Source: Candidatus Moraniibacteriota bacterium | GTDB lineage: Bacteria; Patescibacteriota; Minisyncoccia; Moranbacterales; UBA1568 | Assembly (NCBI GenBank): GCA_013336285.1 | Contig: JAAXTX010000001.1 | Location: 20,201 to 84,200, forward strand | Reading direction: 5' to 3' | Length of the DNA: 64,000 nt | Shown here: one piece after another, positions 1-64,000 of the stretch | How the letters are laid out: each line of letters starts with the position of its first letter | Position numbering within the stretch: position 1 is the first letter of the stretch | Translations under genes and position numbers: made by a program | The notes under the pieces: generated by a model | Told to the model about the DNA's origin: nothing | What the model saw: the letters and a program-made list of their open reading frames with translations, nothing else | Database searches by the model: none

Positions 1-229
1 GGTCCGCCGCCGAATATGAGTCTCGCGACAAGAATCATCGCGCCCATCCCGATCATCCAGAGAAGCTGTTTCCCTGTGAGCGGCCCGGCGATCTTATCCT
101 CGACGTCTATGAATTGCGGTACATTCGATATCATAGCACAAAATGGTTCTTCATTCCGAACGACAACCACTCACGGAAGCCGACTCCGTGATCCGGTAGC
201 CCGTCTCGGATGCGGACAAACAAAATTCG

Positions 230-1708
230 TCATGGACGCTTATCCGCATCCCCTCCGCGAAGATCGACGACGCGACCGGATATGTCAGACGAGTCATCAC
301 TTCCCGTGTTTACGGGATGAATATGAAAGGGATTCCTCGGAGGTTCCGGCTCGACCATTCTGGCAGACGAATCGTTCCCGGTCCCATTGAATGGCGCAGC
401 GGACGGAAGCGGCGCGGACTGAGACGGCCTCGAGTCGTGACGGATCGAAAGATTCCGATCGGATCCGAGTTCGACAGGTAGGGAATGCTTCGAGGAAAAG
501 GATATATTTCCTCCCGAAGTGTCTTTCGAAACAGCATTTTCTTTCACTGCCGGACGCATGTTGCCGTCCCGCTGAAACGCCGTTCCGGAAACATTCGACC
601 GGATAGATGGTATCGTGCCGTTCTCGCGACGAGGCGCCGGCTGCGGTACCGGCACCGCGGGAATGCCCGCGGCAACGGCTGCCGCGGATTTCAATCCGAG
701 CCCCCTTGAGACGGCAGCAGCCTGTGTCGACGCCAGAGTCAGTTCAGTCAGGGCGGGCGCTTTGGACGAAACGGGTTTCGTTATCGACGCGACCGGTAAG
801 GAAGCCGGAGCAGGAGCACGTACTTCCGGAGCCACAGGACGGGCAGGCGCCTGACGCGCATCCATCGCTCCGGTGGGAGCTGTCGCGCGAAAAACAGGGG
901 GGGTACTGGTCGGAGCGGGAGCCGGACCTTTCTCGACGGTGTGAAACGCAGGAAATATTATCGCCGAATTTTCCGGATCGATATCGAGTGCCGCGTTATC
1001 CTCGATGGACCGTATTATCAGATTAAGCCTCTCCCGATCCTCCGATGAAAGTTTTTTTCCGTTTTCCGAGTCGAACAGGAACTTTCCCCGGACCATCGGG
1101 TCGTGATATCCGACACCAAGATCATTCCGGTAGGCACGGATCCAGTTGGCGAGACTCGGTCGCACCGGCTCCGGATTCCCATGGATGACGATCCGATCTT
1201 TCGAGATTATCTGCTCCCCGAGCTTTGGGTATTGGCTCACTGCCTGGAGAAGCGGAAGGGAAACGGTTCCCATCGGCATCGACGCGGTCTCTTTCTCTTC
1301 GGCATTTTCCAACAACCACGGCTCAAGTTCGAACACTTTCCGTTTCGCTTCGTCAAGACCGATCACCGGCGCGGACTTCTTTGTTTCCCACTCTGCGCCG
1401 AGCTTCGCTGAGTCCGTAAAATACTCCGGGAAACGGAGAAAAATCCGCCTATTCACCTCGTACGCGATGCCATATGCGGCTGGCATGTCGATACCCGCTT
1501 CTTTCGCGATGGCGAACGGATATTCCGAAAGCGGCACCTCGCGAACGAATATATCCGCTACCGGCCAGGTCGTAGTGAAAATCAGGTCCGGCGACAGCCC
1601 GTACAGCATACTAGCCTCTTCACACAGAATCCGCGGATCGTCCAGGAGGAAAAAGTCGTGCAAAGAAGACGGGAGTTGTTTTAATTTTTGGTAGAAATCA
1701 TCCTGCAT
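230..1708 (-). CDS. hypothetical protein: N-terminal globular domain followed by a long Pro/Ala/Ser-rich low-complexity C-terminal tail
   Basis: Long uninterrupted ORF (492 aa). The N-terminal ~250 aa is ordinary in composition; the remainder is PAPAPTSTPP/AP-rich low complexity. No recognisable catalytic motifs. Confidence 0.4.
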   Translation of the reverse strand: MQDDFYQKLKQLPSSLHDFFLLDDPRILCEEASMLYGLSPDLIFTTTWPVADIFVREVPLSEYPFAIAKEAGIDMPAAYGIAYEVNRRIFLRFPEYFTDSAKLGAEWETKKSAPVIGLDEAKRKVFELEPWLLENAEEKETASMPMGTVSLPLLQAVSQYPKLGEQIISKDRIVIHGNPEPVRPSLANWIRAYRNDLGVGYHDPMVRGKFLFDSENGKKLSSEDRERLNLIIRSIEDNAALDIDPENSAIIFPAFHTVEKGPAPAPTSTPPVFRATAPTGAMDARQAPARPVAPEVRAPAPASLPVASITKPVSSKAPALTELTLASTQAAAVSRGLGLKSAAAVAAGIPAVPVPQPAPRRENGTIPSIRSNVSGTAFQRDGNMRPAVKENAVSKDTSGGNISFSSKHSLPVELGSDRNLSIRHDSRPSQSAPLPSAAPFNGTGNDSSARMVEPEPPRNPFHIHPVNTGSDDSSDISGRVVDLRGGDADKRP

Positions 1709-1965
1709 AGTAATGTTTCTCTAGCCATCCCGTTTGAGATATCGACTCAGTTGAACCATCCGTCGGTCCTTTACTGTTTAATTCACTTTTCATGACATTC
1801 TTGTTTACTTCGTAAATCGATAATCAGTTTAACCGATTCACGAAACTTCATAATGCATTAGCTTCCCGCATTCAATATCGTCAGAATACCAATCACCCAC
1901 CATGTCCGGAAGCGTTCCTTTCCCATATATCCCACGAATCATTTTCTCGAACCAGGTCAGGACTA

Positions 1966-4365
1966 TCATGTGGTATATGGCCTTCCTTGCCGATTCACTA
2001 TTACGCCGGGAGTTGTCCCACCAGCGTTCCCCGCCGTATTCACATTGTACATGCCGTACTTGACCAATCCTCGAGTACGATTGTCCGATTTCAGGCGATT
2101 CATAGTAATGCGCGCATCCATGATCTTCTTGTCAGCAGGATCATCCACGTCAAGAGGTCTCGTGATGTCCATACGTGCCTCCTTCTCGTATGCCTTGATA
2201 AAGTCGACGGGCTTCTGCTTGTCCTCATCGGCAAGACCCGCCGCAATCGTCGCGACTTTGCCAGAGGGAAGGTGCTCGGCAATCCGAGGCATATATTTCC
2301 TGATATTATCCCCGCTCATCCGCTTGTAAGTGACGGCATCGGACTTCTCGAAGACTTTATTCTGCTGATCCTCCTTTCGCGCGATTTCCGCGGCAGAATC
2401 TGCCGCCTGAACCTTCATGGTATCGTGGAAATCGCCGTTTTGAGACAAATACGTTTGGTGAGCCGCGGTCCGTTGTCGCAACAAGGCCTTTCCTTGAACG
2501 CTGTTCCTCTTCTCATCAAGGTTCGCGCCCGGAATCTTGTCATCGTTAAGCCTCGTATCGAAGTTTCTCTCATACGCCGTGAGTGCCGTATTGAGATGCG
2601 TCGAAAGCATCGCTGCCTTATCGCCGTCCTTAGCAAGCTCGTCTGCGATCGTTTGGTTGATCTTGTTGGTCTCCAGGCCGGCCTGAAGCACTTCTCCGGT
2701 CAACGCGTTGGCGGTCTGATTTTCCATCTTAACCTTACCGCTCGTCAGCACCTTCTTCATCTCGCCGATGTCGGTGCCGTGCGCCGCGGCCAGATTAACC
2801 TCACCGACCTTCTCTTTCGTTTCCTGGACGACGGCATTGTTCATGCCACCGCGATCCTTGAACCGTTTGTCGACCATCTGCACGTCCCCATGTTGCATTT
2901 CGCCATGAAGCTCCGGTCGGTTCTTCATCTCGGCCAACAAGGCTGCCATGTGGGCGCCATCTTTCCTGTTGCGGGCTTCGGCGAGCTGCTTCTTGATTTC
3001 CGTATTCGACGTATTCGAATTGATGGCACGCCGCTTGGCTTCCTCCTTGATGAGAGCCTGCTCCTTGATCTGGGCGCTCGTAGCTGACATCTTTTTGTTC
3101 GCATCACTGCCGATTTTCGACTGTACCTTATCGGCCGCAAGTGTCGTACGCTGGCCGAAACGCGTGCCGATATTATTCGCGTTATACCGCTCGTCCGAGC
3201 GTTTTTTCCACTCATTCCTGAATGAACCCCATCGCTTCTCGCCGGCAGCCAGACCCGTCACCCTCTTCATTGCGCCCATGCCTGCCTTCTGAGCCATTCC
3301 GGCTCCATAGATTCCCATCTTCTGACCGATGGACATGGAAGCCCAAATGAGTATGACCGGAACGATCGTGACGACCATGCTGGTGACCGCATGTGCCCGA
3401 TTTTCGGAAGCGGTGACACCGCTGCTATACGACTGGACGAGATCAACACGGGTACTTTGGGCGCCATTCTTGAAATTCGCAAGGAAGGTGCAGGAAACGA
3501 GTATCATGAACATCGCCGACGGACCGAAAATGGCGTACTTCATGAAATTGTCCCACCACTGCTTGGCGAGCGACTGAAATCCCGGTATGGCGGTCGCCGC
3601 GAATCCCACCGGAGAGAATATCACCAGGATGAGCAGCATCACGAGACGAATGACGAACATTATGGCAAGCATGAGCAGTGAAGCTGAGAGCAGGAACATG
3701 AAAATGATCGCCTGCACGAGATTTCCGGTCGTCTCTCCCTGCCATATCATATTGCCTTCCGTTGGCAACAGCAGCGTCTTGATATCGCTGCCGCCGATCA
3801 TCGTCTCGAATATGGTAGTCGCGTCCCCGCCGCTGTTTCCCAGCATGCTGTTGATGAAGAAATACATCGGCACGTTCGTCGCGTCGACGATGAAACGCGA
3901 CACCGGAAAACTGAAATTGACCAGGAGCGCCATCAACACGAGCTGCAGAAGCCATTTCCGGTAATTGTATGCCTGAATCTGGAAAATAGTCCCGAATGCG
4001 ACGAACAGGAGCGTCAGTATGAAGAACAGGTTGAAAAAATCCCGGACCATGCCCCAGAGCGTATAGGTGGCCGGCATATTGAAGAGCTGCTGCCAGACCG
4101 TAGCATCGGTCGACCAGGCGAATATGACCGAGGCCACACCAAGAAAAAGTGTGACGATGCCCAGAACCGCATAGAGGATAACGTTGATGGCTGTAAGGAA
4201 AACGCCGCCAACAGCATTGGAAGCGCCACTCAAAACAGCCGACGACGCATCTTTTATCCAACCGAAAGGATCCCATGCTGACGCGGTATGCACATCACAC
4301 ACGAAAAACATCATCGCGAATACGGCGACGAAAGCAAACAAAATGATTTTTTTATTGCTTTTCAC
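1966..4365 (-). CDS. TrbL/VirB6-like polytopic membrane protein with long hydrophilic K/E/A-rich C-terminal region
   Basis: 799-aa ORF. It has a signal-peptide-like N-terminus (MKSNKKIILFAFVAVFAMMFFV), multiple hydrophobic TM segments over ~350 aa, then ~400 aa of charged coiled-coil-like sequence. This architecture is typical of type IV secretion VirB6/TrbL proteins. Confidence 0.45.
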   Translation of the reverse strand: MKSNKKIILFAFVAVFAMMFFVCDVHTASAWDPFGWIKDASSAVLSGASNAVGGVFLTAINVILYAVLGIVTLFLGVASVIFAWSTDATVWQQLFNMPATYTLWGMVRDFFNLFFILTLLFVAFGTIFQIQAYNYRKWLLQLVLMALLVNFSFPVSRFIVDATNVPMYFFINSMLGNSGGDATTIFETMIGGSDIKTLLLPTEGNMIWQGETTGNLVQAIIFMFLLSASLLMLAIMFVIRLVMLLILVIFSPVGFAATAIPGFQSLAKQWWDNFMKYAIFGPSAMFMILVSCTFLANFKNGAQSTRVDLVQSYSSGVTASENRAHAVTSMVVTIVPVILIWASMSIGQKMGIYGAGMAQKAGMGAMKRVTGLAAGEKRWGSFRNEWKKRSDERYNANNIGTRFGQRTTLAADKVQSKIGSDANKKMSATSAQIKEQALIKEEAKRRAINSNTSNTEIKKQLAEARNRKDGAHMAALLAEMKNRPELHGEMQHGDVQMVDKRFKDRGGMNNAVVQETKEKVGEVNLAAAHGTDIGEMKKVLTSGKVKMENQTANALTGEVLQAGLETNKINQTIADELAKDGDKAAMLSTHLNTALTAYERNFDTRLNDDKIPGANLDEKRNSVQGKALLRQRTAAHQTYLSQNGDFHDTMKVQAADSAAEIARKEDQQNKVFEKSDAVTYKRMSGDNIRKYMPRIAEHLPSGKVATIAAGLADEDKQKPVDFIKAYEKEARMDITRPLDVDDPADKKIMDARITMNRLKSDNRTRGLVKYGMYNVNTAGNAGGTTPGVIVNRQGRPYTT

Positions 4366-4625
4366 AAACAGACAGCTCCATGAGGCGAAACGGCGGAACG
4401 CACTCTATAATTTCCATCTCCGATTATACTACAAAATTTCCGAAAAGAGAATTTGCGACATGCTTATTCTTCAGAAGAAAGATGGGGCACGCCGATACGA
4501 AGACCGTCGGTTCGACTGTCTCAAACGAAACATAAAAAGAGGAGCGTTTCGCACTGACGCCCCTCCGATTGTGATCACCGTCTCGTTTCTTAGATCGAAT
4601 ATAGTAAAGACAGATCGATATTCGA

Positions 4626-5105
4626 CTAATTCGGATTACCGGTGTCGAAATACTTCCGTTCCCAAGCCGCGCCGTCAGCGATGGAATTCCCCGTCGGTCC
4701 TACACGAAGATATTCACCTTCGTCCGTCAAATATAGATACCCGATCATCATACCGTACGGGACAAAAAATCTGCTTTTTTCCATCCTCTCGAACCTCGTC
4801 TCATAATAACGTTCGGTGTCCCGGTTCAAGACCGCCTCCTGTCCGGTCGCCGTCTCTACCGCCGACTTCAATCTCTGATCGGCGAGTGCGCCTCCGATGA
4901 TATCCCAACTGCCATATCTCATGACGACAAGGACCCGTTTCCCATGCAATTGATCCGGAACGCTTTCCCATCTTCCGCCTTGTTGGTCCTGGGACATCGG
5001 GGCGGGGATTTGATTTTCTTCGACCGCCTTCGCACAGGCATTCATAACCGTCGCCATACCGCCCAATAAGAGGACGACAACAAAATAATGCAATAACCTT
5101 TTCAT
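4626..5105 (-). CDS. small exported protein of unknown function
   Basis: Internal Met start gives MKRLLHYFVVVLLLGGMATVMNACAKA, which reads as a signal peptide. ~160 aa mature part with no recognisable motifs. The longer upstream extension of the ORF is probably not translated. Confidence 0.35.
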   Translation of the reverse strand: MKRLLHYFVVVLLLGGMATVMNACAKAVEENQIPAPMSQDQQGGRWESVPDQLHGKRVLVVMRYGSWDIIGGALADQRLKSAVETATGQEAVLNRDTERYYETRFERMEKSRFFVPYGMMIGYLYLTDEGEYLRVGPTGNSIADGAAWERKYFDTGNPN

Positions 5106-5402
5106 GATTGACTCCGAAAGTTTCGGGCCAGAAAGAACCCTTTTTTGTAAAATTTGACTGAATATTCTTTTTTTAAAGGCGAAAAAGACTTTCGCCGAAC
5201 CCGCCCGAAATGTGGGACGAGAATGTCTTGTCGTTTGTTCTGCCTTAATTATAGCACAAATAATGATTCCGTCAAGAGTCTGGTGGAAATGGTAGAGGGT
5301 CGAACGCCTCAAGCGTACCGCAACAATCGACCTCATTATTATAATGCGGCCGAAATGAGGGTCTATTTCCCGATTGATCAGGATGATCGGTACCTGCGCT
5401 TG

Positions 5403-6683
5403 CTAATAGATATATCCTTTGATCGACCTACTGGAAGTCGCGATGACACGACGATTGACCTTGCCCCATGCGTTGTAATTCATTTCGGAAACGGTGATCG
5501 TTCCGCCGGATACGTTCTCGACCAGCGCCACATGACCGTAGTACGCGCTGTCGGTCGTGACAACGATGGCCCCGACGGAAGGACTCTTGCCCGTCCGATA
5601 TCCTTGGGAGCGCGCATTATACAACCAGGCGCCGGCATTGCCGCCCCATGGGACGTACCGTTTCTGAGCGACGTACCATGTGCAATACCCGTATGGGAAC
5701 CGATGTCCCGCGCCCGCTCTCCCGTCCAGCTTGCGATATCCGCCGGAAATATCCGTCACGGCTCCGCCGCCCGTCGAAGACGCATACTGCCTCAAACCGA
5801 TACCGACCGTCGGTTTCGGCGCCTCTTTGGAACCTCCCGGGATAACGATAGTATCGCCGACGGTAAGGTCACCGTTCGCGGGAAGACTGTTGAACGAGAT
5901 TATGGCTTCGCGATCGGCTTTGAATTTGGACGTGATGGAATCAAGCGTCTCGCCCGAGGCGACCGTATGCGAAAGCCCTGCGATTGGCAGAATGAAGATC
6001 TGGTCCCCGGGCTTTATCGCGTCCACATTATCAAGGTCGTTCGCCCAGAGAATGGTATTCACCGTGATACCGTGACCGGCAGCGATGCCGGAAATGGTAT
6101 CCCCGTCTTTCACCGTATATATCGTCACTCCGCCTTCCTCTTCCGGATCGCGGGCTATGGAACTTTCGGTCTGTGCCGAAAGAAGCGCGCCACTACGGAA
6201 TACGGCAGATGTCTCCTCTTCCTGTTTCGCTTCGATATCGATACCGGTAAAGGACTTTTCAAGCTGGACCTGGGAAAGACCGATTTTTTTCGGCTCCTCG
6301 GTGGCGAACCGCTTCCTTGGCATTTCATTCGCTTGAGGCTCGGAAACACGGAAGCGTCCGAAAACAGCGCTCTTCGAGCCTTCTTCCTGCGTGAAGTTCG
6401 TCATCGAGACCAAAAGGACGCTTGATACGACCAAGGAAAACGATCCGTAATTTCGAAACGCCTCGGCGACGTCCTTTCCGATCCCATTCCTCAGTACGGA
6501 AAAATACTCGCTCTGGACACGGTGAGCGATCGTCTCTGCCTCGGCATACCACCTCACGACGGATTCCCGGATCCGTGAGAGGCTCTTATGGATGAAAGAG
6601 AGGAGTGCTATAGGAGGTGTCCCTTCTATGGGCGGGAGCGGTAGGAGAGACTCTCTTTTCAACAAAAATGGAGTCCGGTCCAT
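5403..6683 (-). CDS. peptidoglycan hydrolase: N-terminal TM anchor, two LysM repeats, C-terminal CHAP/NlpC-P60-like amidase domain
   Basis: LysM-like repeats (DGDTISGIAAGHGITVNTILWANDL...; VASGETLDSITSKFKADREAIISFNSL). C-terminal CTWYV....GHVALV Cys/His pattern typical of CHAP domains. Confidence 0.65.
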   Translation of the reverse strand: MDRTPFLLKRESLLPLPPIEGTPPIALLSFIHKSLSRIRESVVRWYAEAETIAHRVQSEYFSVLRNGIGKDVAEAFRNYGSFSLVVSSVLLVSMTNFTQEEGSKSAVFGRFRVSEPQANEMPRKRFATEEPKKIGLSQVQLEKSFTGIDIEAKQEEETSAVFRSGALLSAQTESSIARDPEEEGGVTIYTVKDGDTISGIAAGHGITVNTILWANDLDNVDAIKPGDQIFILPIAGLSHTVASGETLDSITSKFKADREAIISFNSLPANGDLTVGDTIVIPGGSKEAPKPTVGIGLRQYASSTGGGAVTDISGGYRKLDGRAGAGHRFPYGYCTWYVAQKRYVPWGGNAGAWLYNARSQGYRTGKSPSVGAIVVTTDSAYYGHVALVENVSGGTITVSEMNYNAWGKVNRRVIATSSRSIKGYIY

Positions 6684-6821
6684 CAGCGGCCGCCCTACGG
6701 TTTTACATGAAACCGAGTATACCGTCGAAAATGGCTCATGTCAAAGGTTTTTCACCAAAGAAAGGCATTTTTTTCGCTTTGCAAAAGGAAAATCAACAAA
6801 CATGAACCACGGACTTTTTTC

Positions 6822-7796
6822 ATGTATAATGTCGTCATGAACCAGAAAACGCCGAAACGGGAAACCCGTATCGAAGAGCTCGCGAAACGGTTCCTCGAAC
6901 ATCTCGAGATCGAGCTGAACCGTTCTCCGAAGACGCTCGACAGCTATACCCGTTCACTTCGGAAGTTTTTCGACGAGAGCGGCGTTCTAGAACCGGAAGA
7001 TATCACGTCCGACCGCGTACGGGAATATCGTCTCGCTCTCAACCGCGCAACGAACGCGCATGGGGAGCCTCTCCGAAAGACGACCCAGACCTATCACATC
7101 GTCGTTCTCCGTTCTTTTCTTAAGTTCCTCGCGAAAGAAGACGAGAAGACTTTCCCGGCCGAGAAAATATCCGTCGGCAAGTCACCGAACCGCGAAGTGG
7201 ACTTTCTCGAACTCGAGGAAGTGGAACGGCTGCTCGCGGCCGCCTCGGGAAGTTCATTACGCGCACTCCGTGATCGCGCCGTCCTCGAGCTCTTCTTCTC
7301 GGCGGGTCTTCGCGTTTCCGAACTCACGTCGCTCAACCGCGATTCGGTGAATCTGAAAAAGGGCGAGTTCAGCGTCCGGGGAAAAGGCGCGAAACTCCGG
7401 GTCGTCTTTCTTTCCGACGACGCCCGCGACGCGCTCTCCCGCTATCTGGACAAGCGCAGCGACATGGACCCGTCACTCTTCATCGCAGTCCCCAAGGCGA
7501 AGCGTACCGCACCGAAGGAACGAAAAGGTCACGCCGGCATGCGTCTCACCGAACGGAGCGTCCAACGTCTCGTGAAGAAGTATGCCGTCAAAGCGGGCAT
7601 CGTCAAGGATGTGCACCCGCATACGCTGCGTCATTCCTTCGCGACAGACCTGCTGCAGAATGGCGCCGACATCCGCGCGGTGCAGTCGATGCTCGGCCAT
7701 TCCTCCATCACGACGACCCAGGTATACACCCACGTTACCAACGAACGTCTCCGCGAGATTCACGAATCCTTCCACGCGAAGAAAAGGAAAAAATAG
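6822..7796 (+). CDS. tyrosine site-specific recombinase, XerC/XerD family
   Basis: C-terminal catalytic region HTLRHSFATDLLQNGADIRAVQSMLGHSSITTTQVYTHV (R..H..R..Y signature of tyrosine recombinases). N-terminal SAM-like core-binding region. The start was chosen at an internal Met; the ORF track gives 6738. Confidence 0.8.
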   Translation: MYNVVMNQKTPKRETRIEELAKRFLEHLEIELNRSPKTLDSYTRSLRKFFDESGVLEPEDITSDRVREYRLALNRATNAHGEPLRKTTQTYHIVVLRSFLKFLAKEDEKTFPAEKISVGKSPNREVDFLELEEVERLLAAASGSSLRALRDRAVLELFFSAGLRVSELTSLNRDSVNLKKGEFSVRGKGAKLRVVFLSDDARDALSRYLDKRSDMDPSLFIAVPKAKRTAPKERKGHAGMRLTERSVQRLVKKYAVKAGIVKDVHPHTLRHSFATDLLQNGADIRAVQSMLGHSSITTTQVYTHVTNERLREIHESFHAKKRKK

Positions 7797-7824
7797 GGCC
7801 CGACACATGTCGGGCTTTCTCATA
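7794..7824. terminator. bidirectional rho-independent terminator between xerC-like (+) and nrtR-like (-) genes
   Basis: GGGCCCGACAcatgTCGGGC hairpin followed by TTTCTCAT, and preceded by A-run on the other strand. Confidence 0.5.
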
Positions 7825-7836
7825 TTCGGACGATTC

Positions 7837-8517
7837 TCACAGGACATCCACGATTTTCGGTTTTCGTTCGGAAAAAGAATAAAGCCTGGCGGGACGGCTC
7901 TGCCCCGATTTCCGGATCTTCCCGGTCTCCTTGACCAGGTCGATATCCAGGATTTTCTTACGGAAGTTCCGTTTGTCAAGTTCGTGACCCAGGATGATCT
8001 CATACGCCGTCTGCAGTTCGGTGAGCGTGAATTCCTTCGGCAACAGTCCGTACGCGATATTCGAGTACCCGAGTTTGTTCCGAAGCCGGTCGATTCCCAC
8101 GGAAACGATCTTCGTATGATCGAACGCGAGCTTCGGTAGTTTGGCCGTATCGTACCAGGCTATATCGGAATAGTATTCGATGGTCGCGGGCAGGCATCGG
8201 TCGCTGTTCACGAGCGCGAAATACGCGACCGAAACGCTGCGACCGCGGACATCGCGGTCGACGCCGCCGAACGCATACAACTGTTCGAGATAGATGTCGT
8301 CGACGCCGGCTTTCTCGGAAAGCACCCGTTCCGCCGCCTGATCGAGCGATTCTTCCGGTCGGACAAGACCTCCCGGAAGTGCCCATTTTCCCTTATACGG
8401 TCCGCTGCCGATCCTAATAAGCAGGACCCTGAGCGCCCCGTCGATTACGGAGAAAATGGCGGTATCGACCGCGATGAGAATCGACTGGAAGTACTGCGGC
8501 ATATCGGTTTTTTTCAT
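7837..8517 (-). CDS. nrtR: NrtR-like transcriptional regulator of NAD metabolism (degenerate Nudix domain + C-terminal winged-helix domain)
   Basis: N-terminal Nudix fold with degenerate Nudix box (GGLVRPEESLDQAAERVLSEKAGV). C-terminal segment FTLTELQTAYEIILGHELDKRNFRKKILDIDLVKETG....RPARLYSF matches the conserved wHTH of Nudix-related transcriptional regulators. It is the last gene of the pnuC-nadR operon. Confidence 0.7.
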   Translation of the reverse strand: MKKTDMPQYFQSILIAVDTAIFSVIDGALRVLLIRIGSGPYKGKWALPGGLVRPEESLDQAAERVLSEKAGVDDIYLEQLYAFGGVDRDVRGRSVSVAYFALVNSDRCLPATIEYYSDIAWYDTAKLPKLAFDHTKIVSVGIDRLRNKLGYSNIAYGLLPKEFTLTELQTAYEIILGHELDKRNFRKKILDIDLVKETGKIRKSGQSRPARLYSFSERKPKIVDVL

Positions 8518-8587
8518 ACGGAAAGGTAAGAAGTGTATCGTTTACAGCATACTCCGGCGGATCCAATACCGTCAATCGGACATTTTT

Positions 8588-9583
8588 TTACGGATCGGGA
8601 AATTCCGCAAAGAATCCGGCTCCGTCATCGGAAAAAAGCGACTCGCACGCTATCACGGCCGTCTTCATCCGACTCTCATGATCGCCGGACAAGAGGACGT
8701 ATGGCTTCCCCTCCATTTCGAGCACTTCCCGGAATCGTGCATGCATCGCATGCCGGATCGACTTCCCGTCACGGAGCCCGTCCTGTACGAACGGGATATC
8801 CGCATCAGTCAATAGATAGAGGTCACACTTTCTTCCGGCGAACCGTTTCGCGACATCTTCCGATCGCCCGCCAAGATACCGTTCATGCCACAAGTCGGTC
8901 GCCCACGAATCAGTGTCGCAAAAAAGAAGCTTGTCGGCATATCTTGCGAGCGCATCCTCCATTCGATTCTGCTCTTCGGCGATAAAATCGAATTCCCCCG
9001 ATTCCCACGCCGTTTCGGACATGATTTTTCCTTCGGTATAGATACGACCGAATTCCGGGACCCACGTCGTCCTGAAATGCTCCGCCAACGCCCGTGACAG
9101 GGTAGTCGTACCGGTCGATTCCGCCCCGACTACGACGACACGTTTCACGAAATACGAACGGACGACCGGATGCAGATATTCCCAATTCCCATACAGGTTC
9201 CCGCGGATCGCTGTCGCGGAAATGGGCACGACCCCCCTCTTCGGGTCGACCGAAACATGTTCGGCGCCGAGGAAATGCGCGTATGTCACGCCGTACGATT
9301 CGGATGTGAACACCTTATCCGGACGATATCCGAGGAAATGCAGCGTATATTTCGCCCATGCTTCGGAGTCATCGTCTTTCATGATGTCCGGAACGACCAT
9401 CACCTTGACGGAAGGATGGATCACCCTGATCCATCCGGCCCTGGTTTCTCCCGAGATTCCCTGATCGGATCGTGCGCAAACGGCTACGGTCACCTCATCG
9501 GACTGACGGATCGCCTCCTCGATAAGGAATGAATGCCCCTTATGAAACGGAAAGAATTTCCCAACGACGAATCCCCGTGTCAT
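8588..9583 (-). CDS. nadR: NadR-type bifunctional NMN adenylyltransferase / ribosylnicotinamide kinase (no N-terminal HTH)
   Basis: Nucleotidyltransferase motif GKFFPFHKGH. A second P-loop VVVVGAESTGTTTL typical of the RNK domain. The start codon overlaps the pnuC stop (ATGA). The longer ORF in the track (to 9775) overlaps pnuC and is unlikely. Confidence 0.75.
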   Translation of the reverse strand: MTRGFVVGKFFPFHKGHSFLIEEAIRQSDEVTVAVCARSDQGISGETRAGWIRVIHPSVKVMVVPDIMKDDDSEAWAKYTLHFLGYRPDKVFTSESYGVTYAHFLGAEHVSVDPKRGVVPISATAIRGNLYGNWEYLHPVVRSYFVKRVVVVGAESTGTTTLSRALAEHFRTTWVPEFGRIYTEGKIMSETAWESGEFDFIAEEQNRMEDALARYADKLLFCDTDSWATDLWHERYLGGRSEDVAKRFAGRKCDLYLLTDADIPFVQDGLRDGKSIRHAMHARFREVLEMEGKPYVLLSGDHESRMKTAVIACESLFSDDGAGFFAEFPDP

Positions 9584-10290
9584 ACGGAAAACACCCCCTC
9601 TCCGGAAGCCGGTACCGCCTCCGGCGAATCGTCGTCGCATCTTTTCGTCAGTTCCCGTCTCCATTCGATCAAACCCATGGTCGCGAGCACCAAAAACGCG
9701 GCATAGAGCAGGGACACGAATCGCACTTCCTTCACCGCATACAGCCATATGCCGATCACGTCCACGGCGATCCACAGATACCAGCTGTCAACGACCCTGA
9801 ATATCATGAGCATCTGGGCCGCGAAACTCATCACGGTCGTCACCGCATCGAGATACGGGAACGACGCGGATTCCGGAAAGACCGACGGCCACCACGTATT
9901 CACATGCGCCATGAACCAACCGAGAGCGATCGTCCCGATAAGCACGAAAGCGGCGGTAAAGGAACGTTCCAGTACGGTTCCTTTCCGAATGAGTGATTCG
10001 TCGGACTCATCCTTCTTTCCTTTGCCGACTTTTGCCCAAAACCACCAACCGTAAAAACCGGATACGAGATAATAGATCTGTTCCACGAAATCCGAATACA
10101 GGCGGATTTGAAAGAAGAGCGCGCCATACAGTACGACCGCGACGATTCCGACCGGCCAATTCAGGATATGTTTCCTTGCCACTAACCAGACTGCCGCAAT
10201 GTTGAGAATCGTCCCGAAAAACTCAAGGTAACTCATCGGATAGCCGAGAACCGAAAAAATAATGTTGTCGATACTGAAGAATGAAAGCAT
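9580..10290 (-). CDS. pnuC: nicotinamide riboside transporter PnuC
   Basis: 236 aa, 7-8 TM helices, conserved PnuC motifs (NWPVGIVAVVLY, WWFW). It sits immediately upstream of nadR and is translationally coupled to it. Confidence 0.85.
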   Translation of the reverse strand: MLSFFSIDNIIFSVLGYPMSYLEFFGTILNIAAVWLVARKHILNWPVGIVAVVLYGALFFQIRLYSDFVEQIYYLVSGFYGWWFWAKVGKGKKDESDESLIRKGTVLERSFTAAFVLIGTIALGWFMAHVNTWWPSVFPESASFPYLDAVTTVMSFAAQMLMIFRVVDSWYLWIAVDVIGIWLYAVKEVRFVSLLYAAFLVLATMGLIEWRRELTKRCDDDSPEAVPASGEGVFSV

Positions 10291-10379
10291 AGGTGTGTTC
10301 GATCACGCGGATTATCATGTCATGGAAATTTCACCCCGGCGGATGACCGATCGACCTGCGGCATCCTTCCGCCTATTCC

Positions 10380-10420
10380 ATTGTTAGTGTATTATACACA
10401 CTATATAAATGATGTCAAAT
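10380..10420 (-). promoter_or_regulatory. consensus sigma70-type promoter (-35 TTGACA, 16-nt spacer, -10 TATAAT) with overlapping palindromic operator TAGTGTATTATACACACTA, driving pnuC-nadR-nrtR
   Basis: Minus-strand reading is ggaTTTGACAtcatttatatagtgtgTATAATacactaac. The 40-nt core is almost identical to the cassette at 25331-25380. The palindrome half-sites TAGTGT/ACACTA overlap the -10 element, a typical repressor position. Confidence 0.55.
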
Positions 10421-10513
10421 CCTCAGCTTTCAAACATCAAAAAAACCGGCGACTCATCATGCAATTTCGCACGATCTGTCGCCGGAACTCACTTTCTCGA
10501 GACGCTCTCAACG

Positions 10514-11182
10514 TCAGTAATAGGCATCCAATTCGCAGGTGTTGGGCATAACCTCCTGTATTGCCGTAAACACCACCGTATCGGCAATCTGTTTCGGAGA
10601 GATGAACCTCACGACCTTGGAACGATATTCGTTTACCATATCTTCCGAAAGACCGTCCCATTCCCTTGTTTCCACCGGACCCAGGAGAAAATCGCACACA
10701 GATAACTCGCCGGCCCTCCCTTCAACGGCGTTGATACTCTTGCCCAGGTTATGTAAAAGCGTGAATGCGCCTGAATAAAAGGGTGCGCCCGGCAATCCCT
10801 TCTTTACGCACTGCCCGAGCATATTGATGATCCTCCCGCCATGAGACATGAATGCCTTTGCGGAAGTGATCGCATAAACATGAGCATCCAGGAACGGCCG
10901 TATCGCAAGGTACCCGCCGAAATCAAAATTGTCGCTCTCAAGAAACGGGATGGCGGCCGTCACCATGAGATCGAAGTCCCTCAGGTCGTCAAACAATCCG
11001 GAAAATAATACTTTGACTTGCTCCATATCCCGAAGGTCGCAACATATGCCCTTACCGGGATTTTCCGGCCTGAACGTATGGAAATACGTCCAGACAACAT
11101 CATACCCAGCCGCATGAAGCGCTTTCACGATCGCACTCCCGATATCGCTTCCACCGCCGATCACCAACGCTTTTTTCTGCTT
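10514..11182 (-). CDS. Rossmann-fold short-chain dehydrogenase/reductase-like protein
   Basis: N-terminal KKALVIGGGSDIGSAIVKALHAAGYDV dinucleotide-binding motif. Start set at the MKQKK internal Met that has an upstream SD. Confidence 0.55.
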   Translation of the reverse strand, partial: KQKKALVIGGGSDIGSAIVKALHAAGYDVVWTYFHTFRPENPGKGICCDLRDMEQVKVLFSGLFDDLRDFDLMVTAAIPFLESDNFDFGGYLAIRPFLDAHVYAITSAKAFMSHGGRIINMLGQCVKKGLPGAPFYSGAFTLLHNLGKSINAVEGRAGELSVCDFLLGPVETREWDGLSEDMVNEYRSKVVRFISPKQIADTVVFTAIQEVMPNTCELDAYY

Positions 11183-11367
11183 CATCTCAAGTTCTCCGTT
11201 TTCGTTTATAATGAGCCTGCTGAAATATTGACTGTAAAAATTACACCATTGATGGTTTCGTGTCAATGTCTATCGTCTATCGTCTCTTCTCCCATCCACC
11301 TCATTTTCTCCGTCTCCCGACCGCCGTATCCCGCCCGACAGCCCGTTCCTTCCGACTTCGCGAAGAT

Positions 11368-11412
11368 ACGGGGATAAAACAACGCCTCGTATCGTAATGA
11401 TGCGAGGCGTTT
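11368..11412 (-). terminator. rho-independent terminator downstream of the purA-like gene
   Basis: Minus-strand AAACGCCTCG-catcattacgata-CGAGGCGTT followed by GTTTTATCCCC. Confidence 0.5.
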
Positions 11413-11436
11413 GAGCGAGGAGCCGTTTATCGTCCC

Positions 11437-12882
11437 TCACAGAAAGAACTTCTGATCCCCGAACGGTCCTACGGAAACCAAGCCGATCGGCATACCGGCC
11501 CCCTTTCCGGACCCGATGAAGCCGAGATACCTACGTGCATTCGAATGCAGACTCCAGGGAAACCTTGCCAACGAGATATCCGTGTTCCATCCCGGAAACT
11601 CCCGAAATTCGAGAGGCCGGCAACGGAACAGCAGTTCCGTGAATCGGGAACGTTCATCTTCATTCCTTTCCGGATCACATATGAGATCCGTTATCCTTAT
11701 CGTCCCATCACGCTTGCGGTGCCATTCGAAGTACCGGTCAAGTTCGACAGCATGGTAATCCCCTTCGCGACAATCCACCTCAAGGGTGTACGACACGCAC
11801 ACCCTTATGACCGGGAACCCCGAAAGTCTGTCCAGATTCGTCACGGCAAGCATCCCTTGTCGATGATTCAGGGACAGCGCGTACCGCGTAGCCAACGTAT
11901 CGAACCACCCGACACGGAACGCCCCCTGCCAAGGATTATGGCCGTTGAACGTTTCTTTGAGATGCCGTGACAGCCCCGGTTCCTCGGTCACGAACGGTCC
12001 GGCACCATGACGATGGGCATACGCTCGCACCACGTTCAACTTCCTTACGGTCGCCTTATCATGCTCCGCTTCCGAGATCAACCGATCGGCATTGGACATC
12101 GTACTGTCGGTTTTCGTCACATGAGGGAAAAAGCCCCCCTTATGATCAAGCAATACTCCCTGCGCCCCCTCGAACACGACTCCGTTCCGAAAATCCGGCC
12201 CGCGAGAGACGATGTTTTCCCTGAACGTTTCTCCGAGGGCGCGATACCCGTCAATAAGACGGTTCTGGTCCATATCCCTCAGAAATTTCTCCAAGGCCGT
12301 CATCGCTCCTTCATGACGATTTTCTGCCGCAAGTTGTTCCGCCTGGTCGATTTTCAGGGACCAGAGGAAACGTATCTTGCGAGAAACGACGTCACTCGTC
12401 AAATCCCCCATTCGGAGCATCTGCGAAGCGAACAGTCTCGAATCGCGGACGGCTTCCCCGACCCCCATTCCGACGCTCCCATGACGATTTTCACCACGAA
12501 CTGATTCCCTCATCTGATTCAGCAACTGATGAAGCGGCGTCACGACGATGCAATCAGGATGGATCGAAATCCGTTCCGATGCGTCGGGCATCCCCTTCCT
12601 TTTGAGGACATTCAGCTCGTCTTGAAGAGTCGCCGGATTCGTCAGCATGTATTCCGAGAGGTATGTCCTCGTTCCCGGAACGAACGACCCCGATCCGACC
12701 TGCGAGAAGCAATGCCATTTCCCCTCCCGTATGAGGACATGGTGAGCCGCCTGCGGTCCGCCATTATAGCGGACCACTTCCCTACTCTCGTTCGACCTGA
12801 CCAGAAAGTCGACGACCGATCCTTTCCCTTCGTCCCCGAATCCCGCGCCGGCCACTATGAACGATGTCTTTTCCACGATCAT
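11437..12882 (-). CDS. adenylosuccinate synthetase (PurA)-family protein, divergent and longer than canonical PurA
   Basis: N-terminal P-loop GAGFGDEGKGSVVDFL matches the PurA GDEGKGK motif. 481 aa. Its start overlaps the upstream gene's stop (ATGA). Confidence 0.6.
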   Translation of the reverse strand: MIVEKTSFIVAGAGFGDEGKGSVVDFLVRSNESREVVRYNGGPQAAHHVLIREGKWHCFSQVGSGSFVPGTRTYLSEYMLTNPATLQDELNVLKRKGMPDASERISIHPDCIVVTPLHQLLNQMRESVRGENRHGSVGMGVGEAVRDSRLFASQMLRMGDLTSDVVSRKIRFLWSLKIDQAEQLAAENRHEGAMTALEKFLRDMDQNRLIDGYRALGETFRENIVSRGPDFRNGVVFEGAQGVLLDHKGGFFPHVTKTDSTMSNADRLISEAEHDKATVRKLNVVRAYAHRHGAGPFVTEEPGLSRHLKETFNGHNPWQGAFRVGWFDTLATRYALSLNHRQGMLAVTNLDRLSGFPVIRVCVSYTLEVDCREGDYHAVELDRYFEWHRKRDGTIRITDLICDPERNEDERSRFTELLFRCRPLEFREFPGWNTDISLARFPWSLHSNARRYLGFIGSGKGAGMPIGLVSVGPFGDQKFFL

Positions 12883-13814
12883 TCCTCCCGATTTTCGATG
12901 GTTTCACGAAACGTTTCCAATATTCCCATGGCGTCCTGAAACGCGTCCGTACGTCTTGTCGAACCGAAACTCATCTCATCGCTCAACATGAAATTGCGAT
13001 AACCCATTTCGCCAAGCATGAGAAGGTCGGCGAGGTCGGCGAGTGAAACCTTCCGGCTTGTACCGAAAGATTCCAACAGTCTCGATGCGGCGATAGCGGT
13101 AGGGTCGGCTTCCACGATGGAGCGAAGGGCGTCGAACATGGCGAACGTATCATCCCGGATATTCTCGAACAGATCGTCCCTTGCCGCCATAAGTCTCACA
13201 TGTCCGCCATATTTTGGATATTCGTTCTTTACGAACGAGAGCCCTTTCGACGATTCGATCTTGGCGATGATCCTCGCCTGAGGATCGAGTTCGAGCAATT
13301 CGCGCAGATCGTTTTCCTCCTCGACGAATGACAACATGTAATTCCTGATTCCGAGTTCCTTCGCGGCCAGAACGTATGCGCGGTCTTCGTCGGTCAGATA
13401 CCCCGCGATACGGAGATTCCTTCCCCGTATGTTCACCGACTGTCCGGCCCCGACCGCTTGAAGCGGCGGCGGGTCGACATACACCCTGTTCCCCGAGACA
13501 CTCCTGATGAAAGTTCCCTGTTGAGAGCCGCGAAAACTGATTTCCGCCGGTATATCGACTTCTATCTCGTGATTGAGAACGATGTCGCCGAATGTCGGCA
13601 CGGCCCACGAAACGATACGAAGCTGCCTCCCCTTCAGGTCGACATACAAGGGCTTGCCTCCCATGACCGCGAGCAGCCGTCTCAACGTCTCCTTGGGATC
13701 AAGCGGCGACCTCGCACCGACGTTGAAACGCGCGGCGGTCAGAGTCCCGTTTGCCGCGATTATGCCGAGAGCATGCTCAAGATGCGGAGGTGGTAATGTC
13801 GCGAAAATTTCCAT
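12879..13814 (-). CDS. pyruvate-kinase-like / HpcH-CitE-like TIM-barrel protein (PEP/pyruvate-domain superfamily)
   Basis: N-terminal region (ATLPPPHLEHALGIIAANGTLTAARFNVGARS) resembles the PK-like barrel N-terminus. 311 aa. Assignment is superfamily-level only. Confidence 0.4.
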   Translation of the reverse strand: MEIFATLPPPHLEHALGIIAANGTLTAARFNVGARSPLDPKETLRRLLAVMGGKPLYVDLKGRQLRIVSWAVPTFGDIVLNHEIEVDIPAEISFRGSQQGTFIRSVSGNRVYVDPPPLQAVGAGQSVNIRGRNLRIAGYLTDEDRAYVLAAKELGIRNYMLSFVEEENDLRELLELDPQARIIAKIESSKGLSFVKNEYPKYGGHVRLMAARDDLFENIRDDTFAMFDALRSIVEADPTAIAASRLLESFGTSRKVSLADLADLLMLGEMGYRNFMLSDEMSFGSTRRTDAFQDAMGILETFRETIENREE

Positions 13815-13879
13815 TTTTTATCTCCCTGTTATTGATTTGTTCTTGCTTTTTAAAAAAACGGTCCCGATAAATCGGACCC

Positions 13880-13912
13880 GATAATATACACGGAATCATT
13901 AATAATGTCAAT
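13880..13912 (-). promoter_or_regulatory. consensus sigma70-type promoter (-35 TTGACA, 17 nt, -10 TATATT) for the PK-like/purA-like sub-operon, followed by CCCGATAA direct repeats
   Basis: Minus-strand aaaagaTTGACAttattaatgattccgtgTATATTatcgggtccgatttatcgggac. Two CCCGATAA copies lie just downstream of the -10. Confidence 0.5.
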
Positions 13913-13931
13913 CTTTTATAAGGGGAATCAT

Positions 13932-13972
13932 GCAAAAAAATAAAAGGGGTGAAGCGATTTCGCCTCACCCCG
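13932..13972 (-). terminator. rho-independent terminator after the Nudix gene
   Basis: GGGGTGAAGCG-attt-CGCCTCACCCC hairpin followed on the minus strand by TTTTATTTTTTTG. Confidence 0.5.
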
Positions 13973-13982
13973 TGTGTTCACC

Positions 13983-14885
13983 TTATACCCGGATATCCAG
14001 CATTCCCAGCGCCTGTTCAAAAAGCTTCCTATGATGAGAATCCTTGAACGACGCTCCAGAAAACTCACGGCGTGACAAAACGACGACTTCTTTGACTTCA
14101 CTGCCATCCCCCTTGAACATTCCTTTCACGTCTGCGACGGAAAGCGTCTTTCCGATCTCGAACACCGCCATATAGGCAGTCGTCATGGAAACCCGCTGAA
14201 ATCCGTACGCGATATCGGCATCGCTGGTAGGTGTAAAGACGGTGCCCAGGAGTTTCAGTCGGCATTCCGACTTCTCACTTCCCTGAAACTCCGCCCGCAC
14301 CTCGATATGATCGGGGTGCGGATTTCCATCATCGCGAGGAAAGGAATCCCGCGGTTTCAACCGCAGACCGATCTCTTCGAACCCCTCCCGGATGGCACTT
14401 TCCGCCGCTGACTCTATCGAGACTCCCTTCTTGTCGATGAAACCTCCGACGAGGGCGAGCGGGCCACTTCCGGCTTCTCCCTTCCGGATACAGATGAAAT
14501 AAAGATTCCCATCGCTATCCCGAATGAACGGAAGAATATCCGCCGCGACGCCCGGCTTATGATATGCCAGATGACCGACTGCATCGGCGACATACAGATA
14601 GGATCCGTTGCCGATATCGTACCGACTGACTCGTACCGCATCGCCGAAATGACCATATCGTCCGACTCCTGCATAAGCATCGGTCGCCAAACACAGCGAT
14701 ATCGACTCCCGACCACTCGGATTCGCAATCAATACCGGATCGTACTGGGACGCTTTCCCCGAATCCGAAATGAATTGTTCCAGAAGGGGCGGGCAATGAT
14801 TCGCCGCAGACAATGTTTCCAAACTGTCAAACGGACGTTTCATCAGTTCCCCCCTATACCCATAAAAGTAAAGATGTTCCTTCAT
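13983..14885 (-). CDS. Nudix hydrolase (ADP-ribose pyrophosphatase-like) with N-terminal extension
   Basis: Canonical Nudix box GGFIDKKGVSIESAAESAIREGFEEIGL. Start chosen at MKEHL, which has an AAAGGAG SD and an ATGA overlap with the ARH stop. The ORF-track start at 14960 would overlap ARH by 78 nt. Confidence 0.7.
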   Translation of the reverse strand: MKEHLYFYGYRGELMKRPFDSLETLSAANHCPPLLEQFISDSGKASQYDPVLIANPSGRESISLCLATDAYAGVGRYGHFGDAVRVSRYDIGNGSYLYVADAVGHLAYHKPGVAADILPFIRDSDGNLYFICIRKGEAGSGPLALVGGFIDKKGVSIESAAESAIREGFEEIGLRLKPRDSFPRDDGNPHPDHIEVRAEFQGSEKSECRLKLLGTVFTPTSDADIAYGFQRVSMTTAYMAVFEIGKTLSVADVKGMFKGDGSEVKEVVVLSRREFSGASFKDSHHRKLFEQALGMLDIRV

Positions 14886-15988
14886 GATTCGCTCCTTTGT
14901 TTTTCCGATAGGGCTTCCGCCAGTTCGGTCGCCGTTTGTATGACTGCTTCCTTCCTCCATAGTCCGTCGATCAGGTGCTCATGCCCTTCGAAAAGAGCCA
15001 TGCCATTCCGAGCCCCGAGCAAGGCGCCAACCATCGATCCGTTCGAATCGGTATCACCGCCGGCATTCACCGTATCGAAGAGCGTCACGATACTCCGCGG
15101 ATTCCGCAGGAACATCGCGTACGTGAACGGGATCGAGTCAAATGCGTAGCATGACCCTTTTCCGAGCGCCGTGGACAATTCTCCGATGTTCATATGCTCC
15201 CAACACCGTGTTTCGAGCATCCATCTCAACCGATCCGAAATCCTATCGGTAATGACATCATCAGAAAGAATGTTCTCACCGACAAGACACGCATCGATGA
15301 CGATTTCCAGGAATCGCGTTTCGAAGTCCTCGTCCGGAAGGGTAAGGCTGGCGAAAACCGCGTAAGCCTGCGCGAGTCCGGACGCCGCTCCCATTTGGGT
15401 CGCATGAGTCATGAGTCCGACTTTGATCATTTTGGCGTCAAAGGCCACACGATACTCGGAAAATCTCTTCTCCATATCGGCGACACTGTATCGCCTGCTC
15501 AGCCGTTGATACGCCGATGCCAGAATCATTCCGAAGGGAGCCGCTTTCATGGCGACACCGTTTCCGGCACCGTTCTCGGTTCCGGACTCACTCCAGTGAA
15601 TCCCCGCTCGGATCTTCTCCAACGCCTTCCTCGTACTCCCGCCCATTCCGCTTATCAGCATGCAGGAATCTGACACGAGTCGACGCGAGATATCATCGCA
15701 GTCAATAAGATAGCTTCCCGGGAATCCCCTTCCTACGCGTCTTATGACATCGATTATCGACTCCGCGCATGCCTGCGTATGACACCAGTCGTCGGTCCAC
15801 ATTCCGGCCTTCATTCCCTCGCCGTGAAACCGGTGGTCTTTCGGCGGATCGACATAGCCCCTGATCCGTCCGAACCTTTTCGCGATCGTTTTCGCGGAAT
15901 ATATTTCCGCCGGCATCCCGAGCGCATCGCCGATAGCGACAAAAAGCATCGCGGCTTTCATGCGGTCTTTCATTCCTTCCAAACCCAT
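14882..15988 (-). CDS. ADP-ribosylglycohydrolase (ARH/DraG family)
   Basis: 368 aa with family hallmarks: N-terminal AIGDALGMPAE, GMWTDD and a C-terminal DTDSNGSMVGALLGA metal-binding motif. Confidence 0.8.
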   Translation of the reverse strand: MGLEGMKDRMKAAMLFVAIGDALGMPAEIYSAKTIAKRFGRIRGYVDPPKDHRFHGEGMKAGMWTDDWCHTQACAESIIDVIRRVGRGFPGSYLIDCDDISRRLVSDSCMLISGMGGSTRKALEKIRAGIHWSESGTENGAGNGVAMKAAPFGMILASAYQRLSRRYSVADMEKRFSEYRVAFDAKMIKVGLMTHATQMGAASGLAQAYAVFASLTLPDEDFETRFLEIVIDACLVGENILSDDVITDRISDRLRWMLETRCWEHMNIGELSTALGKGSCYAFDSIPFTYAMFLRNPRSIVTLFDTVNAGGDTDSNGSMVGALLGARNGMALFEGHEHLIDGLWRKEAVIQTATELAEALSEKQRSES

Positions 15989-16124
15989 ATCCCTCCCTGT
16001 CTTTTGTTGTGAAAAAACATGTTCAGCCCTCTTATTACGGAGCCGAAAAACCGGAATCGAACCGCTTCCATTCCGCTTTTTCGGCGGGAAAGATATTTAC
16101 CTTTCCCGCGAAACCCTTCATGGG

Positions 16125-16829
16125 CTAAAGAACTATCTGTTCGACGATCAACGCACCGCTCTGTTGCATGGAAAACAGCGCGAACAGTTCGCTGAGATCT
16201 CGCGGGTGCACTCCGGGCAAATCATAGGTCACGACCGCATCTATCGGGATGATGACCTGCAGGTCCGACGGAATGAACCCTCTCGTCCGCAGATTCAGGA
16301 TCGCAAGTACCGTTTCCATCACGCAGATATCAGTGCATATGCCGCCGACAATGAGTGTCTTGATCTGACTCGCATTGATCCATTCGATGAATCCGGTAAG
16401 TTTGCCGATATCTCCCACTATGCCGTTATTGCAATCTTTGCGAAGCAGGAATACGAAACAGCTTTTCTCGGTCCACCTGAGCGGCTCGATAATGGCACTT
16501 TCGGGAGTTCCCAGAACGCAGTGTTCCGGATAGACCCCTTCCCGCTGACCAGCCTCATGACCTTCGGCATACATGACGACCGAGGCTTTGATCCAGTTCA
16601 GATATTCCAGCAATCGGACGCATTCCGCGACCATCGCCGGTACCTCACTGTCATCTTTCGGAGGGGACAACGGCCCGCAACCCGGCGTACAGAATCCGTC
16701 CACCAAGTCGATGAACGCGCCCCCTACCGTATTCTCAAGGTGGCGGATATCGTATGCGTCGACGATATTCAGTCCGACTCCATGCCGTTTCGCGAGTTCG
16801 CGAAACTTTTCCGCCTTTTTACTCTGCAT
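16125..16829 (-). CDS. isochorismatase-family cysteine hydrolase (PncA-like nicotinamidase candidate)
   Basis: Catalytic-Cys region TLIVGGICTDICVMETVLAI typical of the isochorismatase/nicotinamidase fold. Start at internal MQSKK with an AAGGAGAAG SD. Confidence 0.6.
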   Translation of the reverse strand: MQSKKAEKFRELAKRHGVGLNIVDAYDIRHLENTVGGAFIDLVDGFCTPGCGPLSPPKDDSEVPAMVAECVRLLEYLNWIKASVVMYAEGHEAGQREGVYPEHCVLGTPESAIIEPLRWTEKSCFVFLLRKDCNNGIVGDIGKLTGFIEWINASQIKTLIVGGICTDICVMETVLAILNLRTRGFIPSDLQVIIPIDAVVTYDLPGVHPRDLSELFALFSMQQSGALIVEQIVL

Positions 16830-17011
16830 ATTCTTCTCCTTTTTTTGTGATACGTTTTTTGATACACGGTTATTTTTTAGGAACCCTGAACGGTCACGGG
16901 ATAAGCCCAAGCTACGTCGGAAAAGACATTCCCCCGACAAAAATTGTCTTGAATTGGAAAATAATGGGGACCGATGCATTCGATATCGGTCCCCGACCTT
17001 TCAAAACGTAC

Positions 17012-18514
17012 TCATAACCGCTTCGTCTTTCCGGAACGATTTTTTCCGGGCGCTCCAGGCAGCGTACCGCTCACTTTGACGATGGCTCCGGCTTTCGCAT
17101 CGGAGAATCCCTCCAAAGCCCTCCTTACCTGACCCTGCCTCAACTGCGTCTGACCGCGCTCGCCCATATCGACGACATACTGGTCCAGACCCGCTCCCGA
17201 GGAGAGAGCTATGGCTCCGAGCATGACGTCCACGATCGCGCGCGGATCATCGATAACAAGGATATTCTCATCCGGTATGACGCCCGCCCACTGATTCCGA
17301 ATCAGCGTGTCATCATACCCGGCATACCGGTCGACGGCTTCGGGCCGTTCATCCGGATCGAACTCGAATTCCCCGACAAAGACGTTCGCCGCGTTATTCG
17401 GATTTTCCACATCTGAAGAACCGCCTCTGACCGATACGACCGGGGCGATACCTTCGAAATGCGCGATTTTCCCGTTTATCTCACTCTCGACCCTGAACGG
17501 AGTGGCCTCTCGCGATGGTTCATGATACGCGAAGTTCTGTACGAACACCTCGTACTTCCCCTTCGGAGCACGCCCTTTCGGCCACCGGGTATTCTCGATC
17601 GGCTTGGTCGTCTCACCATGAACGTTCCTGTCCACGTCGAGTTCGCCGCCGCAGCGCGAATGCTTGTGACTGAAATAGATGTGCTCCCCGCTCGGCGCGA
17701 TGACATGCAGATCGAGATCGTTCCGGTTGTCCCATATCAGCGAGAAGCGGACATCGACACCTTCATGCATGGCACCGGCCTCAAGAACCCTTTTCCTTAT
17801 CTCCTCGTCGATATCGGTCTTGCGTTCCTGCCAGGTCTTCTTCGGATAGATGAAGAACACATCGTATTTCTCCTGGAGTTTCGCGAATACCGTCCCAGAA
17901 TCCAAGTCTTCCGGCAAAGAGTCGCCGATAAGTCGCTTTACCTGATCCTTTGATATCTTGGGGTAGAATCCCTCGTCCCCAAGGAAAAACAGGATGCCTT
18001 TCTCTCCGCGCTTGAGGCAGTCCAACTCCGTATGCGTCGCGTAGTAATAGGCGAGAAGCTCATAGGACTCCTGTCCCGTTCCGCCGCCGCCTTCCTCAAG
18101 CCAGATATTTCCGAGTACTTCGTCCAGCCGGTTGTCCGACTCGAACTGCCCTACCTGAATCGGGGCCTTGTCTCCGCAGGTCGCATCACCGACGGCGGCA
18201 AAACTGATGACCGGATGTTGCACCCACCCTTTCATGATCAGCTGCCCGATAAACATCGGTAGCTTTCCGTAGATGACCTTCGCATCATCGCCGCGCGACC
18301 GCGTATCATCCATCACGACCGCGATCGGTTTGGTGTTCGGATGTTCCGCCGAATCACGACACTCCCGTATCTTCCCCTTGATGTTTAACAAGGGGTGCAC
18401 TTCGCGCTGGGTCGGTTGCGTCGGATCGCTCGCATACCCACGAAAACTGAAATGATCGTTCAGGGAAGAACGCTGACGTTCCCCTACGTCTCCATCGTAA
18501 TGATTATCACCCAT
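17012..18514 (-). CDS. vWA-like domain protein with C-terminal beta-rich domain of unknown function
   Basis: MIDAS-like DDTRS, plus vWA-like GGGTGQESYELL and ILFFLGDEGF segments in the N-terminal half. The C-terminal ~230 aa are uncharacterised. Paired with the J-domain kinase upstream (30-bp gap). Confidence 0.4.
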   Translation of the reverse strand: MGDNHYDGDVGERQRSSLNDHFSFRGYASDPTQPTQREVHPLLNIKGKIRECRDSAEHPNTKPIAVVMDDTRSRGDDAKVIYGKLPMFIGQLIMKGWVQHPVISFAAVGDATCGDKAPIQVGQFESDNRLDEVLGNIWLEEGGGGTGQESYELLAYYYATHTELDCLKRGEKGILFFLGDEGFYPKISKDQVKRLIGDSLPEDLDSGTVFAKLQEKYDVFFIYPKKTWQERKTDIDEEIRKRVLEAGAMHEGVDVRFSLIWDNRNDLDLHVIAPSGEHIYFSHKHSRCGGELDVDRNVHGETTKPIENTRWPKGRAPKGKYEVFVQNFAYHEPSREATPFRVESEINGKIAHFEGIAPVVSVRGGSSDVENPNNAANVFVGEFEFDPDERPEAVDRYAGYDDTLIRNQWAGVIPDENILVIDDPRAIVDVMLGAIALSSGAGLDQYVVDMGERGQTQLRQGQVRRALEGFSDAKAGAIVKVSGTLPGAPGKNRSGKTKRL

Positions 18515-18543
18515 CTTCTTCGACTCCTTTTTTTGATTGTTGT

Positions 18544-19647
18544 TTACGGTAATACGAATTCCAGAAACCTGATCGGCCCCCAGAGTTCGACTCTCAAATC
18601 CTGTAGCATTTTATGCATCTCCCAGGCGTCCTGTGCCCGCTGAATCGGACTTTCCCTCACGAGAAACTCCAGAAATCTTGCGAATCCCGGGGTCGTCCCG
18701 TGTGGCATCCGGTTCGTCTTCACGTTCCCACCGAGCGCGTAAATCATGCTTTTCCCGACAGCGTATAGGTCCGATGACGGCAACGGCGGTTTTCCTTCGG
18801 CGACTTCCGACGGACTGTAATCCTCGTTAAGCACCTTGAACCGCTCACCTGCTTTCTGGCCACCGATCGCATAACTCCAATCGACGAGCGAAAGATTATG
18901 ATCGCGAGGTCGGATCATGACATGCGCCGGCTCGATATTGCCATGAATGACTCCTCGGGAATGAACATACCCTACGACACTCAGGAGACGCGTAAGCATC
19001 CATGCGACGTGTTGTTCAGGTATACCGTTCCGATAACGGTCCGACTCCCTGATAGCCACAAGGTCGTAATAGCCGTCCAGCATCTCCAGGATAAGAGCCT
19101 GACGTCCGTCCTCGGCCTTGAAACGGTCGATCATCATCGGTAGATGCTTGTCCTGTGCTCCCGGATTTTCCTTGAGTCTTCTCAGTGTCCGGATCTCGTT
19201 TTGCATGAGATCGTTGTCCGCCGGATCATCGACCAGCTTCAGCACGATCTTCCGCTCGGTCATCGCGTCGATGCCGTAGTACACGGTCGAAAGATCCCCC
19301 TGGGCCAGACGCGAGCTGATCTTGTACTCCCGATCTCCGACACGGATGGAAAAACTCTCTTCCGCCGTCTCATCGGGAACCGTGGAGCCGTAGACGCCCG
19401 CCTCGATTCTCACCTTTGCCTTCTCAAAGAGCTCCGAGAGCCTCTTGAACGCCCCGTCAGCATCGCTTTTTCTCCGTGAATTCCGATCCGGATGAACCGT
19501 TTTCGATAGGTTTCGATACAGGCGTTTCACTTCGGTCAATTTGTCCCCGACGCCCGTAAGCATACCGAAAATATCTTCCGGTCCGGTCGCGGAACCTATC
19601 CTCTCGGAAAGGATTTCGAATTCCGTTTCACTGACCATATCCAACAC
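18544..19647 (-). CDS. J-domain (DnaJ-like) fused to a divergent Ser/Thr protein-kinase-like domain
   Basis: N-terminal J domain with an HPD motif (KRLYRNLSKTVHPDRN). Kinase fold follows: glycine-rich GDLSTVYYG, VLKL lysine, catalytic loop IHGNIEPAHVMI (HGN in place of HRD) and DWS in place of DFG. Confidence 0.55.
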   Translation of the reverse strand: MLDMVSETEFEILSERIGSATGPEDIFGMLTGVGDKLTEVKRLYRNLSKTVHPDRNSRRKSDADGAFKRLSELFEKAKVRIEAGVYGSTVPDETAEESFSIRVGDREYKISSRLAQGDLSTVYYGIDAMTERKIVLKLVDDPADNDLMQNEIRTLRRLKENPGAQDKHLPMMIDRFKAEDGRQALILEMLDGYYDLVAIRESDRYRNGIPEQHVAWMLTRLLSVVGYVHSRGVIHGNIEPAHVMIRPRDHNLSLVDWSYAIGGQKAGERFKVLNEDYSPSEVAEGKPPLPSSDLYAVGKSMIYALGGNVKTNRMPHGTTPGFARFLEFLVRESPIQRAQDAWEMHKMLQDLRVELWGPIRFLEFVLP

Positions 19648-19797
19648 CTCCTTCTCTCTTTCGTTGTTAAAGTTCCCCTGAAACTACTACATATGCCGAC
19701 CAGGCGCAAGGGATACCCCCACGACTCACCGGCATACGGATAATAACAAGGTGCCGGACCGGAAAAATATGAACTATTTTCCCGGTCCGACGAAAGG

Positions 19798-22248
19798 CTA
19801 TTCAGAATTCCTGTACAGCCCCAACCGTTCTATGTACTCGACGACACCCCGAGGGACGAGATCGTCTATCGATTCACCTCTTGCCAGACGTTCCCGTACC
19901 ATGGTTCCCGACCCTATGATGGGACCCATACAAATCGATTCGGAAACGGGAGGCAATTCTCCGGGAGATATCTCGTGACCCGGACGATCGACGACCACCC
20001 ACTGCAGCGTCTTCCAGATGACCGGACCATGCGTCCAGGTCCTCTGGATATCGGACTTCCCATCAGCCCCCCTGGTGACAAGGTCGGAACCGACCGCGAA
20101 CCAGATATCGGCATCGGGATACCGCTCCGCATACCGCTCCGACAGATGATAACTCGGCGTATATGTCTTATCCCGGATGTCGGTCAGGTCCACGACGACA
20201 CGGTCCAGACCACCGAACGCGATTTCCGACATGACACCGCGATGCATCGGATCGATGACATTCGCAGACGCCTTGTCAGGGCGTTCCCCGCACGGCATCA
20301 CGATTACGAGATCGAACATTTCCGTGAGTACCTTCGCTATGCCGACATGGTGGTTACACGGCGAATTGAAGCTGCCTCCATAGACGGCGATTCTCCGCTT
20401 TCCTCCGTTCCAAGTGCGACCGGCAAGCAGATCCCGTTTCAGACGTTCGTACCGCAACGTCCGCATCACACCGAGCATCGATTCCCGGAAGTCATATCCG
20501 AACGATCTGCGGGACACCTTTATGATAGGTGGGGCCTGCACCCGTTTGCGGACGGAACCGATAAACAGCTCCCAACACCGCTCAAGGTCTTTGACGAACG
20601 TTTCCTTGGTCGGGAACAGTCGGTCCAGCGTTCCTGTATCGAGTTTCATTTCCGCTTCGAGCCGGCCGGTCGCATACAGGTTCAACACCCATTCCGGTCC
20701 CTTCAGGAATTCCACGAACGCCCGCACCAGCTCGTCATGATACCCGCGACGATGCAGGTTCCCATAATCGAACGGGTCGGCCCCCGTCTCTGAAAGCTCC
20801 GCCATCGGCGCTATCGTGAAACATCGATCCGGAATGACCGGGTTCGGGAATACCTTGCGGTTCATATGATCCGCCAACTGGTATACCTCACGTTTCACGA
20901 GATCGCCTATCGGAAGGACGAATCCTGCGATATCGCCGTACATGGTCCCATACCCGAACGCGAGCTCAACCTTGTTCCCGTTTCCGATGAACACCCCACC
21001 GATTTCCTCTGTCTTTGCGGCAAGGATCTCCATGCGTACACGTGCCTGGATATTCGAGTATGCCCGCGTACCGGGTTTACAACCCGCCTTTGCCGCGATC
21101 GCATCGACAAGTTCGCCGATAGGAATCGTTTCGACGGGAACATCCAAACGACGAGCGATATCATACACTAATCCGAGTGTTTCATCGGAAGTATTCTCCG
21201 TCGGCATCGTGACCAGGAACACATTTTCTTTTCCGAGCACCTTGACCGACAATGCCGCCGTAGTAGCGGAATCGATACCGCCCGAGAGCCCAATGACCAC
21301 CTTGCGCATCCCGGATGGAAGCGTTTGGAACTGTTCATAAAAGGCGAAACTCAGGGCATTATACAGATCGGACGTATCGTCCTGGTCCACCGAAGCTATC
21401 GATGGCATATTATCCGCGAAGGTGACATCGGATGTCCCGGAAACGTACGTTCCGGACACGTGCACGATCTTCCCCTGCGAATCATACACGGTCGAACATC
21501 CGTCGAACGTTATGATGTTCTTTCCGTTGTTCTGTATCCCCACGTTGTTCACGTAGATGAGCGGAACCTTGCATTCCGCAAGCAGCATGCGCGCGACCTC
21601 GTTTCGGACCAGGTTCTTATGCCAGTCGTACGGCGAAGAAGACAGGTTGATTATGATGTCCGCCCCTTCCTCCACCAGACGGGCTCCCGGATTGCAGGCA
21701 TGATGCGTATGCCACATGTCCTCGCATATGATGATTCCCAAACGGATCGTCTTTCCCTGGAAAGTCATCTTGATCGGACGAAACGACAGCGGGTCGCCCG
21801 ATTCGAACGATTCTTCCTTCCTGGAGAAGAAATGCCTGTCATCCTCGAATACGCCGTAGTTCGGATGATTCGTCTTGATGACCTGACCGAGCATTACCCC
21901 GTCCCGGACCGCGATCGCCGCGTTCGATATCCTTCGCCGCCCGTTCTTTCCAGTCTTCCCACTTGCGGCAACCAGACTTCCGAACACCACGACGATGTCC
22001 TTTCCGACCGTCGATTCGCGGATCCGATCGTTCCACTCGAGCACGTCGTCGACGAACCCGTCGTTCCCGAACACATCCCCAAGACAATACCCGGGCACGC
22101 TCAGTTCGGGAAACACGATCAGAGGGATGCCGCGCTTCTCGGCGTCGGCGATTTCACGGACGATATGCTCACCGTTCACCCGTGAATTCCCGGGAACGAT
22201 CTTCACCTGGCAGATCGCCGCCTTGAGTCCGTTCAACTTCCTATCCAT
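19798..22248 (-). CDS. nadE: glutamine-dependent NAD+ synthetase (CN-hydrolase + NAD synthetase domains) fused to a C-terminal NadD-like NaMN/NMN adenylyltransferase domain
   Basis: N-terminal nitrilase-like domain (PELSVPGYCLGD). Central PP-loop SGGIDS ATP-pyrophosphatase. C-terminal RIAVYGGSFNSPCNHHVGIAKVL nucleotidyltransferase (H/T-x-G-H-like) domain. 816 aa in a single ORF. Confidence 0.75.
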   Translation of the reverse strand: MDRKLNGLKAAICQVKIVPGNSRVNGEHIVREIADAEKRGIPLIVFPELSVPGYCLGDVFGNDGFVDDVLEWNDRIRESTVGKDIVVVFGSLVAASGKTGKNGRRRISNAAIAVRDGVMLGQVIKTNHPNYGVFEDDRHFFSRKEESFESGDPLSFRPIKMTFQGKTIRLGIIICEDMWHTHHACNPGARLVEEGADIIINLSSSPYDWHKNLVRNEVARMLLAECKVPLIYVNNVGIQNNGKNIITFDGCSTVYDSQGKIVHVSGTYVSGTSDVTFADNMPSIASVDQDDTSDLYNALSFAFYEQFQTLPSGMRKVVIGLSGGIDSATTAALSVKVLGKENVFLVTMPTENTSDETLGLVYDIARRLDVPVETIPIGELVDAIAAKAGCKPGTRAYSNIQARVRMEILAAKTEEIGGVFIGNGNKVELAFGYGTMYGDIAGFVLPIGDLVKREVYQLADHMNRKVFPNPVIPDRCFTIAPMAELSETGADPFDYGNLHRRGYHDELVRAFVEFLKGPEWVLNLYATGRLEAEMKLDTGTLDRLFPTKETFVKDLERCWELFIGSVRKRVQAPPIIKVSRRSFGYDFRESMLGVMRTLRYERLKRDLLAGRTWNGGKRRIAVYGGSFNSPCNHHVGIAKVLTEMFDLVIVMPCGERPDKASANVIDPMHRGVMSEIAFGGLDRVVVDLTDIRDKTYTPSYHLSERYAERYPDADIWFAVGSDLVTRGADGKSDIQRTWTHGPVIWKTLQWVVVDRPGHEISPGELPPVSESICMGPIIGSGTMVRERLARGESIDDLVPRGVVEYIERLGLYRNSE

Positions 22249-22387
22249 ATATGCCTCCTCTTTTTCCGAATGATTGTATAAAAGAACTTCCTTCTCGGCA
22301 CGGACCCGGACTCTTCCGGATCCCTGTTAAAAAGGGATGCGACGGGGAGGATATTCCTCCCCGAGGCATCATCGACATTTCACGCTT

Positions 22388-23488
22388 TCAAATCCTTACT
22401 GTCGACCTGACCATGTCCGACTGCTGATACGCCAACCCTGCCGCGAGCACATCGTATTCGTAACGGAACGCGACATCCTCGAGATCCGATTCGGAACGGA
22501 GCGCTTCCGCAAAGACGTCCGACGTGACATCGAGATCGATACAGAATACCTGGCTCGAGCCGCCCATCGTCCCGCAGAGAGTCGGATCCGACGAACTGAA
22601 CAGCTTGCCGAACCGCATCGTGGCGATATGTCCGTTTACCAGGACATGCGCCGGTTCGAGATGCCTGGCTACGATTTTCACGTCAAGCCCGGTTTCCTCA
22701 CCCAGTTCCCGGATAGCGGCATCCATCGGCGACTCGTAGTCTTCTATCGCTCCGCCGGGAATGGCGAGCCACCCTGGAAAATCCTTTTTCGACGGTTTTC
22801 TCCTGCCGCAAAGGATCATCTTTCCGTTCCCTCTCGATGAACGGCATCGGACGACGATATCCACCGTCTGCCTTCCCGGTATGAACGGCGTCCCCGCATC
22901 GGCGAGCGCCTCGCAGATCATACTGAATCCGCCGAAACTTCCCATAAGCGCGATCGTGCCGGTAGCCGCGATCTTTGCGAACGATTCGTAATCATTTCCC
23001 AGGATCGCGTTCCTCAGATCGGTCGCGTGATACGGAAAACGAAATTTCTCGGCCAGATCCTTCTCCGGATTGATGACGGACAGCGAGCCCGGTATGCCGC
23101 CGCGACTCCTGAATTCGGAAAGGATCTGCTCCTCGTTGCCGGTGACGTAATCCGTCACCCGCTCGAATCCGGGAAAGCCGGTCGTATGCGCCCACCACTT
23201 ATCGAAATCACCGGGAAAATCCTGCAGGTGCACGAAGGAGACTCGCTCGGAATCGATGCCTTCGTTGATCAGGCTCCACAGGATCATCTTCTCGCGGAAT
23301 ACCGCCAGGAGCGGGTGTTTCGACACGCCGACCTCGTAGCAACTCCCGATGCCGATCACGAGACTATCCACCTGTGTCAGGAGCCATACCATGAAAAGGA
23401 TATGCCCCTTATGCGGCGGACTGAATCGTCCGATGACGTATGCCGTCCTTCCGGTCGGTCCGGAAACGATATGAACCCCGTCTTCCAT
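22388..23488 (-). CDS. nadM: bifunctional NadM-type NMN adenylyltransferase / Nudix ADP-ribose pyrophosphatase
   Basis: N-terminal GRFSPPHKGH nucleotidyltransferase motif. C-terminal canonical Nudix box GGAIEDYESPMDAAIRELGEETG. Confidence 0.8.
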   Translation of the reverse strand: MEDGVHIVSGPTGRTAYVIGRFSPPHKGHILFMVWLLTQVDSLVIGIGSCYEVGVSKHPLLAVFREKMILWSLINEGIDSERVSFVHLQDFPGDFDKWWAHTTGFPGFERVTDYVTGNEEQILSEFRSRGGIPGSLSVINPEKDLAEKFRFPYHATDLRNAILGNDYESFAKIAATGTIALMGSFGGFSMICEALADAGTPFIPGRQTVDIVVRCRSSRGNGKMILCGRRKPSKKDFPGWLAIPGGAIEDYESPMDAAIRELGEETGLDVKIVARHLEPAHVLVNGHIATMRFGKLFSSSDPTLCGTMGGSSQVFCIDLDVTSDVFAEALRSESDLEDVAFRYEYDVLAAGLAYQQSDMVRSTVRI

Positions 23489-23606
23489 ATGAGCATTCTC
23501 CTTTTGGTTGCGATCCGATCCTTCCTAAGATCAGGTCTTTTTCTGAAAAAGAACTCATCAAGGGAAAGGTGCCGCGGGAAAATGTTCTTCCCCGCGGCCC
23601 GTTTCG

Positions 23607-24950
23607 TCATACAACTACAACCTGTTTTTTTGAGCCCTCTTCTCCAAATATTTTCTTGAAGAGGGCGACCCTATCCGCCGGGCCGGTCGCTTTTTCCGGA
23701 TTATCGGAAAGTTTCACCGCAGGCACCCCGTTCGCTTCTGATACCTTACAGACCATGGAAAACGGACGGAATAAACCGAATGCCCCGTCATTCCTCGGCC
23801 AGAGTCCGCGACAGTCGTTCCCGACGAGCGTCCCCCAGCCATATGACAATGTCCCGACCGCTGACGCGTTCTCACGAGAACAACCGAGCATGGTGTCAGT
23901 ATCGAGTCCGTCGCTCGGTAAAATCATCTTCGTCATCGGATCGACGCCGTGTCGCTTCCACCACTCAACGGTGACCCGGACAGCCTCGTTCGGCTCCATC
24001 GAGTCCGGACGGACTCCTTTCCAGTCCCTCGCGAACGACGCGGGCGCATGCCTATAGAAGTGAGCGGTCCCATACGTATCCGGAAGAAGGATACTCATAT
24101 CGGGGCCGAAGTAGTCGTACCACTTCTGTGACATGGTGAATGGCGCTTGAAATATCCTATCGTGATCATTCCCCGCCAGACACCCTTCGATCATATACAG
24201 CTCGTGAGCGTTCGTACCTTTCGGATTCGCGCTCCCATGCTGCATGGCCAGAAGGACATTCGAAGTCCCGAGACACTGCGACGGAAGCATTTCCGACATG
24301 TACCTCATCACGATCTCCTGGAAAAATCGGCTCTGTCTCCGCCTCGTATCGAAAAGGATGAAGGAAAGCGCGCGTTCCTCACGCAACGCCTTCGCCTTTT
24401 CGAAAAGCCTGGCGACCATACCCGTGTATATCGACAGAATCTCCGATGAGGAAAGCTTCGCGTTCAGGATCAGATGGTAGTAATAAAGCTCCGAAACGAT
24501 CACCATCGCAATTATTTCCCAGAACGTCACCTTCCATGAGGGACCGGTGAAGGTCAGAACATACCCGCCTTCCTGTTTCTCCAGTATGAATGGAGGCAAG
24601 ACCGGACGAGACATCTCTTCCAGAAAATCATCCGACCGGATCAGGCGAGTTCGCCCGTCACTTCCTGTCATTCCTGCCAGGAACGACCGTTCCGCCGGCG
24701 TAAGACAAAGAGCCCTTGCCGCCTCAAGTTGTTCACGAAGCACATCTTCCGGGATGATGTCGGCCAGACGGATATACTTGTCACGAATGATAAGCTTGAA
24801 GGTCGTCTCGACATCCCTGTATTCGGCATGATCGAAATAGAATACGGCCATGAACCATTTGTACACGTCCGTATCGATCAGGCTTTTGACGATCGCTTCC
24901 CCGTTCGGGATACAGAATATATCCCGCAGACCGAGCCCTTGTAATTTCAT
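23607..24950 (-). CDS. pncB: nicotinate (or nicotinamide) phosphoribosyltransferase, PncB-like
   Basis: N-terminal LIDTDVYKWFMAVFYF matches the LLDTD.YK motif of type II PRTases of the NAPRT/NAMPT family. 447 aa. Confidence 0.65.
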   Translation of the reverse strand: MKLQGLGLRDIFCIPNGEAIVKSLIDTDVYKWFMAVFYFDHAEYRDVETTFKLIIRDKYIRLADIIPEDVLREQLEAARALCLTPAERSFLAGMTGSDGRTRLIRSDDFLEEMSRPVLPPFILEKQEGGYVLTFTGPSWKVTFWEIIAMVIVSELYYYHLILNAKLSSSEILSIYTGMVARLFEKAKALREERALSFILFDTRRRQSRFFQEIVMRYMSEMLPSQCLGTSNVLLAMQHGSANPKGTNAHELYMIEGCLAGNDHDRIFQAPFTMSQKWYDYFGPDMSILLPDTYGTAHFYRHAPASFARDWKGVRPDSMEPNEAVRVTVEWWKRHGVDPMTKMILPSDGLDTDTMLGCSRENASAVGTLSYGWGTLVGNDCRGLWPRNDGAFGLFRPFSMVCKVSEANGVPAVKLSDNPEKATGPADRVALFKKIFGEEGSKKQVVVV

Positions 24951-25154
24951 GCTTTCCTCCTTTTTCGGTTGTAATTGATATGACTTTATAAAGAACCCTT
25001 CACCCCGAGAGGTCTCGGGATGGGAAGAGCGGGACCGATACGCATCCGTCCGGCCATTCCGCCATACTTTTCATCCCTTGCCTGAGCCAAAATTCGACGC
25101 AGAAGCAAGATTGGACGATAACATATATGAACAATGCTGTCAATTATCTCAATG

Positions 25155-25210
25155 GTCCGTTACTTAGTGTTGTATAAACAATATATATCAGTTATTACTG
25201 ATTGTCAAGA
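25155..25210 (-). promoter_or_regulatory. consensus sigma70-type promoter (-35 TTGACA, 17 nt, -10 TATATT) for the pncB-nadM-nadE... operon, with an operator-like ACACTAAGTAA half-site at the start site
   Basis: Minus-strand reading is tcTTGACAatcagtaataactgataTATATTgtttatacaacactaagtaacgg. Confidence 0.5.
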
Positions 25211-25330
25211 AATACATTCCGTTCCGTTCCCGGATACGAAACCGGGCAAGGGAACAGATGCGACGGCTATCTCCCTAAAGTACCGCAACAAGGTTATTCT
25301 TAAGCCATATTCCCCGTTCAATCATATCCG

Positions 25331-25380
25331 GATTTGACAGGATTTATATAGTGTGTATAATACACTTAGTAAGTTCACAA
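25331..25380 (+). promoter_or_regulatory. consensus sigma70-type promoter (-35 TTGACA, 16 nt, -10 TATAAT) with overlapping palindrome TAGTGTGTATAATACACT, driving the isochorismatase-vWA-PP2C-kinase operon
   Basis: gatTTGACAggatttatatagtgtgTATAATacacttagtaag is nearly identical to the pnuC promoter at 10380-10420. A third related motif, TACTTAGTGTGTTACTTAC, lies at 25508-25530. Confidence 0.55.
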
Positions 25381-25607
25381 GGGAAAGGACGGACAGGAAG
25401 ACGAAGGAGTCACTCAGACAACCGACGGGACCTATTTCATTCCCGGTATCGCTGCCTAAACGACTATTCCTCTCCCATACCGATGCCTTGGCATCGTATC
25501 TCCTTCCCTACTTAGTGTGTTACTTACATTATATAAGCATCTTTACAACTGGATAGGCAGACGAACAACATGGCCTGTTCGAAACGTCAACAAAAAAGGA
25601 GACTACG

Positions 25608-26423
25608 ATGAAAGCACATCTTCTCATCATCGATCCGCAGAATGATTTCATGGACAGTCCGAATTCATCCCTGCCCGTGACCGGTGCAAACGACGACATG
25701 CGTCGCGTCGCCACTCTCGTGAAGCGAGTCGGCAAAAGACTCGACGATATTCACGTCACGCTCGACTCACACCGCGTCATCGATGTCGGCCATCCCGGAA
25801 TGTGGAGGGATCAGGACGGCAATCAGCCGAATCCATTCACCATAATCGGATCGGACGACATCAGGAACCGTATCTGGGCACCCAGAAGGGAGCACCTCTG
25901 GAAAAAAATGCTCGAATACGCGTTGGCGCTTGAGGCGGGGAAGAAATACCCGCTCATGGTCTGGCCCGAACACTGCGTTATCGGCACACCGGGACACAAT
26001 GTCCAGGCGGAACTGATGGCGGCGCTCATGGAGTGGGAACGCAAGGAATTCGCGAATGTCGACTACGTCGCGAAGGGCACGAACGCTTTCACGGAGCACT
26101 ACGGCGCGCTCATGGCCGAGGTTCCCGATCCGGACGACCCTTCGACCGGACTCAATGTCGGACTGCTCACGGTCCTCGCGGAAGCAGACATCATCGGCAT
26201 CGCCGGGGAGGCGCTCAGCCACTGCGTGAAGTCTACCGTCGATCAGATCGCGGAGAATATCGGCGAGGAACACATCAAGAAGTTCCATATCCTGACCGAC
26301 TGTACCAGTCCCGTTTCCAAAGTCGGCGACGGACCTGACTTTCCCGCCATTGCGGGCGAGTGGCTCGACGACATGAAAAAGCGCGGTGCGAAACTCGTCA
26401 CATCGGAAAACTTCCTACCCTGA
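25608..26423 (+). CDS. isochorismatase-family hydrolase (second PncA-like paralog)
   Basis: LLIIDPQNDF N-terminal motif. Catalytic-Cys region IIGIAGEALSHCVKSTVDQIA. SD AAAGGAG upstream. Confidence 0.6.
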   Translation: MKAHLLIIDPQNDFMDSPNSSLPVTGANDDMRRVATLVKRVGKRLDDIHVTLDSHRVIDVGHPGMWRDQDGNQPNPFTIIGSDDIRNRIWAPRREHLWKKMLEYALALEAGKKYPLMVWPEHCVIGTPGHNVQAELMAALMEWERKEFANVDYVAKGTNAFTEHYGALMAEVPDPDDPSTGLNVGLLTVLAEADIIGIAGEALSHCVKSTVDQIAENIGEEHIKKFHILTDCTSPVSKVGDGPDFPAIAGEWLDDMKKRGAKLVTSENFLP

Positions 26424-26471
26424 ACCGGGTCACGGAACGGTATAACTAACAGTTTAAAAATGGAGGCAATC

Positions 26472-27218
26472 ATGCCAAGACTCGAAGAAGGAATGGAACA
26501 GCACCGGATCGGCGGATCGAACTTCACCTTTCAGGGAACCCGAATCGACCGACTCGGAGCGACGGAATATACGCTCGTCACAATAGCAATCGATGTGACC
26601 GGATCGACCTCGAACTTCGCGGACGAACTTCGCGAAGCCCTCATAGCGGCGGTGCGATCCTGTAAGAAATCTCCGAGAGCCGATTACCTGATGATCCGCG
26701 TGATACTGTTCTCAAGCAGCATCGGCGTACGCGAGATACACGGTTTCAAGGAGCTTGCCGACATCGATCCGAACGCTTATGCGGCATTCAAACCGGACGG
26801 TTTCACACCGCTCTACGATGCCGCCTACTCGGGCATCGGCGCGATGGTCGACTACGGCGCACACCTGATGGAAAACGATTACCTGACCAACGGCATCATC
26901 TTCATCATCACTGACGGCGGGGATAACGATTCCAAAACGGCATCCCCCGCCATGATCAGGCAGAAGCTTGAGGAGGTGAAACTCGAGGAGAAACTCGAGT
27001 CGCTGGTCAGTATCCTGATCGGAGTGAACGCCCGACAGGCGAAGTCGCTCCTGGAGGATTTCCAAAGGGAGGCGGGTATCGGAAAGTACATCGACCTCGA
27101 GGATGCCTCCGAAGGGTCGCTCGCGAAATTGGCCGAATTCGTCTCACGGTCCGTATCGAGCCAGTCTCAGGCGGTCGGCACCGGCGGACCGAGCCAGAAC
27201 ATATCAGCCGTCATCTGA
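26472..27218 (+). CDS. vWA domain protein (TerY-like)
   Basis: MIDAS-like DVTGSTS, plus IFIITDGGDND. ~250 aa. First gene of a vWA-PP2C-kinase triad. Start set at the Met placed 6 nt after a GGAGG. Confidence 0.65.
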   Translation: MPRLEEGMEQHRIGGSNFTFQGTRIDRLGATEYTLVTIAIDVTGSTSNFADELREALIAAVRSCKKSPRADYLMIRVILFSSSIGVREIHGFKELADIDPNAYAAFKPDGFTPLYDAAYSGIGAMVDYGAHLMENDYLTNGIIFIITDGGDNDSKTASPAMIRQKLEEVKLEEKLESLVSILIGVNARQAKSLLEDFQREAGIGKYIDLEDASEGSLAKLAEFVSRSVSSQSQAVGTGGPSQNISAVI

Positions 27219-27294
27219 ACCGGCAAACCTGCACAAGGGGGTGACGAAGAATTCGTCGCCCCTTCTTATTGTAAAACAAAAAAAGGAGTCTGCC

Positions 27295-28173
27295 ATGAGC
27301 ACGATATTTTCGACTGATCACTATTTCCACATCGGCGAGTGGCATTCCCACGCCGGTAAACCATGTCAGGATCACGCCCTTTCGGAAGTCGGGAGTCGGT
27401 CGGCATTCATCAGTATAGCCGACGGATGTTCCAGCGGAAAAGAGACGGACATCGGCGCTCGGATCCTGAATCTCTCGACATTGGCCGCGCTCAGGGAAGA
27501 AACGCATTCCCATGAAAACCTCTCCGAGGTCGGCGCCGGAAGGATCGCGATGAGGCAGGAGCTTCTTCTCGAACAAGCGGGCAATCTGCTCGGACTCAAG
27601 GAGGATGACTTGCTCGCGACATGTCTACATGCGGCGTTGAACGAGGACGGGGGTTACGTATCAGTGCAAGGCGACGGAGTCGTCGCGATCAAGTTTCACG
27701 ACGGAAGACTTCTCCTCCGCCGATTCGAATGGGCGAACAATATGCCGTTCTATCCGGCTTATCGAAGCAGACGACTCCAGGATTTTATCTCCGCGCATGG
27801 CGGAGATGTCGATGCGCTACGATTCTCGGAAACGATATGGACAGGAAACGGGGCCGGGGGGTGGGAACAGGAAACCGTTCTTGAACACCGTATCAGGGAC
27901 GGGATCGAGGGAATAGTCATTCCGCTCGCCCGAGGAGAAGAGATCGAATTCGTCGCCCTCTTCTCGGACGGGGTCACGCAGATGAAAGAATTGGATTGGA
28001 AAGAGGCGGTCTGCCGGTTTACGGCATTCAAAAGTACGGCCGGAGAATTCCTCAAGCGTCGTATGATACGCGCCATCGGCGAGTCGGAACGGGCCGGCGG
28101 CGGACCGCTCGACGACATCGCATGCGCCATCATACGCAGTGAAACGAAAAAACAAACGGAGGAAAAGACATGA
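27295..28173 (+). CDS. PP2C-family Ser/Thr protein phosphatase
   Basis: ISIADGCSSGKETD (PP2C metal-binding D-G motif). Later acidic motifs SDGV and DDI. AAGGAG SD. Its stop overlaps the kinase start (ATGA). Confidence 0.7.
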   Translation: MSTIFSTDHYFHIGEWHSHAGKPCQDHALSEVGSRSAFISIADGCSSGKETDIGARILNLSTLAALREETHSHENLSEVGAGRIAMRQELLLEQAGNLLGLKEDDLLATCLHAALNEDGGYVSVQGDGVVAIKFHDGRLLLRRFEWANNMPFYPAYRSRRLQDFISAHGGDVDALRFSETIWTGNGAGGWEQETVLEHRIRDGIEGIVIPLARGEEIEFVALFSDGVTQMKELDWKEAVCRFTAFKSTAGEFLKRRMIRAIGESERAGGGPLDDIACAIIRSETKKQTEEKT

Positions 28174-29906
28174 AACAGGGACAGGATACGCTCACGGTAG
28201 TTCTTTCCGGTCGCGGAAAGACATCTCTTCCTCCGAGCAGCTATGTCGCCACCGGAGGAGAAGGCGCCATTTATAGGATCGGCGACACGATCGTAAAGAT
28301 ATATTCCGACCGGAAAAAAATGACGGGTGACCGCATGGAAGAAAAAATACGGCTTCTCTCGGGAATCAGACATCCGTACATAGTCGCGCCAAGAGGATTG
28401 GTAACGGATACGAAAGGCGCTCTCATCGGATACTACATGGATGCCATCGACGGAAACGGCTTCTCGGAAGTATGCGCGCCCGCATTCTGGCATCGCTCCG
28501 GATTCACGAGAGACGACGCGTGCACACTGACGGACAGGATGAGGGACGCTGTACGGGCGGCTCATGGATACCATGATGCCGTCATGGTCGATCCGAACGA
28601 GACCAATTGGATCGCGATACTCGGCGGTCAGAAAGGACCGGAGCCGAGAGTCATCGACGTGGACTCATGGGCGATCGGGAATTGGCCCGCGAAAGCCATC
28701 ATGCTGTCTATCAAGGATTGGCATAGCAGGGGGTTCGATCACCAGACCGATTGGTTTGCCTGGGGTGTCGTCAGTTTCCAGCTCTTCACCGGGACACATC
28801 CTTACAAGGGAACCCTTGATGGATTCAAAAAGGGCGACCTGGAAGGAAGAATGAAACAGAACGCTTCCGTATTCACCCCCGGAGTACGCTTGAATCAATC
28901 CGTCCGGGATTTCGGAACGATACCCGGAAGACTGCTCGACTGGTACGTCGAGACGTTTCAGCACGGCGAGCGGACCGTTCCGCCTTCCCCGTTCGACACC
29001 GGTGTGGCTACCGCGAAAAGGGCTCTGGTAAAAAGGATCCTCGCCGCAAAAAACGCGCAAGTCGTGTACGACAGGCTTTTCTCGGAGCCTGGAGAAACGG
29101 CGATCCGTATATTCCCTTGCGGGGTCATTCTGCTCCGATCGGGACGCCTCATCGATTTATCGACGAAAAAAACCGTCGATAGCGGGATTTCCGATGTAGC
29201 CGAAGTCATCGCGACAGCCGACGGTTGGCTCATCGGTAACCCGAAAGGAAACGGGACGGGATTCCGATTCATACACGGAAAAACGTCACTGAAGGAAGAC
29301 CTCGCGTCTCCGGTACCTGCGTCGGGACTGCTCAGATTCGAGAACAGGCTATTCCTGAAAACGGAACGCGGACTGACCGAGATTCGATTATTGCGTCTCG
29401 GCAAGACCCTGCTTACGGCCGGAAATACCTGGGGCACCATGCCATCCTCGACACGCTGGTTTGACGGTGTCGGTATCCAGGACGCGTTCGGGGCGACGTA
29501 TGCCATCGCGCCGTTCGGGGAATCGGGTTGCGCGCACGTCCGCATTCGGGAATTGGACGGTCAGAAAACACTTACGGCAAAAGCCGGCGAACGCTTCCTG
29601 GCGGTAGTCGTGCTGGATGCGGACGGCAAGTATCGGAAACACGAGTTCGCCTTCGATAAGACTTACGGGAATTATCGGGTATGGACCGGGGAAGTGGATA
29701 CTGCCGACCTCAATATCGCCATCCTGCCACGCGGCGTCTGCGCGACGATTGTCGAAGACGGCGAGCTGAACATACTCGTACCGGGAAGCGGCGACACTCG
29801 GAAAATCTCAGACCGGGATATCGGCACCGATATGTTTCTTGAACACTGGAACGAAAAGACGGTGTACATGCGAAACGGGGACGTCTGGCAGGTCAGACTG
29901 AAATGA
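28170..29906 (+). CDS. Ser/Thr protein kinase (TerY-P-type) with ~300-aa C-terminal extension
   Basis: Gly-loop GGEGAIYRIG, VKIY lysine, catalytic segment HDAVMVDPNETNWI, DVDSW in place of DFG. 578 aa. Confidence 0.7.
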   Translation: MKQGQDTLTVVLSGRGKTSLPPSSYVATGGEGAIYRIGDTIVKIYSDRKKMTGDRMEEKIRLLSGIRHPYIVAPRGLVTDTKGALIGYYMDAIDGNGFSEVCAPAFWHRSGFTRDDACTLTDRMRDAVRAAHGYHDAVMVDPNETNWIAILGGQKGPEPRVIDVDSWAIGNWPAKAIMLSIKDWHSRGFDHQTDWFAWGVVSFQLFTGTHPYKGTLDGFKKGDLEGRMKQNASVFTPGVRLNQSVRDFGTIPGRLLDWYVETFQHGERTVPPSPFDTGVATAKRALVKRILAAKNAQVVYDRLFSEPGETAIRIFPCGVILLRSGRLIDLSTKKTVDSGISDVAEVIATADGWLIGNPKGNGTGFRFIHGKTSLKEDLASPVPASGLLRFENRLFLKTERGLTEIRLLRLGKTLLTAGNTWGTMPSSTRWFDGVGIQDAFGATYAIAPFGESGCAHVRIRELDGQKTLTAKAGERFLAVVVLDADGKYRKHEFAFDKTYGNYRVWTGEVDTADLNIAILPRGVCATIVEDGELNILVPGSGDTRKISDRDIGTDMFLEHWNEKTVYMRNGDVWQVRLK

Positions 29907-29966
29907 TTCGTAAACGGAGCCTTGCATCGAATGATGTGGGGCTCTTATTATATCCGATGACGATTT

Positions 29967-32291
29967 CTATGCTTTTTTCAGGGGTGCCATACCGAGCATG
30001 AGCTTTTTCACGCCGACACGCTTGAACGCGATGGTCGCGATCGTTCCCGAGATCGAGATGACGATGCCGCCGCCGAATTCCGGGTGTTCCACATTGTCTC
30101 CGGGACGGAAATTCTTCTCCTTCGGAACGTTCTCGTTGACGGTTTCACCGGTTGATTCCTTCCGGCGGGAGGCGGAAGACTGAAACCCCGAAGGTTTCCT
30201 TCCACCGAAAGTGACGTCGCGTTTCCCGATCCGTTTCCTGCCATACCCGGCAAGCATCGACGGCCGTTCCTCCTCGACGACTTCCTCGAGCAGGTGAGAC
30301 GGGATCTCGCCTATGAAGCGTGAGGTCGGATTCACGTTCGTCGAACCGAAGAGCATGCGTGCCTCTGCGGACAGGAGATACAGCCGTTTCTTCGCGCGCG
30401 TGATCCCGACATACATGAGTCGCCGTTCCTCTTCGAGATCCTCCTCGGAAAAGGCGCTGCGAGAATGAGGGAATACGCCTTCTTCCAGGCCGACGATGAA
30501 GACCGTCGGGAACTCGAGCCCCTTCGCGCTGTGAAGCGTCATAAGATGAACCGCCTCCGCCTTATTGTCGATTGAATCCGTATCCGACGAGAGCGCTACT
30601 TCCTCAAGGAACGCCTGTAACGCCTCTTCAAGCGATCGATCCTCATATTTTTTCGCGACACTGAAAAGTTCACGCACGTTCAATTCACGCTCCTCGCCCT
30701 CGCCCGTACCGTCGCGAAGGGAAAGGAGGTATCCCGATTCCGTCGCGAGTTCCTTCAAGATTTCCGAGAAGGTGAGCGTCGGGGTCGCGGAAACAACTTC
30801 CGCCCGAAGCCGTGAGAAGAGTGATGCGAACGTCTTCATGATAAGGATCTTTTTCTCCGGAATGCCATACTCGGGGGAGATGACCGAAACCGCAGACAAA
30901 GGATCCGTCCCCGCCCGTTCGGCCGCATCCGCCCATTTCACCAAGGTCGCCTTACCGATACCGCGCTTCGGTTCATTGATGATCCTCGAGAGCGCGATCA
31001 TGTCCCGCGGATTCATAAGGAGCCGTGCGTACGATATGACGTCTTTCACTTCCTTTCGTTGGTAGAACTTGAGTCCGCCGACGATACGATACGGGATAGA
31101 ATACCGGAGAAAGGCCTCCTCAAGCGCCCTGGATTGGGCATTCGTGCGATACAGGGCGGCAAAATCGCCGAATCGGATCGATTCCTCGTCGTCCCCCGAA
31201 TGTTTTATCGTCCGTGCGACGAACTCGGCCTCTTCCGCCTCATCGGAAAGTGTCCGTGCGACGATAAGGTCGCCTTCTTTTTCCTCGGTCCACAATTTCT
31301 TCTCGCGCTGGTTTCGGTTTTTCGCGATGACGCTTCCGGCCGCATCGAGGATTATCTGCGTCGAACGATAGTTGCGCTCGAGCGTTATGACCTGCGCGTC
31401 CGGATAGTCCTTTTCGAACTCAAGGATATTGCGGATGTCGGCCTGTCGCCAGCGATAGATGGACTGATAGTCGTCGCCGATGACGAAGACGTTGTGATGT
31501 TTCAACGCGAGAAGACGTATCAGCCGGTACTGAAGAGGATTGGTGTCCTGATACTCGTCAACGAGTACGTACCGGAACTGATCCTGATATCGAACAAGCG
31601 TCTCCGGGGATTCCTCGAAAAGCCGGACCGTAAGACGCAGGAGATCGTCGAAATCAAGGCTCTCCGTCTTCAAGAGCTCCGACTCGTAATACTTATAGAC
31701 CTTGGCGACAAGTTCCTCGTAGTAACTGCCCGTGCGGAGAGCGTACGTATCCGCGTCGAGCGACTCCCCTTTGGCGCGCGAGATCGCTTCGAGTACGGAT
31801 CGCGGTTTGATTTGCTCTTCGCTCATGTCCAGTCCCTTCATCGCCGCCTTGACGATGCTTATCTGGTCATCCGCGTCGAGGATGTTGAAACGCGGATCAC
31901 GACCGAGCTTCGCGATATCGTTTCGGAGAATCTTAGCGGAAATCGCATGAAAAGTACCGATGTGTGGCATGCCGTGAAATGAAAGCGGTGATTCGCTCTC
32001 TTCGGCCGCCAATGCCAATAGCGCCTCGACGCGGTCGCGCATCTCTCCCGCCGCCTTGTTCGTGAAAGTCACCGCGAGGATATTATTCGGCGAAACGGCC
32101 CGTTCAGCGATAAGATAGGCGATACGGTGCGTGAGCGTCTTCGTCTTGCCCGATCCCGCCCCGGCAAGGATAAGCGAGGGTCCTTCGGTTCGCAAAACGG
32201 CTTTTTTCTGCTCCGGATTGAGTCCGGCTTCCCAGAATTTCATAGGATATGACGTTTGAAAACGGCCGATATGATCCCTCCAGTGTATCAT
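29967..32291 (-). CDS. pcrA: ATP-dependent DNA helicase PcrA/UvrD (SF1)
   Basis: Walker A AGAGSGKTKTLTHRIAYL, DEYQDTN (motif II), QNYRS, and C-terminal VTLMTLHSAKGLEF...VGITRAK motifs. Confidence 0.85.
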   Translation of the reverse strand: MIHWRDHIGRFQTSYPMKFWEAGLNPEQKKAVLRTEGPSLILAGAGSGKTKTLTHRIAYLIAERAVSPNNILAVTFTNKAAGEMRDRVEALLALAAEESESPLSFHGMPHIGTFHAISAKILRNDIAKLGRDPRFNILDADDQISIVKAAMKGLDMSEEQIKPRSVLEAISRAKGESLDADTYALRTGSYYEELVAKVYKYYESELLKTESLDFDDLLRLTVRLFEESPETLVRYQDQFRYVLVDEYQDTNPLQYRLIRLLALKHHNVFVIGDDYQSIYRWRQADIRNILEFEKDYPDAQVITLERNYRSTQIILDAAGSVIAKNRNQREKKLWTEEKEGDLIVARTLSDEAEEAEFVARTIKHSGDDEESIRFGDFAALYRTNAQSRALEEAFLRYSIPYRIVGGLKFYQRKEVKDVISYARLLMNPRDMIALSRIINEPKRGIGKATLVKWADAAERAGTDPLSAVSVISPEYGIPEKKILIMKTFASLFSRLRAEVVSATPTLTFSEILKELATESGYLLSLRDGTGEGEERELNVRELFSVAKKYEDRSLEEALQAFLEEVALSSDTDSIDNKAEAVHLMTLHSAKGLEFPTVFIVGLEEGVFPHSRSAFSEEDLEEERRLMYVGITRAKKRLYLLSAEARMLFGSTNVNPTSRFIGEIPSHLLEEVVEEERPSMLAGYGRKRIGKRDVTFGGRKPSGFQSSASRRKESTGETVNENVPKEKNFRPGDNVEHPEFGGGIVISISGTIATIAFKRVGVKKLMLGMAPLKKA

Positions 32292-32337
32292 GCAAGGGTC
32301 GGCCGGAGAAACATCGGAACGAATAAGGGAGATTCCG

Positions 32338-33627
32338 TTAGGAATCTCCCTTTGTTTTTAGGTTTCTCAGTATGAACAACGATTCCCGCATCTCTTCCGT
32401 AAGCGTTTCCGCCTTGATCCGCTCCGTTCGAATATAGGCCCCTCCGGTATCCGTCTTCTCCAGGTGTTTCCATAAGACGGCGGTCGCGGTTTTCAGGGAA
32501 GCTCCGTATCGCCCGCGATTCAATTCGAATCTGGCCCGAACCAGTTTTCCGGATAGCGAATCCATCATGAGTCCCGGATTCGTCCGTCTGAACACCCCCT
32601 TCAATTCCTCGAGCAGAAAATCCGACGTACCGTCTTTCTCCGGCCAGTCGTCATGGACCTCCTTCTCATATTCCTCCGGAACAAAAACTATCATGGACAG
32701 TTCCCTGCTGAGAATCAACTCCTTGTTCCGGACGACACTCTCCCAAATGGGGCCGATATGGCGATTGATCAGTCTGGTGACGAATCTCCTTCGAAAACCG
32801 CGGATATGCCGATCGAAATACGATGCCATCTCGCCGATATCACGGATTCCGCTCATCGGATTCACCATTCGGAACTCATCGATGATACGATCCGGCGTGA
32901 TATGCTCATCCAGGAGCACCAAAAGGTAATGCCAGTGATATCCTTCCATGTCCTCATGTGTGGACAGACGCGATCCGAGATGCCTTCTCTTGGACGGATT
33001 CCGACGATTTCCGGATTTACGTGATACGCCGACGACCGGAAGTCCGATATCCTTTCCGAGGACAGTTCGCAGGACTTCCGCAAGAACCGAGGCCTTTTCC
33101 CATTCGACGGAACTCTCCAGCCGTTTTATATGTCCGTGATTCGCCAGCTCGGGTCCGCGCACCTCGAAAAGCACGTTCGTCGCCCCCGTGATCGCGTCGA
33201 TATATTCACCTCGCGCGAGCGAGAACATCGCCGAAACCGCGAACAGACCCCGGAGTTTCACTGCGGCATGCGGAAAAGCCTCACGAAGATGACGAAACAA
33301 CCGGTCCCACGCATCCTCCGGATTCGAATCAGAAATCGAATCGCCAGCCGCACCGTCCGACAGCATGATTGCCGCAAGAACCTCATCCGTCAGGGGAACC
33401 CACGATTCCGCGAACGGCTTCACGAATTCGACAAGCTGACGGGCGAAACGTTCTTTCACACCGAGCTCCGGCTTCCGTCGATCCAAGAACACGACAAGCC
33501 TATCGACCGCACCCTTGCTCTTCGGATATCCGGTCAGTGACAGGATGTATCCGGTCGTAAGCTCCGATGCCGACATATCAAAGACAGCTTCCCAGGCCGG
33601 GAAGACACTCTTCTTATGACTGGCCAT
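32338..33627 (-). CDS. hypothetical protein (429 aa); contains an HUH-like segment GYHWHYLLVLL
   Basis: No P-loop or other recognisable catalytic motif except an H-hydrophobic-H-hydrophobic3 pattern. Start set at MASHKK, which has an AAGAAGGGGG SD. Confidence 0.4.
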   Translation of the reverse strand: MASHKKSVFPAWEAVFDMSASELTTGYILSLTGYPKSKGAVDRLVVFLDRRKPELGVKERFARQLVEFVKPFAESWVPLTDEVLAAIMLSDGAAGDSISDSNPEDAWDRLFRHLREAFPHAAVKLRGLFAVSAMFSLARGEYIDAITGATNVLFEVRGPELANHGHIKRLESSVEWEKASVLAEVLRTVLGKDIGLPVVGVSRKSGNRRNPSKRRHLGSRLSTHEDMEGYHWHYLLVLLDEHITPDRIIDEFRMVNPMSGIRDIGEMASYFDRHIRGFRRRFVTRLINRHIGPIWESVVRNKELILSRELSMIVFVPEEYEKEVHDDWPEKDGTSDFLLEELKGVFRRTNPGLMMDSLSGKLVRARFELNRGRYGASLKTATAVLWKHLEKTDTGGAYIRTERIKAETLTEEMRESLFILRNLKTKGDS

Positions 33628-33759
33628 ATATACCCCCTTCTTTTTCGTTGTTCGAATGATAAGGAACCTTCGATAATTCTTCACATAAAAGTGCCGTTTT
33701 TGCAAGCGTCGGGACAAAGAATGCTATACTGTGAATGACTCATCACGATACATCAATCT

Positions 33760-34197
33760 ATGGACGCTCTCCACCCCTACCTCGTCTTCCTGATTCCGCT
33801 TTCGGTAGGCATCGGGACCCAGGCGATCAAGTTCGTCGTATTTACGGTGAAGCATGGCTGGAAGCCGGAATACATGTTCACGCACGGACATATGCCGTCG
33901 GCACATACCGCGTTCGCCGTCTCCCTTGCCACGAGCGTCGGCTATTATGAGGGCATCGGCTCCGGTTCCTTTGCCGTCGCGGCCGCACTCGCCTTCATTC
34001 TTGTCGATGATGCCGCCCGCATCCGGATGTATCTCGGCGACCAGGGCCGATATCTCAACATGCTCGTCGAGCAGCTCGACGTGGACGGGACCAAGTTCCC
34101 CCGCCTCAAGGAACGTGTCGGGCACCGCGTAAGCGAAGTCATCGTCGGCGGCCTGATCGGTTTCGTCGCGACCCTCCTCCTCGCCGGCATTCTCTAG
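33760..34197 (+). CDS. small polytopic membrane protein (divergent PAP2/acid-phosphatase-like, DUF212-type)
   Basis: 145 aa with 3-4 TM segments. HGHMPSAHTA and S..H-like motifs reminiscent of the PAP2 superfamily. Confidence 0.4.
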   Translation: MDALHPYLVFLIPLSVGIGTQAIKFVVFTVKHGWKPEYMFTHGHMPSAHTAFAVSLATSVGYYEGIGSGSFAVAAALAFILVDDAARIRMYLGDQGRYLNMLVEQLDVDGTKFPRLKERVGHRVSEVIVGGLIGFVATLLLAGIL

Positions 34198-34286
34198 CGC
34201 CGTATTTCGAACGGAAAAGCCGTCTTCGATCGGAGACGGCTTTTCCGTTTCATTCACGTCATGAAACGGATAGATCGAACGGTTTT

Positions 34287-34372
34287 CCGTCTTTAGGGAT
34301 ACGTCGACGACATGTCGCTGAAGATGGGGCCGATAGGAAATCATCCTATCGGCGGTTCATGAACGTTTTTTC
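34287..34372. repeat. copy 1 of a conserved double-hairpin element (hairpin CCGTCTTTAG..CTGAAGATGG with conserved ACGTC..GACAT loop, then GCCGATAGG..CCTATCGGC hairpin + T-tract)
   Basis: Same architecture and near-identical CGCTGAAGATGGGGCCGA core as the elements at 41320-41386 and 42592-42670. The first stem is maintained by G-U wobble changes. Confidence 0.5.
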
Positions 34373-34398
34373 GAGACGCCCGAGACTCGTCGGGGATC

Positions 34399-34875
34399 CT
34401 ATGCGCGATACGTGTCGAACACATAGGAACCGGGAAGAATATCTTTGCCCGCCTGGATCACCACGGCATTCGCGACTTCCTGAGGCGAGATGAACCGTGA
34501 AACCTTGGACCGGAATTCCTCTTTCTCCGTCGGATGCCCGTTCCAGATCCGCGTCTCCACTGGCCCGAGCAGAAAATCACATACGAAAAGTCTTCCCTCG
34601 CGTCCCTCCTTGGAATTGATGCTCTTCCCGAGATTATGCAGGAACGCGAACGCCCCGGCATTGAACGCACAGCCCGGGAACCCACGCTCGACGCTTTGTC
34701 CGAGCATATTGATGATTCTCCCTCCGTAAGCCATCATCGTCTTTGCGGAGCAAATCACGTACACGTGCGCGTCCAGAAAAGGCCGGACGGCGAGATATCC
34801 CTCGAAATCGAGATTGTCGACCTGGATGAATAGCATAATCGAGAGGTGAACGGACGAAAATCGCTTATGATTCAA
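34399..34875 (-). pseudogene. truncated paralog (C-terminal ~55%) of the SDR-like gene at 10514-11182
   Basis: Translation aligns with the C-terminal half of the SDR-like protein, for example YLAVRPFLDAHVYVICSAK...RIINMLGQ...VCDFLLGPVETR. The N-terminal Rossmann part is absent. The 5' end overlaps the TrmB-like gene on the other strand. Confidence 0.4.
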
Positions 34876-35625
34876 GATAGACTCAGACAGATCGGTCTTT
34901 CCGATAACGAGATATCGGTATATCTTTCGATATTGGAAAATGCCGAAATATCCCCTTCAATGGTCGCAAAAATGACCAACCTCAGTCGTCCGTCGGTCTA
35001 CGCTATCGGAAAGAAGCTCGCAAGAAAAGATTTGATATCGGAGGAAGACCGTTGCTCGGGTCTGCGTTTTCTGGCCTCTCCCCCGGATGCAGTAGTCCGT
35101 GAAGTCGAATCCGAAAAGCGCGAAGTCGAATCAAGACTCGAGTTGGCAAAAGCGCTGGTTCCCGAACTCAACCTCATCCCGAAATCACAGAATTACTCCG
35201 TACCGAAAGTCAGATTCATCGAGGAATCCCTGCTGAAGGAGTACCTGTATCAGAAAGCGTCCGACTGGGACAGAAGCGGTCTCGACCGCGACGCGACCTG
35301 GTGGGGCGTGCAGGACAGTTCTCTTATCAAACACTATGGCGAATGGCTCTCCTGGTACTGGAAACGTGCCGATACCAAGCTCCAGTCAAAGATGGTCACG
35401 AACGAAAAGGAGGAGGGCCATTCGTTCGAGGGACAGACATCGTTCAGGCGCTCGATGCGATTCTGGAACAAAGGGGGGAACATCGGGGTGACCCAGGCCA
35501 TTTTCGGCGACTACGTCCTTATCGTGAACACGCGTACGAAACCACATTCCCTCTTCGAAATCCATGACGCCGTCACCGCCGAGGGTCTCCGTCAGGTTTT
35601 CCGTGGTATCTGGGAAACGTTGTGA
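34846..35625 (+). CDS. TrmB-family HTH transcriptional regulator
   Basis: N-terminal wHTH (LSDNEISVYLSILENAEISPSMVAKMTNLSRPSVYAIGKKLARKDLI) plus ~170-aa C-terminal domain. One of four paralogs in the window. Confidence 0.6.
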   Translation: MNGRKSLMIQDRLRQIGLSDNEISVYLSILENAEISPSMVAKMTNLSRPSVYAIGKKLARKDLISEEDRCSGLRFLASPPDAVVREVESEKREVESRLELAKALVPELNLIPKSQNYSVPKVRFIEESLLKEYLYQKASDWDRSGLDRDATWWGVQDSSLIKHYGEWLSWYWKRADTKLQSKMVTNEKEEGHSFEGQTSFRRSMRFWNKGGNIGVTQAIFGDYVLIVNTRTKPHSLFEIHDAVTAEGLRQVFRGIWETL

Positions 35626-35720
35626 CGACAATGATCCGGTTCACCGTAGCTCAAATCGTATAAAAAATAGGACGGAAAGCATTCGCTCTCCGTCCCGTTT
35701 TCATATCACCATGGTTCCCG

Positions 35721-36316
35721 TCAGGATTTCCTGTCCGAAATTATCCTGTTCACTTCCCATCCGATCTGCCTCCAGTTCCCGCTGAAGGTTCCGTTGGGAT
35801 GTTCCTTATCGAGAATAGCCAATTCGCCTTCGAAATATTTCACGGATAACGTCTCTCCCGCACCGGAATCCGGATAGGGAAATTCGATCATGAACGCACC
35901 CGGGGAATCGGTCTCGACCAACGTCGCGTCGGGAACATTTCGCAGATAGTAATCCTTCCACTCTGCCAGGGAGTGCGTGCCGACAAGAAGTTTCGCAAGC
36001 GGATCAGGAGCCGCCGTTACGTCGATGATAAGCACATCGATGATCGGAAACACGGAATTCGTCATGTTACGGACAATACCCTTATATCGGCGTCTGTCCC
36101 CGGATGAGACATCGAAATACGTCGTTTCCCCTTCCTCGTATCCGGCAGAAAGTTCGAATTCGGTTCCCTTGAAAAGTTGGCGTAATTCACGCGTTATCGT
36201 CGCCGAACCTATCGGTAAATCATCCTTTGGGGACAGCTGGAAGCTTATGATCTCACGATACGGCGACATGAGTCCGATCGTCGAACCCAATCGCTTCCCG
36301 ATATCATGTATATTCA
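35721..36316 (-). CDS. hypothetical protein (198 aa)
   Basis: Start at MNIHDIGK with a GGAGAA SD. No recognisable motifs. Confidence 0.4.
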
Positions 36317-36459
36317 TTATTCGGTTCTCCTTTCGGTTTGATTGGTAAGATACGTATCTGGTTTCAACCGATTCATACCATTCCGGAACTTCCGGTGTCA
36401 AACCGCGGACACCGCTCGACAATACAGAACCGATAAAAATTCATATATGATTCTGATCG

Positions 36460-36503
36460 AAAAAAACAGAAAACGGGTCCCCCGACGGGGCCCGTTTTAA
36501 GAA
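36460..36503. terminator. bidirectional terminator-like hairpin
   Basis: AAAACGGGTCCCC-cgac-GGGGCCCGTTTT flanked by an A-run and TTTAAG. Confidence 0.4.
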
Positions 36504-36944
36504 AGTTCGGGAGAATCAGGATTCCGTATCGAACGGATTCTCCGGCATCTCGCCGTCTCTATCGCGATCAGTTGTCACGGCATAAGCGTCTACCGCGGCG
36601 TCCATCGCGATCTCGACGGTCTAAGCACCGACTCCCAATTCTCCAGATCCGACCTCATTGACACTTTACGCAAGGCCGGAATGGCCAACGCATATATCGG
36701 GAACCTCGATACTCATGGGAGTATGATTACCGATTACGGATGGACGGGACTACAACAGTCCCATATTCCCGAAAAGGGTCAGAGTGATCACCGGAACGAG
36801 CGCGAGAAGAAACGCGAAAGCGATTTCCTCGTCAGCCACCCTCCTGGAGCACTCCGTACACCCCACGCCGTCTGCGTGCTTGTGCACTTCGTCCGACCCG
36901 ACCATGGATTTCGCCTCCATAGTTTTGTCTTACTTGTTAACATG

Positions 36945-36985
36945 TAAAAAGAAAAACGGGGTCCCCATCTGGGATCACCCGTTTC
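36945..36985 (-). terminator. rho-independent terminator downstream of the rSAM/small-protein operon
   Basis: Minus-strand AAACGGG-tgatcccagatgggga-CCCCGTTT followed by TTCTTTTT. Confidence 0.45.
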
Positions 36986-37135
36986 GCTATTACCTTGACA
37001 GTATACGCCATTTCCATGTGAAAGTCAAACATGGATTCATCATACCTTTTCCGTATACGTCAGGCTCCGACGACCGTCCCACGGAAAATAAAGACTGCCC
37101 CCGGCTTGCGAGAGCAGTACATATTCCTTTGTCGC

Positions 37136-37411
37136 TCAGAGCGACGCCATTCTCACTTTCGCAAGTGCCTTGAATCCGTTCAGTGACCGGATGCTCCTGG
37201 GCGCGTTCGCGAACAACTGCGTTTCACGGACCCATTTCGGGAACGTGGAGAAACGAAGTTTGTTCACGAGTCGTTCCGCTGTAAACAATGCCTCCGGTAC
37301 TTTTTCTGTCGCAACCTTCAAAACTACCTGTTTTGCTGTCTCGACGGCGACGAGCTGGATCGGAGCGGTCTGTTGTGCACTTGCCCCGACTACTGCTGAC
37401 TGTAACATCAT
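37136..37411 (-). CDS. small protein (91 aa), predicted helical, co-transcribed downstream of the radical-SAM/SPASM gene
   Basis: Start MMLQSAVVG with an AAGAGGA SD. Gln/Ala/Val-rich N-terminus. No Cys. Confidence 0.4.
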   Translation of the reverse strand: MMLQSAVVGASAQQTAPIQLVAVETAKQVVLKVATEKVPEALFTAERLVNKLRFSTFPKWVRETQLFANAPRSIRSLNGFKALAKVRMASL

Positions 37412-37640
37412 TCCTCTTTTTTTTATTTGGCTAATATATCGGGAAGCCGAGCCGCTCCCCGTGTGTTTGTTAATTGAAGAGTAAAGCACTGACTTGTATT
37501 TCTGTCAAGCACCGTATGGATCATCTCCGTTCACTGAGACCCCGTATCTTGCCGTATGAAAAGAATGGCGTTCATGATATCGCATTTCATCATTAAAAAA
37601 GACTCTCCGGGTTCGGGAGAGTCTTCGTTTGTTCGTTCAT

Positions 37641-39089
37641 TCAAAAGAAATACCGTTCACCCGTGTCGGCACGGAGACAGCGGACCCCGTCCATCGGCAA
37701 CGGCTTCGCGAGCCTTGGCAGAAACATGTCGCCGGGCATAACCGATACGGATTCCGGCACGACGGCGATTTCCTCGCCATCGGCAGATCGCCCGAGTGGC
37801 ACAATCGCTCCGACGGCACGCAACACGTCCGCTACCTTTTTCGATGCGATCCGTACCGTTCCGGAGAACACGATATCGGAGAACTCTTTCGAAAGTACGG
37901 TGAATGATTGGTTCCGACGATTGAACACGATCGTTCCCCATCCCTCATCACGCGTCCGCGCGTTGCGGTAGACGGAAAATAATTCTCCCGTCTCTTCGGC
38001 CGACCCGCTGACATTCCTTCGGATGAAGCATGAGGCGTCCTCTTCCGAAAGCGGTTCACCCATATACATGGTCTTTCCCTTAACGGTTCCGCCACCATCC
38101 CACATGCAGCCCGTACGGCATCCGCCTCCGCAGATCCCGTAAGCGGCGCAGCCGACGCACGCATCGGGAACAAGTGCGGTCATCGCCCATCCGTTCGCCT
38201 TCCGCCAGCTCCGATCATACGCGCGTATCATGTCCCCGCCATACTCGTCGAGATACGGCGCCTGGATACATGCACGAAACCGTCCGTCGGGAGAGATCAC
38301 TCCGAACGAGCGACCCGCCATGCACACACGCGGCGTATGAACCGTCAGGAACGTCTTCCAATCTGTCGGAAAAAGCCGTATCAGGACGCAAGGCGGAATG
38401 GGAAGCGTCGAGTCGATCTTCATGCCTGCGTCGCGCAATGATCCGATGGCTTCGAAATATGCCCGGTATGCCGTCGTATCCAGGACGAAATCTCCGTGCC
38501 CGACTGCTCCCCACGATGGCAGGAACGGCGTCACCGTCATCGCCCTGACTCCCGTTTCAAGAAGCTTGCGTCCGACCGGCAGAAGCCCGTGGATATTCTT
38601 CGCCGTCGCCACGAAGTTCGGCGTGACCGAAACGCCGCGCTCGCGAAGGTGTCCGATGCCGCGAAGGGTTTCCGGAAACGCGCCCGGAACACCTACCATC
38701 ATGTCATGCAGGGTCCCGACTCCGTGGATCGAGATGAGAGCGGAATTCAGACCTGCCCTCGCGAGTCGATCCGCGGCATAGGGCGTGACCAGACGACCGT
38801 TGCTGTTGATGCTCACGTAGCACCCGCCTCGGCGATAGATATCCATGACTTCATAAAGATGTTCACCGACGAGAAACGGCTCCCCACCGGTCGGGCAGAC
38901 CGCCATGACCCCTCGTTCGACGGATATCTCGGCTATCCGGATATTGCGCTCCCGGTCTTCCGGTCGGGGCTCGAATACCTTCAGGCATCGTTCCGGGTTA
39001 TAGCAGAAGGCGCAGGCGTTGTTGCACTGGGTCGTCAGCTCATGCTGCTGGATGAGTGGGGCCGTGGTGAGATATCGGTTCGTTTCCAT
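37641..39089 (-). CDS. radical SAM enzyme with C-terminal SPASM/twitch-like Cys cluster
   Basis: CNNACAFC (CxxxCxxC) near the N-terminus, GGEPFL glycine-rich SAM motif, and C-terminal CVGCAAYGICGGGCRTGC auxiliary-cluster motif. 482 aa. Confidence 0.75.
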   Translation of the reverse strand: METNRYLTTAPLIQQHELTTQCNNACAFCYNPERCLKVFEPRPEDRERNIRIAEISVERGVMAVCPTGGEPFLVGEHLYEVMDIYRRGGCYVSINSNGRLVTPYAADRLARAGLNSALISIHGVGTLHDMMVGVPGAFPETLRGIGHLRERGVSVTPNFVATAKNIHGLLPVGRKLLETGVRAMTVTPFLPSWGAVGHGDFVLDTTAYRAYFEAIGSLRDAGMKIDSTLPIPPCVLIRLFPTDWKTFLTVHTPRVCMAGRSFGVISPDGRFRACIQAPYLDEYGGDMIRAYDRSWRKANGWAMTALVPDACVGCAAYGICGGGCRTGCMWDGGGTVKGKTMYMGEPLSEEDASCFIRRNVSGSAEETGELFSVYRNARTRDEGWGTIVFNRRNQSFTVLSKEFSDIVFSGTVRIASKKVADVLRAVGAIVPLGRSADGEEIAVVPESVSVMPGDMFLPRLAKPLPMDGVRCLRADTGERYFF

Positions 39090-39199
39090 GATCGTCTCCG
39101 TTAGAGTATTCGTTGTGAAAGGACTTCCTATGACGTGATGATATGGAACTTGCCTAATCCGTACAAACTGTCGTACAATACCGACAACACTTCATACCT

Positions 39200-40012
39200 A
39201 TGATAGAAACACTCCTTGCCGAAGCCGGGTTCAGCGGGAACGAGTCGCTCATCTACGGCGACCTGCTGGCACATTCCCCTTCCGGCGCTTCTGCCATCGC
39301 CAAACGATGCGGACTGTCGCGCAGCTCGGTATATACGGTGCTCGGCGTCCTCATTTCCCGCGGACTCGTAGGAACGACCCACCGAAACGAGATCAAACAG
39401 TTCGTCGCCGAGGACGTCTCCGCCCTGCGGGAACTTTCCGAACGGAAGCGGAAGGATATGGAACGCGAGGCGAAGGCCATCACGCTGCTTGAGACAACGA
39501 TTGCGTCAATGAAGGGACCCGCCGACCCGAAGCTGCCGCAGATCCTTTCCTTCGAAGGTCAGGAAGGCCTCAAGAAGATCTATCTCTCGATGCTTCGTGA
39601 CGCGAAGAGGGGGTCGAACCTGCGCATCCTCCGCGACGAGTTCGTCTGGGATCCCGCGTGGGAATTCGTCTTCGGCGCGGAATGGAAACGGCGCGTAAAA
39701 CGATGGAAAATCGACCTCGATATACGCACGCGCCTTCTCGTGAATCCGTCCGCGTTGGAAAAGTCGAAATCGAAATTTTACGCTTCCCGGAAAAAGACCG
39801 TGACGAAATATCTGCCGGAGCGGGAGACCGTGAAGGATTTCGCCCTCTACGTCATAGACGATGTCGCGAGCATCCTCTCCATGGAAGACGGCAATCTCGT
39901 CGGCATCCGCGTCACCAACCGCCGCATCGCCGAGAATTTCGCCTCACTTTTCGATACGCTCTGGGGCAAGCAGCGGTCCGGAAAAAAAGACCGTAACGGT
40001 AAGCGAACCTGA
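39200..40012 (+). CDS. TrmB-family HTH transcriptional regulator
   Basis: N-terminal wHTH (SGASAIAKRCGLSRSSVYTVLGVLISRGLV). 270 aa. Confidence 0.6.
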   Translation: MIETLLAEAGFSGNESLIYGDLLAHSPSGASAIAKRCGLSRSSVYTVLGVLISRGLVGTTHRNEIKQFVAEDVSALRELSERKRKDMEREAKAITLLETTIASMKGPADPKLPQILSFEGQEGLKKIYLSMLRDAKRGSNLRILRDEFVWDPAWEFVFGAEWKRRVKRWKIDLDIRTRLLVNPSALEKSKSKFYASRKKTVTKYLPERETVKDFALYVIDDVASILSMEDGNLVGIRVTNRRIAENFASLFDTLWGKQRSGKKDRNGKRT

Positions 40013-40064
40013 GCGGGTCCGCCTTTTTCATAACAAACTGCCCGGAAATTCCGATGATACGGCC

Positions 40065-40781
40065 CTATTCCTCGCCCACATCAAGCATTTTATCGAATTC
40101 CTGTTTCGTCATCCTGTCTTCACCGAGCTTCCGGTCGTCGAGAAATATCAGCTGTTCCGGTGACCGTTTGCTCGATCTGAAAGTTGACACGAGCGATCGC
40201 GCGATCGGTGAATCACTTTCACGCACATTTCTTTCGAGGATAGAGAGTTCCTTTCCGATCCGTTCGGAAACGGATTCGCTTCTAAGCAGGCCTGAAATCA
40301 AGAGCCACGCCACGAAAGCAAAGGCGACATACATACAAACACCCGACCGATCGCCGGAACGGAAAGAGACGGATGCGAACAGTAGGCTCGAAAACGTTAC
40401 GAAAGTGACCGCGTCGTCGTTTAACATTTTTTTGAACAGATACAGGCATGCTTTCGGTATACGAAAAGACTTATAAACGACGACGACGAAAACGACGACC
40501 GGGATTATGAACAACAGAAGTCTCCTTTTCTGACGTATTCTTAAAGGAAACATCGACACGTATTCGGTCATTAGATGTTGGAATCCCCGTGATATTCCAA
40601 ACGCTTCAAGACGCATCGACAACCAGTCCCTCACGGGATAATAAGTACCACGGACGCCTCCGAGATAATGGAAAAGGTCGGAGCAGACAAAAATTATTGA
40701 CCACCAAACAAAGATCCAAAAAAACGGTTCTGATCGCCGTATCGGCAAGATCCCGTACGATCGAGGACCCGAAGAGTTCAC
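40065..40781 (-). CDS. hypothetical membrane protein
   Basis: Several hydrophobic segments (FFWIFVWWSIIFV; LLLFIIPVVVFVVVVY; VAFAFVAWLLISGLL) plus a charged C-terminal tail. Start uncertain. Confidence 0.35.
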   Translation of the reverse strand: MNSSGPRSYGILPIRRSEPFFWIFVWWSIIFVCSDLFHYLGGVRGTYYPVRDWLSMRLEAFGISRGFQHLMTEYVSMFPLRIRQKRRLLLFIIPVVVFVVVVYKSFRIPKACLYLFKKMLNDDAVTFVTFSSLLFASVSFRSGDRSGVCMYVAFAFVAWLLISGLLRSESVSERIGKELSILERNVRESDSPIARSLVSTFRSSKRSPEQLIFLDDRKLGEDRMTKQEFDKMLDVGEE

Positions 40782-40924
40782 CGAGTCGTTGTATCGGTTT
40801 CCGATTCATGTCGGTAATGAAGTGTTCATATCATCCTATTCCTTTCCGGTATTCCGCGCAAATCAAAAAAGCGTAAGGAATGGTTCTTCCTTACGCTATG
40901 ACAGCATCCGACCGACCGCCGACA

Positions 40925-41284
40925 TCATGACGGGATCTCCAACTTGTCCGTCACCTCGTCCGAAAAGGCGAGACGGACCTCGGACCAGTCCCAACCGCAG
41001 AGCGCCGTCACGACAAGCGCCACTGTGCCGTTCGGACCCCTGAAGTGGGAGAGCTTCTCGAACAGGTATTCGATAGCCCGGTCGGCCGCCTCGTTCCGGA
41101 TGACGATGCCAAGCTCGCCGATGAACGACTCGATGTCGCGCATCGCCTCCTCGGAAAGGACGAAGAGTTTCTTCCCGCGACGCGTCCGCTCCGGCGCCCC
41201 GACACGAAGGTCGAATCCGTCCACGGAAAGATCGTACTCGCCTTTCCTGACGGGCCTGAGTGCTCCGAACATCTGATATCTCAT
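40925..41284 (-). CDS. hypothetical protein (119 aa)
   Basis: GGAGA SD 6 nt upstream of the ATG. No recognisable motifs. Confidence 0.45.
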   Translation of the reverse strand: MRYQMFGALRPVRKGEYDLSVDGFDLRVGAPERTRRGKKLFVLSEEAMRDIESFIGELGIVIRNEAADRAIEYLFEKLSHFRGPNGTVALVVTALCGWDWSEVRLAFSDEVTDKLEIPS

Positions 41285-41319
41285 GTTTATCTCCTTTGAT
41301 TTGAATTTTAAATATCGGA

Positions 41320-41386
41320 TCCATCTTCAGGAGTACGTCGGGACATACCGCTGAAGATGGGGCCGACTACAGTTATCGTATCGGCC
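41320..41386. repeat. copy 2 of the conserved double-hairpin element
   Basis: CCATCTTCAG-gagtacgtcgggacatacc-GCTGAAGATGG, then GGGCCGA-ctacagttatcgta-TCGGCCC. Confidence 0.5.
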
Positions 41387-41900
41387 CGCATTGTACCATC
41401 GACAGATGCCAAGAATGGCAACCGATATGAACCGCTCGGGATTGACCCATATCGGATATCGCACTGTCGGTAGGTGCCGAACATATCCTGTGCATCACAC
41501 GGTTCCAGCCGCGCGAACATTCACATAGAATATGTTCCGGTCATCGAAGCGTCTTCCCTCTCTTGGGGGACATGACCCTCTCATCACGGCAATCGCCCAT
41601 AGCCACGCGCCTTTCGTAAAGAATTCCCTCCCGAACGAGGTTCCCACCATCTTGTCTTGGAAATATCCGAAGAAAAATGGATGATTCTTTACAGCGAGAG
41701 ACAAATACCCCGCGAAGACTGTTGGGAACAATCTTCGGGGACCGGGTTTATGCATGCCATGACCGAATGACCACCCCTTGCAACCGGGGTTACGAAAAGA
41801 ACAACCGAACCCTTGTCCGGTATCGAATCCGCATCCCGCGATACGACCTCGATACCGGAGCCGACAGAAATTATTCATGTCGGCCACTCTACTGTTCGAC

Positions 41901-41972
41901 CCGCTTCGGCCGGATCTCCTTCGTTTCCTCTTGCGAGGTTCTGTTGACAACGGGCGAAGTGGACCCGTCCGG
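41901..41972. repeat. conserved ~70-nt 3'-UTR box (copy A) immediately after the stop of small paralog A
   Basis: ccgcttcggccggatctccttcgtttcctcttgcgaggttctgttgacaacgggcgaagtggacccgtcc. Differs at ~8 positions from copy B at 42676-42745. Confidence 0.45.
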
Positions 41973-41973
41973 A

Positions 41974-42379
41974 TCAGTTCAAGACACGAAGTCCCTTCCT
42001 ACACATCTTAATCCGTACCGTATGACGCGAGCCCCCTGGATCATCGTCTTGGGATGAAAACATCCATCCGTGCCAAAACTTCACGATAATCAGATTCCCA
42101 CGCACGATAACGGATTCGATGCGAGAAATGTCTTCATCATAAGGGTCGTGAGCCCCGAAGATGGAGACGATCGAAAGGCACCCGCGCTTGTCCCGCCAGA
42201 GGACGTGTACCCTTTGAAAGGTATCAAAGGTATCCCCAACGCTCCACTCCCATAATTTCGAAGGCACGACACAAATATCGGCTCGTCCTTCGGGGTAGAC
42301 GTTGGAATGCACACGACACTCCCAGCGGGTACTCCGCTTGACCGCACGGTCCGCGGCCTGTTCAGAAATAGCCTGCATA
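41974..42379 (-). CDS. small hypothetical protein, paralog A (135 aa)
   Basis: Start MQAIS with a GGGGGAGG SD. Homologous over its length to paralog B, for example PEGRADICVV/PKGRQDVCLV, HVLWRDKRGCL/YLVWKDEDGHL and IVKFWHG/TVKFGSG. Confidence 0.5.
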
Positions 42380-42575
42380 CCTCCCCCTTTGCCCCGAAAG
42401 GCCTTTGTGTTCGTCATTTTTTTATGACGAGCGGTTACAAGGAACTTCTTTCTTTACCGGTCAAACGCCCTCACTTGATCCGGGGCAAGGACTTATCGAA
42501 CATCCACAGTTTGATCTTGACAGCAATTACCCTGACGAAAAACTGAAATTTGTTCATTTATATCTCCTGATAAAA

Positions 42576-42670
42576 CCGTTAAAAAAATTAACCCATCTTC
42601 AGCAGCACGTCTGCGACATACCGCTGAAGATGGGGCCGACAAGAATGCTATTCGGGTCGGCCGGGTTTTA
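42576..42670. repeat. copy 3 of the conserved double-hairpin element; its first hairpin plus TTAATTTTTTT acts as a minus-strand intrinsic terminator
   Basis: CCCATCTTCAGC-agcacgtctgcgacatacc-GCTGAAGATGGG, then GGCCGAC-aagaatgctattcgg-GTCGGCC followed by GGGTTTTAT. Confidence 0.5.
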
Positions 42671-42675
42671 TCGAT

Positions 42676-42745
42676 CCGCTCCGGCCGGATCTCCTTCGTT
42701 TCCATTGCGAGGTTCTGTTGCCAACGGGAGAAGTGATCCCGTCCG
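42676..42745. repeat. conserved ~70-nt 3'-UTR box (copy B) after the stop of small paralog B
   Basis: ccgctccggccggatctccttcgtttccattgcgaggttctgttgccaacgggagaagtgatcccgtccg. Confidence 0.45.
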
Positions 42746-42753
42746 ACCGAAAT

Positions 42754-43110
42754 TCAAAGCTTCGACGAACAGCTTCTCTCCCAGGGAGATCCGCTGTAGG
42801 CGCCTCCGCTTCCGAATTTCACCGTCACCGCGTCGCCCTCGACCTCGATACTCTGGGAACTGATATAGTCCTTCGAGTTTCGGGTATTCGCGAGTTCGCG
42901 GTTCCGGAGGTGCCCGTCTTCGTCCTTCCAGACGAGATACAGGGTGTCGTATCCGTACGACGTCCCGTTCTCAGCCGCATGACTGACAAGACAGACATCC
43001 TGTCTTCCCTTGGGAAACGTGGGGCTATACGTGAAATCGCAGCCGAGCTTCGGCGCGATTCCGTTGATATAGCCACGCGCTTCTTCCCGGGTAATGGTAG
43101 GGTGCTCCAT
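42754..43110 (-). CDS. small hypothetical protein, paralog B (118 aa)
   Basis: AGGAGG SD 4 nt upstream of the ATG. Homologous to paralog A (see 41974-42379). Confidence 0.5.
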   Translation of the reverse strand: MEHPTITREEARGYINGIAPKLGCDFTYSPTFPKGRQDVCLVSHAAENGTSYGYDTLYLVWKDEDGHLRNRELANTRNSKDYISSQSIEVEGDAVTVKFGSGGAYSGSPWERSCSSKL

Positions 43111-43179
43111 GTTTCCTCCTGAATTTGAGGTTGATAGGGATATTTTGATCGGTTTTCCGGATATTCCGTCAAACAGGCT

Positions 43180-43353
43180 CTATGATCCGGTTCTCATCCG
43201 ATTCCTGAGTTCGGCCTTGGATCGTTTCCGGTCATACCCTTTCTTCCCGCTCTTCGTGGAGTGAGCCCCGCCCTTGTGACGGAGAAGGTCCACCACCTCC
43301 GTCGGAAGTCGCCACTTGGACGGCTTCGGTTTACGTACCACTATCTTTTTCGA
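43180..43353 (-). CDS. small highly basic protein (58 aa)
   Basis: MSKKIVVRKPKPSKWRLPTEVVDLLRHKGGAHSTKSGKKGYDRKRSKAELRNRMRTGS. Strong SD AAGGAGA. The longer ORF in the track starts at an unlikely upstream Met. Confidence 0.4.
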   Translation of the reverse strand, partial: SKKIVVRKPKPSKWRLPTEVVDLLRHKGGAHSTKSGKKGYDRKRSKAELRNRMRTGS

Positions 43354-43805
43354 CATTATTCTCTCCTTTTTTATCAATTTTCCATTATAAATGTTCTTTT
43401 TCCGGTCAATGACATTCCCTCGGGAACCATGTGTGAAAGACTCATATTGGGGGAATGAATATATTTGAATATTGCCCCGAAATGGCCCGAACACATGGTT
43501 CCACCAGGCTTCCGACCCGCATTTCGCGCTTTCTTGCCGCCATCGCGTCGAAATCGGCGTGTCGCCCAGTTATCCGAGTATGGAATGCCTATCTTTTGAG
43601 GTACCGGCGACGGGTCATTCGACTCGACCAGACAACATAGCGCATCATATAAATCCTGTCAAGTAACATGGACACTATTGCTAACATATTACTTATATAT
43701 GCATTATAAAGGCGTTATTATAATATAAATTATGTCTATGCGATTTGTCTAAATAATTCTAATTGTTTGACGGAACATATGTATCAATCAATATGTCCAT
43801 CGATA

Positions 43806-43834
43806 TTGACAACATATGCCTGGCATGCTAGGAT
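43806..43834 (+). promoter_or_regulatory. sigma70-like promoter (-35 TTGACA, 17 nt, -10 TAGGAT) in an AT-rich intergenic island
   Basis: atatTGACAacatatgcctggcatgcTAGGATgcg. Confidence 0.4.
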
Positions 43835-43840
43835 GCGCGG

Positions 43841-44170
43841 AAAGTGATTACTTGATGTTTGTTAACAATTTAACCACGGAGGAAATTATGGACTGACCAC
43901 TTTTTTTCCTGACGGGATGAGCACGTCTGTCATGAGACGTCGCTCATCCCCGCGATGGAAACGGGTCGGTTCCTGAATATCTCCACAAACCAAAAAGGAG
44001 GAAACGTGCAATGAACGATTAGCATTATCCCGCCCAGATCGGCAAGCTTTCGCTGAAAATTATGCGGAGCACTGAAAAAAATAGCACAATATGTAGGCCA
44101 AACGTCCAAACGGACGGATAGCCCTTTCAAAAAACCCCGGTGATCGTATTCATACGACCCGGGGTTCTTC
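43841..44170 (+). ncRNA. candidate ~330-nt non-coding transcript (promoter to intrinsic terminator) containing a GGGATGAGC..GCTCATCCC hairpin and two SD-preceded mini-ORFs (MD*, MND*)
   Basis: No ORF longer than 19 codons between the promoter at 43806 and the terminator at 44129-44176. It contains two perfect SD sequences (GGAGG, AAAGGAGG), each followed by a 2-3 codon ORF. No match to known RNA family motifs that I can recognise. Confidence 0.2.
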
Positions 44171-44176
44171 TTTTTC
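44129..44176. terminator. bidirectional rho-independent terminator
   Basis: AAAAAACCCCGG-tgatcgtattcatacga-CCGGGGTTCTTCTTTTT. Confidence 0.6.
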
Positions 44177-44189
44177 GGATATTGTTCGC

Positions 44190-44945
44190 CTATTCTTCAG
44201 ACTGGTATCTTTCGGCAGCTTCCCATGCCAGGTCGAGAATAGCCTTAAATGAGTCCGCGATATCCTTGTCCTCGATGACGACGCCTGTCAATCGGTCACC
44301 CAGTGACGCGATCCTGACCTTGTCTCCGTACACCGCGATGTCGGATTTTATCGGAAACCTATCAAACGGGACCTTTCTCCTTTGTCCATCGGCGGTGCTT
44401 TCCAGCACGCCGTTCGTATACGTGTAAATGACCTTGGTCATGATGCCTTTCGCGATCCGTTTCGCGCGGGATTTTTCCCGGACTTCCTTCGGAAACACCT
44501 TCTCGATGGAATCGACGCAATACGCCATATTGACGACGTCACAGGCGGACATCGTGAATTCTTCGATCATCGTCAATATTCCCTCCCTGCCTTCGTAATA
44601 TCGAACCACCGGACGGCCGGCATCCTTGTTGTTCATCGATTGCAGCTGCGGAAGCAGCTTCTTCAAATCCTCGCTCTTCCTGCGGATCTCCCGTTCCTGA
44701 CCGTCGAGAATATCGAGAAGTCGTTCCGGGTCTGCCGCGACGAAAAACTGCTTCTTTCCTTTATGAAAGCTGCTCATCAGACCCTTTTCCATGAGTCCCT
44801 CGATAACGAAGTAGGTCGTTGCACGATTCACGCCCGCCTTATTCGAGATTCCCTGTACCGCCGATTGTCCCAATTCCAAGGAGGCCAGATAGACTTTTAC
44901 CTCTTTCTCATTCAATCCGATCTCCATGAGTTCCCGTTCGAGCAT
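44190..44945 (-). CDS. TrmB-family HTH transcriptional regulator
   Basis: N-terminal wHTH (LNEKEVKVYLASLELGQSAVQGISNKAGVNRATTYFVIEGLMEKGLM). 251 aa. Confidence 0.6.
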   Translation of the reverse strand: MLERELMEIGLNEKEVKVYLASLELGQSAVQGISNKAGVNRATTYFVIEGLMEKGLMSSFHKGKKQFFVAADPERLLDILDGQEREIRRKSEDLKKLLPQLQSMNNKDAGRPVVRYYEGREGILTMIEEFTMSACDVVNMAYCVDSIEKVFPKEVREKSRAKRIAKGIMTKVIYTYTNGVLESTADGQRRKVPFDRFPIKSDIAVYGDKVRIASLGDRLTGVVIEDKDIADSFKAILDLAWEAAERYQSEE

Positions 44946-45062
44946 ACGGTTTCACTTATATCATTTCCCCGACAGTATACTACGACGAATGCCTGTATCC
45001 AAGCCGAAACGCCTATTGATACCCTTTTTCACGTTGATCCCGGTTACTGACCGGAAGGGATG

Positions 45063-46355
45063 TCATCTTGAGGCGTTCATCGTTTCAAGTTCCTCCGTGA
45101 TCACTTTCTTATCGTTCCATGGGATTTTTATGTCACGGACCTGCATGACTTCCTCCGCTCCTTTCCCCGTGATCAGAAGCGTGTCACCGGATGAAAGCAG
45201 TGAAAGTCCCTTGCGTATCGCCTCACGCCGATCCCGGATACGGAACAGCGTAGTCCCCGCATCCATATTCCGGATACCGGACTCCACCTCGTCGAGTATA
45301 CGATCGGGATCCTCATAATACGGATCTTCGTCGGTAAGGATGATGACATCCGCCACCGAAGAGACGATTTCGCCCATCATCGGTCGCTTTCCGCGGTCCC
45401 GATCACCGCACGCGCCGAAGACCGACACGATCTTCGTCCCTTCTTTTTTCATCGATGAGACCAGTTCATACAGTTTACCAAGGGAATCCGGCGTAAGGGC
45501 ATAATCGATAAGTATGGTGGCCCCGATATCATTAGGGACGGATTCCATCCTTCCAGCCACCAAAGAAATTTCGGAAGTGGCTTTTGCCGCCGTTTCCACA
45601 GGCACGCCGAGGACGACCGCCGCCCCGAGTGCCGCAAGCGTATTTTCAACGTTGAACTTCCCCGGCAACGAAAGCGAAAACCGCGTCTCTCCGACAGAGA
45701 AACGCGCCCCGTCCATGGTAAGGACAAGATTTTCCGCCAGTAGGTCGGCGGACGATTCAACGGTGGAAAACGTCTTCTTTCGTTTCGCCTTCGCCAGAAA
45801 GAATTCCGGCTCCCACATATCCAGATTCACGACCACCGCCTTCGCCAGATCGAACAGCTTTCCCTTCGCGCGTCGATATTCCTCCATCGTCTTGTGATAA
45901 TCGAGGTGTTCGCGTGTAACGTTGGTAATGACGGCGACCTCGAATCGGAGACCGGCGACGCGCCCCTGATCAAGCGCGTGCGAGGACACTTCCAGGACGA
46001 CATGCGAGCATCCGGCATTCTTCGCGTCATGCAGGAATTTCTGCAGATGGTATCCGCCAAGCGTCGTGAATTTCGACGCATTCACCTTTTCCCGGCCCGC
46101 TATCCGGAACGAGATCGTCGATGCGAGCGCGACGCGTTTCCCGTCCGCTTCGAGCATCCGTGCGAGGATGTTCGCGGTCGTCGTCTTCCCGTTCGTCCCC
46201 GTCACTCCGATTATGGTAAGTCCTCGTGCGGGAATCCCGAACCACGCGGCCGAAAGCCATGCCTCGACGCGGTGCGCGATGTTCTTGATCGATTGCGGGG
46301 ATACCTTAGAGATGAGCCGTTTCATTTTTTTCATACGATCATTTTCCGAAAACAT
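45063..46355 (-). CDS. Mur ligase family protein (MurE/MurF-like UDP-N-acetylmuramoyl-peptide ligase)
   Basis: P-loop GVTGTNGKTTTANILARML, central-domain motifs, C-terminal domain. 430 aa. Confidence 0.7.
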   Translation of the reverse strand: MFSENDRMKKMKRLISKVSPQSIKNIAHRVEAWLSAAWFGIPARGLTIIGVTGTNGKTTTANILARMLEADGKRVALASTISFRIAGREKVNASKFTTLGGYHLQKFLHDAKNAGCSHVVLEVSSHALDQGRVAGLRFEVAVITNVTREHLDYHKTMEEYRRAKGKLFDLAKAVVVNLDMWEPEFFLAKAKRKKTFSTVESSADLLAENLVLTMDGARFSVGETRFSLSLPGKFNVENTLAALGAAVVLGVPVETAAKATSEISLVAGRMESVPNDIGATILIDYALTPDSLGKLYELVSSMKKEGTKIVSVFGACGDRDRGKRPMMGEIVSSVADVIILTDEDPYYEDPDRILDEVESGIRNMDAGTTLFRIRDRREAIRKGLSLLSSGDTLLITGKGAEEVMQVRDIKIPWNDKKVITEELETMNASR

Positions 46356-47412
46356 GAATCACTCCCGATTGAATCCGCTGGATGAATCTGTAGGTCATAT
46401 AACGCCACGGTGAAAGAACGATATCGTATGTTCCCGGAAAAACGACGGCCGCAGTCGCGGGAGAGAACCCGAATTTGAAACGTGTGATGCCGAGCCATTT
46501 TCCGTGCCCGGACATGAAATCGGCGACATTCACTCCACCGAAATCATACCACGAACACCCTCTCCGTTTCGCTTCGCGCATGCCCTCCCACTGGAGAAGG
46601 AACGGGGCCATGTCCGCCCGGAAACGGTCGTCCGATCCTCCATGCAGATACGTGGCAGTCTTGCCATGGAAGATGACCAGGTTCGCGGCGACAACCGTTC
46701 CTTCCTTCTCGGCCACGAAAATCACGCCGTCCTCACCGAGAAGCGCCGTGCACATCGCCTCATAGTACGTTTTCGGATGCGGGACGATGCCTTTCCGATC
46801 TGCGGTTCCCGTCACGAGCCTGATGAACGCTTCACGATATTTCCGCTCCGTCGAAACGGCGATGCTTACTCCGCGCTTTTCGGCTATACGGATATTGTAT
46901 CTTGTCTTCGATTTCATCGCCGACAGCAAGTTCTCCTCGGAAGGGGCCAGACCGACACGAAACGTCTCGCGTGGCTGCATATCATGAGGCGCCCTTACTG
47001 TCATCATGTCTTTCGCCGCATCACGAATCCCTGAAAGCACGTCCGCCGTCTCCGGCTCGATCCGTATCCACCCGATTTTCAATTCCTTCGCCTTCGTAAA
47101 CAGCATCTCCATTATGCCATTCAACTCTCCCTTCTTGATTCTTAATTCTTTATTCCCAGCTTCCGTTTGATCATTGAGAATTGATGCCTTGGTGCTATTT
47201 CGAAATCCATCCCCCTTGTTTTCCGTTACCTGTTCGCTATTGACTGTCTTTGGCCCCCTCGGCACATACAGATACTCTCCCACGATCGGCAACCGATGAA
47301 CAACCCCGTTCGCGATCCAGCCCTCACCGCAAATACGAGCGGTCCGTCTTCCGACCGTTTCCTGAAACCGCATCCATTCTTCCGACTGAAGTAACTCGTC
47401 CGTCATATTCAT
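46339..47412 (-). CDS. FemAB-family aminoacyltransferase (peptidoglycan interpeptide bridge formation)
   Basis: FemX-like motifs (LLQSEEWMRFQ; KTRYNIRIAEKRGV; YLHGGSD). Adjacent to the Mur ligase. Start chosen at internal MNMTDE. Confidence 0.65.
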   Translation of the reverse strand: MNMTDELLQSEEWMRFQETVGRRTARICGEGWIANGVVHRLPIVGEYLYVPRGPKTVNSEQVTENKGDGFRNSTKASILNDQTEAGNKELRIKKGELNGIMEMLFTKAKELKIGWIRIEPETADVLSGIRDAAKDMMTVRAPHDMQPRETFRVGLAPSEENLLSAMKSKTRYNIRIAEKRGVSIAVSTERKYREAFIRLVTGTADRKGIVPHPKTYYEAMCTALLGEDGVIFVAEKEGTVVAANLVIFHGKTATYLHGGSDDRFRADMAPFLLQWEGMREAKRRGCSWYDFGGVNVADFMSGHGKWLGITRFKFGFSPATAAVVFPGTYDIVLSPWRYMTYRFIQRIQSGVIHVFGK

Positions 47413-47589
47413 CCGATTTTCCGATTTCAAAATGGAATTCATTCGATGTTGAGTCAAAACTCAAGGCCGCCCCGACTCTATAGACTTATGACCTTACTGA
47501 CTTTATCAACCGTTCCCGTTCAAGTTTCGAAATTCCCCAAACTTTCGACTTTATGGACCTTACAGACTTTATGGACTTGCGATTCATCC

Positions 47590-48165
47590 CTATTTCTTCT
47601 TTCCTAACAGCCTCAATGCCGCACGGACCTTCTCGCCGACATCCTTCGTTTCGGTCGGGACGACCTTGAGCGCGTCGCGTGCCTCCGAAACCTTGTACCC
47701 GAGCGACAGGAGCGCCTCGATCGCGTCGCCGTCCGGAGTCTGAACGCCGGTGCCCTTTCCGGTCGGTGCCGATACCCGGTTCTGAAGTTCGACGATGACC
47801 TTTTCCGCGGTCTTCTTGCCGACACCCGACACCTGGGTAAGGAGCGACGGATCACGATTCACGATCGCTGTCCGGATAGTATCCGGGTCCGCTATAGCGA
47901 GGATGCCAAGCGCCGCCTTCGGACCGATGCCGGAAACCGAAATAAGGGACTCGAAGATGGAGAGCTCGTCTTCTGAAAGAAATCCGTAGAGTGCGAGTGC
48001 GTCCTCACGGACATGGGTATGTATATGAAAGGATACCTCGTCCGTTCCGGCGATCTTGCCAAGTACGTATGCCGAAACACTCACCTTATACCCGACACCG
48101 GACACGTCCACGATGACGGCACCGTCCCGTATGCCAAGATTTCTACCCGAAAGCCATGCGATCAT
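47590..48165 (-). CDS. ruvA: Holliday junction DNA helicase subunit RuvA
   Basis: MIAWLSGRNLGIRDGAVIVDVSGVGYKVSVS N-terminal OB domain, HhH motifs (SGIGPKAALGIL; GVGKKTAEKVIVEL) and C-terminal domain III. The track ORF is artificially extended upstream. Confidence 0.8.
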   Translation of the reverse strand: MIAWLSGRNLGIRDGAVIVDVSGVGYKVSVSAYVLGKIAGTDEVSFHIHTHVREDALALYGFLSEDELSIFESLISVSGIGPKAALGILAIADPDTIRTAIVNRDPSLLTQVSGVGKKTAEKVIVELQNRVSAPTGKGTGVQTPDGDAIEALLSLGYKVSEARDALKVVPTETKDVGEKVRAALRLLGKKK

Positions 48166-48302
48166 ACCGGTTGTTTCATGAATGGGATCCTCCTCATGAT
48201 AGCGGATTCCGGGTCGGTACGCCACGACTTGCCAGAATCCGGAAGCCGTGATAGAAAGGGAAGGACCTCGAATCGGGTCTTTTTTCATCATCAAGAGCAG
48301 CC

Positions 48303-48573
48303 TATGCCTATCAAAAAGAACGCCAAGAAGTACATGCGCGTGACCGAGCACAAGACGGCCCGCAACAAAGTCGTGAAGGGCGTGCTGAAGAGCGCCGTCA
48401 AGACCGCCCGCGAAGCCGTTGTCGCCGGCAAGATCGACGACGCCAAAGACATGTTCAGGAAGGCGCAGAAGGCCATCGACAAGGCCGTCGCGAAGGGCAT
48501 CCTCAAGAAAAATACCGCAGCCCGCAAGAAATCCCGCCTCAACGCCCTCATCAAGAAGGCCGTGGTCAAGTAG
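48303..48573 (+). CDS. rpsT: 30S ribosomal protein S20
   Basis: MPIKKNAKKYMRVTEHKTARNKVVK....ILKKNTAARKKSRLNALIKKA is typical S20 sequence. 90 aa. Followed by a terminator. Confidence 0.85.
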
Positions 48574-48601
48574 CCAGCCCGTTCTCCCGATTTCAGACAA
48601 G

Positions 48602-48634
48602 AAAAAACCCCGCCATTCGGTGGGGTTTTTCGTT
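48602..48634. terminator. bidirectional rho-independent terminator after rpsT
   Basis: AAAAAACCCCGCC-attcg-GTGGGGTTTTTCG. Confidence 0.6.
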
Positions 48635-48665
48635 GATGGTTTTCTGTCAGCCGTACGATAACGGG

Positions 48666-49556
48666 TCAATACCCCATGCGGGAAAATACCACGCCGAGAC
48701 TCGACCAGCCGACGTTGGGGCCTTCCTCCTCAAGGAAGCCTCCGAACGTCGACGTCATGCCGAACGTCACGAACTTCCCTCGGGACGTGGGTGTGAGTGT
48801 TCGGGACACGCCATCGCGGAACATCCCGTCTCCGGTTTCCTTGCTGAGGAGAAATCGGTATACCGCATTCGGGAACGGTTCAAAGAGAAGATTGGTGATC
48901 CGACAAGAAGCCAGAAGCCCCGTTGCGTCGGCTACTCTGCCTTCGCCGTATAGCAGGTTACAGGCAGCCATTCTTTCCGATCCGTTTTTTCTCCCGCAGG
49001 AAGATCCGCAGCGACCGGTTTCCCTCTCCGGATTCCAATCGAGAAGCGCCTCCCCGAACACCGAATCCGGAGGAATTGCGCCGTCAAAAAGTTCCGCTTC
49101 GACATATTCGACAAGAGAGTCGATCAATTCGATCATATGCTTGTTCCTTGACTGCGGTAGGATATCTGAAGATACGAGTTGCCACCCCGACCGCGGCGTT
49201 CCACTGAAGACCAGTGGGTCGTTCGGCAGTTTATACGGATCGTCCAATATGACCCCATCAGGATCGAATTGTCCCTTGTTAAGGAAAAACGGTCCCCCGG
49301 GATCCGATGTGTTCCGTCCACCGGACAGCGCCCCGGATGCCATCTCGGCCAAACGGAGCGGCCGTTCACCGATGCGGTCATGATAGTAAACGAGCAAGCC
49401 ATGCTGACTCGCATGCAGTTCAAGCGTGTCGAGCGAAAAAGGGATCCGGGGAAGTTCAAACGTGATGTCGAAGACATCTTTTGCCGCACTCGGACTGAAA
49501 TAACGGTCGTCGAAAAGTCGCTGGGCCGTTTCGAGAGAAGCGCCTGAGTTCGCCAT
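48666..49556 (-). CDS. hypothetical protein (296 aa)
   Basis: Long ORF with no recognisable motifs. Confidence 0.4.
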   Translation of the reverse strand: MANSGASLETAQRLFDDRYFSPSAAKDVFDITFELPRIPFSLDTLELHASQHGLLVYYHDRIGERPLRLAEMASGALSGGRNTSDPGGPFFLNKGQFDPDGVILDDPYKLPNDPLVFSGTPRSGWQLVSSDILPQSRNKHMIELIDSLVEYVEAELFDGAIPPDSVFGEALLDWNPERETGRCGSSCGRKNGSERMAACNLLYGEGRVADATGLLASCRITNLLFEPFPNAVYRFLLSKETGDGMFRDGVSRTLTPTSRGKFVTFGMTSTFGGFLEEEGPNVGWSSLGVVFSRMGY

Positions 49557-49656
49557 GGAAATCTCCTTGATATTTTAATGTTCAAAAAACCAGCACTTCG
49601 CTGGTCGGCCATGATACCACCTCAGTATGGAAAAATCAACGGATCATCCGATCGAG

Positions 49657-50607
49657 TCACAATTTCTCCACGAAAAGCGTCAGGGCAAGCTCGTCACCCA
49701 TGCGACCAGTCTTCATATCGGCATCCAACGACGCAAGCAGTGAGAATCCCGATTTCAGACGGGCAAACGGGAAGGCATCCATCCGTGACAATAATTTTCC
49801 GACGAGATACGGCTTCATGCCGGTCGCACGAGCGATATCGTCCGCTCGGATATTTCCTCGGTCATATTCCCCCCGGACCTTGAACAGTTCGCGCATCTGC
49901 CAGGCGAGTAACCCGAACACTTTCGGAACGCCACCGCCATTTCGCGCCTCGCGGAGAAGCATTGACGCCGCCCTGCCGCGGTTACCGACCAAGAGTGCGT
50001 CAAGTGCGTCGAACACCTTTTCAATCGGATTCTCCTCCGTGAACAATGCGATGTCGGCTACGGTTATCTCGCCGGATTCCCGATAAGAAACAAGCGTCTC
50101 AGCAAGACTCGAGAGTCGTGCCGAATCGGATTCACACGCCGAAACGGCCTTTATAGCGGCTTCGCGGGCACAGGAAACGGCATACGAAGATCGTTTGATT
50201 TCGGCAATAAAGAATTTTGTCGCATCGGATGAATTCATGATGTCGAACACTTCCGTTTTTCCGGCGTGTTTTTTCAGATACGCGAACAACGGATTCTTAG
50301 CCAAAGGAGCGGTGGTTTCCGAAAACAGCATCGACACGGAACCGGTAATCCCTTTCAATCCCTCTACGGTCGCTTTCTGCGTCTCATCGGAACATTCGCA
50401 CGCCCCCCTGATGTCGATCAGCTTTACCGAGGAAAACAGGTCATCCGCGATAGCGGAAACGATATCCGAAGGAAGCGACTCACGTCGGTCGCCTGCATGA
50501 ATAGCAACGATGGTGCCGTCCGGGTATTTTTTTCTGAAGGCGTCACGGAGTTCCGTCCGACGTCGGACGGTCCGGTACCCGTCTTTTCCATACATGAGGA
50601 TGACCAT
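49657..50607 (-). CDS. holA: DNA polymerase III delta subunit (HolA)-like
   Basis: 316 aa. N-terminal MVILMYGKDGY...  C-terminal helical domain with GMKPYLVGKLL. Overall delta-subunit-like arrangement; low sequence conservation is expected for this family. Confidence 0.5.
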   Translation of the reverse strand: MVILMYGKDGYRTVRRRTELRDAFRKKYPDGTIVAIHAGDRRESLPSDIVSAIADDLFSSVKLIDIRGACECSDETQKATVEGLKGITGSVSMLFSETTAPLAKNPLFAYLKKHAGKTEVFDIMNSSDATKFFIAEIKRSSYAVSCAREAAIKAVSACESDSARLSSLAETLVSYRESGEITVADIALFTEENPIEKVFDALDALLVGNRGRAASMLLREARNGGGVPKVFGLLAWQMRELFKVRGEYDRGNIRADDIARATGMKPYLVGKLLSRMDAFPFARLKSGFSLLASLDADMKTGRMGDELALTLFVEKL

Positions 50608-50689
50608 AGTGAATACGATATATGTACCCCATTATACCAAAACGCCCCGATATTGTCGGGGCGTCACTCAAAGCACCGGGTCGATAAGA

Positions 50690-51892
50690 CTAGGCCGCCG
50701 GTTTCCATTCCACGCTCTGGGCGGGAATGACTACCTCGACCCAGATCTGTCCCGTGACGAACTTGACCTCTTTCCCGGACTCGTCATAGAAGAACAGTTT
50801 GGAATCGGCGCCCGCCCTGGACTTCTTCCAAGTCCCTTTTATTTCCTGGCCGTTCAGATAATATTTGGCTGAGCCGCTATCCGTCGTATCAAACCACGGA
50901 TCGCCAAGCTGAAGGTTATTGTATCGTCCGGAAATATTCGTCGGGCCCGTTTTCTCACCGTCAGGAAGGTTCGCCCAAGGATCCTGCACGCCGCGAGCCT
51001 TGTAATCCACATCGGCCATAATCTGCTCGTTCTCAGCCGTTACGACGACGATATTCTTCGGGGCGATACGCTGTCCATTATTGCGGTCCGTATCCGGTGT
51101 GCCTCCCCATGTGCGGAGATATGAATTCGTTCCCCTGTCATAGTCATACTCGGCTTCCATTATGCCCGGATAACCGACTCGGAGATGTCCGCCGCTCGGA
51201 CGTTCGGATTCCACGGCATCAGCCTGGTGCGGATATCCAGCAAACGTGGTCGTGGAGCTGTATCCGAATTCCTTCGCGCAATCAAGTATGGACTGCCCTT
51301 TCGCATACCCGGTATCCTCGACACGCATCAGGCCAGTCCGTTCCTTGCGAAAACAGCACTGCGGGGCTTTCTTCCCTCCCTGTCCGTTGCAGTCTATATT
51401 ATCGATTACGCCCTCGTTGAGTTTCTGTATGGCAAATGCCGATCCTCCCCAACCCACGAATATCGCGTCAAGCCCTTTGGCGATGTTGATATAATCATGC
51501 CGAGCGCTTCGCAAGGCACCTATCTCGGTCGGCATATCGCACAGATACACTCCCATAAGCCGCGTAACGAAAATTCCCTCGGCCGGATTCGGCATCTCGA
51601 ATACCATGTCCGCCTGCGAAAATCCTGCGACGGGACGGGCTTGAATATCCACAGGCTGCATGAACGCGAACGGTCGGCGATTCCAATTGTCGCAGGCGAG
51701 TCCGGAAATCGGACTCACGTTCCCCTCATTGAGCGGACCCTGGGTCACGCCTCCCTGTGAGGCGGTGTTCTCCATGCTGATCTTGTCTGTACGGACCCGA
51801 CGGAGCGCGTCCCGACCCACCGTGACATAAGTGATAATCCCGGCGATGACGACAGCCAACACCGCGATGATGATTTTCTGTCTCTTATCCAT
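50690..51892 (-). CDS. membrane-anchored/exported protein (possible DUF3048/YerB-like)
   Basis: Start at MDKRQKIIIAVLAVVIAGIITYV (signal anchor). ~400 aa extracytoplasmic region with no catalytic motifs recognised. Confidence 0.4.
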   Translation of the reverse strand: MDKRQKIIIAVLAVVIAGIITYVTVGRDALRRVRTDKISMENTASQGGVTQGPLNEGNVSPISGLACDNWNRRPFAFMQPVDIQARPVAGFSQADMVFEMPNPAEGIFVTRLMGVYLCDMPTEIGALRSARHDYINIAKGLDAIFVGWGGSAFAIQKLNEGVIDNIDCNGQGGKKAPQCCFRKERTGLMRVEDTGYAKGQSILDCAKEFGYSSTTTFAGYPHQADAVESERPSGGHLRVGYPGIMEAEYDYDRGTNSYLRTWGGTPDTDRNNGQRIAPKNIVVVTAENEQIMADVDYKARGVQDPWANLPDGEKTGPTNISGRYNNLQLGDPWFDTTDSGSAKYYLNGQEIKGTWKKSRAGADSKLFFYDESGKEVKFVTGQIWVEVVIPAQSVEWKPAA

Positions 51893-51998
51893 AACAAAAG
51901 GGGGTTGATTAAGCTTTCCGATAAAGTATACCACAGGAAACGCGCTTCCCGCGACCCACCGACGACATATAAAAAGCGGGTCATACGAACCCGCTTGT

Positions 51999-52355
51999 TC
52001 AACCGCAAGGATTGAGTCTTTTGTACTCATTATGAATGCGGGAATCGAGGTAGGTGAACGTCGAGATGTTCGGTCTCAGAAGGATGAGACGTGAACCGTC
52101 CCTGATCTCTTCGAATCGTACCGAGACTTTTTCCCTCATTCCGACGACAGAAGCGACGAATAGTCGCCTTCCAGTATCATATCGATACCGGATCTTGCCA
52201 CCGATATCGATGACTTCTTCACCGATTTCCCTCTGCTTGGGCGTTATCGCGCTCCGAAGAAGATTCCTGGAAAACGAGTCGATCGCCAAGACCACCGCCT
52301 CACGGCACAGTACCGATATGGTCGGTCTTTCCGCACACATTTCATTCGTACCCAT
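51999..52355 (-). CDS. hypothetical small protein (possible PRC-barrel-like)
   Basis: 118-aa ORF. Weak call. Confidence 0.3.
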   Translation of the reverse strand: MGTNEMCAERPTISVLCREAVVLAIDSFSRNLLRSAITPKQREIGEEVIDIGGKIRYRYDTGRRLFVASVVGMREKVSVRFEEIRDGSRLILLRPNISTFTYLDSRIHNEYKRLNPCG

Positions 52356-52463
52356 GTGCTGCTCCCTTGTTAAGATTCCTAAGATGCGGACATTCGAACT
52401 GTACAGCTTCCAAGGAATGAAATCAACCCTTCTCCGTCAAGCATATAAAAGCCGGTATCCCAT

Positions 52464-53984
52464 TCAGGATACCGGCTTCAGATCCGCTCCGATCACCTTC
52501 CTCGCAACGATATGAAAATGATACCAAAGCACCCAATGCTCTATGGCGGCGGGAAGCGCTCGAATATTATTCTTCATTGCCCCGAAGAGACTTTTCCAGT
52601 ACCATTTCCGCGCACGGGAAAAAAATCCTATCAGCACCATACTCAGAAAGAACGCCTGCGTGCCTCCCCAAGAAAGACCCTGTCTCAACGAGTCGTTCGG
52701 CCGATAATGGAGAAGGAACAATTGTAAACGCCGATCATACCGTTCGGGAGAGTATATGGCCGAAACGATCCGACCATATCCCTTTTCAAGCTCCTCGGGA
52801 GACATATTTTTCGGAATATAGCCGACACTGCCGTCGGTATTGTCGCCGGTCGACTTCCCAAGCAGTCTTCCTTCGGATTCCAGGCGCTTATATAACTTCG
52901 TTCCCGGCAAAGCCTGAAGCGTCCCGACCATAGCGGTCATGATACCGGTTTCCTGGATGAATCGGATCATCTTCCCGAAGGTCTCCCCGGTGTCCGAATC
53001 GAATCCGATAACGAATCCCGCCTGTACCTGGATTCCGGCCGACAAGAGCCGACCGACGGCTTTTGGGACGTCGACACCTACGTTTTGGTGTTTATTCGAT
53101 GCGATCAGACTTTCGATTTCCGGCGTTTCGATACCTATAAACACGCGGAAGAACACGGCCCTTCTCATCAAATCGATCAATTCCTCGTCGTCTGCCAGGG
53201 TGATGTCGACCTGGGTGTAGAACTGGAACGGATACCCGTGCTTCTCCTGAAACTTGGCGGTTTCAGCGAGAACGAGCTTTGCCTTCTTGATATTCGCGAT
53301 GAAGTTATCATCGACGAAAAAAACGGATCCCTTCCAGCCCGTGCGGCGAAGCGATTCCAACTCCGCGACCACCATTGACTCGCTTTTCAAACGTATCCTG
53401 CGACCGAACAGGTCTATCACGTTACAGAACTCACAATCCCACACGCAACCCCGTCCCGACTGCACTGCCATGGAACTGTACTTGTGCATATTCTTTCGGA
53501 CAAGGTCCCATCTCGGAATGGGCGTTTCCCTGAGATCGGCCCAAGTATTCGGCTCCGGTTTATACACCGGATCGATATTTCCGGATTCGATGTCCCGTAG
53601 AAATCGTGGAAACGTCAATTCCGCCTCCCCCAGCACCAGGTGATCTGCCAGGCCGGAGAACCGTTCGGGGTCGGCCGTTGCCATCGGTCCTCCAAGAACC
53701 GTCCTCTTTCCGAGTGCGCGACATCTGGTAAGAACCAGTTCCGTCGCCTCGCTCTGAGCGAGCATGGCACTTACGAGAATGATATCCGACGCTTCAATCA
53801 TTTTTTCAGTCAGCCGTTCGACATTCTCGTCTACCAAAACGGTTTTCCACTGTCTCGGAATCATGGCGCCGACCGTCAGGAGTCCGAGTGGAGGAAATGC
53901 CGCTTTTTTCCCAGTAAACTTCAAGGCATGCTTGAAGCTCCAAAACGTATCCGTACATTCCGGATACACCAATAGAACGTTCAT
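52464..53984 (-). CDS. B12-binding domain radical SAM protein (DUF4070-type C-terminus)
   Basis: N-terminal cobalamin-binding-like domain (MNVLLVYPE...DIILVSAM). Radical SAM cluster motif SGRGCVWDCEFC. 506 aa. Confidence 0.75.
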   Translation of the reverse strand: MNVLLVYPECTDTFWSFKHALKFTGKKAAFPPLGLLTVGAMIPRQWKTVLVDENVERLTEKMIEASDIILVSAMLAQSEATELVLTRCRALGKRTVLGGPMATADPERFSGLADHLVLGEAELTFPRFLRDIESGNIDPVYKPEPNTWADLRETPIPRWDLVRKNMHKYSSMAVQSGRGCVWDCEFCNVIDLFGRRIRLKSESMVVAELESLRRTGWKGSVFFVDDNFIANIKKAKLVLAETAKFQEKHGYPFQFYTQVDITLADDEELIDLMRRAVFFRVFIGIETPEIESLIASNKHQNVGVDVPKAVGRLLSAGIQVQAGFVIGFDSDTGETFGKMIRFIQETGIMTAMVGTLQALPGTKLYKRLESEGRLLGKSTGDNTDGSVGYIPKNMSPEELEKGYGRIVSAIYSPERYDRRLQLFLLHYRPNDSLRQGLSWGGTQAFFLSMVLIGFFSRARKWYWKSLFGAMKNNIRALPAAIEHWVLWYHFHIVARKVIGADLKPVS

Positions 53985-54291
53985 CTAAGCCCCCTCTTAT
54001 TTTCATGTTAAAGACTTCTATGTTAATGACCTTGCCAATATCTCTCCTTTTTCTTCGAGATCGGAAGAAAAGTATTTCATAGTACCCGTATCACCGAGCT
54101 TTCGCAAGTCTTCCGCGACATTCGCGCTTACTCCGAGTGGTTCTTCAAACCGATTCGTTTTCGATCCCGGTATGATTTTGCCGCCGACTGTTTCCCGCTT
54201 TCAATTGTAACGTTCGCCGCCGGCGATGGTACGGGACATTGTCCTGCTTACCACAGTAACTCGCAAACAAGTTGACCGACAAATATATTCT

Positions 54292-56958
54292 TTACGCTTT
54301 CAGGCTCCCCCAGTCCTTTCCGATCGCCGTTTCGGCGATGAGAGGGACTCGCAGTCGATATGCCGATTCCATGACGCGTTTCGCCTCTGTCGCGAATTCC
54401 TCGGCAATCGCTTCCTTTACTTCGAAAATGAGTTCGTCGTGTACCTGAAGCAACATCCGCGCCTGGTCACCGTACTTCGGCAGCATTTCCGAAACGCGAA
54501 TCATGGCAAGTTTTACGATATCGGCCTCAAGCCCCTGGATAGGCATATTGATCGCCATGCGTTCGCCGGACTGTGCCAGATTCCGATTCTGACTCGATAT
54601 CTCGGGCACATATCGGCGACGGCCAAGTTCCGTCTCCACATACCCCTTCTCCCGCGCGAGTGTCTTCATCGATTCCATATAGGATGTGACACCCGGAAAT
54701 TTCCTGAAATATGTTTCGATGAACTCAGCCGCCTCCGTCGTGGGAATACCGAGACTCTGAGAAAGACCGTACGCGCTCATGCCGTACATGAGTCCGAAAT
54801 TGAACACTTTCGCCTGACGCCTCATATCGCTCGTCACTTCTTCGGGCATCACGCCAAAGACTGCCGATGCCGTCGCCTTATGGACATCCTCGCCTGTGGC
54901 GAACGATGTCATGAGCGATTCGTCGCCGCTCACGTGTGCCATAACGCGAAGCTCGATCTGCGAGTAATCGGCGCCCACGAAGAGATGCCCGGGTTCCGCT
55001 TCGAACGCGCCACGGATCGCGACGCTCCACTTTTCCCTTGCCGGAATATTCTGCAGGTTCGGCTCGGTAGAGGAAAGACGGCCGGTCGTCGTCACCGCCT
55101 GCTGATATGTCGTATGGATTCGCGACTGCGCGTCGACAAGCGATGGAAAGGCGTCGAGATATGTCGTCTTCAGTTTGAAAAGTTCCCGTTCCTCCTCCAC
55201 GAGGGAAACGATCGGATACTCCTTGAGTTTCGCGAGTTCCGTCGACGCCGTGGAAATGCCGGTCTTCGTCCTTTTGAGACCGGTCGTGGGGATCGCAAGA
55301 TCGACGAAAAGCACTTCCGCAAGCTGCTTTGGCGAATTGATATTGAATTCCTTTCCGGCAAGATCGAAGACCTTCCGTTCCACCGTCTTGAGTTCCTTGC
55401 CCAACGTATCCGAAAGGTCACGGAACTTTCCGGTATTGAGTCGGATCCCTTCCCGCTCCATATTCGCGAGAATCGGGATGAGCGGAATTTCGACTTCGGC
55501 AAACAACCGGGAGAGATTCCACTGCCCGGCCTGCTCGCGCGAAACCGACCCCATCTTATCGCGCAGCCGCGACGAGAGACGGGATATGCCCTCCGCGACG
55601 GATGCGAACGTTTCGGGATCGAATTCCTCAAGCAGCAAATGTTCGAGCTCGATCCTCGTTCCCGCCTGAAGCAGATAGCTGGCGACCATCGTGTCGAACG
55701 CAATGCCGGCAAGCTTGATATCCTCATCGCGAAGCGTATGCCATGCGGCCTTCGCGTCATGAAAGACCTTCGGTATCTTTCCGTCCTCGAGGAATTCTTT
55801 TATTACGACTTTCGTTTCATCGTTCCATTCCGCCGTAACGGCGCCATTCGCATGAGCGAGTTCGACCGTCTCGATACCGGCGCTTCCGAAGAGCGACGCT
55901 TCGCCGGAAACGATATTCACCGCCACTCTCTCACCTTCCGTTTCGTGAAGAAACGTCTTCACCTCCTCCGGTGTTTTCAATACCTTCGGCTTTTTCTTTT
56001 TCCCTTCCCTCTGCGTTCCTCCTTCCGCATTCCTTTTGCCTGATTCTTTATTCATCATTCGTGATTCCGTTCCGCCAGGTATGCGTTTCAGCAGACTGAA
56101 AAATCCGTTCGCCCTGAACAGTTCCGCCACGACGACCGTGTCGAAATCGCGGGCTACGCAGGCCGCCGGATCGAACGCGACCGGAGCGTTCGTGTCGATC
56201 GTTCCGAGCTCCTTCGAGAAAAACGCCATCTCCCTGTCCGCGACAAGTTTTTTTCGTACCGTCTCTTTCACCGAATCAAGCGAGTCATAGACTTTCTCGA
56301 GCGATCCGAATTCCCGAAGCAGGTCCGTCGCCGTCTTCACGCCGATTCCCGCCACGCCGGGAATATTGTCCGAGTTATCGCCCGCAAGCCCCTTGTAATC
56401 GGGAATGGCAGCGGGAAGAAAACCATATTTGGCCATGACCGCCGCCTTGTCGTAAAGCACGATGTCCTTCACGCCCTTGCGAAGCGCGAAGACCTTCACC
56501 AGAGGCGTCACCAGCTGTAACGCGTCATTGTCACCCGTGACGATAACCGTCGGGATACCGAGCTCGGACGCCTGTCTCGCGAGCGTTCCCACGCAATCGT
56601 CCGCCTCGAATCCTTCCTGCTCATAGATCGGAATGTTGAACGCGCGGACCAGATCCTTCACGAGCGGAATCTGGGCATACAGATCGTCCGGTGCCTTGAC
56701 CCGGGTCGCCTTGTAGTCGGCGAACTTCTCATGACGGAAGGTCGGCACGGCCAAATCGAACGACGCGGCGATGTATTCCGGATGAAACTTCTCCAGGACG
56801 GACAAAAGCGTCATCGCCACGCCATACACGGCACCGACGGTCTGCCCGGCCTTGTTCGTCAGGGGCGGCAACGCATGATACGCGCGATGAATGAGCGCGT
56901 TCCCGTCAAGAAGTACGAGAATTTTTTCTTCCGATTTCTTTGCCATAGAGTTTTTCAA
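54292..56958 (-). CDS. polA: DNA polymerase I (5'-3' exonuclease + polymerase domains)
   Basis: 888 aa. N-terminal 5' nuclease (LVLLDGNALIHRAYHAL). C-terminal family-A polymerase motifs (DYSQIELR; KVFNFGLMYG; QVHDELIFE). Confidence 0.9.
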   Translation of the reverse strand: MKNSMAKKSEEKILVLLDGNALIHRAYHALPPLTNKAGQTVGAVYGVAMTLLSVLEKFHPEYIAASFDLAVPTFRHEKFADYKATRVKAPDDLYAQIPLVKDLVRAFNIPIYEQEGFEADDCVGTLARQASELGIPTVIVTGDNDALQLVTPLVKVFALRKGVKDIVLYDKAAVMAKYGFLPAAIPDYKGLAGDNSDNIPGVAGIGVKTATDLLREFGSLEKVYDSLDSVKETVRKKLVADREMAFFSKELGTIDTNAPVAFDPAACVARDFDTVVVAELFRANGFFSLLKRIPGGTESRMMNKESGKRNAEGGTQREGKKKKPKVLKTPEEVKTFLHETEGERVAVNIVSGEASLFGSAGIETVELAHANGAVTAEWNDETKVVIKEFLEDGKIPKVFHDAKAAWHTLRDEDIKLAGIAFDTMVASYLLQAGTRIELEHLLLEEFDPETFASVAEGISRLSSRLRDKMGSVSREQAGQWNLSRLFAEVEIPLIPILANMEREGIRLNTGKFRDLSDTLGKELKTVERKVFDLAGKEFNINSPKQLAEVLFVDLAIPTTGLKRTKTGISTASTELAKLKEYPIVSLVEEERELFKLKTTYLDAFPSLVDAQSRIHTTYQQAVTTTGRLSSTEPNLQNIPAREKWSVAIRGAFEAEPGHLFVGADYSQIELRVMAHVSGDESLMTSFATGEDVHKATASAVFGVMPEEVTSDMRRQAKVFNFGLMYGMSAYGLSQSLGIPTTEAAEFIETYFRKFPGVTSYMESMKTLAREKGYVETELGRRRYVPEISSQNRNLAQSGERMAINMPIQGLEADIVKLAMIRVSEMLPKYGDQARMLLQVHDELIFEVKEAIAEEFATEAKRVMESAYRLRVPLIAETAIGKDWGSLKA

Positions 56959-57139
56959 ACGTTACCGACTTTCGACTTTATGGACTTTAAGACCTTATGG
57001 ACTTGTACCATTCAACTTTCCGCTTCTATTACAGCCTTTTTCCGGGGAAAAGTAAACCGGTCGGCACGATAGCGACCGCAGGCGCGAAAAAGGCGGGGTT
57101 CAACCCGCCTCATTGAAAACCATTATGCGATCACGGCAT

Positions 57140-57520
57140 TTATTCTCCTCCAAGAAGCTTTGTCCGAAGATCGTCCGCCCTTGCCGAATCGACCGCTTCG
57201 CCGGTTTGCTTTTCGATCTCGCCCGCTTCCCGCTCTATCGCGGCAATCTCATCTTCGAATTCATTTTTCGCCGCATCAAGATCGTCGGTATATTTCCGAT
57301 ATGCTGCCTGATATTCCGGGTCGTTCTCATCAAGAGCACCGCCATCCTCCTCGAATGCCTTATCGATCTCGTCGTAAAGGGCATCCTCGACTCCGTCGAG
57401 TACCGCGATCGGGTCGTCGCCACGCTCCAACATGGCTATGAACTCGGCCTTCTTCTTATCATCAAGCCCGTTGACATCTTTGACGAACCCGATCACCTCT
57501 TCTTTGGTATCCATGGCCAT
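57140..57520 (-). CDS. small acidic hypothetical protein
   Basis: 126 aa, very Asp/Glu-rich. Confidence 0.35.
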   Translation of the reverse strand: MAMDTKEEVIGFVKDVNGLDDKKKAEFIAMLERGDDPIAVLDGVEDALYDEIDKAFEEDGGALDENDPEYQAAYRKYTDDLDAAKNEFEDEIAAIEREAGEIEKQTGEAVDSARADDLRTKLLGGE

Positions 57521-57552
57521 AGGATTTTCGTTAGTGACAAACGCCCCGACTG

Positions 57553-58155
57553 TCAGACGGCGAACTGCCCGGAAAGGGGAGCGCTCTCTTCATTGCCGCC
57601 CCAAAGCCGATCCTGGAGTTCCTTTCGCTTCTTCCGTACTTCCGTTACGGATCCGCCGCATTCCTGCCGCTTCTGCTGCCACTTCTCGTATTTCCTCCCC
57701 ATCCTCTCTTCGCGCATCTGAAAAAACTTCTGCTGCAGCGAGAGTTTCGCCTCCCGCAATCCCGACTTTGCGAAACGCTCCCGGTCCATTCCGCGCTCAT
57801 AGGCCTGTCTGCCGCGTTTCTGAAGACTCTCATACGCGACCGAGGCCGCTCCGACCGTCGCATCGACCGTATTCCTTACTCCGTCTTTCACCATTTCCGG
57901 TGCCGCGAAGGCGTAGTCCACCGCCTTTCCGCCGAACTCCTTGATACGGTTCGCCCCGTCTTGCAATCGTTCCTTCGTCGAATTCCATTTCTCACGTACG
58001 GACGACATGAAAGCCGACCTCCGTTCCTGCCCGATTTCCCGATAGGATTTCTGTTCCGTTCCTTTTTCACTTCCTTCGCTTTGTTCCGTCAACGGAGGCA
58101 TCCTCTCCGGAGTAGGACCCGTCTGGGAACCGGGGGCGCTATTTTCTGATCTCAT
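57553..58155 (-). CDS. hypothetical protein (200 aa, charged/helical)
   Basis: ORF only. Confidence 0.35.
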   Translation of the reverse strand: MRSENSAPGSQTGPTPERMPPLTEQSEGSEKGTEQKSYREIGQERRSAFMSSVREKWNSTKERLQDGANRIKEFGGKAVDYAFAAPEMVKDGVRNTVDATVGAASVAYESLQKRGRQAYERGMDRERFAKSGLREAKLSLQQKFFQMREERMGRKYEKWQQKRQECGGSVTEVRKKRKELQDRLWGGNEESAPLSGQFAV

Positions 58156-58287
58156 AATGAGGCTTCCGTTTATCGGATTATCAAGTCATTCACGCTGAGA
58201 TGATATCAGAAAATACCGAGAGCCGCAATCTCCGACCATAATATATTCCCAAAAAAAATGGCTTATTAAACTGTTTTTTGTTGCCAA

Positions 58288-58316
58288 TTGACTTGATTGA
58301 AAAAGTATGCTATACT
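58288..58316 (+). promoter_or_regulatory. consensus sigma70-type promoter (-35 TTGACT, 17 nt, -10 TATACT)
   Basis: aatTGACTtgattgaaaaagtatgcTATACTttta, preceded by an A/T-rich UP-like region. Confidence 0.5.
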
Positions 58317-58322
58317 TTTATG

Positions 58323-58549
58323 TTCTGAAAAGTGGTTCTTTAGTAAAAGCAGCTCCCTTTCGGTAAAAGGGACGGATGATTTCGCATGACCCCTCGTGCC
58401 GGATATATGCCGAGCCTGGAGGGCCTGTCAACTCCCAACGGGGGAAGATGGGGAAATCATCAAACAAAGCACAGGGTCTGGAGATGGGGAGAGGATATAT
58501 ACATATTCAAACTCTTCCAACATTTCTCCAGACCCTTTCCCCTTTTTAT
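58323..58549 (+). ncRNA. candidate ~225-nt small RNA from consensus promoter to strong intrinsic terminator
   Basis: Terminator AGGGTCTGGAGA-(38-nt loop)-TCTCCAGACCCT + TTCCCCTTTTTATA at 58472-58549. Internal hairpin CTCCCTTTCGGTAAAAGGGACGG. No credible ORF. Contains the GAAGATGGGG..GAAATCATC motif shared with the double-hairpin repeats. Confidence 0.3.
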
Positions 58550-59106
58550 ACGTCTTTATATATCACCGCGATATGGCGGATCGAATGGAGAAGTAGCTTC
58601 ATATCGACAACGGGCACGAGGATATATCCGATGAAAAATCCGACCGGACATTACCTCGCCTCAGAAAAGGCATGGGGGATGCGAGGAGCGCGTATCTCGA
58701 TTCATCATTCGCTTGCGCCGCCTTTTCCGCACAGGGTGAGATTAAGAAGTGTTCGCAACGGCAAATGATTTACAGGATTTCCGTACGATAAATACCTATC
58801 CGTTTAAATCTAGGAGGGATTTCGAAAATTAGAAAAAATGGTACGGCAAAGGAGCGTGAGATGGGTAAGATTCGATAGATTCGTGAGACACGGCACCAGC
58901 CGATGTTTTTTTATCCGCAACAATGCTTACGAGAAGACGCTATCTTGGTCCGGTTCCCCTCCCTTGCCGTATACTGTTGTCTACCGTCTGCCGTTCTCTC
59001 CCCTCACTCGCCGACCTCACGAATCATCCGCTTCATCACTTACTGTTTTCTATCATATACAGGCTACCCTCTGCCGTCTATCGATGGTAAAATACGGACA
59101 CATGAA

Positions 59107-62100
59107 ATGCGAACTACCAACAGCATCAGAAGCGTCGCGGACGGATACCGACACGACTCCGCACCGGGAATCGTCGGATTTTGAAATCGACACGAACCAG
59201 GAGTCACGGGAACGTGAATTGGCTGCGGTCCATAAATGGACACGCGGTTTTTTCGAGATGCACTATCCGAATTTTCCATTCGGAACAAAGAATCACTTTC
59301 TCAATTATTGTGAACGGGAAGGCTTCGCGACAACCGGCATCGGACCGAGAACAATGGACAGGGAAGGTGCGTCAAACGCGATGTTTTCAGGTAAGACACT
59401 CCTGACAAGGGAATATTCTGAAACACGAGGCTCCGATAAAGTCTTCGTAAATTCGGACGTAATCATCTCGTTTTTCGAGGAGATTATCGACTACGTGAAC
59501 AAAAAGGCTGCCGGAGATCCGGATTCCGCGAAACTCTTCTGTCAGAACATGGGTGGCGCGATGGAAAACATCCGAAACACATGGATAAGCAGCAATCTTG
59601 ATATCGCGCAAGAGTTCGGGATAGCGGCAAACGCGTGGAATACGCCGTGTCTCAGACAAGCTCTTGCCGGGCCTTTACTCTCGGAAACATGGGACCGGAT
59701 CGAGGGAGCCGGCATGAACGAGGTACGTGATACGTCCGACGCATTGTCAGCGTTGCCGCAAAGCGAACGAATGAATATCATCCGACTCGTGCCAATGCTT
59801 TCGAATGCGAACGAAGACGAAAAAGCTGTCACCGACCTGACTCGGCGGCAGGAAAAATATCTCGCGCTTCTTACGAGACTTGCCGATACCGATATCCCGA
59901 CAGTGCGATTCGCTGCCATGCGCGCACTTGCCGCCACGGAGCAGGATTCGGATCCACTCGAGGAAAAAGATGTGAAGCGGTCTTTATGGGATTCTGTCCT
60001 TGAAAAAGATACGTCTCCTTGTTCGCCGGAACAGGAAGCGGTTTCCGTACGGTTGAAACGGACTGTCATTCCCGAGCATTCCCTTCCATACGGATACTCG
60101 GCGATACTTCCCATTGCCAGCGATATGGTCGCTTTCTATGACGAGGATTACATCCCGCAGCATCTCGCCCGAATCGACTCGGAAACGCTCTCCAGGCTCA
60201 TCGTTTCCGAAAGCGATACCGACTGGGGCGCGGTGAACCGTATTCGTGAGTTCCTTCTGGAAAAACGTGTCCTTACGAAAGATCGGATCAAGGAATCCGT
60301 GTCGGGTCTTTCGAAGTGCCTCTTTAGCGATGAGTCCTTCTCTGACACCGATACGCTCGCCAAGAGATTCTTTTCGGCGTCCGGCGTCATAGCCGAAGAT
60401 CGATGGAAAGATCTCTTGGACGGCATGTCACGGGTTCAGTCATACGAGCAGGTTCTCTGGAAGAATATCGGAAATATCCGGGAACGAATCGCCATGGAAC
60501 ATGCATTCCGCATAAACGAAAAGGAACGACGACTGAAAGAACTTACCGAAACGCATACACCCGAAAATAAGCGGCTGCAGCGTGAGTTGCTGAATCGGTT
60601 CGCCGCCGATAATGCTGCCGACAGTACTCGACAATGGCAAGAAGAGGATTCGATGCGTGAATCATTGAAGAAGGCAATGGATATCGGATCGGCAAAGAAA
60701 ACCGTCAGCGACATTTTGGAGGAGCTTCGAAACGGTCGGGACCGACTCGAGCAAGACTTTCTCGTTTTTATTGAATCAAGGATAGAAGCGGGGACGCTAT
60801 CCGGCGAGATACACCGGGTTTCTCCGGTCTCCTATGACGATCTTTTTAAAGATTCCGCCATCATACCTTTCGAACCGAATGGCGGAGACCTCGAAAACAT
60901 TCGACTCCTGCAACAACTCCATGCTCCGGACGGCGCCGAACTCCTCGGAATGCCATTCGATACGTTGCCGATACGGTCACAGGTGCACTTTCTCCTCACC
61001 CGTATTCGTGAAAATGATTCTGCCGCGGAACGGTTCCGCCTCGTCTTGGAAAAACATCCCGCACTTAAAGACGATATCGCCTATTCGTTCCTCGTCACGG
61101 CGGAGGGATCGGAATACGGCGAGACCGTTCTCACGCTTGCCGAATCACTCGACACCGAAACGCTCGGACCGATCCTGAAGAAATACGCGGAGATCACGAA
61201 AGACGCGGATGCGGTCGCGGAGTTCGTTCGGATGGAGTTTTCCGATCTGGATGTGACCGAGACGGCATCAGTCACCGAGACGATCACAAAGAATCTGCTC
61301 CGCCGCGGGCGGGAACTCCTCGTCGAATTTTCAAAGCATGCCGATTCCGATACGTTGCTTCGCCGGCTTGACAATATCAGTGCCAGTGTCGAACTGTACA
61401 AGAAAACCTTTCGCTCACTGTACGAATCAGGCAAACTGAAAAACCCCGCAGATATGGCGAATAGCGAAATCCTGTCCCTGTCGCCGGAAGATCTTTCGGA
61501 AGTCGACAAGGAATGGATGCGAAATCTCTACCGAAAAAGCTACCCGGAAGAAAGTTATTCCTCCTCGTTTCGCGAAGCGATTTTTGCCGGCTTAGATAAG
61601 CGCATGGAAAATATCGGCCCCGGCACGCGCTGTCACATCCTCAAAAGAAACGGTAAAAACGTATCATTTGTTTTTTTTGAAGATACCGGCGAAGCCGAAG
61701 ACGGTCGAGTTGAAAAATTCGGCAGCTCATTCAATGTGGAGCCGGAATACCGTAGCGATATGGTCGGAGGGGCGTTTTGGGACACGGTCCTCGCCTCGGA
61801 ATCAAACGGTTCCATCATAACCATCACCGGCGATCATGCCTTACCGAATCCCGTTTCCGATTTCTACATCAACAAGAAAGGTTTCTTCGGCATCGGCATG
61901 CGAACCGTCGGAGACCGCCCGCTTCCGCTTCTCCGCAGGGACGAGCAACAGGAAAAGAAACTTCTCACCAGAAAGACGACGGTGGCGATGTCCTTCGAAC
62001 TTGGCGAACGCATTGCCGCCGACACGGCGCCGCACGCGTGGAGCAAATGGGTGACGGCCGAAAAAACCGACCGAGACGGCATGGAACAAACCATCATCCG

Positions 62101-62269
62101 TCGAACGGCCGAGGGATTCTTCCTTTCTTGTATACTTACCGATCCGAAAGATACGACAAAAAACAATGTCGTTTTGATATTCGAGGACCCTGATGAGCGA
62201 ATGAATATCGACAATCGGCACCCGTCAGAGACGGCGACCGCTCACCAGAAAACGGAAACGACGGTCTGA
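59107..62269 (+). CDS. large hypothetical protein (~1050 aa), alpha-helical, possible HEAT/ARM-like repeats
   Basis: Long ORF. The segment PTVRFAAMRALAATEQD resembles a HEAT repeat. Start uncertain (track ORF begins 58838; the first Met with nearby purine-rich sequence is ~59107). Confidence 0.45.
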
Positions 62270-62339
62270 AGATCCGATTGGCATTCGGTCCTTATCCAGT
62301 CCTTCAATATCCCGAAACCGTGAGCGAATCCCCGGAGAA

Positions 62340-63268
62340 TCATAGTCGCACGAAGTATTCGTCATCGTCATAATCCCCTTGTTCGAATGGCTTCGGTCCG
62401 GCAGCTTCCCCTGGGTCTTCCACTCCGCCGACAACGTCCGGTGAACCGGTGACGGGAGCGGCAGTCGAATCTTTTTTCAGTATTTTCTTTTTTGAAAATT
62501 GTTCGGGTCCGGGAGTTTTTCCCCATATATATTCGAAAACGTGCTTGTGCAATTCGTAGAGAAACGGGTCATGTACGATGACACCGATCATCTTATCGGA
62601 TGAGAACGTGACGTATGAGACTTTTCCGTCGTAGATTTCCATCGCGCTTTCGAGCACCGGAAATCCCTTTTCGGACGGAATAAGCCGCGTATCCGTCACC
62701 GAAGGCGCCAGCTTTCCCATATACTCGCGGGCTACGGGAGAATCGAAAAGAAGCAATCTTTTGTCGATGCCGAGCTTCTCACGCTTTGCCATATATCGTC
62801 GGTTGATCACGTCGATATTCTTCCGGACCGCCTCGATATCGGCATAGGTAAGAATGACTGTCTTGCTTGTCAGCGAATCATTCAATACCTTTTCGATGCC
62901 TTCAGGCCCCTCATAAATCTCGATGCCAGGGGCACCAGAAACGAGGTTGAAGCTTGAAATGAGTGAAGGTAACAGACCGTCAAGCGACAGTTCGGCGTCC
63001 TTAAGAGCTTTTCTCCTGGATTCCACCAGATCACGGAGGACAGAGGGATGCTTCGGCGAAAAACGCGCGACTTTCCCCGCTTCTTCCTCCTTTTCGACGA
63101 GTCCCATTTCGACCAAATCATCCAAAACCTTGTACACAAGCCCCCGTTTGAGGGTCGTTTTTTTGGCGAGCGACCCGGCCGGCCGCACGCCGTGCGTCAA
63201 AAGTGCCTCATACACTTCGGCCTGCGCCGGAGTCAATATCGATTTTGAGAGGGTCTCAGAATACATAG
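62340..63268 (-). CDS. TrmB-family HTH transcriptional regulator
   Basis: N-terminal wHTH (LTPAQAEVYEALLTHGVRPAGSLAKKTTLKRGLVYKVLDDLVEMGLV). Start set at MYSETLSKS; the track ORF extends further upstream. Confidence 0.55.
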
Positions 63269-63544
63269 AGCAGATAACAGATAACGTTAAACAGGGAACC
63301 GGCTCGTCTGCCCGCTCCCCTGCACAAGGTGAGCTGTCCCGTACTCGGGACTGAGGGGTGGGAGGCCATTTTCCTACTTCACTTCCATCGCCACGCCGAA
63401 GCCTATGGCGGAGGCGTGTCACTCCACACTCCTATTTTACTCCATTCCCCATTTCCTGTCAAAGCTCTATGACATAATACATTACATTTCAATACTATTT
63501 TTAACTTTATAGTAAGTATTTACAAATATTATAGTCACGCAGTA

Positions 63545-63573
63545 TTGACACTATGGCAAATACCTGCTATACT
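63545..63573 (+). promoter_or_regulatory. consensus sigma70-type promoter (-35 TTGACA, 17 nt, -10 TATACT) with AT-rich UP-like region, followed by >400 nt GA-rich ORF-free leader
   Basis: agtaTTGACActatggcaaatacctgcTATACTtcgctg. Upstream 63470-63540 is >75% A/T. Confidence 0.5.
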
Positions 63574-64000
63574 TCGCTGTTACGATGAGAGATCGAGCAG
63601 AGAGAAAGGGAGAGAAAGAAACGTACCTTCAAGAGAGAACCGGAAAGACTACTCCCGTTGTCAGAGAGAGACACGGAGAGGAACCGGGTCTCGGGATCCG
63701 TGAGAACCGACCCCTTCGTCCTCTTTCCAAGAACAAATGATGGTTTGGAAAGACCTAGTACCTTCTATTCAAATAGCGCGAACTGCCTTCAGTCGTCACC
63801 TCGCTCGGTCTCCGTCTTCTTACGAAAAGAGCGTCGGAACGGACGCGAAACGAGAGAGGTTCCGGGAACACGTCCTGTTACTACCCTGGTTCGCTAGGAA
63901 CAAATGTTTCTCATTCGAATGAGAGCCATGAAGATCCTTGAGAGAGACTTCCTATGAGTACCGCCTCGGCGGGAAACGGGATGAGCTTGAGGTGATCATT

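What the first reader, a model, noticed from the sequence alone, without database searches (positions are those of the whole stretch)
19798..22248. Tri-domain NadE-NadD fusion: nitrilase + NAD synthetase + nucleotidyltransferase in one 816-aa ORF
Glutamine-dependent NadE normally ends after the PP-loop synthetase domain. Here a ~200-aa C-terminal NadD/NMNAT-like domain (RIAVYGGSFNSPCNHH...) is fused in frame. That would channel NaMN to NaAD and then to NAD in a single polypeptide. This domain fusion is uncommon, and it fits the presence of a PncB-like PRTase and PncA-like nicotinamidases upstream and downstream.
Basis: seen in the sequence. Interest (0 to 1): 0.55.

Follow-up and report, generated by a model that had tools for sequence, protein, structure and literature searches.

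The report
NadE–NadD fused NAD-synthesis enzyme
In this uncultured Moranbacteria genome, the enzymes for the last two steps of NAD synthesis are joined in one 816-residue protein; the fusion is real and recurs in other bacteria, but it combines two well-known enzymes and is not new chemistry.

Summary
Window 19798-22248 (minus strand) is one uninterrupted 816-aa ORF. It contains a nitrilase-type glutaminase (aa 1-290), a PP-loop NAD synthetase (291-608), an 8-residue linker and a full-length NadD-like adenylyltransferase (617-816).

It is not an assembly artefact. At least 117 distinct homologues (42-57% identity), from independent assemblies of Patescibacteria and Acidobacteriota, have the same architecture. 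Split forms also exist: in locus L010, nadE and a 200-aa nadD of the same subfamily overlap as ATGA.

Within this NadE clade about 60% of the nearest relatives are fused and about 40% unfused. An 89%-identical relative ends exactly at the junction.

The nitrilase triad, the PP-loop and most NadD motifs are conserved. The classical (H/T)xGH motif is replaced by a subfamily-wide [GACS]xHH (CNHH here).

The most likely function is NaMN -> NaAD -> NAD on one polypeptide. Substrate channelling is not shown.

The protein is already in GenBank (NTW13434.1), named only "NAD(+) synthase". I found no paper describing the fusion.

The gene lies in a large NAD-salvage island. Across phyla it is often linked to an uncharacterised J-domain kinase + vWA-protein pair.

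Verdict: a modestly interesting new variant of a known kind.

The parts
19798..22248 (-). Whole fused gene: 816 codons plus stop. It encodes glutaminase, NAD synthetase and a NadD-like adenylyltransferase.
   Evidence: Identical to GenBank NTW13434.1, 'MAG: NAD(+) synthase [Candidatus Moranbacteria bacterium]'.
21379..22248 (-). Nitrilase-type glutaminase domain (aa 1-290). The catalytic triad is E48 / K125 / C175.
   Evidence: Pfam CN_hydrolase 3.5e-16. E48, K125 and C175 are invariant in the 59-sequence alignment. Foldseek matches carbon-nitrogen hydrolases and the N-terminal half of two-domain NadE.
20425..21378 (-). PP-loop NAD synthetase domain with its C-terminal helical region (aa 291-608). 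The PP-loop is S322-G-G-I-D326-S327.
   Evidence: Pfam NAD_synthase 8.8e-43. TIGR00552 nadE domain scores 134 bits, above its cut-off of 63.65. It aligns with 5kha and 4f4h. S322, G323, G324, D326 and S327 are invariant.
20401..20424 (-). Short linker (aa 609-616, AGRTWNGG) between the last NadE helix and the first NadD strand. This is the fusion junction.
   Evidence: The linker is about 5-12 aa in all family members. The AF2 pLDDT dips to 66 in the 611-620 block. Unfused relatives P0002 and P0034 stop here ('...KRDLLSEEN*'), and DNA similarity breaks at this point.
19801..20400 (-). NadD-like N(a)MN adenylyltransferase domain (aa 617-816). Motifs: GGSFNS-P-C631-N-H633-H634, PCGERPDK659, YTPSY, VGSD722, RPG, GSGTMVR785.
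   Evidence: NF000840 matches 5-200 of 201, E 5e-23. PDB NadD hits are full length. Motif conservation is shown. The window differs from columns that are at least 90% conserved at only 2 of 37 positions (P629S, D764E).
19753..19791 (-). 17-bp stem-loop immediately after the stop codon. It may mark the end of a transcription unit, but it has no T-run.
22388..23488 (-). NadM-Nudix gene directly upstream (NMN adenylyltransferase with canonical GRFSPPHKGH, plus a Nudix box).
23607..24950 (-). PncB-like nicotinate phosphoribosyltransferase. It would supply NaMN.
   Evidence: Pfam NAPRTase 1.4e-27 plus NAPRTase_N. NF003704 2.4e-85.
16125..16979 (-). Isochorismatase-family protein, a candidate PncA nicotinamidase.
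   Evidence: Pfam Isochorismatase 3.1e-14. The PncA equivalog match is weak (8e-6, 25.7 bits against a cut-off of 174).
18544..19647 (-). J-domain Ser/Thr protein kinase immediately downstream. It is a conserved partner gene.
   Evidence: Pfam Pkinase 2.1e-14 and DnaJ 6e-7. It is 51% identical to the gene that follows the fusion in Acidobacteria locus L004.
17012..18514 (-). vWA (MIDAS DxTxS) + beta-sandwich + helical protein ('unk500'). It is a conserved partner of the kinase.
   Evidence: No Pfam, NCBIfam or PDB sequence hit. AF2 pLDDT 81. Foldseek matches integrin beta I-like domains at E ~3e-9. It is 53-75% identical across phyla.
11437..13814 (-). PK-barrel-like gene (12879-13814) and divergent PurA-like gene (11437-12882), overlapping by 4 nt. 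This pair is also linked to the fusion in other genomes.
   Evidence: The same pair occurs in L005 and L010.
7837..10290 (-). pnuC (9580-10290), nadR-like NMNAT/RNK (8588-9748) and nrtR (7837-8517). These form the nicotinamide-riboside salvage and regulator end of the island.
25344..25366 (.). 23-nt element with the palindrome GTGTATAATACAC, a candidate NrtR operator. Its reverse complement recurs at 10384-10408, upstream of pnuC.

Best explanation
The ORF is a genuine gene fusion of a glutamine-dependent (two-domain, 'type F') NAD synthetase NadE with a NadD-type nicotinate-mononucleotide adenylyltransferase.

Proposed mechanism:
1. The C-terminal NadD-like domain adenylylates NaMN with ATP to give NaAD. 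The NaMN would come from the PncB encoded two genes upstream.
2. The PP-loop domain adenylates the nicotinate carboxylate of NaAD.
3. That domain then amidates it with ammonia, which the N-terminal nitrilase-type glutaminase releases from glutamine. The product is NAD.

What is shown: the architecture, the conservation of catalytic motifs, the recurrence of the fusion, and the existence of split forms.

What is inferred: the enzymatic activities, the order of the steps, and any kinetic benefit. The benefit is more likely fixed 1:1 stoichiometry and proximity than a true tunnel.

The fusion most plausibly arose by loss of the stop codon between adjacent, translationally coupled nadE and nadD genes. 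The module has since been lost and regained by recombination at the domain boundary.
For: - The ORF is uninterrupted and has three domains.
- 117 of the 120 best full-length homologues are 780-860 aa with the same three Pfam domains. They come from many independent assemblies of Patescibacteria (Moran-, Falkow-, Nealson- and Vogelbacteria) and Acidobacteriota (Blastocatellia, Holophagales, Thermoanaerobaculia).
- Conservation across the family covers E48/K125/C175, SGGxDS, and the NadD motifs GGSFNP, H634, PCGxRxDK659, YTPTY, G720xD722, RPG and GSGTxxR785. The window copy keeps all of these except P629S.
- The NadD-like domain aligns end to end with solved, catalytically characterised NadD enzymes.
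- Split form: in L010, NadE (620 aa) is followed by a 200-aa NadD of the same subfamily (YGGSFNPPGIHH, 40% identical to aa 617-814), with an ATGA stop/start overlap.
- AF2 models the whole chain confidently (pLDDT 91.8, pTM 0.76) with a very short linker.
- The NadE body superposes on two-domain NAD synthetases with TMt 0.76-0.81.
- Context: pncB, nadM-nudix, a PncA-like gene, pnuC, nadR and nrtR all lie within 17 kb.
- nadD-nadE operons are known from the literature, for example nrtR-pncA-pncB-nadD-nadE in Clostridium acetobutylicum (PMC2330246).
Against: - No activity has been measured for any member.
- Both halves score below NCBIfam's curated equivalog cut-offs: NadE NF010588 316 against 479, and NadD NF000840 81.5 against 150.
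- The first residue of the (H/T)xGH motif is Cys here and Gly/Ala/Cys/Ser across the subfamily, so catalysis may differ from that of textbook NadD.
- The window's glutaminase domain departs from family-conserved columns at 13 of 72 positions.
- Two other adenylyltransferases (NadM-Nudix and NadR-like) are encoded nearby, so the NadD domain is not obviously indispensable. Close relatives do without it.
- Channelling is untested. AF2 shows lower confidence at the linker.
Confidence: 0.8

Rival explanations
1. Same fusion, reversed chemistry (the Francisella-type route). The NadE part would act as an NMN synthetase (NaMN -> NMN), and the C-terminal domain as an NMN adenylyltransferase (NMN -> NAD). 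The net reaction is the same, but the intermediate is NMN rather than NaAD.
For: - The same [GACS]xHH adenylyltransferase subfamily is very often fused to NAD kinase: about 64 of the strong hits. That fusion is a consecutive-step fusion only if the domain's product is NAD.
- The GSFNP start of the motif resembles eukaryotic dual-specificity NMNATs (own knowledge).
- The NMN-synthetase route and dual-specificity NadM working with type F NadE are documented (PMC3376133).
Against: - The known NMN synthetase is a single-domain, ammonia-dependent NadE. The two-domain enzymes the window protein matches best are solved as NaAD-using NAD synthetases (3dla, 6ofb with NaAD).
- The C-terminal domain matches bacterial NadD far better (1e-15) than human NMNAT (2e-3, on the C-terminal 35 aa only).
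Confidence: 0.12
2. The C-terminal NadD-like domain is catalytically dead. It would serve as a nucleotide-binding (ATP, NaAD or NAD) regulatory or oligomerisation module on NadE.
For: - The canonical first His/Thr of the (H/T)xGH motif is absent (C631), and the otherwise 99%-conserved P629 is Ser in the window.
- The module is dispensable in close relatives.
- NadM and NadR-like enzymes nearby could supply adenylyltransferase activity.
Against: - The other substrate-binding and catalytic motifs are conserved over the whole family, including the invariant H634, K659, D722 and R785.
- Stand-alone 200-aa members of the same subfamily occupy the nadD position right after nadE (L010).
- The [GACS]xHH signature is subfamily-wide and includes about 68 stand-alone proteins. 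That argues for an active variant and not for decay.
Confidence: 0.06
3. The fusion is an assembly, frameshift or lost-stop artefact that joins two separate genes in this MAG.
For: Split nadE/nadD pairs with ATGA overlap exist, so a single base error could in principle fuse them. An 89%-identical relative is unfused.
Against: - At least 117 independent sequences from different studies, samples and phyla have the same continuous architecture, with a conserved short linker.
- The window's linker encodes residues (GRTWNGGKRR) that are collinear with those of the 57%-identical fused P0003 (GRPYNGGRKR).
- There is no in-frame stop and no frame change.
Confidence: 0.01

Closest known systems
Glutamine-dependent two-domain NAD+ synthetase (NadE 'type F'; e.g. 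Burkholderia thailandensis 4F4H, Acinetobacter baumannii 5KHA, M. tuberculosis 3DLA)
   Same: It has the same N-terminal nitrilase-type glutaminase with the E-K-C triad, followed by a PP-loop synthetase with SGGxDS. Sequence E-values are 4.7e-51 and 4e-50, and the structural TMt is 0.76-0.81.
   Different: It carries an extra 200-aa NadD-like domain after an 8-residue linker. No solved chain covers all three domains (TMq at most 0.59). It scores below NCBIfam's equivalog cut-off (316 against 479 bits).
NadD, nicotinate-mononucleotide adenylyltransferase (e.g. B. subtilis 1KAM, mycobacterial 5DB4/4YMI)
   Same: The match is full length and collinear (aa 615-814 against the whole chain), with the GGxF(D/N)P start, the P..xxK loop, the (S)YTxxT, GxD and RPG motifs, and the C-terminal SxTxxR-like motif.
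   Different: It is not a free-standing ~190-aa protein. The (H/T)xGH motif is replaced by [GACS]xHH (CNHH here), and ISST by GSGT. It scores below the curated NadD cut-offs (81.5 against 150, and 74.6 against 112).
Split nadE-nadD / nadD-nadE operons (locus L010 here; nrtR-pncA-pncB-nadD-nadE in Clostridium acetobutylicum, PMC2330246)
   Same: The two functions are the same, are adjacent and are co-transcribed. In L010 the nadD belongs to the same subfamily, and the cassette of neighbouring genes is the same.
   Different: In those cases there are two polypeptides. In the window there is one.
Other multi-domain NAD enzymes built on an NMN/NaMN adenylyltransferase (NadM-Nudix, NadR)
   Same: They follow the same principle of fusing an adenylyltransferase to another NAD-pathway activity. 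Both are also encoded in this window.
   Different: They use a different adenylyltransferase family (NadM/NadR, with canonical HxGH) and have different partners (ADP-ribose pyrophosphatase, ribosylnicotinamide kinase).
NadD-like + NAD kinase fusions (~460 aa) of the same [GACS]xHH subfamily
   Same: They share the same adenylyltransferase subfamily and the same tendency to fuse with an NAD-pathway enzyme.
   Different: There the adenylyltransferase is N-terminal and the partner is NAD kinase. I found no paper on these fusions either.

Membership tests
Glutamine-dependent NAD+ synthetase (two-domain NadE) | N-terminal nitrilase-superfamily glutaminase with a Glu-Lys-Cys catalytic triad | tested here: met
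   Pfam CN_hydrolase, aa 9-273, 3.5e-16. E48, K125 and C175 are invariant across 59 homologues.
Glutamine-dependent NAD+ synthetase (two-domain NadE) | PP-loop ATP pyrophosphatase domain with SGGxDS | tested here: met
   Pfam NAD_synthase 8.8e-43. TIGR00552 scores 134 bits, above its cut-off of 63.65. S322-G-G-I-D-S327 is invariant.
Glutamine-dependent NAD+ synthetase (two-domain NadE) | Score above the curated whole-protein equivalog cut-off | tested here: not met
   NF010588 scores 316 bits against a cut-off of 479, and NF002730 scores 152 against 473. It is a divergent clade, yet NCBI still names it NAD(+) synthase.
Glutamine-dependent NAD+ synthetase (two-domain NadE) | Fold of the two-domain enzyme | tested here: met
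   The AF2 model (pLDDT 91.8) superposes on 3n05, 4f4h and 5kha with TMt 0.76-0.81.
Glutamine-dependent NAD+ synthetase (two-domain NadE) | Glutamine- and ATP-dependent amidation of NaAD to NAD | not testable with these tools
   This needs an enzyme assay.
NadD (NaMN adenylyltransferase) | Full-length match to NadD profiles and solved NadD enzymes | tested here: met
   NF000840 covers 5-200 of 201, E 5e-23. PDB NadD chains align over their whole length at E 1e-15 to 1e-8.
NadD (NaMN adenylyltransferase) | Score above the curated equivalog cut-off | tested here: not met
   NF000840 scores 81.5 against 150, and TIGR00482 scores 74.6 against 112.45. Pfam CTP_transf_like scores 29.3 against 21, which is met.
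NadD (NaMN adenylyltransferase) | Canonical (H/T)xGH nucleotidyltransferase motif | tested here: not met
   The window has C631-N-H633-H634, and the family has [GACS]xHH. Only the last His is invariant. This is a subfamily signature and is not decay confined to the window.
NadD (NaMN adenylyltransferase) | C-terminal ISSTxxR-type motif and the central P..K, YTxxT, GxD and RPG motifs | tested here: met
   GSGTMVR785, PCGERPDK659, YTPSY, VGSD722 and RPG are present and are conserved in the family.
NadD (NaMN adenylyltransferase) | Preference for NaMN over NMN | not testable with these tools
   Sequence similarity favours bacterial NadD over NMNAT, but specificity is not reliably readable from sequence.
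NrtR regulon | An NrtR operator upstream of the operon that contains the gene | tested here: inconclusive
   A 23-nt palindromic element lies ~400 nt upstream of pncB and again upstream of pnuC. Only two near-perfect sites occur in 64 kb, and the placement is the same in L002. However, the element overlaps a perfect sigma70 promoter that points the other way, and no binding has been shown.

The most novel reading that the evidence does not exclude
The NadE-NadD fusion, or its split form, may be one component of a cassette that is conserved across phyla and not yet characterised. The cassette comprises:
- a J-domain Ser/Thr kinase;
- a highly conserved vWA/YfaP-like protein;
- a truncated pyruvate-kinase-like barrel protein;
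- a divergent PurA-like enzyme.

On this reading the cassette is a regulated NAD/adenylate-replenishment or conflict (anti-NAD-depletion) system and is not plain housekeeping. The [GACS]xHH adenylyltransferases would then be a distinct, fusion-prone class of NAD-pathway enzyme.
Probability: 0.15. Interest if true: 0.65.

Novelty: new variant of a known kind. Interest (0 to 1): 0.35.

Why it matters
1. Annotation. These proteins are named only "NAD(+) synthase" (NCBI) or only "nicotinate-nucleotide adenylyltransferase" (UniRef). Name-based metabolic reconstructions of Patescibacteria and Acidobacteriota will therefore score one of the two essential last steps of NAD synthesis as missing.

2. 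Rosetta-stone evidence. The fusion and its ATGA-overlapping split form are a clean example linking NadD and NadE. They also show the module being exchanged at the exact domain boundary between strains that are about 89% identical.

3. A distinct adenylyltransferase subfamily. The work exposes an adenylyltransferase subfamily with a non-canonical [GACS]xHH motif. I found no study of it. It fuses with NadE, NAD kinase, Nudix and protein-kinase partners, so it is worth a biochemical look.

4. Practical use. A single polypeptide that converts NaMN to NAD could be a convenient part for enzymatic NAD production.

None of this changes the known chemistry of NAD biosynthesis.

Tried and rejected
- **Phage search.** It found only separate NadE or NadD hits below 35% identity and no fused form, so a phage origin was dropped. 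The window carries PolA, HolA, RuvA, UvrD, MurE-like and FemAB genes, so it is a bacterial chromosome.
- **Literature.** Seven calls (five searches and two paper read-throughs) found no description of a NadE-NadD or NadD-NAD kinase fusion. Absence from this library does not prove that no such paper exists.
- **NJ tree of NadD domains.** It did not resolve the NadE-fused domains as one clade. I make no claim about a single versus multiple origin.
- **afdb50 fold search.** The library was unavailable.
- **PADLOC.** There was no hit for the fusion, the vWA protein, or the PK-like and PurA-like proteins. The kinase gave only generic Ser/Thr-kinase hits.
- **Rfam.** There was no riboswitch or other RNA family anywhere in the window, including the 657-nt pncB leader.
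- **unk500 as a missing NAD enzyme.** I considered this and rejected it. The protein is a vWA + beta-sandwich protein.
- **Assembly artefact at the junction.** Rejected on the evidence.
Full report
**1. The observation**

The window has one uninterrupted minus-strand ORF at 19798..22248, 816 codons plus stop.

Pfam finds three domains:
- CN_hydrolase, aa 9-273, E 3.5e-16
- NAD_synthase, aa 312-491, E 8.8e-43
- CTP_transf_like, aa 622-786, E 1.1e-6, above the gathering score

NCBIfam sharpens the third domain. The NadD equivalog NF000840 aligns with aa 617-814 over positions 5-200 of its 201 (E 5e-23). Solved NadD enzymes from mycobacteria and Bacillus align end to end with aa 615-814 (E 1e-15 to 6e-14).

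The linker is aa 609-616, nt 20401-20424.

**2. What genome this is**

The window is a bacterial chromosome, not a phage. It encodes PolA, the Pol III delta subunit, RuvA, UvrD/PcrA, a Mur ligase, FemAB and a XerC-like recombinase. The phage collection holds only distant, unfused NadE or NadD hits.

The exact protein is in GenBank as NTW13434.1, 'MAG: NAD(+) synthase [Candidatus Moranbacteria bacterium]', on an 84,469-bp contig. The organism is therefore a member of the Patescibacteria (CPR).

**3. Not an artefact**

- Of the 120 best full-length homologues, 117 are 780-860 aa with the same three domains, at 42-57% identity. They come from many independent assemblies of Patescibacteria (Falkow-, Nealson- and Vogelbacteria) and Acidobacteriota (Blastocatellia, Holophagales, Thermoanaerobaculia).
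- The linker is short (about 5-12 residues) and collinear in all of them.
- The full-score ranking favours fused proteins, so I repeated the search with the NadE body alone (aa 1-608). Of the 120 nearest relatives, about 73 are fused, about 46 are unfused (600-652 aa) and one is ambiguous at 742 aa. Fused and unfused forms are interleaved at the same 45-60% identity.

Within this NadE clade, then, the fused form is the majority, but fusion and fission are both frequent.

Seen from the NadD side, the three-domain form is rare. An exhaustive search of 1.84 billion representative proteins with the NadD-like domain gave 129 clusters at E <= 1e-30. Only three of these are ~830 aa, plus a few truncated or variant forms.

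**4. Split forms and the breakpoint**

In locus L010 an unfused NadE (620 aa) is followed by a 200-aa NadD-like gene. Its ATG overlaps the nadE TGA as ATGA. The protein has the same motif (YGGSFNPPGIHH) and aligns with window residues 617-814 at 40% identity. This is the textbook precursor, or product, of the fusion.

Two close relatives of the window protein, P0002 (89% identical) and P0034 (60%), end with a natural stop exactly at the junction ('...ERLKRDLLSEEN*'). At the DNA level the window and P0002's contig are alike up to the codons for KRDLL and then diverge. P0002 shares its last ~12 codons and its tail with the more distant P0034. This indicates a recent recombination at the domain boundary that added or removed the NadD module.

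**5. Are the three active sites intact?**

In alignments of 117 and of 59 family members, the following are invariant or nearly so:
- the nitrilase triad E48/K125/C175;
- the PP-loop S322-G-G-x-D326-S327;
- in the NadD-like domain: G624-G-S-F-N, H634, P652-C-G-x-R-x-D-K659, Y-T-P-T-Y, G720-x-D722, R-P-G and G779-S-G-T-x-x-R785.

The window copy departs from columns that are at least 90% conserved at 13 of 72 positions in the glutaminase domain, 7 of 94 in the synthetase domain and 2 of 37 in the NadD-like domain (P629S, D764E). None is a catalytic residue.

The one systematic departure from textbook NadD is the nucleotidyltransferase motif. Instead of (H/T)xGH the family has [GACS]xHH, which is C631-N-H-H634 in the window. 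The same signature is found in the stand-alone and NAD-kinase-fused members of the subfamily. It is therefore a subfamily trait and not decay.

AlphaFold2 with a 59-sequence alignment gives pLDDT 91.8 and pTM 0.76, dipping to 66 in the block that spans the linker. The NadE body superposes on solved two-domain NAD synthetases (TMt 0.76-0.81). No solved chain covers all three domains.

**6. Most likely mechanism**

Taken from established knowledge of the Preiss-Handler/universal pathway:
1. PncB makes NaMN from nicotinate.
2. NadD adenylylates NaMN to NaAD.
3. NadE adenylates and amidates NaAD to NAD, using ammonia tunnelled from its glutaminase domain.

The fused protein would carry out steps 2 and 3.

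- Shown: the architecture, the motif conservation, the recurrence, and the split form.
- Inferred: the activities, the order of the steps and any kinetic advantage.

I put 0.8 on 'a functional three-domain enzyme that converts NaMN to NAD'. I put much less on true channelling of NaAD. Fixed stoichiometry and proximity are the safer reading.

Rival readings:
- **Francisella-type order** (NaMN -> NMN -> NAD), about 0.12. The frequent fusion of the same adenylyltransferase subfamily to NAD kinase hints at it. PMC3376133 documents this route for a single-domain NadE and also describes dual-specificity NadM working with type F NadE.
- **A non-catalytic, regulatory NadD-like domain**, about 0.06.
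- **An assembly artefact**, about 0.01.

**7. Context**

The gene lies in a ~17-kb minus-strand NAD island. In order of transcription:
- pncB (23607-24950)
- nadM-nudix (22388-23488; canonical GRFSPPHKGH and Nudix box)
- the fusion
- a J-domain Ser/Thr kinase
- 'unk500'
- an isochorismatase/PncA-like gene (16125-16979)
- an ADP-ribosylglycohydrolase
- a Nudix protein
- a PK-barrel-like gene
- a PurA-like gene
- an SDR
- pnuC
- nadR-like
- nrtR

A 17-bp hairpin follows the fusion's stop codon. Only one PncA-like gene was found, not several.

A 23-nt element with the palindrome GTGTATAATACAC occurs upstream of pncB, and its reverse complement occurs upstream of pnuC. The same two placements are seen in the related locus L002. 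It is a candidate NrtR operator, but it also overlaps a perfect sigma70 promoter that faces the divergent operon.

**8. An unexpected linkage**

- In an Acidobacteria genome (L004) the fusion is followed by homologues of the window's kinase (51% identical), unk500 (60%) and PK-like protein (46%).
- In a Nealsonbacteria genome (L005) it is followed by an unk500 fragment, then the PK-like and PurA-like genes.
- The split form in L010 sits in the same cassette.
- Eight contig lengths, one of them the window's own contig, coincide between the hit lists of the fusion and of unk500.

unk500 has no sequence-family hit. It models as a vWA domain (MIDAS DxTxS), then a beta-sandwich and a helical tail. 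It matches integrin beta I-like domains.

The kinase + vWA pair also occurs without the fusion in the genomes that source labels assign to Candidatus Uabimicrobium, Pseudomonadota and others, often with a PurA-like gene. The unfused relative L002 lacks the kinase, vWA, PK-like and PurA-like genes.

The function of this pair is unknown. I record it as the basis of the 'novel case'.

**9. Novelty and verdict**

Both enzymes are textbook. The fused protein is already deposited, and automated pipelines detect its domains, although each source names only one of the two functions.

I found no paper describing the fusion, its adenylyltransferase subfamily or the NadD-NAD kinase fusions.

I classify it as a new variant of a known kind: a real, recurrent, evolutionarily labile Rosetta-stone fusion, and not new chemistry. 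Interest is 0.35.

It matters mainly in three ways:
- correct metabolic annotation of CPR and Acidobacteriota genomes;
- the non-canonical [GACS]xHH adenylyltransferase subfamily, for which I found no published study;
- a lead into the kinase/vWA cassette.

Noticed in passing
window 17012-19647 (-); L004 10591-13246; L007 7899-10479; L008 7845-10473; L009 7810-10482; L010 11758-14404: A J-domain Ser/Thr kinase (~365 aa) is always followed by a ~490-500-aa vWA + beta-sandwich protein. That protein has no Pfam family and is 53-75% identical across Patescibacteria, Acidobacteriota and genomes whose source labels name Planctomycetota (Ca. Uabimicrobium), Spirochaetota, Pseudomonadota and Riflebacteria. 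This is an unusually conserved gene pair of unknown function.
   Followed up: partly
window 11437-13814 (-); L005 11452-13640; L010 14469-15863: A truncated pyruvate-kinase-barrel-like protein (~310 aa) occurs next to a divergent adenylosuccinate-synthetase-like protein that scores far below the PurA cut-off (194 against 402 bits). In the window and in L005 the two genes overlap by 4 nt. In L010 an 84-aa ORF lies between them. The pair recurs next to the kinase/vWA pair and the NadE(-NadD) gene.
   Followed up: partly
window 25344-25366 and 10384-10408; L002 6707-6721 and 14503-14517: An identical 23-nt element (TTATATAGTGTGTATAATACACT and its reverse complement), with a perfect 6-1-6 palindrome, sits at the head of the NAD island and upstream of pnuC, in both genomes. 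It is a candidate NrtR operator. In the window it overlaps a 12/12 sigma70 promoter on the + strand (25334-25361).
   Followed up: partly
P0125, P0128, P0129, P0135 (NAD kinase fusions); P0122; P0136; P0225: The same [GACS]xHH adenylyltransferase subfamily is fused N-terminally to NAD kinase in about 64 representative clusters. It is also found fused to a single-domain NAD synthase (509 aa), to a Nudix domain (397 aa) and to a protein kinase domain (609 aa).
   Followed up: partly
window 20401-20460 versus L003 2480-2563 and L002 11780-11845: There is a sharp recombination breakpoint at the NadE/NadD boundary. The 89%-identical unfused allele shares its last ~12 codons and its 'SEEN*' tail with a 60%-identical allele, and not with the window.
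   Followed up: yes
window 20401-20424 (-): The linker codons (AAC GGA GGA AAG CGG) contain a Shine-Dalgarno-like GGAGGA. They loosely resemble the GAGGAAGCGGCATGA stop/start overlap of the split genes in L010. This may be a relic of the ancestral nadD ribosome-binding site, or it may be chance.
   Followed up: no
window 25608-29906 (+); L006 231-4557: A divergent four-gene unit (271 aa, 252 aa, a PP2C phosphatase, and a 578-aa protein with a faint kinase signal) is syntenic next to the fused gene of the 57%-identical relative P0003. This is a second kinase/phosphatase-type module beside the NAD island.
   Followed up: no
window 13983-14960 (-); L002 13180-14088: The window's 325-aa Nudix-like ORF corresponds to two separate ~140-aa ORFs in L002 (42% and 38% identical). 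It is either a tandem duplication that has fused in the window or a gene that has split in L002. Its predicted start overlaps the upstream ADP-ribosylglycohydrolase gene by 79 nt.
   Followed up: no
L011 (ENA ERZ6005329, 167-kb contig) 2837-9497: There is a compact cluster of isochorismatase, NAPRTase, NadE (636 aa) and Nudix genes, with a divergent canonical-motif NadD (GSAFDPPHLGH) and NrtR. It lies among mobile-element-like genes (IS605 OrfB/TnpB, AcrVA2-like, FtsK_gamma), which suggests that NAD-salvage cassettes move horizontally.
   Followed up: no
window 34867-35625, 39200-40012, 44190-44945, 62340-63266: Four TrmB-family HTH regulators of ~250-308 aa lie within 30 kb. Many small ORFs around 33-44 kb have no family assignment.
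   Followed up: no
window 1-64000: No tRNA gene and no Rfam family at gathering threshold occur in 64 kb of a bacterial chromosome. GC skew is negative almost throughout, consistent with most genes lying on the minus strand.
   Followed up: no

What the first reader, a model, noticed from the sequence alone, without database searches (positions are those of the whole stretch)
25608..29906. TerY-P-type triad (vWA - PP2C phosphatase - Ser/Thr kinase) headed by an isochorismatase-family hydrolase
Four co-directional, partly overlapping genes follow the regulated promoter. The PP2C stop overlaps the kinase start (ATGA). The vWA gene has a DxTxS MIDAS variant. The kinase has a canonical Gly-loop and lysine but DVDSW in place of DFG, plus a ~300-aa C-terminal extension. 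vWA-PP2C-STK triads are known from Ter (tellurite-resistance-associated) loci. Here the triad is instead led by a PncA-like hydrolase and lies in a NAD/ADP-ribose island, a context I do not recognise as described.
Basis: partly seen in the sequence, partly recalled or inferred. Interest (0 to 1): 0.75.

Follow-up and report, generated by a model that had tools for sequence, protein, structure and literature searches.

The report
Nicotinamidase–vWA–phosphatase–kinase NAD salvage module
A four-gene unit (the enzyme that starts vitamin-B3/NAD recycling, a protein-binding adaptor, a phosphatase and a kinase) is real, is kept together in the same order in well over a hundred uncultured bacteria and giant phages, is controlled here by a repressor whose relatives respond to an NAD breakdown product, and I found no description of it in the literature I could search.

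Summary
Window 25608-29906 (+) encodes four genes. The first is a nicotinamidase-type hydrolase with an intact D-K-C triad and metal site. The second is a vWA protein with an intact MIDAS site and a conserved serine-rich tail. The third is a PP2C phosphatase. The fourth is a Ser/Thr kinase fused to a probably seven-bladed beta-propeller. The triad is homologous to E. coli YegL-PphC-YegI and has the same gene order. The kinase carries the same unusual D-x-D-S motif in place of DFG. No PADLOC TerY-P defence model matches any of the three proteins.

The four genes form one conserved unit. The ordered cassette was found in 71/71 species-level genomes (mostly Patescibacteria), in 65/69 IMG/VR viral contigs, and in 33/34 metagenome loci found through the hydrolase alone.

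The link to NAD metabolism recurs. NrtR, PncB, NadE, NadD or Prs genes lie within 10 kb in 53/80 bacterial loci. In several giant-phage contigs, PncB and NadE sit inside the cassette. In this window a perfect sigma-70 promoter is overlapped by an NrtR-type palindrome (TAGTGT-N7-ACACTA), which recurs upstream of the hydrolase in 40/74 loci.

Best reading: a phospho-regulated entry step of Preiss-Handler NAD salvage. The target of the switch is inferred, not shown. I found no prior description. I rate it a new variant of a known kind.

The parts
25608..26423 (+). Nicotinamidase-type hydrolase (isochorismatase superfamily), 271 aa. Carries a family-specific insertion (residues ~63-118) and a C-terminal extension.
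   Evidence: The family profile hits only nicotinamidases in the PDB (2h0r 6e-11, 29iv 1e-9, Mtb PncA 2e-7). Invariant D9, K156, C206, D53, H55, H62 and H122 across bacterial and phage members. No Pfam hit for this copy. NCBIfam PRK11609 at 3e-5, below its cut-off.
26472..27218 (+). TerY/YegL-type vWA protein, 248 aa. MIDAS D41-x-T43-x-S45...T112...D148, and a conserved Ser/Gln-rich last helix and tail (FVSxSVSSQSQAxGTGGPSQ).
   Evidence: AF2 pLDDT 87.3. Foldseek top 50 are all vWA/I-domains, E about 1e-7. MIDAS residues are 100% conserved, and tail Ser225/227/229/232/241 at least 95%, in 74 bacterial and 73 viral homologues. hhalign to E. coli YegL E 2e-4. JGI names homologues YegL.
27236..27264 (+). 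GC-rich stem-loop between vWA and PP2C: an internal terminator/attenuator-like element.
   Evidence: 13-bp stem in the terminator scan. The same intergenic gap folds significantly (z < -2) in 60/73 related loci, median dG -28 kcal/mol; a T run follows the stem in many of those printed, and the sequence is not conserved.
27295..28173 (+). PP2C-family Ser/Thr phosphatase, 292 aa.
   Evidence: PF13672 PP2C_2 at 1.4e-15. D26, D43-G44, D127, D225-G226 and D273-D274 at least 97% conserved in 76 bacterial and 72 viral homologues. BLASTP to E. coli PphC 1e-5.
28170..29906 (+). Ser/Thr kinase of YegI type (residues 1 to ~280) fused to a beta-propeller, probably seven-bladed (residues ~288-578), 578 aa. 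Soluble. Its start overlaps the PP2C stop (ATGA).
   Evidence: AF2 pLDDT 86. Foldseek top hits are LRRK2 kinase+WD40, then kinases and propellers. Profile against PDB kinases 2e-4. hhalign to YegI at 96.8% probability, E 3e-10, with IDVDSW aligned to IDSDSF. Kinase+propeller is the architecture in 151 of 155 ORFs that carry either domain. The full-length proteins among the best 150 propeller hits (555-616 aa) carry it in the C-terminal half. No TM segment.
25334..25361 (+). Sigma-70-type promoter TTGACA-16-TATAAT (12/12) for the cassette. Leader of about 240 nt.
25347..25368 (.). NrtR-type operator (TAGTGT-N7-ACACTT) overlapping the -10 box of the cassette promoter.
   Evidence: 21-bp palindrome with GT-N7-AC core as defined for NrtR (PMC2330246).
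25512..25533 (.). Second NrtR-type operator, in the leader about 75 nt before the hydrolase ATG.
25164..25185 (.). Third NrtR-type operator, overlapping the -10 box of the divergent promoter (25208 to 25180, - strand) that faces pncB.
29916..29945 (+). Terminator-like hairpin after the kinase. Convergent with uvrD/pcrA.
23607..24950 (-). pncB (nicotinate phosphoribosyltransferase), divergent from the cassette across the shared operator region.
   Evidence: PF04095/PF17767. NF003704 at 2.4e-85 and TIGR01514 at 1e-55.
22388..23488 (-). NadM-type adenylyltransferase fused to Nudix.
19798..22248 (-). Fusion of glutamine-dependent NAD synthetase (NadE) and NaMN adenylyltransferase (NadD), 816 aa.
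7837..8517 (-). NrtR repressor (Nudix + NrtR winged helix), the predicted regulator of the cassette. It lies downstream of pnuC (9580-10290) and nadR (8588-9775). Operator-like sites at 10384-10405 and 8530-8551.
   Evidence: PF21906 at 6e-27. 53% identity to the NrtR adjacent to the cassette in Niyogibacteria. Operator matches.

Best explanation
The four genes form one conserved, mobile module. It pairs a specialised nicotinamidase, the first enzyme of the Preiss-Handler route (nicotinamide to nicotinate to NaMN to NaAD to NAD), with a dedicated YegL/PphC/YegI-type phospho-switch.

In this Moranbacteria chromosome the module is transcribed from a strong sigma-70 promoter. NrtR-type operators cover that promoter, its leader, and the divergent promoter of pncB / nadM-nudix / nadE-nadD. 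ADP-ribose, the product of NAD cleavage, should therefore release NrtR and switch on both arms. This step is inferred from the motif and from published NrtR biochemistry.

A conserved stem-loop after the vWA gene probably keeps the hydrolase and vWA protein abundant and the translationally coupled PP2C and kinase scarce (inferred).

The soluble, probably Mn2+-preferring kinase and the PP2C would reversibly phosphorylate two candidate targets. One is the kinase's own Ser166. The other, and the most likely substrate, is the invariant serine-rich last helix and tail of the vWA protein. That helix occupies the position of the allosteric alpha7 helix of integrin I-domains. Phosphorylation there would change what the MIDAS site binds. 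The beta-propeller would dock the substrate or a ligand.

The output would be gating of nicotinamidase activity or assembly, and so of nicotinamide flux into NAD. This last step is speculative.

In giant phages the same module, often with phage pncB, nadE, nadD or prs genes, would rebuild NAD by the deamidated route.
For: Enzyme identities are covered. All catalytic, metal and MIDAS residues are conserved in both bacterial and viral members.

The four genes are inseparable. The ordered cassette occurs in 71/71 genome loci found through the kinase. All four genes occur in 65/69 viral loci. In 33/34 metagenome loci found through the hydrolase alone, the vWA, PP2C, kinase and propeller genes follow downstream. 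Among GenBank phages the hydrolase subfamily hits 4 records, 3 of which are the ones with the triad.

NAD linkage is recurrent. At least one NAD gene lies within 10 kb in 53/80 bacterial loci (NrtR 37, PncB 37, NadE 24). A closed Niyogibacteria genome has nrtR-HYD-vWA-PP2C-kinase-nadD-pncB-prs-nadE on one strand. PncB, NadE or NMNAT are inserted inside the cassette in phage loci L100, L111, L112, L121, L137, L143, L147 and L157.

Regulation points the same way. The operator occurs 5 times in the window against 0.15 expected. It scores at least 12/14 upstream of the hydrolase in 40/74 loci, against 0/74 controls. There are 137 sites in 1.3 Mb of bacterial loci, against 14 in 2.7 Mb of shuffled sequence. 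It matches the published NrtR signature, and ADP-ribose releases NrtR from DNA (PMC2330246). NrtR is present in the window.

An internal hairpin is conserved in 60/73 loci.

YegI biochemistry supports an active kinase. In YegI the DSD motif that replaces DFG is indispensable, the enzyme prefers Mn2+, and the following Ser is an autophosphorylation site required for activity (bioRxiv 10.1101/819920). The equivalent residues D163, D165 and S166 are conserved here.
Against: No direct evidence identifies the kinase substrate, or shows that the vWA protein binds the hydrolase. No gene fusions link the four proteins.

No NAD gene was detected within 10 kb in 41/69 viral loci and 27/80 bacterial loci. 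Many of the 27 bacterial loci are truncated contigs, and only two query sets were used. The Bradyrhizobium copies, which IMG/VR calls proviruses, also lack nearby NAD genes. The NrtR-type operator is absent from the viral and Bradyrhizobium loci.

A second nicotinamidase-like gene (16125-16979) could be the housekeeping PncA.

TerY-P-like triads are known as stand-alone antiphage systems (PMC11090510), so a conflict role is plausible.

The window hydrolase itself fails the Pfam and NCBIfam thresholds.
Confidence: 0.5

Rival explanations
1. The module is a conflict system, with the nicotinamidase as effector or sensor arm of a TerY-P-like switch. In bacteria it would act in antiphage defence. 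Removing nicotinamide would starve the phage NAD reconstitution pathways NARP1 and NARP2 of their substrate, or the module would couple NAD-cleavage alarm signals to a response. In phages it would act in counter-defence or superinfection exclusion.
For: TerY-P-like triads act as stand-alone antiphage systems (Gao 2020, as cited in PMC11090510). The module is mobile: it occurs in giant-phage contigs, in Bradyrhizobium regions that IMG/VR calls proviruses, and beside HerA-like ATPase, exonuclease and radical-SAM genes. It sits in an ADP-ribose-responsive regulon alongside ARH, Nudix and a J-domain kinase that hits PD-T4-6 models. NARP1 and NARP2 both consume nicotinamide.
Against: No PADLOC model of TerY-P or any other defence system matches the vWA protein or PP2C, even at E <= 10. 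In Patescibacteria the module is embedded in core salvage operons next to rpoB and ftsW. It is present in at least 70 species-level genomes with high conservation (hydrolase 65-73% identity), which is unlike patchy, fast-evolving defence islands. Phages place PncB and NadE inside it, which points to NAD synthesis rather than nicotinamide removal.
Confidence: 0.25
2. The module is a metal-handling unit. The vWA/MIDAS protein would load or sense the divalent metal (Mn2+, Fe2+ or Zn2+) of the metallo-nicotinamidase. The Mn2+-dependent kinase and PP2C would report metal status. This follows the original 'metal-sensing phosphorylation switch' idea for TerY-P.
For: All four proteins are predicted divalent-metal proteins, from the metal site in the hydrolase, the MIDAS site, the PP2C Asp residues and the Mn2+-preferring YegI-type kinase. 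The best structural match of the vWA model is NorD, which from my own knowledge is a metal-insertion co-chaperone. A paper title and abstract report that PncA needs metallochaperones (PMC6941528, listed; not read in full). The TerY-P hypothesis is quoted.
Against: Known vWA metal-insertion systems work with MoxR-type AAA+ ATPases, and none is in the cassette. Nothing in the neighbourhoods concerns metal transport. The recurring partners are NAD enzymes and NrtR.
Confidence: 0.1
3. The adjacency is fortuitous. An ordinary pncA gene happens to lie next to an unrelated YegLKI-like signalling triad.
For: pncA is a common member of NrtR regulons on its own (PMC2330246). No fusions link the hydrolase to the triad.
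Against: Co-occurrence in the same order holds in 71/71, 65/69 and 33/34 independently anchored samples. It holds across divergence down to 25-30% identity and across bacteria and phages. The hydrolase subfamily is essentially never found without the triad.
Confidence: 0.03

Closest known systems
E. coli YegL-PphC-YegI triad (vWA, PP2C, eukaryotic-like Ser/Thr kinase)
   Same: Same gene order, vWA then PP2C then kinase. Kinase domains are homologous (hhalign 96.8%, E 3e-10). They share the GGEG loop, the catalytic D141, and D-x-D-S-[FW] in place of DFG. In YegI that motif is indispensable and goes with Mn2+ preference. The vWA proteins share the MIDAS motif and a Ser-rich C-terminal helix. PP2C against PphC gives E 1e-5.
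   Different: YegI is a membrane protein with a different C-terminal half (hydropathy maximum 2.27 against 1.23 here). The kinase here is soluble with a beta-propeller. The E. coli locus has no nicotinamidase, no NAD genes and no NrtR, and has yegJ inserted. The function of the E. coli triad is itself unknown.
TerY-P triad (Anantharaman et al. 2012) and TerY-P antiphage system (Gao et al. 2020)
   Same: Three-gene logic of TerY-like vWA + PP2C + Ser/Thr kinase, thought to act as a phosphorylation switch (PMC11090510).
   Different: The kinase C-terminus is a beta-propeller, not a zinc ribbon or OB fold. No PADLOC TerY-P model matches. No ter genes or restriction partners were seen. The module is always preceded by a nicotinamidase and is tied to NAD salvage.
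NrtR-regulated pncA-pncB(-nadD-nadE) salvage operons (Rodionov et al. 2008)
   Same: NrtR repressor. 21-bp palindromic operator with GT-N7-AC core, overlapping the promoter or lying in the leader. PncA as first gene, with PncB, NadD and NadE as partners. ADP-ribose as inducer.
   Different: In the operon table of that paper shown, the described regulons contain enzymes, transporters and the unknown genes nrtX/nrtY, and no vWA/PP2C/kinase genes appear. The PncA here is a distinct long subfamily (271 aa with an insertion) found only with the triad.
Phage NAD+ reconstitution pathways NARP1 (Adps+Namat), NARP2 (NadV+NMNAT) and NARP3 (PnuC+NadR)
   Same: Phage-borne NAD-rebuilding gene sets. The giant-phage versions of this module travel with pncB, nadE, nadD or prs genes.
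   Different: A different chemistry: the deamidated Preiss-Handler route through nicotinate. The signalling triad has no counterpart in NARP1-3. No experimental evidence yet shows that the phage module counters defence.
LRRK2-type kinase + WD40 architecture
   Same: Best whole-chain structural matches are the LRRK2 kinase-WD40 halves (E 8e-10).
   Different: Resemblance of architecture only. Sequence identity is 9-12% and rmsd about 17 A over the two-domain alignment. No ROC-COR or other LRRK domains are present.

Membership tests
Nicotinamidase (PncA) branch of the isochorismatase superfamily | Catalytic triad Asp-Lys-Cys | tested here: met
   D9, K156 and C206 are invariant in 23 bacterial and phage members, and align to the triad of yeast Pnc1 and Mtb PncA.
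Nicotinamidase (PncA) branch of the isochorismatase superfamily | Metal site Asp-x-His ... His (... His in WPxHC) | tested here: met
   D53, H55, H62 and H122 (WPEHC) are invariant.
Nicotinamidase (PncA) branch of the isochorismatase superfamily | Significant match to curated family models (PF00857, NF008623) | tested here: not met
   No Pfam hit for the window protein. NF008623 scores 23.8 bits against a cut-off of 174. Some homologues do carry PF00857. The family profile hits only nicotinamidases in the PDB, best 6e-11.
Nicotinamidase (PncA) branch of the isochorismatase superfamily | Deamidates nicotinamide to nicotinate | not testable with these tools
   Needs an enzyme assay.
TerY-P triad / TerY-P defence system | vWA protein with MIDAS, PP2C phosphatase and Ser/Thr kinase encoded together in that order | tested here: met
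   The order is conserved in 71/71 loci.
TerY-P triad / TerY-P defence system | Match to the TerY-P component models of PADLOC | tested here: not met
   No TerY-P hit at E <= 0.01 or at E <= 10. E. coli YegL itself reaches TerY only at E 0.03.
TerY-P triad / TerY-P defence system | Kinase fused C-terminally to a zinc ribbon (Ter/CoCoNuT type) or OB fold (Gao type) | tested here: not met
   The C-terminal 290 residues are an all-beta propeller. The definition is from PMC11090510.
TerY-P triad / TerY-P defence system | Association with ter genes or restriction / DNA-processing systems | tested here: not met
   None among about 40 window proteins scanned. The recurring neighbours are NAD genes.
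TerY-P triad / TerY-P defence system | Protects against phage | not testable with these tools
   Needs plaque assays.
YegL-PphC-YegI-type triad | Kinase with D-x-D-S in place of DFG and a non-HRD catalytic loop that keeps the catalytic Asp | tested here: met
   IDVDSW aligns to IDSDSF, and VDANELN to GDVNQNS. Residues are invariant.
YegL-PphC-YegI-type triad | Pairwise homology of all three proteins | tested here: met
   Kinase E 3e-10. PP2C E 1e-5. vWA E 2e-4, but at only 44% probability, so weak.
YegL-PphC-YegI-type triad | Membrane-anchored kinase | tested here: not met
   No hydrophobic segment: maximum 19-residue hydropathy 1.23, against 2.27 in YegI.
NrtR regulon | NrtR (Nudix + winged helix) encoded in the genome | tested here: met
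   7837-8517, PF21906 at 6e-27.
NrtR regulon | 21-bp palindrome with GT-N7-AC core at the promoter or in the leader, conserved across genomes | tested here: met
   The definition is in PMC2330246.
NrtR regulon | NrtR binds the site and ADP-ribose releases it | not testable with these tools
   Needs EMSA.
Phage NAD+ reconstitution pathways (NARP1-3) | Defining enzyme pairs Adps+Namat, NadV+NMNAT or PnuC+NadR inside the module | tested here: not met
   The cassette has none of them. PnuC and NadR exist elsewhere in the window.

The most novel reading that the evidence does not exclude
The cassette is an undescribed regulated NAD-rebuilding system shared by Patescibacteria and giant phages. A Hanks-type kinase/PP2C pair and a MIDAS adaptor would directly control a dedicated nicotinamidase. 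In phages the module, together with phage PncB, NadD and NadE, would be a fourth NAD+ reconstitution route, deamidated and Preiss-Handler based, that counters NAD-depleting immunity. If so, it would also give the first physiological function for the YegL-PphC-YegI / TerY-P class of triads.
Probability: 0.35. Interest if true: 0.85.

Novelty: new variant of a known kind. Interest (0 to 1): 0.72.

Why it matters
vWA-PP2C-kinase triads are widespread, and E. coli has one, but their cellular function and substrates are unknown. This version comes with a fixed enzymatic partner, a defined pathway and a defined inducer. That makes the question testable: does the switch control nicotinamidase, and through which phosphosite?

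For Patescibacteria it would be a rare case of post-translational control in their reduced metabolism. From my own knowledge, these organisms are generally thought to lack de novo NAD synthesis and to depend on salvage.

For phage biology, the presence of the module in dozens of 100-550 kb phage contigs, sometimes with pncB and nadE inside it, suggests one more way phages might rebuild NAD against NAD-depleting defences, beyond NARP1-3.

Tried and rejected
- Pfam, NCBIfam and PHROGs on the vWA protein and kinase gave nothing usable. Structure prediction and profile comparison were needed.
- The vWA family profile against PDB sequences found nothing. Only fold comparison worked.
- PADLOC at strict and permissive thresholds gave no TerY-P match, so I do not file the cassette as a TerY-P defence system.
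- Megablast of 18 kb against GenBank phages found no match. The window is a bacterial chromosome, with PolA, HolA, RuvA, FemAB and a Mur ligase, so a mis-binned phage is rejected.
- The Rfam and tRNA scans of the window were empty, so no known riboswitch was detected in the 240-nt leader.
- A search for gene fusions linking the hydrolase to the triad found none.
- A search for the NrtR-type operator in the viral and Bradyrhizobium loci found none. NrtR control is therefore specific to the Patescibacteria-type loci.
- The inverted repeat 24940-24965 / 25593-25618 is only the two similar RBS/start regions of the divergent genes, not a structure.
- Anantharaman et al. 2012 could not be retrieved. 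Its definition of TerY-P is taken second-hand from PMC11090510.
- The afdb50 fold library was unavailable.
- Literature searches combining nicotinamidase or isochorismatase with vWA, PP2C and kinase, NrtR with vWA, candidate phyla radiation with nicotinamidase, NARP, and jumbo or huge phages found no description of the cassette.

Full report
**What is there.**

The window is a bacterial chromosome segment from a Candidatus Moranbacteria MAG. The kinase is identical to NCBI HGA31_00220. Typical bacterial genes are present: PolA, HolA, RuvA, FemAB and a Mur ligase.

Between 25608 and 29906 lie four genes on the + strand. Gene starts were refined from homologues and ribosome-binding sites:
- hydrolase, 25608-26423
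- vWA protein, 26472-27218
- PP2C, 27295-28173
- kinase, 28170-29906

The PP2C stop and kinase start overlap as ATGA. The other junctions are short gaps. All four proteins lack hydrophobic segments.

**The hydrolase.**

Pfam gives no hit for the window protein, and NCBIfam only a weak nicotinamidase hit. The family is large and tightly conserved, at 65-73% identity among the best 120 homologues.

A 23-member profile that includes three phage copies hits only nicotinamidases among all PDB sequences. The hits are yeast Pnc1 at 6e-11, 29iv at 1e-9, M. tuberculosis PncA at 2e-7, and the P. horikoshii, A. baumannii and Leishmania enzymes.

The catalytic triad D9/K156/C206 and the metal ligands D53/H55/H62/H122 are invariant. 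The family differs from canonical 180-215 aa PncA enzymes by a conserved insertion of about 55 residues and a C-terminal extension.

**The vWA protein.**

It has no Pfam or PDB-sequence match. The AlphaFold2 model is confident (pLDDT 87, pTM 0.85). All 50 best PDB fold matches are vWA or integrin I-domains.

MIDAS residues D41, S45, T112 and D148 are 100% conserved in 74 bacterial and 73 viral homologues. So are five serines (at least 95%) on the last helix and disordered tail, FVSxSVSSQSQAxGTGGPSQ. JGI labels homologues YegL, which from my own knowledge is COG4245, the TerY-type vWA group.

**PP2C and the kinase.**

PP2C matches PF13672 at 1.4e-15. The metal-binding aspartates are conserved in 148 homologues.

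The kinase model has pLDDT 86. It shows an N-terminal bilobed kinase, a short low-confidence linker, and a C-terminal all-beta domain of about 29 strands, consistent with seven blades. The best fold matches are the LRRK2 kinase-WD40 halves, then kinases and propellers.

The family profile aligns to PDB Ser/Thr kinases across residues 22-214, with E 2e-4. Residues K43, D141, N143/E144, D163, D165 and S166 are conserved, including in the phage copies.

The propeller is specific to this family. The full-length proteins among the best 150 hits (555-616 aa), out of 711 cluster representatives, carry it in the C-terminal half. Kinase+propeller is the architecture in 151 of 155 ORFs that carry either domain.

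**Relation to known triads.**

E. coli K-12 encodes yegL (vWA), pphC (PP2C) and yegI (kinase) in the same order.

Profile comparison gives 96.8% probability (E 3e-10) between the kinase family and YegI. IDVDSW aligns to IDSDSF, and VDANELN to GDVNQNS. The vWA family aligns to YegL at E 2e-4, a weak match that includes the Ser-rich C-terminal helix. PP2C aligns to PphC at 1e-5.

A preprint reports the following for YegI (10.1101/819920):
- It is active.
- It prefers Mn2+.
- It is inactivated by changing DSD to DFG.
- It needs the serine after DSD.

PADLOC's TerY-P models match none of the three proteins, even at E <= 10. TerY-P kinases are defined as carrying a zinc ribbon or OB fold (PMC11090510), not a propeller. 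I therefore call the triad TerY-P-like in logic and YegLKI-like in ancestry, not a member of the validated defence family.

**The four genes are one unit.**

- A scan of one genome per GTDB species with the kinase alignment gave 80 loci. All 71 with enough upstream sequence have hydrolase, vWA, PP2C and kinase in that order on one strand.
- Most are Patescibacteria (Parcubacteria groups, Saccharibacteria, Gracilibacteria). Some are labelled Proteobacteria or cyanobacteria, which may be binning or naming errors.
- Two are cultured Bradyrhizobium isolates. IMG/VR places the Ai1a-2 cassette in a 132-kb predicted provirus, and holds three further provirus contigs of 110-121 kb whose kinases are 42-43% identical to the window's.
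- A scan of IMG/VR gave 69 viral loci, many on 100-550 kb contigs, with kinases only 24-32% identical. All four genes are present in 65 of them.
- As a reciprocal test, I anchored on the hydrolase alone in metagenome contigs. Of 34 loci with at least 3.6 kb downstream, 33 carry vWA, PP2C, kinase and propeller. The exception is cut short.
- In GenBank phages the hydrolase subfamily hits four records. Three are the huge phages that carry the triad, and the fourth is a 6.5-kb fragment.

**The NAD link.**

In the window the cassette faces three genes on the - strand: pncB (nicotinate phosphoribosyltransferase, NF003704 at 2e-85), a NadM-Nudix fusion, and a NadE-NadD fusion. Together with the hydrolase these make a complete Preiss-Handler route.

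Further upstream are an ADP-ribosylglycohydrolase, Nudix-like proteins, a second isochorismatase-like gene, and a pnuC-nadR-nrtR operon.

Elsewhere, at least one of NrtR, PncB, NadE, NMNAT or Prs lies within 10 kb in 53/80 bacterial loci. The closed Niyogibacteria genome CP066691 has nrtR-hydrolase-vWA-PP2C-kinase-nadD-pncB-prs-nadE co-directionally.

In 28/69 viral loci NAD genes are adjacent. In L100, L111, L112, L121, L137, L143, L147 and L157, pncB, nadE or an NMNAT gene lie between the cassette genes. Linkage that survives this much divergence and this change of host type is hard to explain without a shared function.

**Regulation.**

A perfect TTGACA-16-TATAAT promoter lies at 25334-25361, and a near-perfect divergent one at 25208-25180. 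A 22-bp motif, TWAGTGT-N7-ACANTATA, occurs three times in the intergenic region. It covers both -10 boxes and a leader site. It also occurs upstream of pnuC and, with two mismatches, upstream of nrtR. That is five matches against 0.15 expected.

It has the 21-bp palindrome and GT-N7-AC core described for NrtR operators. The same paper reports that such sites overlap promoters or lie in leaders, and that ADP-ribose releases NrtR (PMC2330246).

The palindrome recurs upstream of the hydrolase in 40/74 loci at 12/14 or better, against none of 74 coding-region controls. It is about 20-fold enriched in the bacterial loci and absent from the viral and Bradyrhizobium loci.

**An internal hairpin.**

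Between vWA and PP2C the window has a 13-bp GC-rich stem-loop at 27236-27264. The equivalent gap folds much better than shuffles in 60/73 loci, with median dG -28 kcal/mol. Many of the printed examples have a T run after the stem, and the sequences are unrelated.

This splits the cassette into hydrolase+vWA and a translationally coupled PP2C+kinase pair. It suggests unequal dosage: abundant enzyme and adaptor, scarce regulators.

**How it most likely works.**

Shown:
- the identities and intact active sites of all four proteins
- their obligate co-occurrence
- the operator architecture
- the recurring NAD context

Inferred:
- ADP-ribose-dependent derepression by NrtR
- nicotinamidase chemistry
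- attenuation at the hairpin
- Mn2+-dependent kinase activity with autophosphorylation at Ser166

Speculative: the kinase and PP2C toggle phosphorylation of the vWA Ser-rich last helix. That helix occupies the position of the allosteric alpha7 helix of integrin I-domains (my own knowledge). Its phosphorylation would switch MIDAS-dependent binding to the hydrolase and gate nicotinamide entry into NAD synthesis. The propeller would act as docking or sensing domain.

I give the general model 0.5. The main rival, at 0.25, is a conflict-system reading: defence in bacteria, and counter-defence or exclusion in phages. It overlaps with the main model for the phage copies. A metal-loading or metal-sensing reading gets 0.1, and chance adjacency 0.03.

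**Novelty.**

Full-text searches combining nicotinamidase or isochorismatase with vWA, PP2C and kinase, NrtR with vWA, and CPR with nicotinamidase found nothing relevant.

The NrtR regulon paper lists pncA, pncB, nadD and nadE operons, and no kinase, PP2C or vWA genes appear in the passages I retrieved. Two broad surveys of NAD systems in viruses and of jumbo phages never use the words PP2C, TerY or isochorismatase. The only phage NAD-synthesis genes they describe are NadV, NadM and NadR.

The phage NAD reconstitution literature covers NARP1-3 and never mentions nicotinamidase, PncA or PncB.

The library does not hold most subscription papers, and I could not read Anantharaman et al. 2012. An earlier mention cannot be excluded. 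I rate the finding a new variant of a known kind.

Noticed in passing
window 7837-10405: A pnuC (9580-10290) - nadR (8588-9775) - nrtR (7837-8517) operon on the - strand. NrtR-type operators lie at 10384-10405 (perfect) and 8530-8551 (2 mismatches). PnuC+NadR is the same enzyme pair recently named NARP3 in phages. Here it is chromosomal and apparently under NrtR control.
   Followed up: partly
window 18544-19647 (-): A J-domain (DnaJ) fused to a Ser/Thr kinase, 367 aa. It hits PHROG 3043 'kinase' (5e-32) and many PD-T4-6 defence-kinase models (7e-22). Homologues recur near the cassette in L013, L034 and L053. The function and the reason for the linkage are unknown.
   Followed up: partly
window 13983-18514 (-): A run of ADP-ribose-related genes: a Nudix-like protein (13983-14960), an ADP-ribosylglycohydrolase (14882-15988), a second isochorismatase/nicotinamidase-like protein (16125-16979, PF00857 at 3e-14) and a 500-aa protein with no family hit (17012-18514). 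The set resembles the ARG-centred, Nudix-regulated systems predicted by Iyer et al. 2022 to reverse ADP-ribosylation. Homologues of the Nudix-like, ARH and isochorismatase genes appear near the cassette in a few other loci.
   Followed up: partly
window 19798-22248 (-): An 816-aa three-domain fusion: CN-hydrolase (glutaminase), NAD synthetase and NaMN adenylyltransferase (NadE+NadD). The last two steps of NAD synthesis sit in one polypeptide.
   Followed up: partly
window 27236-27264, and the vWA-PP2C gap of L008-L087: A GC-rich stem-loop conserved in structure but not in sequence inside the cassette (60/73 loci, z < -2), with a T run after the stem in many printed examples. It may set the ratio of hydrolase+vWA to PP2C+kinase.
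   Followed up: yes
L076, L077 (Bradyrhizobium sp. Ai1a-2, B. embrapense SEMIA 6208); L092-L094: The only cultured carriers found. IMG/VR places the Ai1a-2 cassette (L076 = L092) in a 132-kb predicted provirus; L091, L093 and L094 are similar provirus contigs of 110-121 kb. An extra 93-128 aa ORF lies between PP2C and the kinase (a 123-aa ORF sits at the same place in huge phage L001). The B. embrapense neighbours include DUF3268, an RNase T-like exonuclease, a HerA-like ATPase and a radical-SAM protein. No NAD genes or NrtR sites lie nearby.
   Followed up: partly
L001 8060-10557; L002 2006-4473 and 5216-8699: In huge phages LR745208 and LR756511 the cassette is interrupted by extra ORFs (for example 592 aa and 211 aa in L001) with no Pfam match. 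They may be additional components or unrelated insertions.
   Followed up: partly
window 6738-7796 (+): A tyrosine recombinase (phage integrase family, 1e-43) directly beside nrtR, at one edge of the NAD island. This raises the possibility that part of the island is or was mobile.
   Followed up: no
window 34846-35625, 39200-40012, 62340-63422: Three TrmB-family transcriptional regulators in one 64-kb window. Two radical-SAM proteins are also present (37641-39089; 52464-53984, the latter with B12-binding and DUF4070 domains).
   Followed up: no
window 58838-62269 (+), 1966-4365 (-), 230-1708 (-), 32338-33717 (-): Large ORFs (1143, 799, 492 and 459 aa) with no Pfam family at E <= 0.001.
   Followed up: no
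BFVD entry A0A8S5RYX0 (Myoviridae sp. ctNQV2): A 550-aa phage protein annotated 'non-specific serine/threonine protein kinase' matches the whole kinase+propeller model (Foldseek E 6e-29). It is the only full-length match in that library of predicted viral protein structures.
   Followed up: no

What the first reader, a model, noticed from the sequence alone, without database searches (positions are those of the whole stretch)
41320..43110. Tandem paralogous small genes, each followed by the same structured 3'-UTR box, and a three-copy double-hairpin element family
The proteins at 41974-42379 and 42754-43110 (minus strand) are clear paralogs (~35-40% identity) with strong SDs. Each stop codon is followed directly by a ~70-nt box that is ~88% identical between copies (41901-41972 and 42676-42745). 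The double-hairpin element has a first stem CCATCTTCAG/CTGAAGATGG with a conserved loop (ACGTC...GACAT) and a second stem GGCCGA../..TCGGCC. It follows copy B directly (42592-42670), where it doubles as an intrinsic terminator. It lies ~500 nt downstream of copy A (41320-41386). A third copy sits at 34287-34372, between convergent genes. In the 34-kb copy the first stem is preserved by two compensatory G-U changes, which argues for selection on RNA structure. The 41400-41900 gap has no credible ORF.
Basis: seen in the sequence. Interest (0 to 1): 0.7.

Follow-up and report, generated by a model that had tools for sequence, protein, structure and literature searches.

The report
Repeated RNA hairpin punctuation between genes
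The repeats are real: they belong to a family of folded RNA modules that sit between almost every gene of a variable operon found only in a small group of Moranbacteria (tiny uncultured bacteria), and they most likely mark where the long messenger RNA is cut and protected, not how the two small proteins are regulated.

Summary
The window is from a Candidatus Moranbacteria MAG.

**In the window (minus strand)**
- Genes at 43110-42754 and 42378-41974 are paralogs, at 29-31% identity rather than 35-40%.
- Each is followed within 2-8 nt by a 74-75-nt box; the two boxes are about 89% identical.
- Covariance models find exactly two boxes and four double hairpins.

**In 10 related loci**
- About 54 distinct double hairpins and about 30 boxes follow one grammar. 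It runs: stop codon, then 1-40 nt, then an optional box, then 8-11 nt (sometimes 32-37), then a double hairpin.
- 30-41 nt after the hairpin comes a Shine-Dalgarno site and ATG, in 41 of 47 cases.
- All copies are co-oriented with the genes, whatever gene precedes them.
- Both motifs show strong covariation, wobble pairs that exist only on the sense strand, and GNRA loops.
- Intact-core hammerhead motifs occupy other junctions in relatives.

**Interpretation**
- One promoter and one canonical terminator bracket the window's array.
- Most likely these are RNA punctuation elements of a polycistronic mRNA, acting in processing, stability or insulation.
- Terminator behaviour is peculiar to copy B.
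- No Rfam family matches.

The parts
43634..43662 (-). Array promoter (TTGACA, 17 nt, TATGTT)
   Evidence: Promoter scan, 10 of 12 matches. The same promoter sequence is readable at the head of the arrays in L001 and L002.
43357..43633 (-). Conserved structured 5' leader RNA of the array
   Evidence: Alignment of 8 loci: 61 predicted pairs, 13 with compensatory changes. No Rfam match.
43180..43356 (-). First gene of the array: a 58-aa highly basic protein
   Evidence: Translation. Only 12 homologue clusters, all at or near the head of such arrays in Moranbacteria. No Pfam match.
42754..43110 (-). Gene B, 118 aa (paralog family 'A')
   Evidence: AlphaFold model with pLDDT 89.8. No Pfam match and no informative fold match.
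42672..42745 (-). Box B: three-hairpin RNA module starting 8 nt after the stop codon. Its P2 hairpin is damaged by a 1-nt deletion.
   Evidence: Model R1, 88.4 bits. Alignment A4.
42593..42662 (-). Double hairpin B (type 1), followed by the T-run 42583-42592
   Evidence: Model R2, 80.6 bits. Fold -47.6 kcal/mol, z -8.1. Flagged terminator-like.
42471..42557 (-). 28-aa ORF with a consensus Shine-Dalgarno site, starting exactly 35 nt after double hairpin B. Either a mini-gene or the remnant of a lost cassette.
   Evidence: Sequence. The distance fits the 30-41-nt rule.
41974..42378 (-). Gene A, 134 aa (paralog of B)
   Evidence: An orthologous module (A134, box, type-2 hairpin, non-coding segment, type-1 hairpin) occurs in L056, and a similar one after a 129-aa family member in L065.
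41897..41971 (-). Box A: three-hairpin RNA module starting 2 nt after the stop codon, with a GCAA tetraloop on P2
   Evidence: Model R1, 98.4 bits. Alignment A4.
41817..41885 (-). Double hairpin type 2: the same first hairpin, with a second stem CCGGTATCGAGG/TTCGATACCGG
Evidence: Model R2, 73.3 bits. Fold -43.8 kcal/mol, z -5.6.
41387..41816 (-). ORF-less segment that follows the type-2 hairpin. It is a divergent counterpart of the 300-530-nt structured non-coding segments in relatives.
   Evidence: Only the first ~40 nt match the family (nhmmer E 0.002). The model R3 does not recognise the rest. Fold z -2.4. Weak similarity to L065 7118-7543.
41321..41386 (-). Double hairpin A (type 1), 36 nt upstream of the next start codon
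   Evidence: Model R2, 70.7 bits. Spacing.
40925..41284 (-). Last gene of the array, 119 aa (family 'F')
   Evidence: Full-length orthologues end the arrays in L002 and L037, and shorter 63-aa members sit last in L063 and within L053. No Pfam match.
40870..40897 (-). Canonical intrinsic terminator closing the array
   Evidence: Terminator scan: 11-bp stem followed by TTTTTT. A closely similar hairpin ends the arrays of L001 and L002.
34287..34354 (-). Double hairpin C (type 1, degraded). It lies in the 3' UTR of a truncated SDR gene, with no downstream gene.
   Evidence: Model R2, 62.8 bits. Antisense folds better than sense. Relatives have an intact dh-SDR-box-dh-gene-dh operon here.

Best explanation
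**Setting.** The box and the double hairpin are two of several RNA modules that punctuate a polycistronic operon. The operon is specific to a narrow Moranbacteria clade.

**Layout in the window (minus strand).** One promoter at 43662-43634 drives a transcript that runs to one canonical terminator at 40897-40870. It carries, in order:
1. A structured leader.
2. A gene for a 58-aa basic protein.
3. Gene B, then a box, then a type-1 double hairpin.
4. Gene A, then a box, then a type-2 double hairpin, then a non-coding segment, then a type-1 double hairpin.
5. A gene for a 119-aa protein.

**Proposed mechanism.** The modules act on the sense-strand RNA.
- The box is three short hairpins plus an exposed GAAGGAGAU stretch. 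It sits at the 3' edge of the upstream cistron.
- The double hairpin is two abutting helices. The second is about 19-20 bp with a conserved internal mismatch.
- After the double hairpin comes a G/C-poor 20-nt single-stranded spacer, then the next Shine-Dalgarno site.
- I propose that the transcript is cut in or next to these modules, either by an endonuclease in the A/U-rich spacer or by RNase III in the long helix.
- The remaining hairpins would then cap the 3' end of the upstream mRNA against exonucleases. They would also keep the downstream ribosome-binding site structurally insulated.
- The effect would be that each cistron gets its own stability and translation rate.

**By-product.** The 70-150-nt repeats at every junction provide homology for gain, loss and reshuffling of gene modules. 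This would explain the mosaic gene content among relatives.

**Shown versus inferred.**
- Shown: the structures, their covariation, the strand, the positional grammar, the single promoter and terminator, and hammerhead motifs at other junctions in relatives.
- Inferred: cleavage, stabilisation and insulation.
For: **Structure**
- Double hairpin, 54 distinct copies: 92.6% of cells paired against 31-47% in slid controls. 19 of 26 pairs have two-sided changes. Covariation score 0.379 against 0.196, with 0 of 500 shuffles reaching it.
- Type 1 and type 2 differ at most positions of the outer stem yet stay paired.
- The distal part of the first hairpin is replaced by unrelated sequences that still pair.
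- Box: 94-95% paired, and 8-11 of 17-18 pairs have two-sided changes. P2 is capped by five different GNRA tetraloops in 15 of 23 copies.

**Strand**
- Every high-scoring copy is co-oriented with the genes.
- Conserved wobble pairs exist only on the sense strand: U-G in 44 of 54 copies and G-U in 33 of 54 for the double hairpin, and G-U in 23 of 30 for the box.
- The sense strand folds better in 47 of 54 copies.

**Grammar**
- Stop to box is 1-40 nt in 24 of 29 cases.
- Box to double hairpin is 8-11 nt in 17 cases and 32-37 nt in 6.
- Type-1/3 hairpin to ATG is 30-41 nt in 40 of 47 cases, plus one at 50 nt, always with a Shine-Dalgarno site.

**Operon**
- One near-consensus promoter and one canonical terminator bracket the array. 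No comparable internal promoter was found.
- Hammerhead type III motifs with an intact CUGAUGA...GAAAC core and a GUC (one copy GUU) cleavage site lie at other intercistronic junctions. They are L063 13413-13467 and 13974-14028, and L065 6469-6523, at 46.8-46.9 bits and E about 3e-7.
- Degenerate hammerhead copies occur in L001 and L002.
- The same elements also punctuate a second operon that encodes enzymes (PALP, SDR).

**Mosaicism**
- Gene modules occur in different combinations between the same flanks.
Against: - There are no transcript data, so no cleavage or stabilisation has been observed.
- The helical parts of the type-1 hairpin are conserved in sequence well beyond what pairing needs. 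That hints at a specific protein partner or at recent homogenisation.
- Several diverged copies carry C-A mismatches on the sense strand that would be G-U on the antisense strand. These are window copy C, L053 6955, L058 8933 and L056 12204.
- The A/T-rich spacer often holds a -10-like hexamer (CACAAT, TATAAT, TAAAAT). Internal promoters are therefore not excluded.
- Copy B does look like a terminator.
- Much of the counted covariation comes from few events (type 1 against type 2), and the copies are related by descent.
Confidence: 0.55

Rival explanations
1. Each gene is its own transcription unit. The double hairpin ends the upstream transcript. Its 3' arm (CTGAAG) together with the A/T-rich spacer forms a weak sigma-70-type promoter for the next gene.
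For: - There is a constant 30-41-nt distance to the start codon.
- Many spacers contain -10-like hexamers 13-17 nt after CTGAAG (read).
- Copy B is flagged terminator-like.
- Type-2 hairpins lack CTGAAG and are never followed by a gene.
Against: - CTGAAG matches TTGACA at only 3 of 6 positions, and the spacing varies from 13 to 17 nt.
- Some spacers have no -10-like hexamer, for example GAAACAAAACAACAAAC.
- The promoter scan finds none inside the array.
- Only about 1-3 of 47 copies carry a T-run, whereas canonical U-tract terminators close the operons.
- Hammerhead ribozymes between cistrons imply co-transcription.
Confidence: 0.15
2. The modules act as DNA. They are recombination sites that delimit mobile gene cassettes, in the manner of an integron, and gene shuffling is their function rather than a by-product.
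For: - Gene content is a mosaic between conserved flanks.
- A repeat sits at nearly every junction.
- Non-coding segments are flanked by near-identical direct copies of the first hairpin.
- After gene B, the window has a canonical hairpin where L001, L037 and L065 have a variant hairpin followed by a different gene.
Against: - No integrase or recombinase is among the neighbours with precomputed Pfam hits in five loci.
- No R''/R' (RYYYAAC / GTTRRRY) motifs are present (read).
- Sense-specific wobble pairs and GNRA loops point to RNA.
- A fixed distance to start codons is not expected of recombination sites.
Confidence: 0.1
3. They are selfish REP- or MITE-like palindromic repeats that have spread into intergenic DNA and are tolerated there without function.
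For: - They are palindromic, repeated and intergenic.
- Sequence identity between copies is high.
- A degraded copy exists at 34 kb.
Against: - They are not dispersed. All four copies in the 64-kb window lie in two neighbouring operons, and flanking regions of the related loci have none.
- Orientation is strict and the spacing grammar is strict.
- No terminal inverted repeats or target duplications surround the box-plus-hairpin unit (read).
- Compensatory evolution persists in low-GC relatives.
- No matches in phage, plasmid or viral collections.
Confidence: 0.1
4. The hairpins and/or the box are operators for an RNA-binding protein. The obvious candidate is the 58-aa basic protein encoded first in the arrays. 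Binding would control translation or decay of each cistron.
For: - The stems are conserved in sequence beyond what structure requires.
- A Lys/Arg-rich small protein leads the array in eight of the nine related loci whose 5' end was captured, and lies just upstream in L001.
- The operator lies at a fixed distance from the ribosome-binding site.
Against: - There is no evidence that the protein binds RNA, and it has no recognisable domain.
- The second operon (PALP-SDR) uses the same elements without that gene nearby.
- This idea is compatible with, rather than exclusive of, the processing model.
Confidence: 0.1

Closest known systems
RNase III processing hairpins between the early genes of phage T7 (established knowledge, recalled, not tested here)
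   Same: - A long polycistronic RNA with a roughly 20-bp hairpin, carrying an internal irregularity, between cistrons.
- The hairpin lies a few tens of nucleotides before the next start codon.
- The retained hairpin protects the upstream 3' end.
   Different: - Here there are two abutting hairpins plus an optional three-hairpin box.
- The copies are near-identical in sequence.
- The host is a CPR bacterium.
- Cleavage is not shown.
REP/BIME elements of enterobacteria (established knowledge, recalled)
   Same: - Imperfect palindromes in intercistronic and 3'-untranslated regions.
- They are transcribed with the operon and stabilise upstream mRNA segments.
- A REP close to a stop codon can influence translation of the upstream gene.
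   Different: - REPs are dispersed genome-wide in hundreds of copies, in both orientations, with no fixed distance to the next start codon, and are linked to RAYT transposases.
- The elements here are confined to particular operons, strictly oriented and strictly spaced.
Pneumococcal BOX and Neisseria Correia elements (established knowledge, recalled)
   Same: - Modular composite intergenic repeats.
- They fold as RNA and alter expression or processing of neighbouring genes.
   Different: - Those are dispersed MITE-like elements with terminal inverted repeats.
- They have no regular gene-repeat-gene grammar.
Integron attC sites
   Same: - A repeat follows each of a row of co-oriented, often unknown, small genes.
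- Gene content varies between relatives.
   Different: - No attC core motifs and no integrase nearby.
- The pairing pattern indicates RNA rather than single-stranded DNA.
- Each gene has its own ribosome-binding site at a fixed distance from the repeat.
Hammerhead ribozymes in bacterial operons, and the synthetic 'RiboJ' insulator (ribozyme plus hairpin)
   Same: - Relatives of this array carry hammerhead type III motifs at intercistronic junctions.
- The logic of cleaving and then leaving a hairpin before the ribosome-binding site is the same.
   Different: - The double hairpin itself has no unpaired conserved core and is not a ribozyme candidate.
- The window has no hammerhead.

Membership tests
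Any Rfam 15 family | Match to a curated covariance model at its gathering score | tested here: not met
   No hits in the window at gathering thresholds. Only chance-level hits (E >= 0.86) in 41200-43300.
Intrinsic (Rho-independent) terminator | G+C-rich stem-loop immediately followed by a U-tract | tested here: not met
   Met only by copy B (stem followed by TTAATTTTTT). Copies A, C and the type-2 copy lack a T-run. Read from the spacers, about 1-3 of 47 related copies have one. Canonical terminators occur at the operon ends.
REP/BIME | Short imperfect palindrome in transcribed extragenic DNA | tested here: met
REP/BIME | Many copies dispersed around the genome, in both orientations | tested here: not met
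   Four copies in 64 kb, all minus-strand and in two neighbouring operons. None in the flanking kilobases of related loci. Only partial genomes were available.
REP/BIME | Associated RAYT (REP-associated tyrosine transposase) in the genome | not testable with these tools
   No complete genome of the clade was available. None seen among neighbours with Pfam hits.
Integron attC site | R''(RYYYAAC)...R'(GTTRRRY) cores bounding one long imperfect hairpin | tested here: not met
   By inspection of all window copies and of L001, no such cores are present. The architecture is two or five separate hairpins.
Integron attC site | Adjacent intI integrase with attI and Pc | tested here: not met
   The arrays are flanked by TrmB-family regulators. 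No recombinase appears in the gene tables of L056, L058, L063, L064 and L065.
MITE | Terminal inverted repeats and target-site duplication | tested here: not met
   The box start (CGGACGGG) and the hairpin end (GAAGATGG) are not inverted repeats of each other. No flanking duplications are visible.
Hammerhead ribozyme (type III) | CUGANGA and GAAA cores, three stems, cleavage triplet | tested here: inconclusive
   Not present in the window. Related arrays have three copies with an intact core at 46.8-46.9 bits, just under the gathering score of 48.5, and two with core lesions. Activity was not tested.
RNase III substrate | About two helical turns of double-stranded RNA, often with an internal loop | tested here: met
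   The second hairpin has 19 pairs and a conserved irregularity at alignment pair 44-71, unpaired in 34 of 54 copies.
RNase III substrate | Cleavage by RNase III | not testable with these tools
   Needs an enzyme assay or end-mapping.

The most novel reading that the evidence does not exclude
This Moranbacteria clade runs a cassette operon defined by RNA modules. Standard modules (box, type-1/2/3 double hairpins, hammerhead ribozymes) would delimit interchangeable units that can be protein genes or 300-500-nt structured non-coding RNAs. The same modules would direct processing of the transcript into discrete stable RNAs. They would also act as the joints at which cassettes are exchanged between genomes. 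That would be an integron-like gene-shuffling platform without an integrase.
Probability: 0.15. Interest if true: 0.85.

Novelty: new variant of a known kind. Interest (0 to 1): 0.6.

Why it matters
Bacteria of the candidate phyla radiation are uncultured, and their gene regulation is almost unknown. This locus offers four or five undescribed conserved RNA structures plus hammerhead motifs: a leader, a box, double hairpins and long non-coding segments. They are arranged in a strict, readable grammar inside one operon.

If the processing model is right, it is a natural example of operon punctuation by standard RNA parts, the same logic synthetic biologists build with ribozyme-hairpin insulators. 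It would give a direct handle on how these minimal cells set the expression of individual cistrons.

The mosaic of unknown genes between conserved flanks also marks the operon as a fast-evolving island. It may be involved in the host-dependent lifestyle of these bacteria.

Tried and rejected
**RNA family and literature searches**
- Rfam gave nothing for the box, the hairpins, the gap or the leader, at gathering and E-value thresholds.
- Two literature searches found no description of these elements.

**Protein searches**
- Pfam gave nothing for genes A, B, the 119-aa protein, the 58-aa protein and eight array proteins from relatives, apart from sub-threshold noise.
- The AlphaFold-database library was unavailable.

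**The gap**
- The large non-coding RNA model R3 does not recognise the window's gap, with or without filters. I do not claim the gap is a member of that family.

**Scans of public collections**
- The metagenome pattern scan also returned two unrelated classes. One is a conserved membrane-protein coding sequence. The other is about 35 termite-gut loci where the same 8-bp stem is the tip of a roughly 150-nt perfect palindrome. R2 scores those at only 19-32 bits, so I treated them as a different element.
- Phage and plasmid collections had no match, and IMG/VR viral contigs only a weak chance-level hit.

**Readings rejected**
- The box as coding sequence. It follows genes in different frames, and its copies differ by indels that are not multiples of three.
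- The double hairpin as a ribozyme. It has no conserved unpaired core.
- A first pattern with a wrong loop length found nothing.
Full report
**1. What is in the window**

Read on the minus strand, the region runs as follows.

| Feature | Coordinates |
|---|---|
| Gene B, 118 aa | 43110-42754 |
| Conserved box | 42745-42672 |
| Double hairpin, followed by a T-run | 42662-42593 |
| 28-aa ORF with a consensus ribosome-binding site | 42557-42471 |
| Gene A, 134 aa | 42378-41974 |
| Second box | 41971-41897 |
| 430 nt without a credible ORF | 41816-41387 |
| Third double hairpin | 41386-41321 |
| 119-aa gene | 41284-40925 |

- A and B are paralogs at 29-31% identity, E 1e-9.
- The boxes are about 89% identical, counted by eye on the two copies (8 differences in 75; repeat blocks of 90% and 94%). 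The coding sequences beside them have diverged to about 30% at the protein level.
- A further double hairpin lies at 34354-34287.
- Covariance models were built from related sequences. They find exactly these four double hairpins (63-81 bits) and these two boxes (88 and 98 bits) in the 64-kb window, all on the minus strand.

**2. Where it comes from**

- Gene B is identical to a hypothetical protein of a Candidatus Moranbacteria MAG.
- The A/B family and the small basic protein encoded just upstream each have only 12 clusters among 5.8 billion sequences. All are unannotated.
- Two pattern scans and seven contig look-ups that returned DNA gave ten independent related loci: L001, L002, L003/L037, L053, L056, L058, L063, L064, L065 and L067-L069.

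**3. The grammar**

In every related locus the same layout appears.
- A TrmB-family regulator gene comes first, then a near-consensus promoter and a conserved leader of about 280 nt.
- The 55-58-aa basic protein follows, then a row of co-oriented genes without Pfam domains.
- A canonical terminator closes the row.

Between the genes the modules recur with regular spacing.

| Interval | Distance | How often |
|---|---|---|
| Stop codon to box | 1-40 nt | 24 of 29 |
| Box to double hairpin | 8-11 nt | 17 cases |
| Box to double hairpin, with an extra small hairpin between | 32-37 nt | 6 cases |
| Type-1/3 hairpin to a start codon with a Shine-Dalgarno site | 30-41 nt (mode 36-40) | 40 of 47, plus one at 50 nt |

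- The spacer before the start codon is A/T-rich and nearly G-free.
- The double hairpin comes in types. They share the first hairpin (GGCCGAC...GTCGGCC) and the overall shape.
- Type 1 (second stem CCATCTTCAG/CTGAAGATGG) precedes genes.
- Type 2 (second stem CCGGTATCGAGG/TTCGATACCGG) is always followed by 300-530 nt of ORF-less sequence. That sequence ends in another double hairpin, usually type 1.
- The window shows both situations.
- The box follows at least eight unrelated gene families. It is therefore a property of the operon, not of the two paralogs.

**4. Structure and strand**

*Double hairpin.* On a MAFFT alignment of 54 distinct copies:
- The two-helix model is 92.6% paired, against 31-47% when partners are slid.
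- 19 of 26 pairs show two-sided changes.
- No shuffle out of 500 reaches the observed covariation.
- Between type 1 and type 2, most outer-stem pairs are exchanged for different Watson-Crick pairs.
- The base pair closing the first hairpin alternates between G-C and A-U.
- The distal part of the first hairpin is replaced by unrelated but self-complementary sequences.

*Box.* It folds into three hairpins.
- It is 94.3% paired on the unbiased alignment and 95.1% on the model-fitted one. 8 and 11 pairs respectively carry two-sided changes.
- Its middle hairpin carries GCAA, GGAA, GAGA, GAAA or GUAA tetraloops in 15 of 23 copies.
- Between the second and third hairpins lies a nearly invariant GGAAACGAAGGAGAU. 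It looks like a ribosome-binding site, but no start codon follows it.

*Strand.* The evidence points to the gene-sense RNA.
- All strong matches are co-oriented with the genes.
- Wobble pairs conserved in most copies would be A-C mismatches on the other strand.
- The sense strand folds better in 47 of 54 copies.

**5. The 34-kb copy**

They give G-U only on the plus strand, which is antisense to the gene this copy follows.
- On the sense strand the stem is broken: -28.3 against -40.1 kcal/mol.
- The gene upstream is a truncated SDR oxidoreductase of 145-158 aa. Its homologues are 216 aa.
- In relatives the same place holds an intact second punctuated operon: PALP, double hairpin, SDR, box, double hairpin, a 150-aa gene, double hairpin.
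- In the window most of the box and the downstream gene are gone.
- I read this copy as a decaying remnant, so it cannot carry the argument for selection. The evidence from relatives does carry it.

**6. Operon status and RNA processing**

- The only good promoter match facing the array is at 43662-43634. The only canonical terminator after it is at 40897-40870.
- Double hairpin B is also flagged terminator-like, because it happens to be followed by TTAATTTTTT. Its counterparts in relatives are not.
- In L063 and L065, three intercistronic positions carry hammerhead type III motifs with intact cores and GUC or GUU cleavage sites. They score 46.8-46.9 bits, E about 3e-7, just below Rfam's gathering score of 48.5.
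- L001 and L002 carry versions with single core lesions whose stems covary.
- A ribozyme between cistrons only makes sense on a polycistronic RNA that is meant to be cut.
- Taken together with the spacing grammar, this is my reason to favour an RNA punctuation model. The transcript would be cut at or next to the modules. The hairpins would protect the new 3' ends and keep the next ribosome-binding site free of upstream structure.
- The second hairpin has about 19 pairs and a conserved internal irregularity. That is the shape of an RNase III substrate, but cleavage is an inference.

**7. The gap**

- In relatives, the segments after type-2 hairpins form families at 67-98% identity. They have a consensus multi-domain fold of 86 predicted pairs, 10 with compensatory changes.
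- The window's 430-nt gap shares only the first ~40 nt (nhmmer E 0.002). It has weak similarity to one L065 segment and a modest folding z-score of -2.4.
- The structural model of the best-defined subfamily does not recognise it.
- It is the homologous slot, but I cannot say it is a functional member.

**8. Mosaic content**

- Clustering the array proteins shows the same dozen families in different combinations and numbers, in a partly conserved order.
- The window's array is the shortest.
- The module [quoted passage not shown] recurs in L056. L065 carries a similar module after a 129-aa family member.
- After gene B, the window has a canonical hairpin where L001, L037 and L065 have a variant hairpin followed by another gene.
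- Repeats of 70-150 nt at every junction are an obvious substrate for such rearrangements.
- I found no recombinase nearby, no attC-type motifs, and no sign of the elements in phage, plasmid or viral collections.

**9. The proteins**

- Protein B gives a confident model (pLDDT 89.8): one helix packed on a six-strand meander sheet.
- It has no informative neighbour in the PDB.
- Nothing links the paralogs functionally to the box.

**10. Verdict**

- The repeats are real, non-random and conserved by structure.
- They are members of an undescribed, lineage-specific set of RNA modules that punctuate operons.
- The kind of thing is known: intercistronic hairpin repeats such as REP elements or the T7 RNase III sites.
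- New here are the strict grammar, the modular set of parts, the association with hammerheads and long non-coding inserts, and the setting in candidate-phyla-radiation bacteria.
- The structure and the strand are well supported. The mechanism is inferred.

Noticed in passing
window 43357-43633 (minus): The ~280-nt leader between the array promoter and the first gene is conserved in 8 loci. It folds into a multi-helix structure with compensatory changes in 13 of 61 predicted pairs. No Rfam match. It is a candidate cis-regulatory or riboswitch-like RNA.
   Followed up: partly
L063 13413-13467 and 13974-14028; L065 6469-6523; L001 3731-3785; L002 2040-2093: Hammerhead type III motifs lie at intercistronic junctions of related arrays. 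Three have intact cores (46.8-46.9 bits, just under Rfam's gathering score). Two carry a single core lesion (U4 to C, or A6 missing) but have covarying stems. None is in the window.
   Followed up: partly
L001 2513-2892, L065 7615-8002, L053 886-1265, L037 4084-4441 and relatives: A family of 300-530-nt ORF-less segments always follows a type-2 double hairpin and ends in another double hairpin. The segments share a long-range closing helix and several covarying hairpins. This is a candidate large non-coding RNA class.
   Followed up: partly
L001 about 6990-7000 (minus): In L001 the small basic-protein gene has an in-frame TGA where the window has TGG (Trp). It could be a pseudogene, a downstream start or recoding.
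   Followed up: no
L005-L010, L012-L017, L019, L020 and about 20 further metagenome loci: About 35 loci, apparently from termite-gut metagenomes, carry a roughly 150-nt near-perfect palindrome. Its tip is the same CCATCTTC...GAAGATGG stem, flanked by TCGGCC/GGCCGA. R2 scores it at only 19-32 bits, so it looks like a different, possibly mobile, element.
   Followed up: no
window 34399-34875 (minus) and 10731-10934: The gene before hairpin copy C is a truncated SDR oxidoreductase. A 70%-identical stretch at 10.7 kb belongs to a full-length paralog on the same contig.
   Followed up: partly
window 42471-42557 (minus): A 28-aa ORF with a consensus ribosome-binding site starts exactly 35 nt after double hairpin B, the canonical spacing. 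It is either a mini-gene or the stump of a lost cassette.
   Followed up: no
L001 3313-3378; L037 3580-3645: A third double-hairpin type occurs: first stem GGCCGAG...CTCGGCC, second stem ATGTATTCAAGTGCG.../...CGCGTTTGAATGCAG. It ends an ORF-less segment in the place a type-1 copy usually occupies, and in L001 it precedes a gene.
   Followed up: no
L002 1263-1297; L056 8473-8505; L063 10730-10762; window 34355-34398: In some copies an extra small hairpin followed by an A-run (GAGTTGAGGGTCCTCGAAAAAAC) sits between box and double hairpin. The window keeps a version of it before copy C.
   Followed up: no
window 10381-10407, 25161-25187, 25509-25535: Three copies of an A/T-rich 27-nt motif (TACTTAGTGT...ATATA) appear in the repeat scan. 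Possibly a shared promoter or operator.
   Followed up: no
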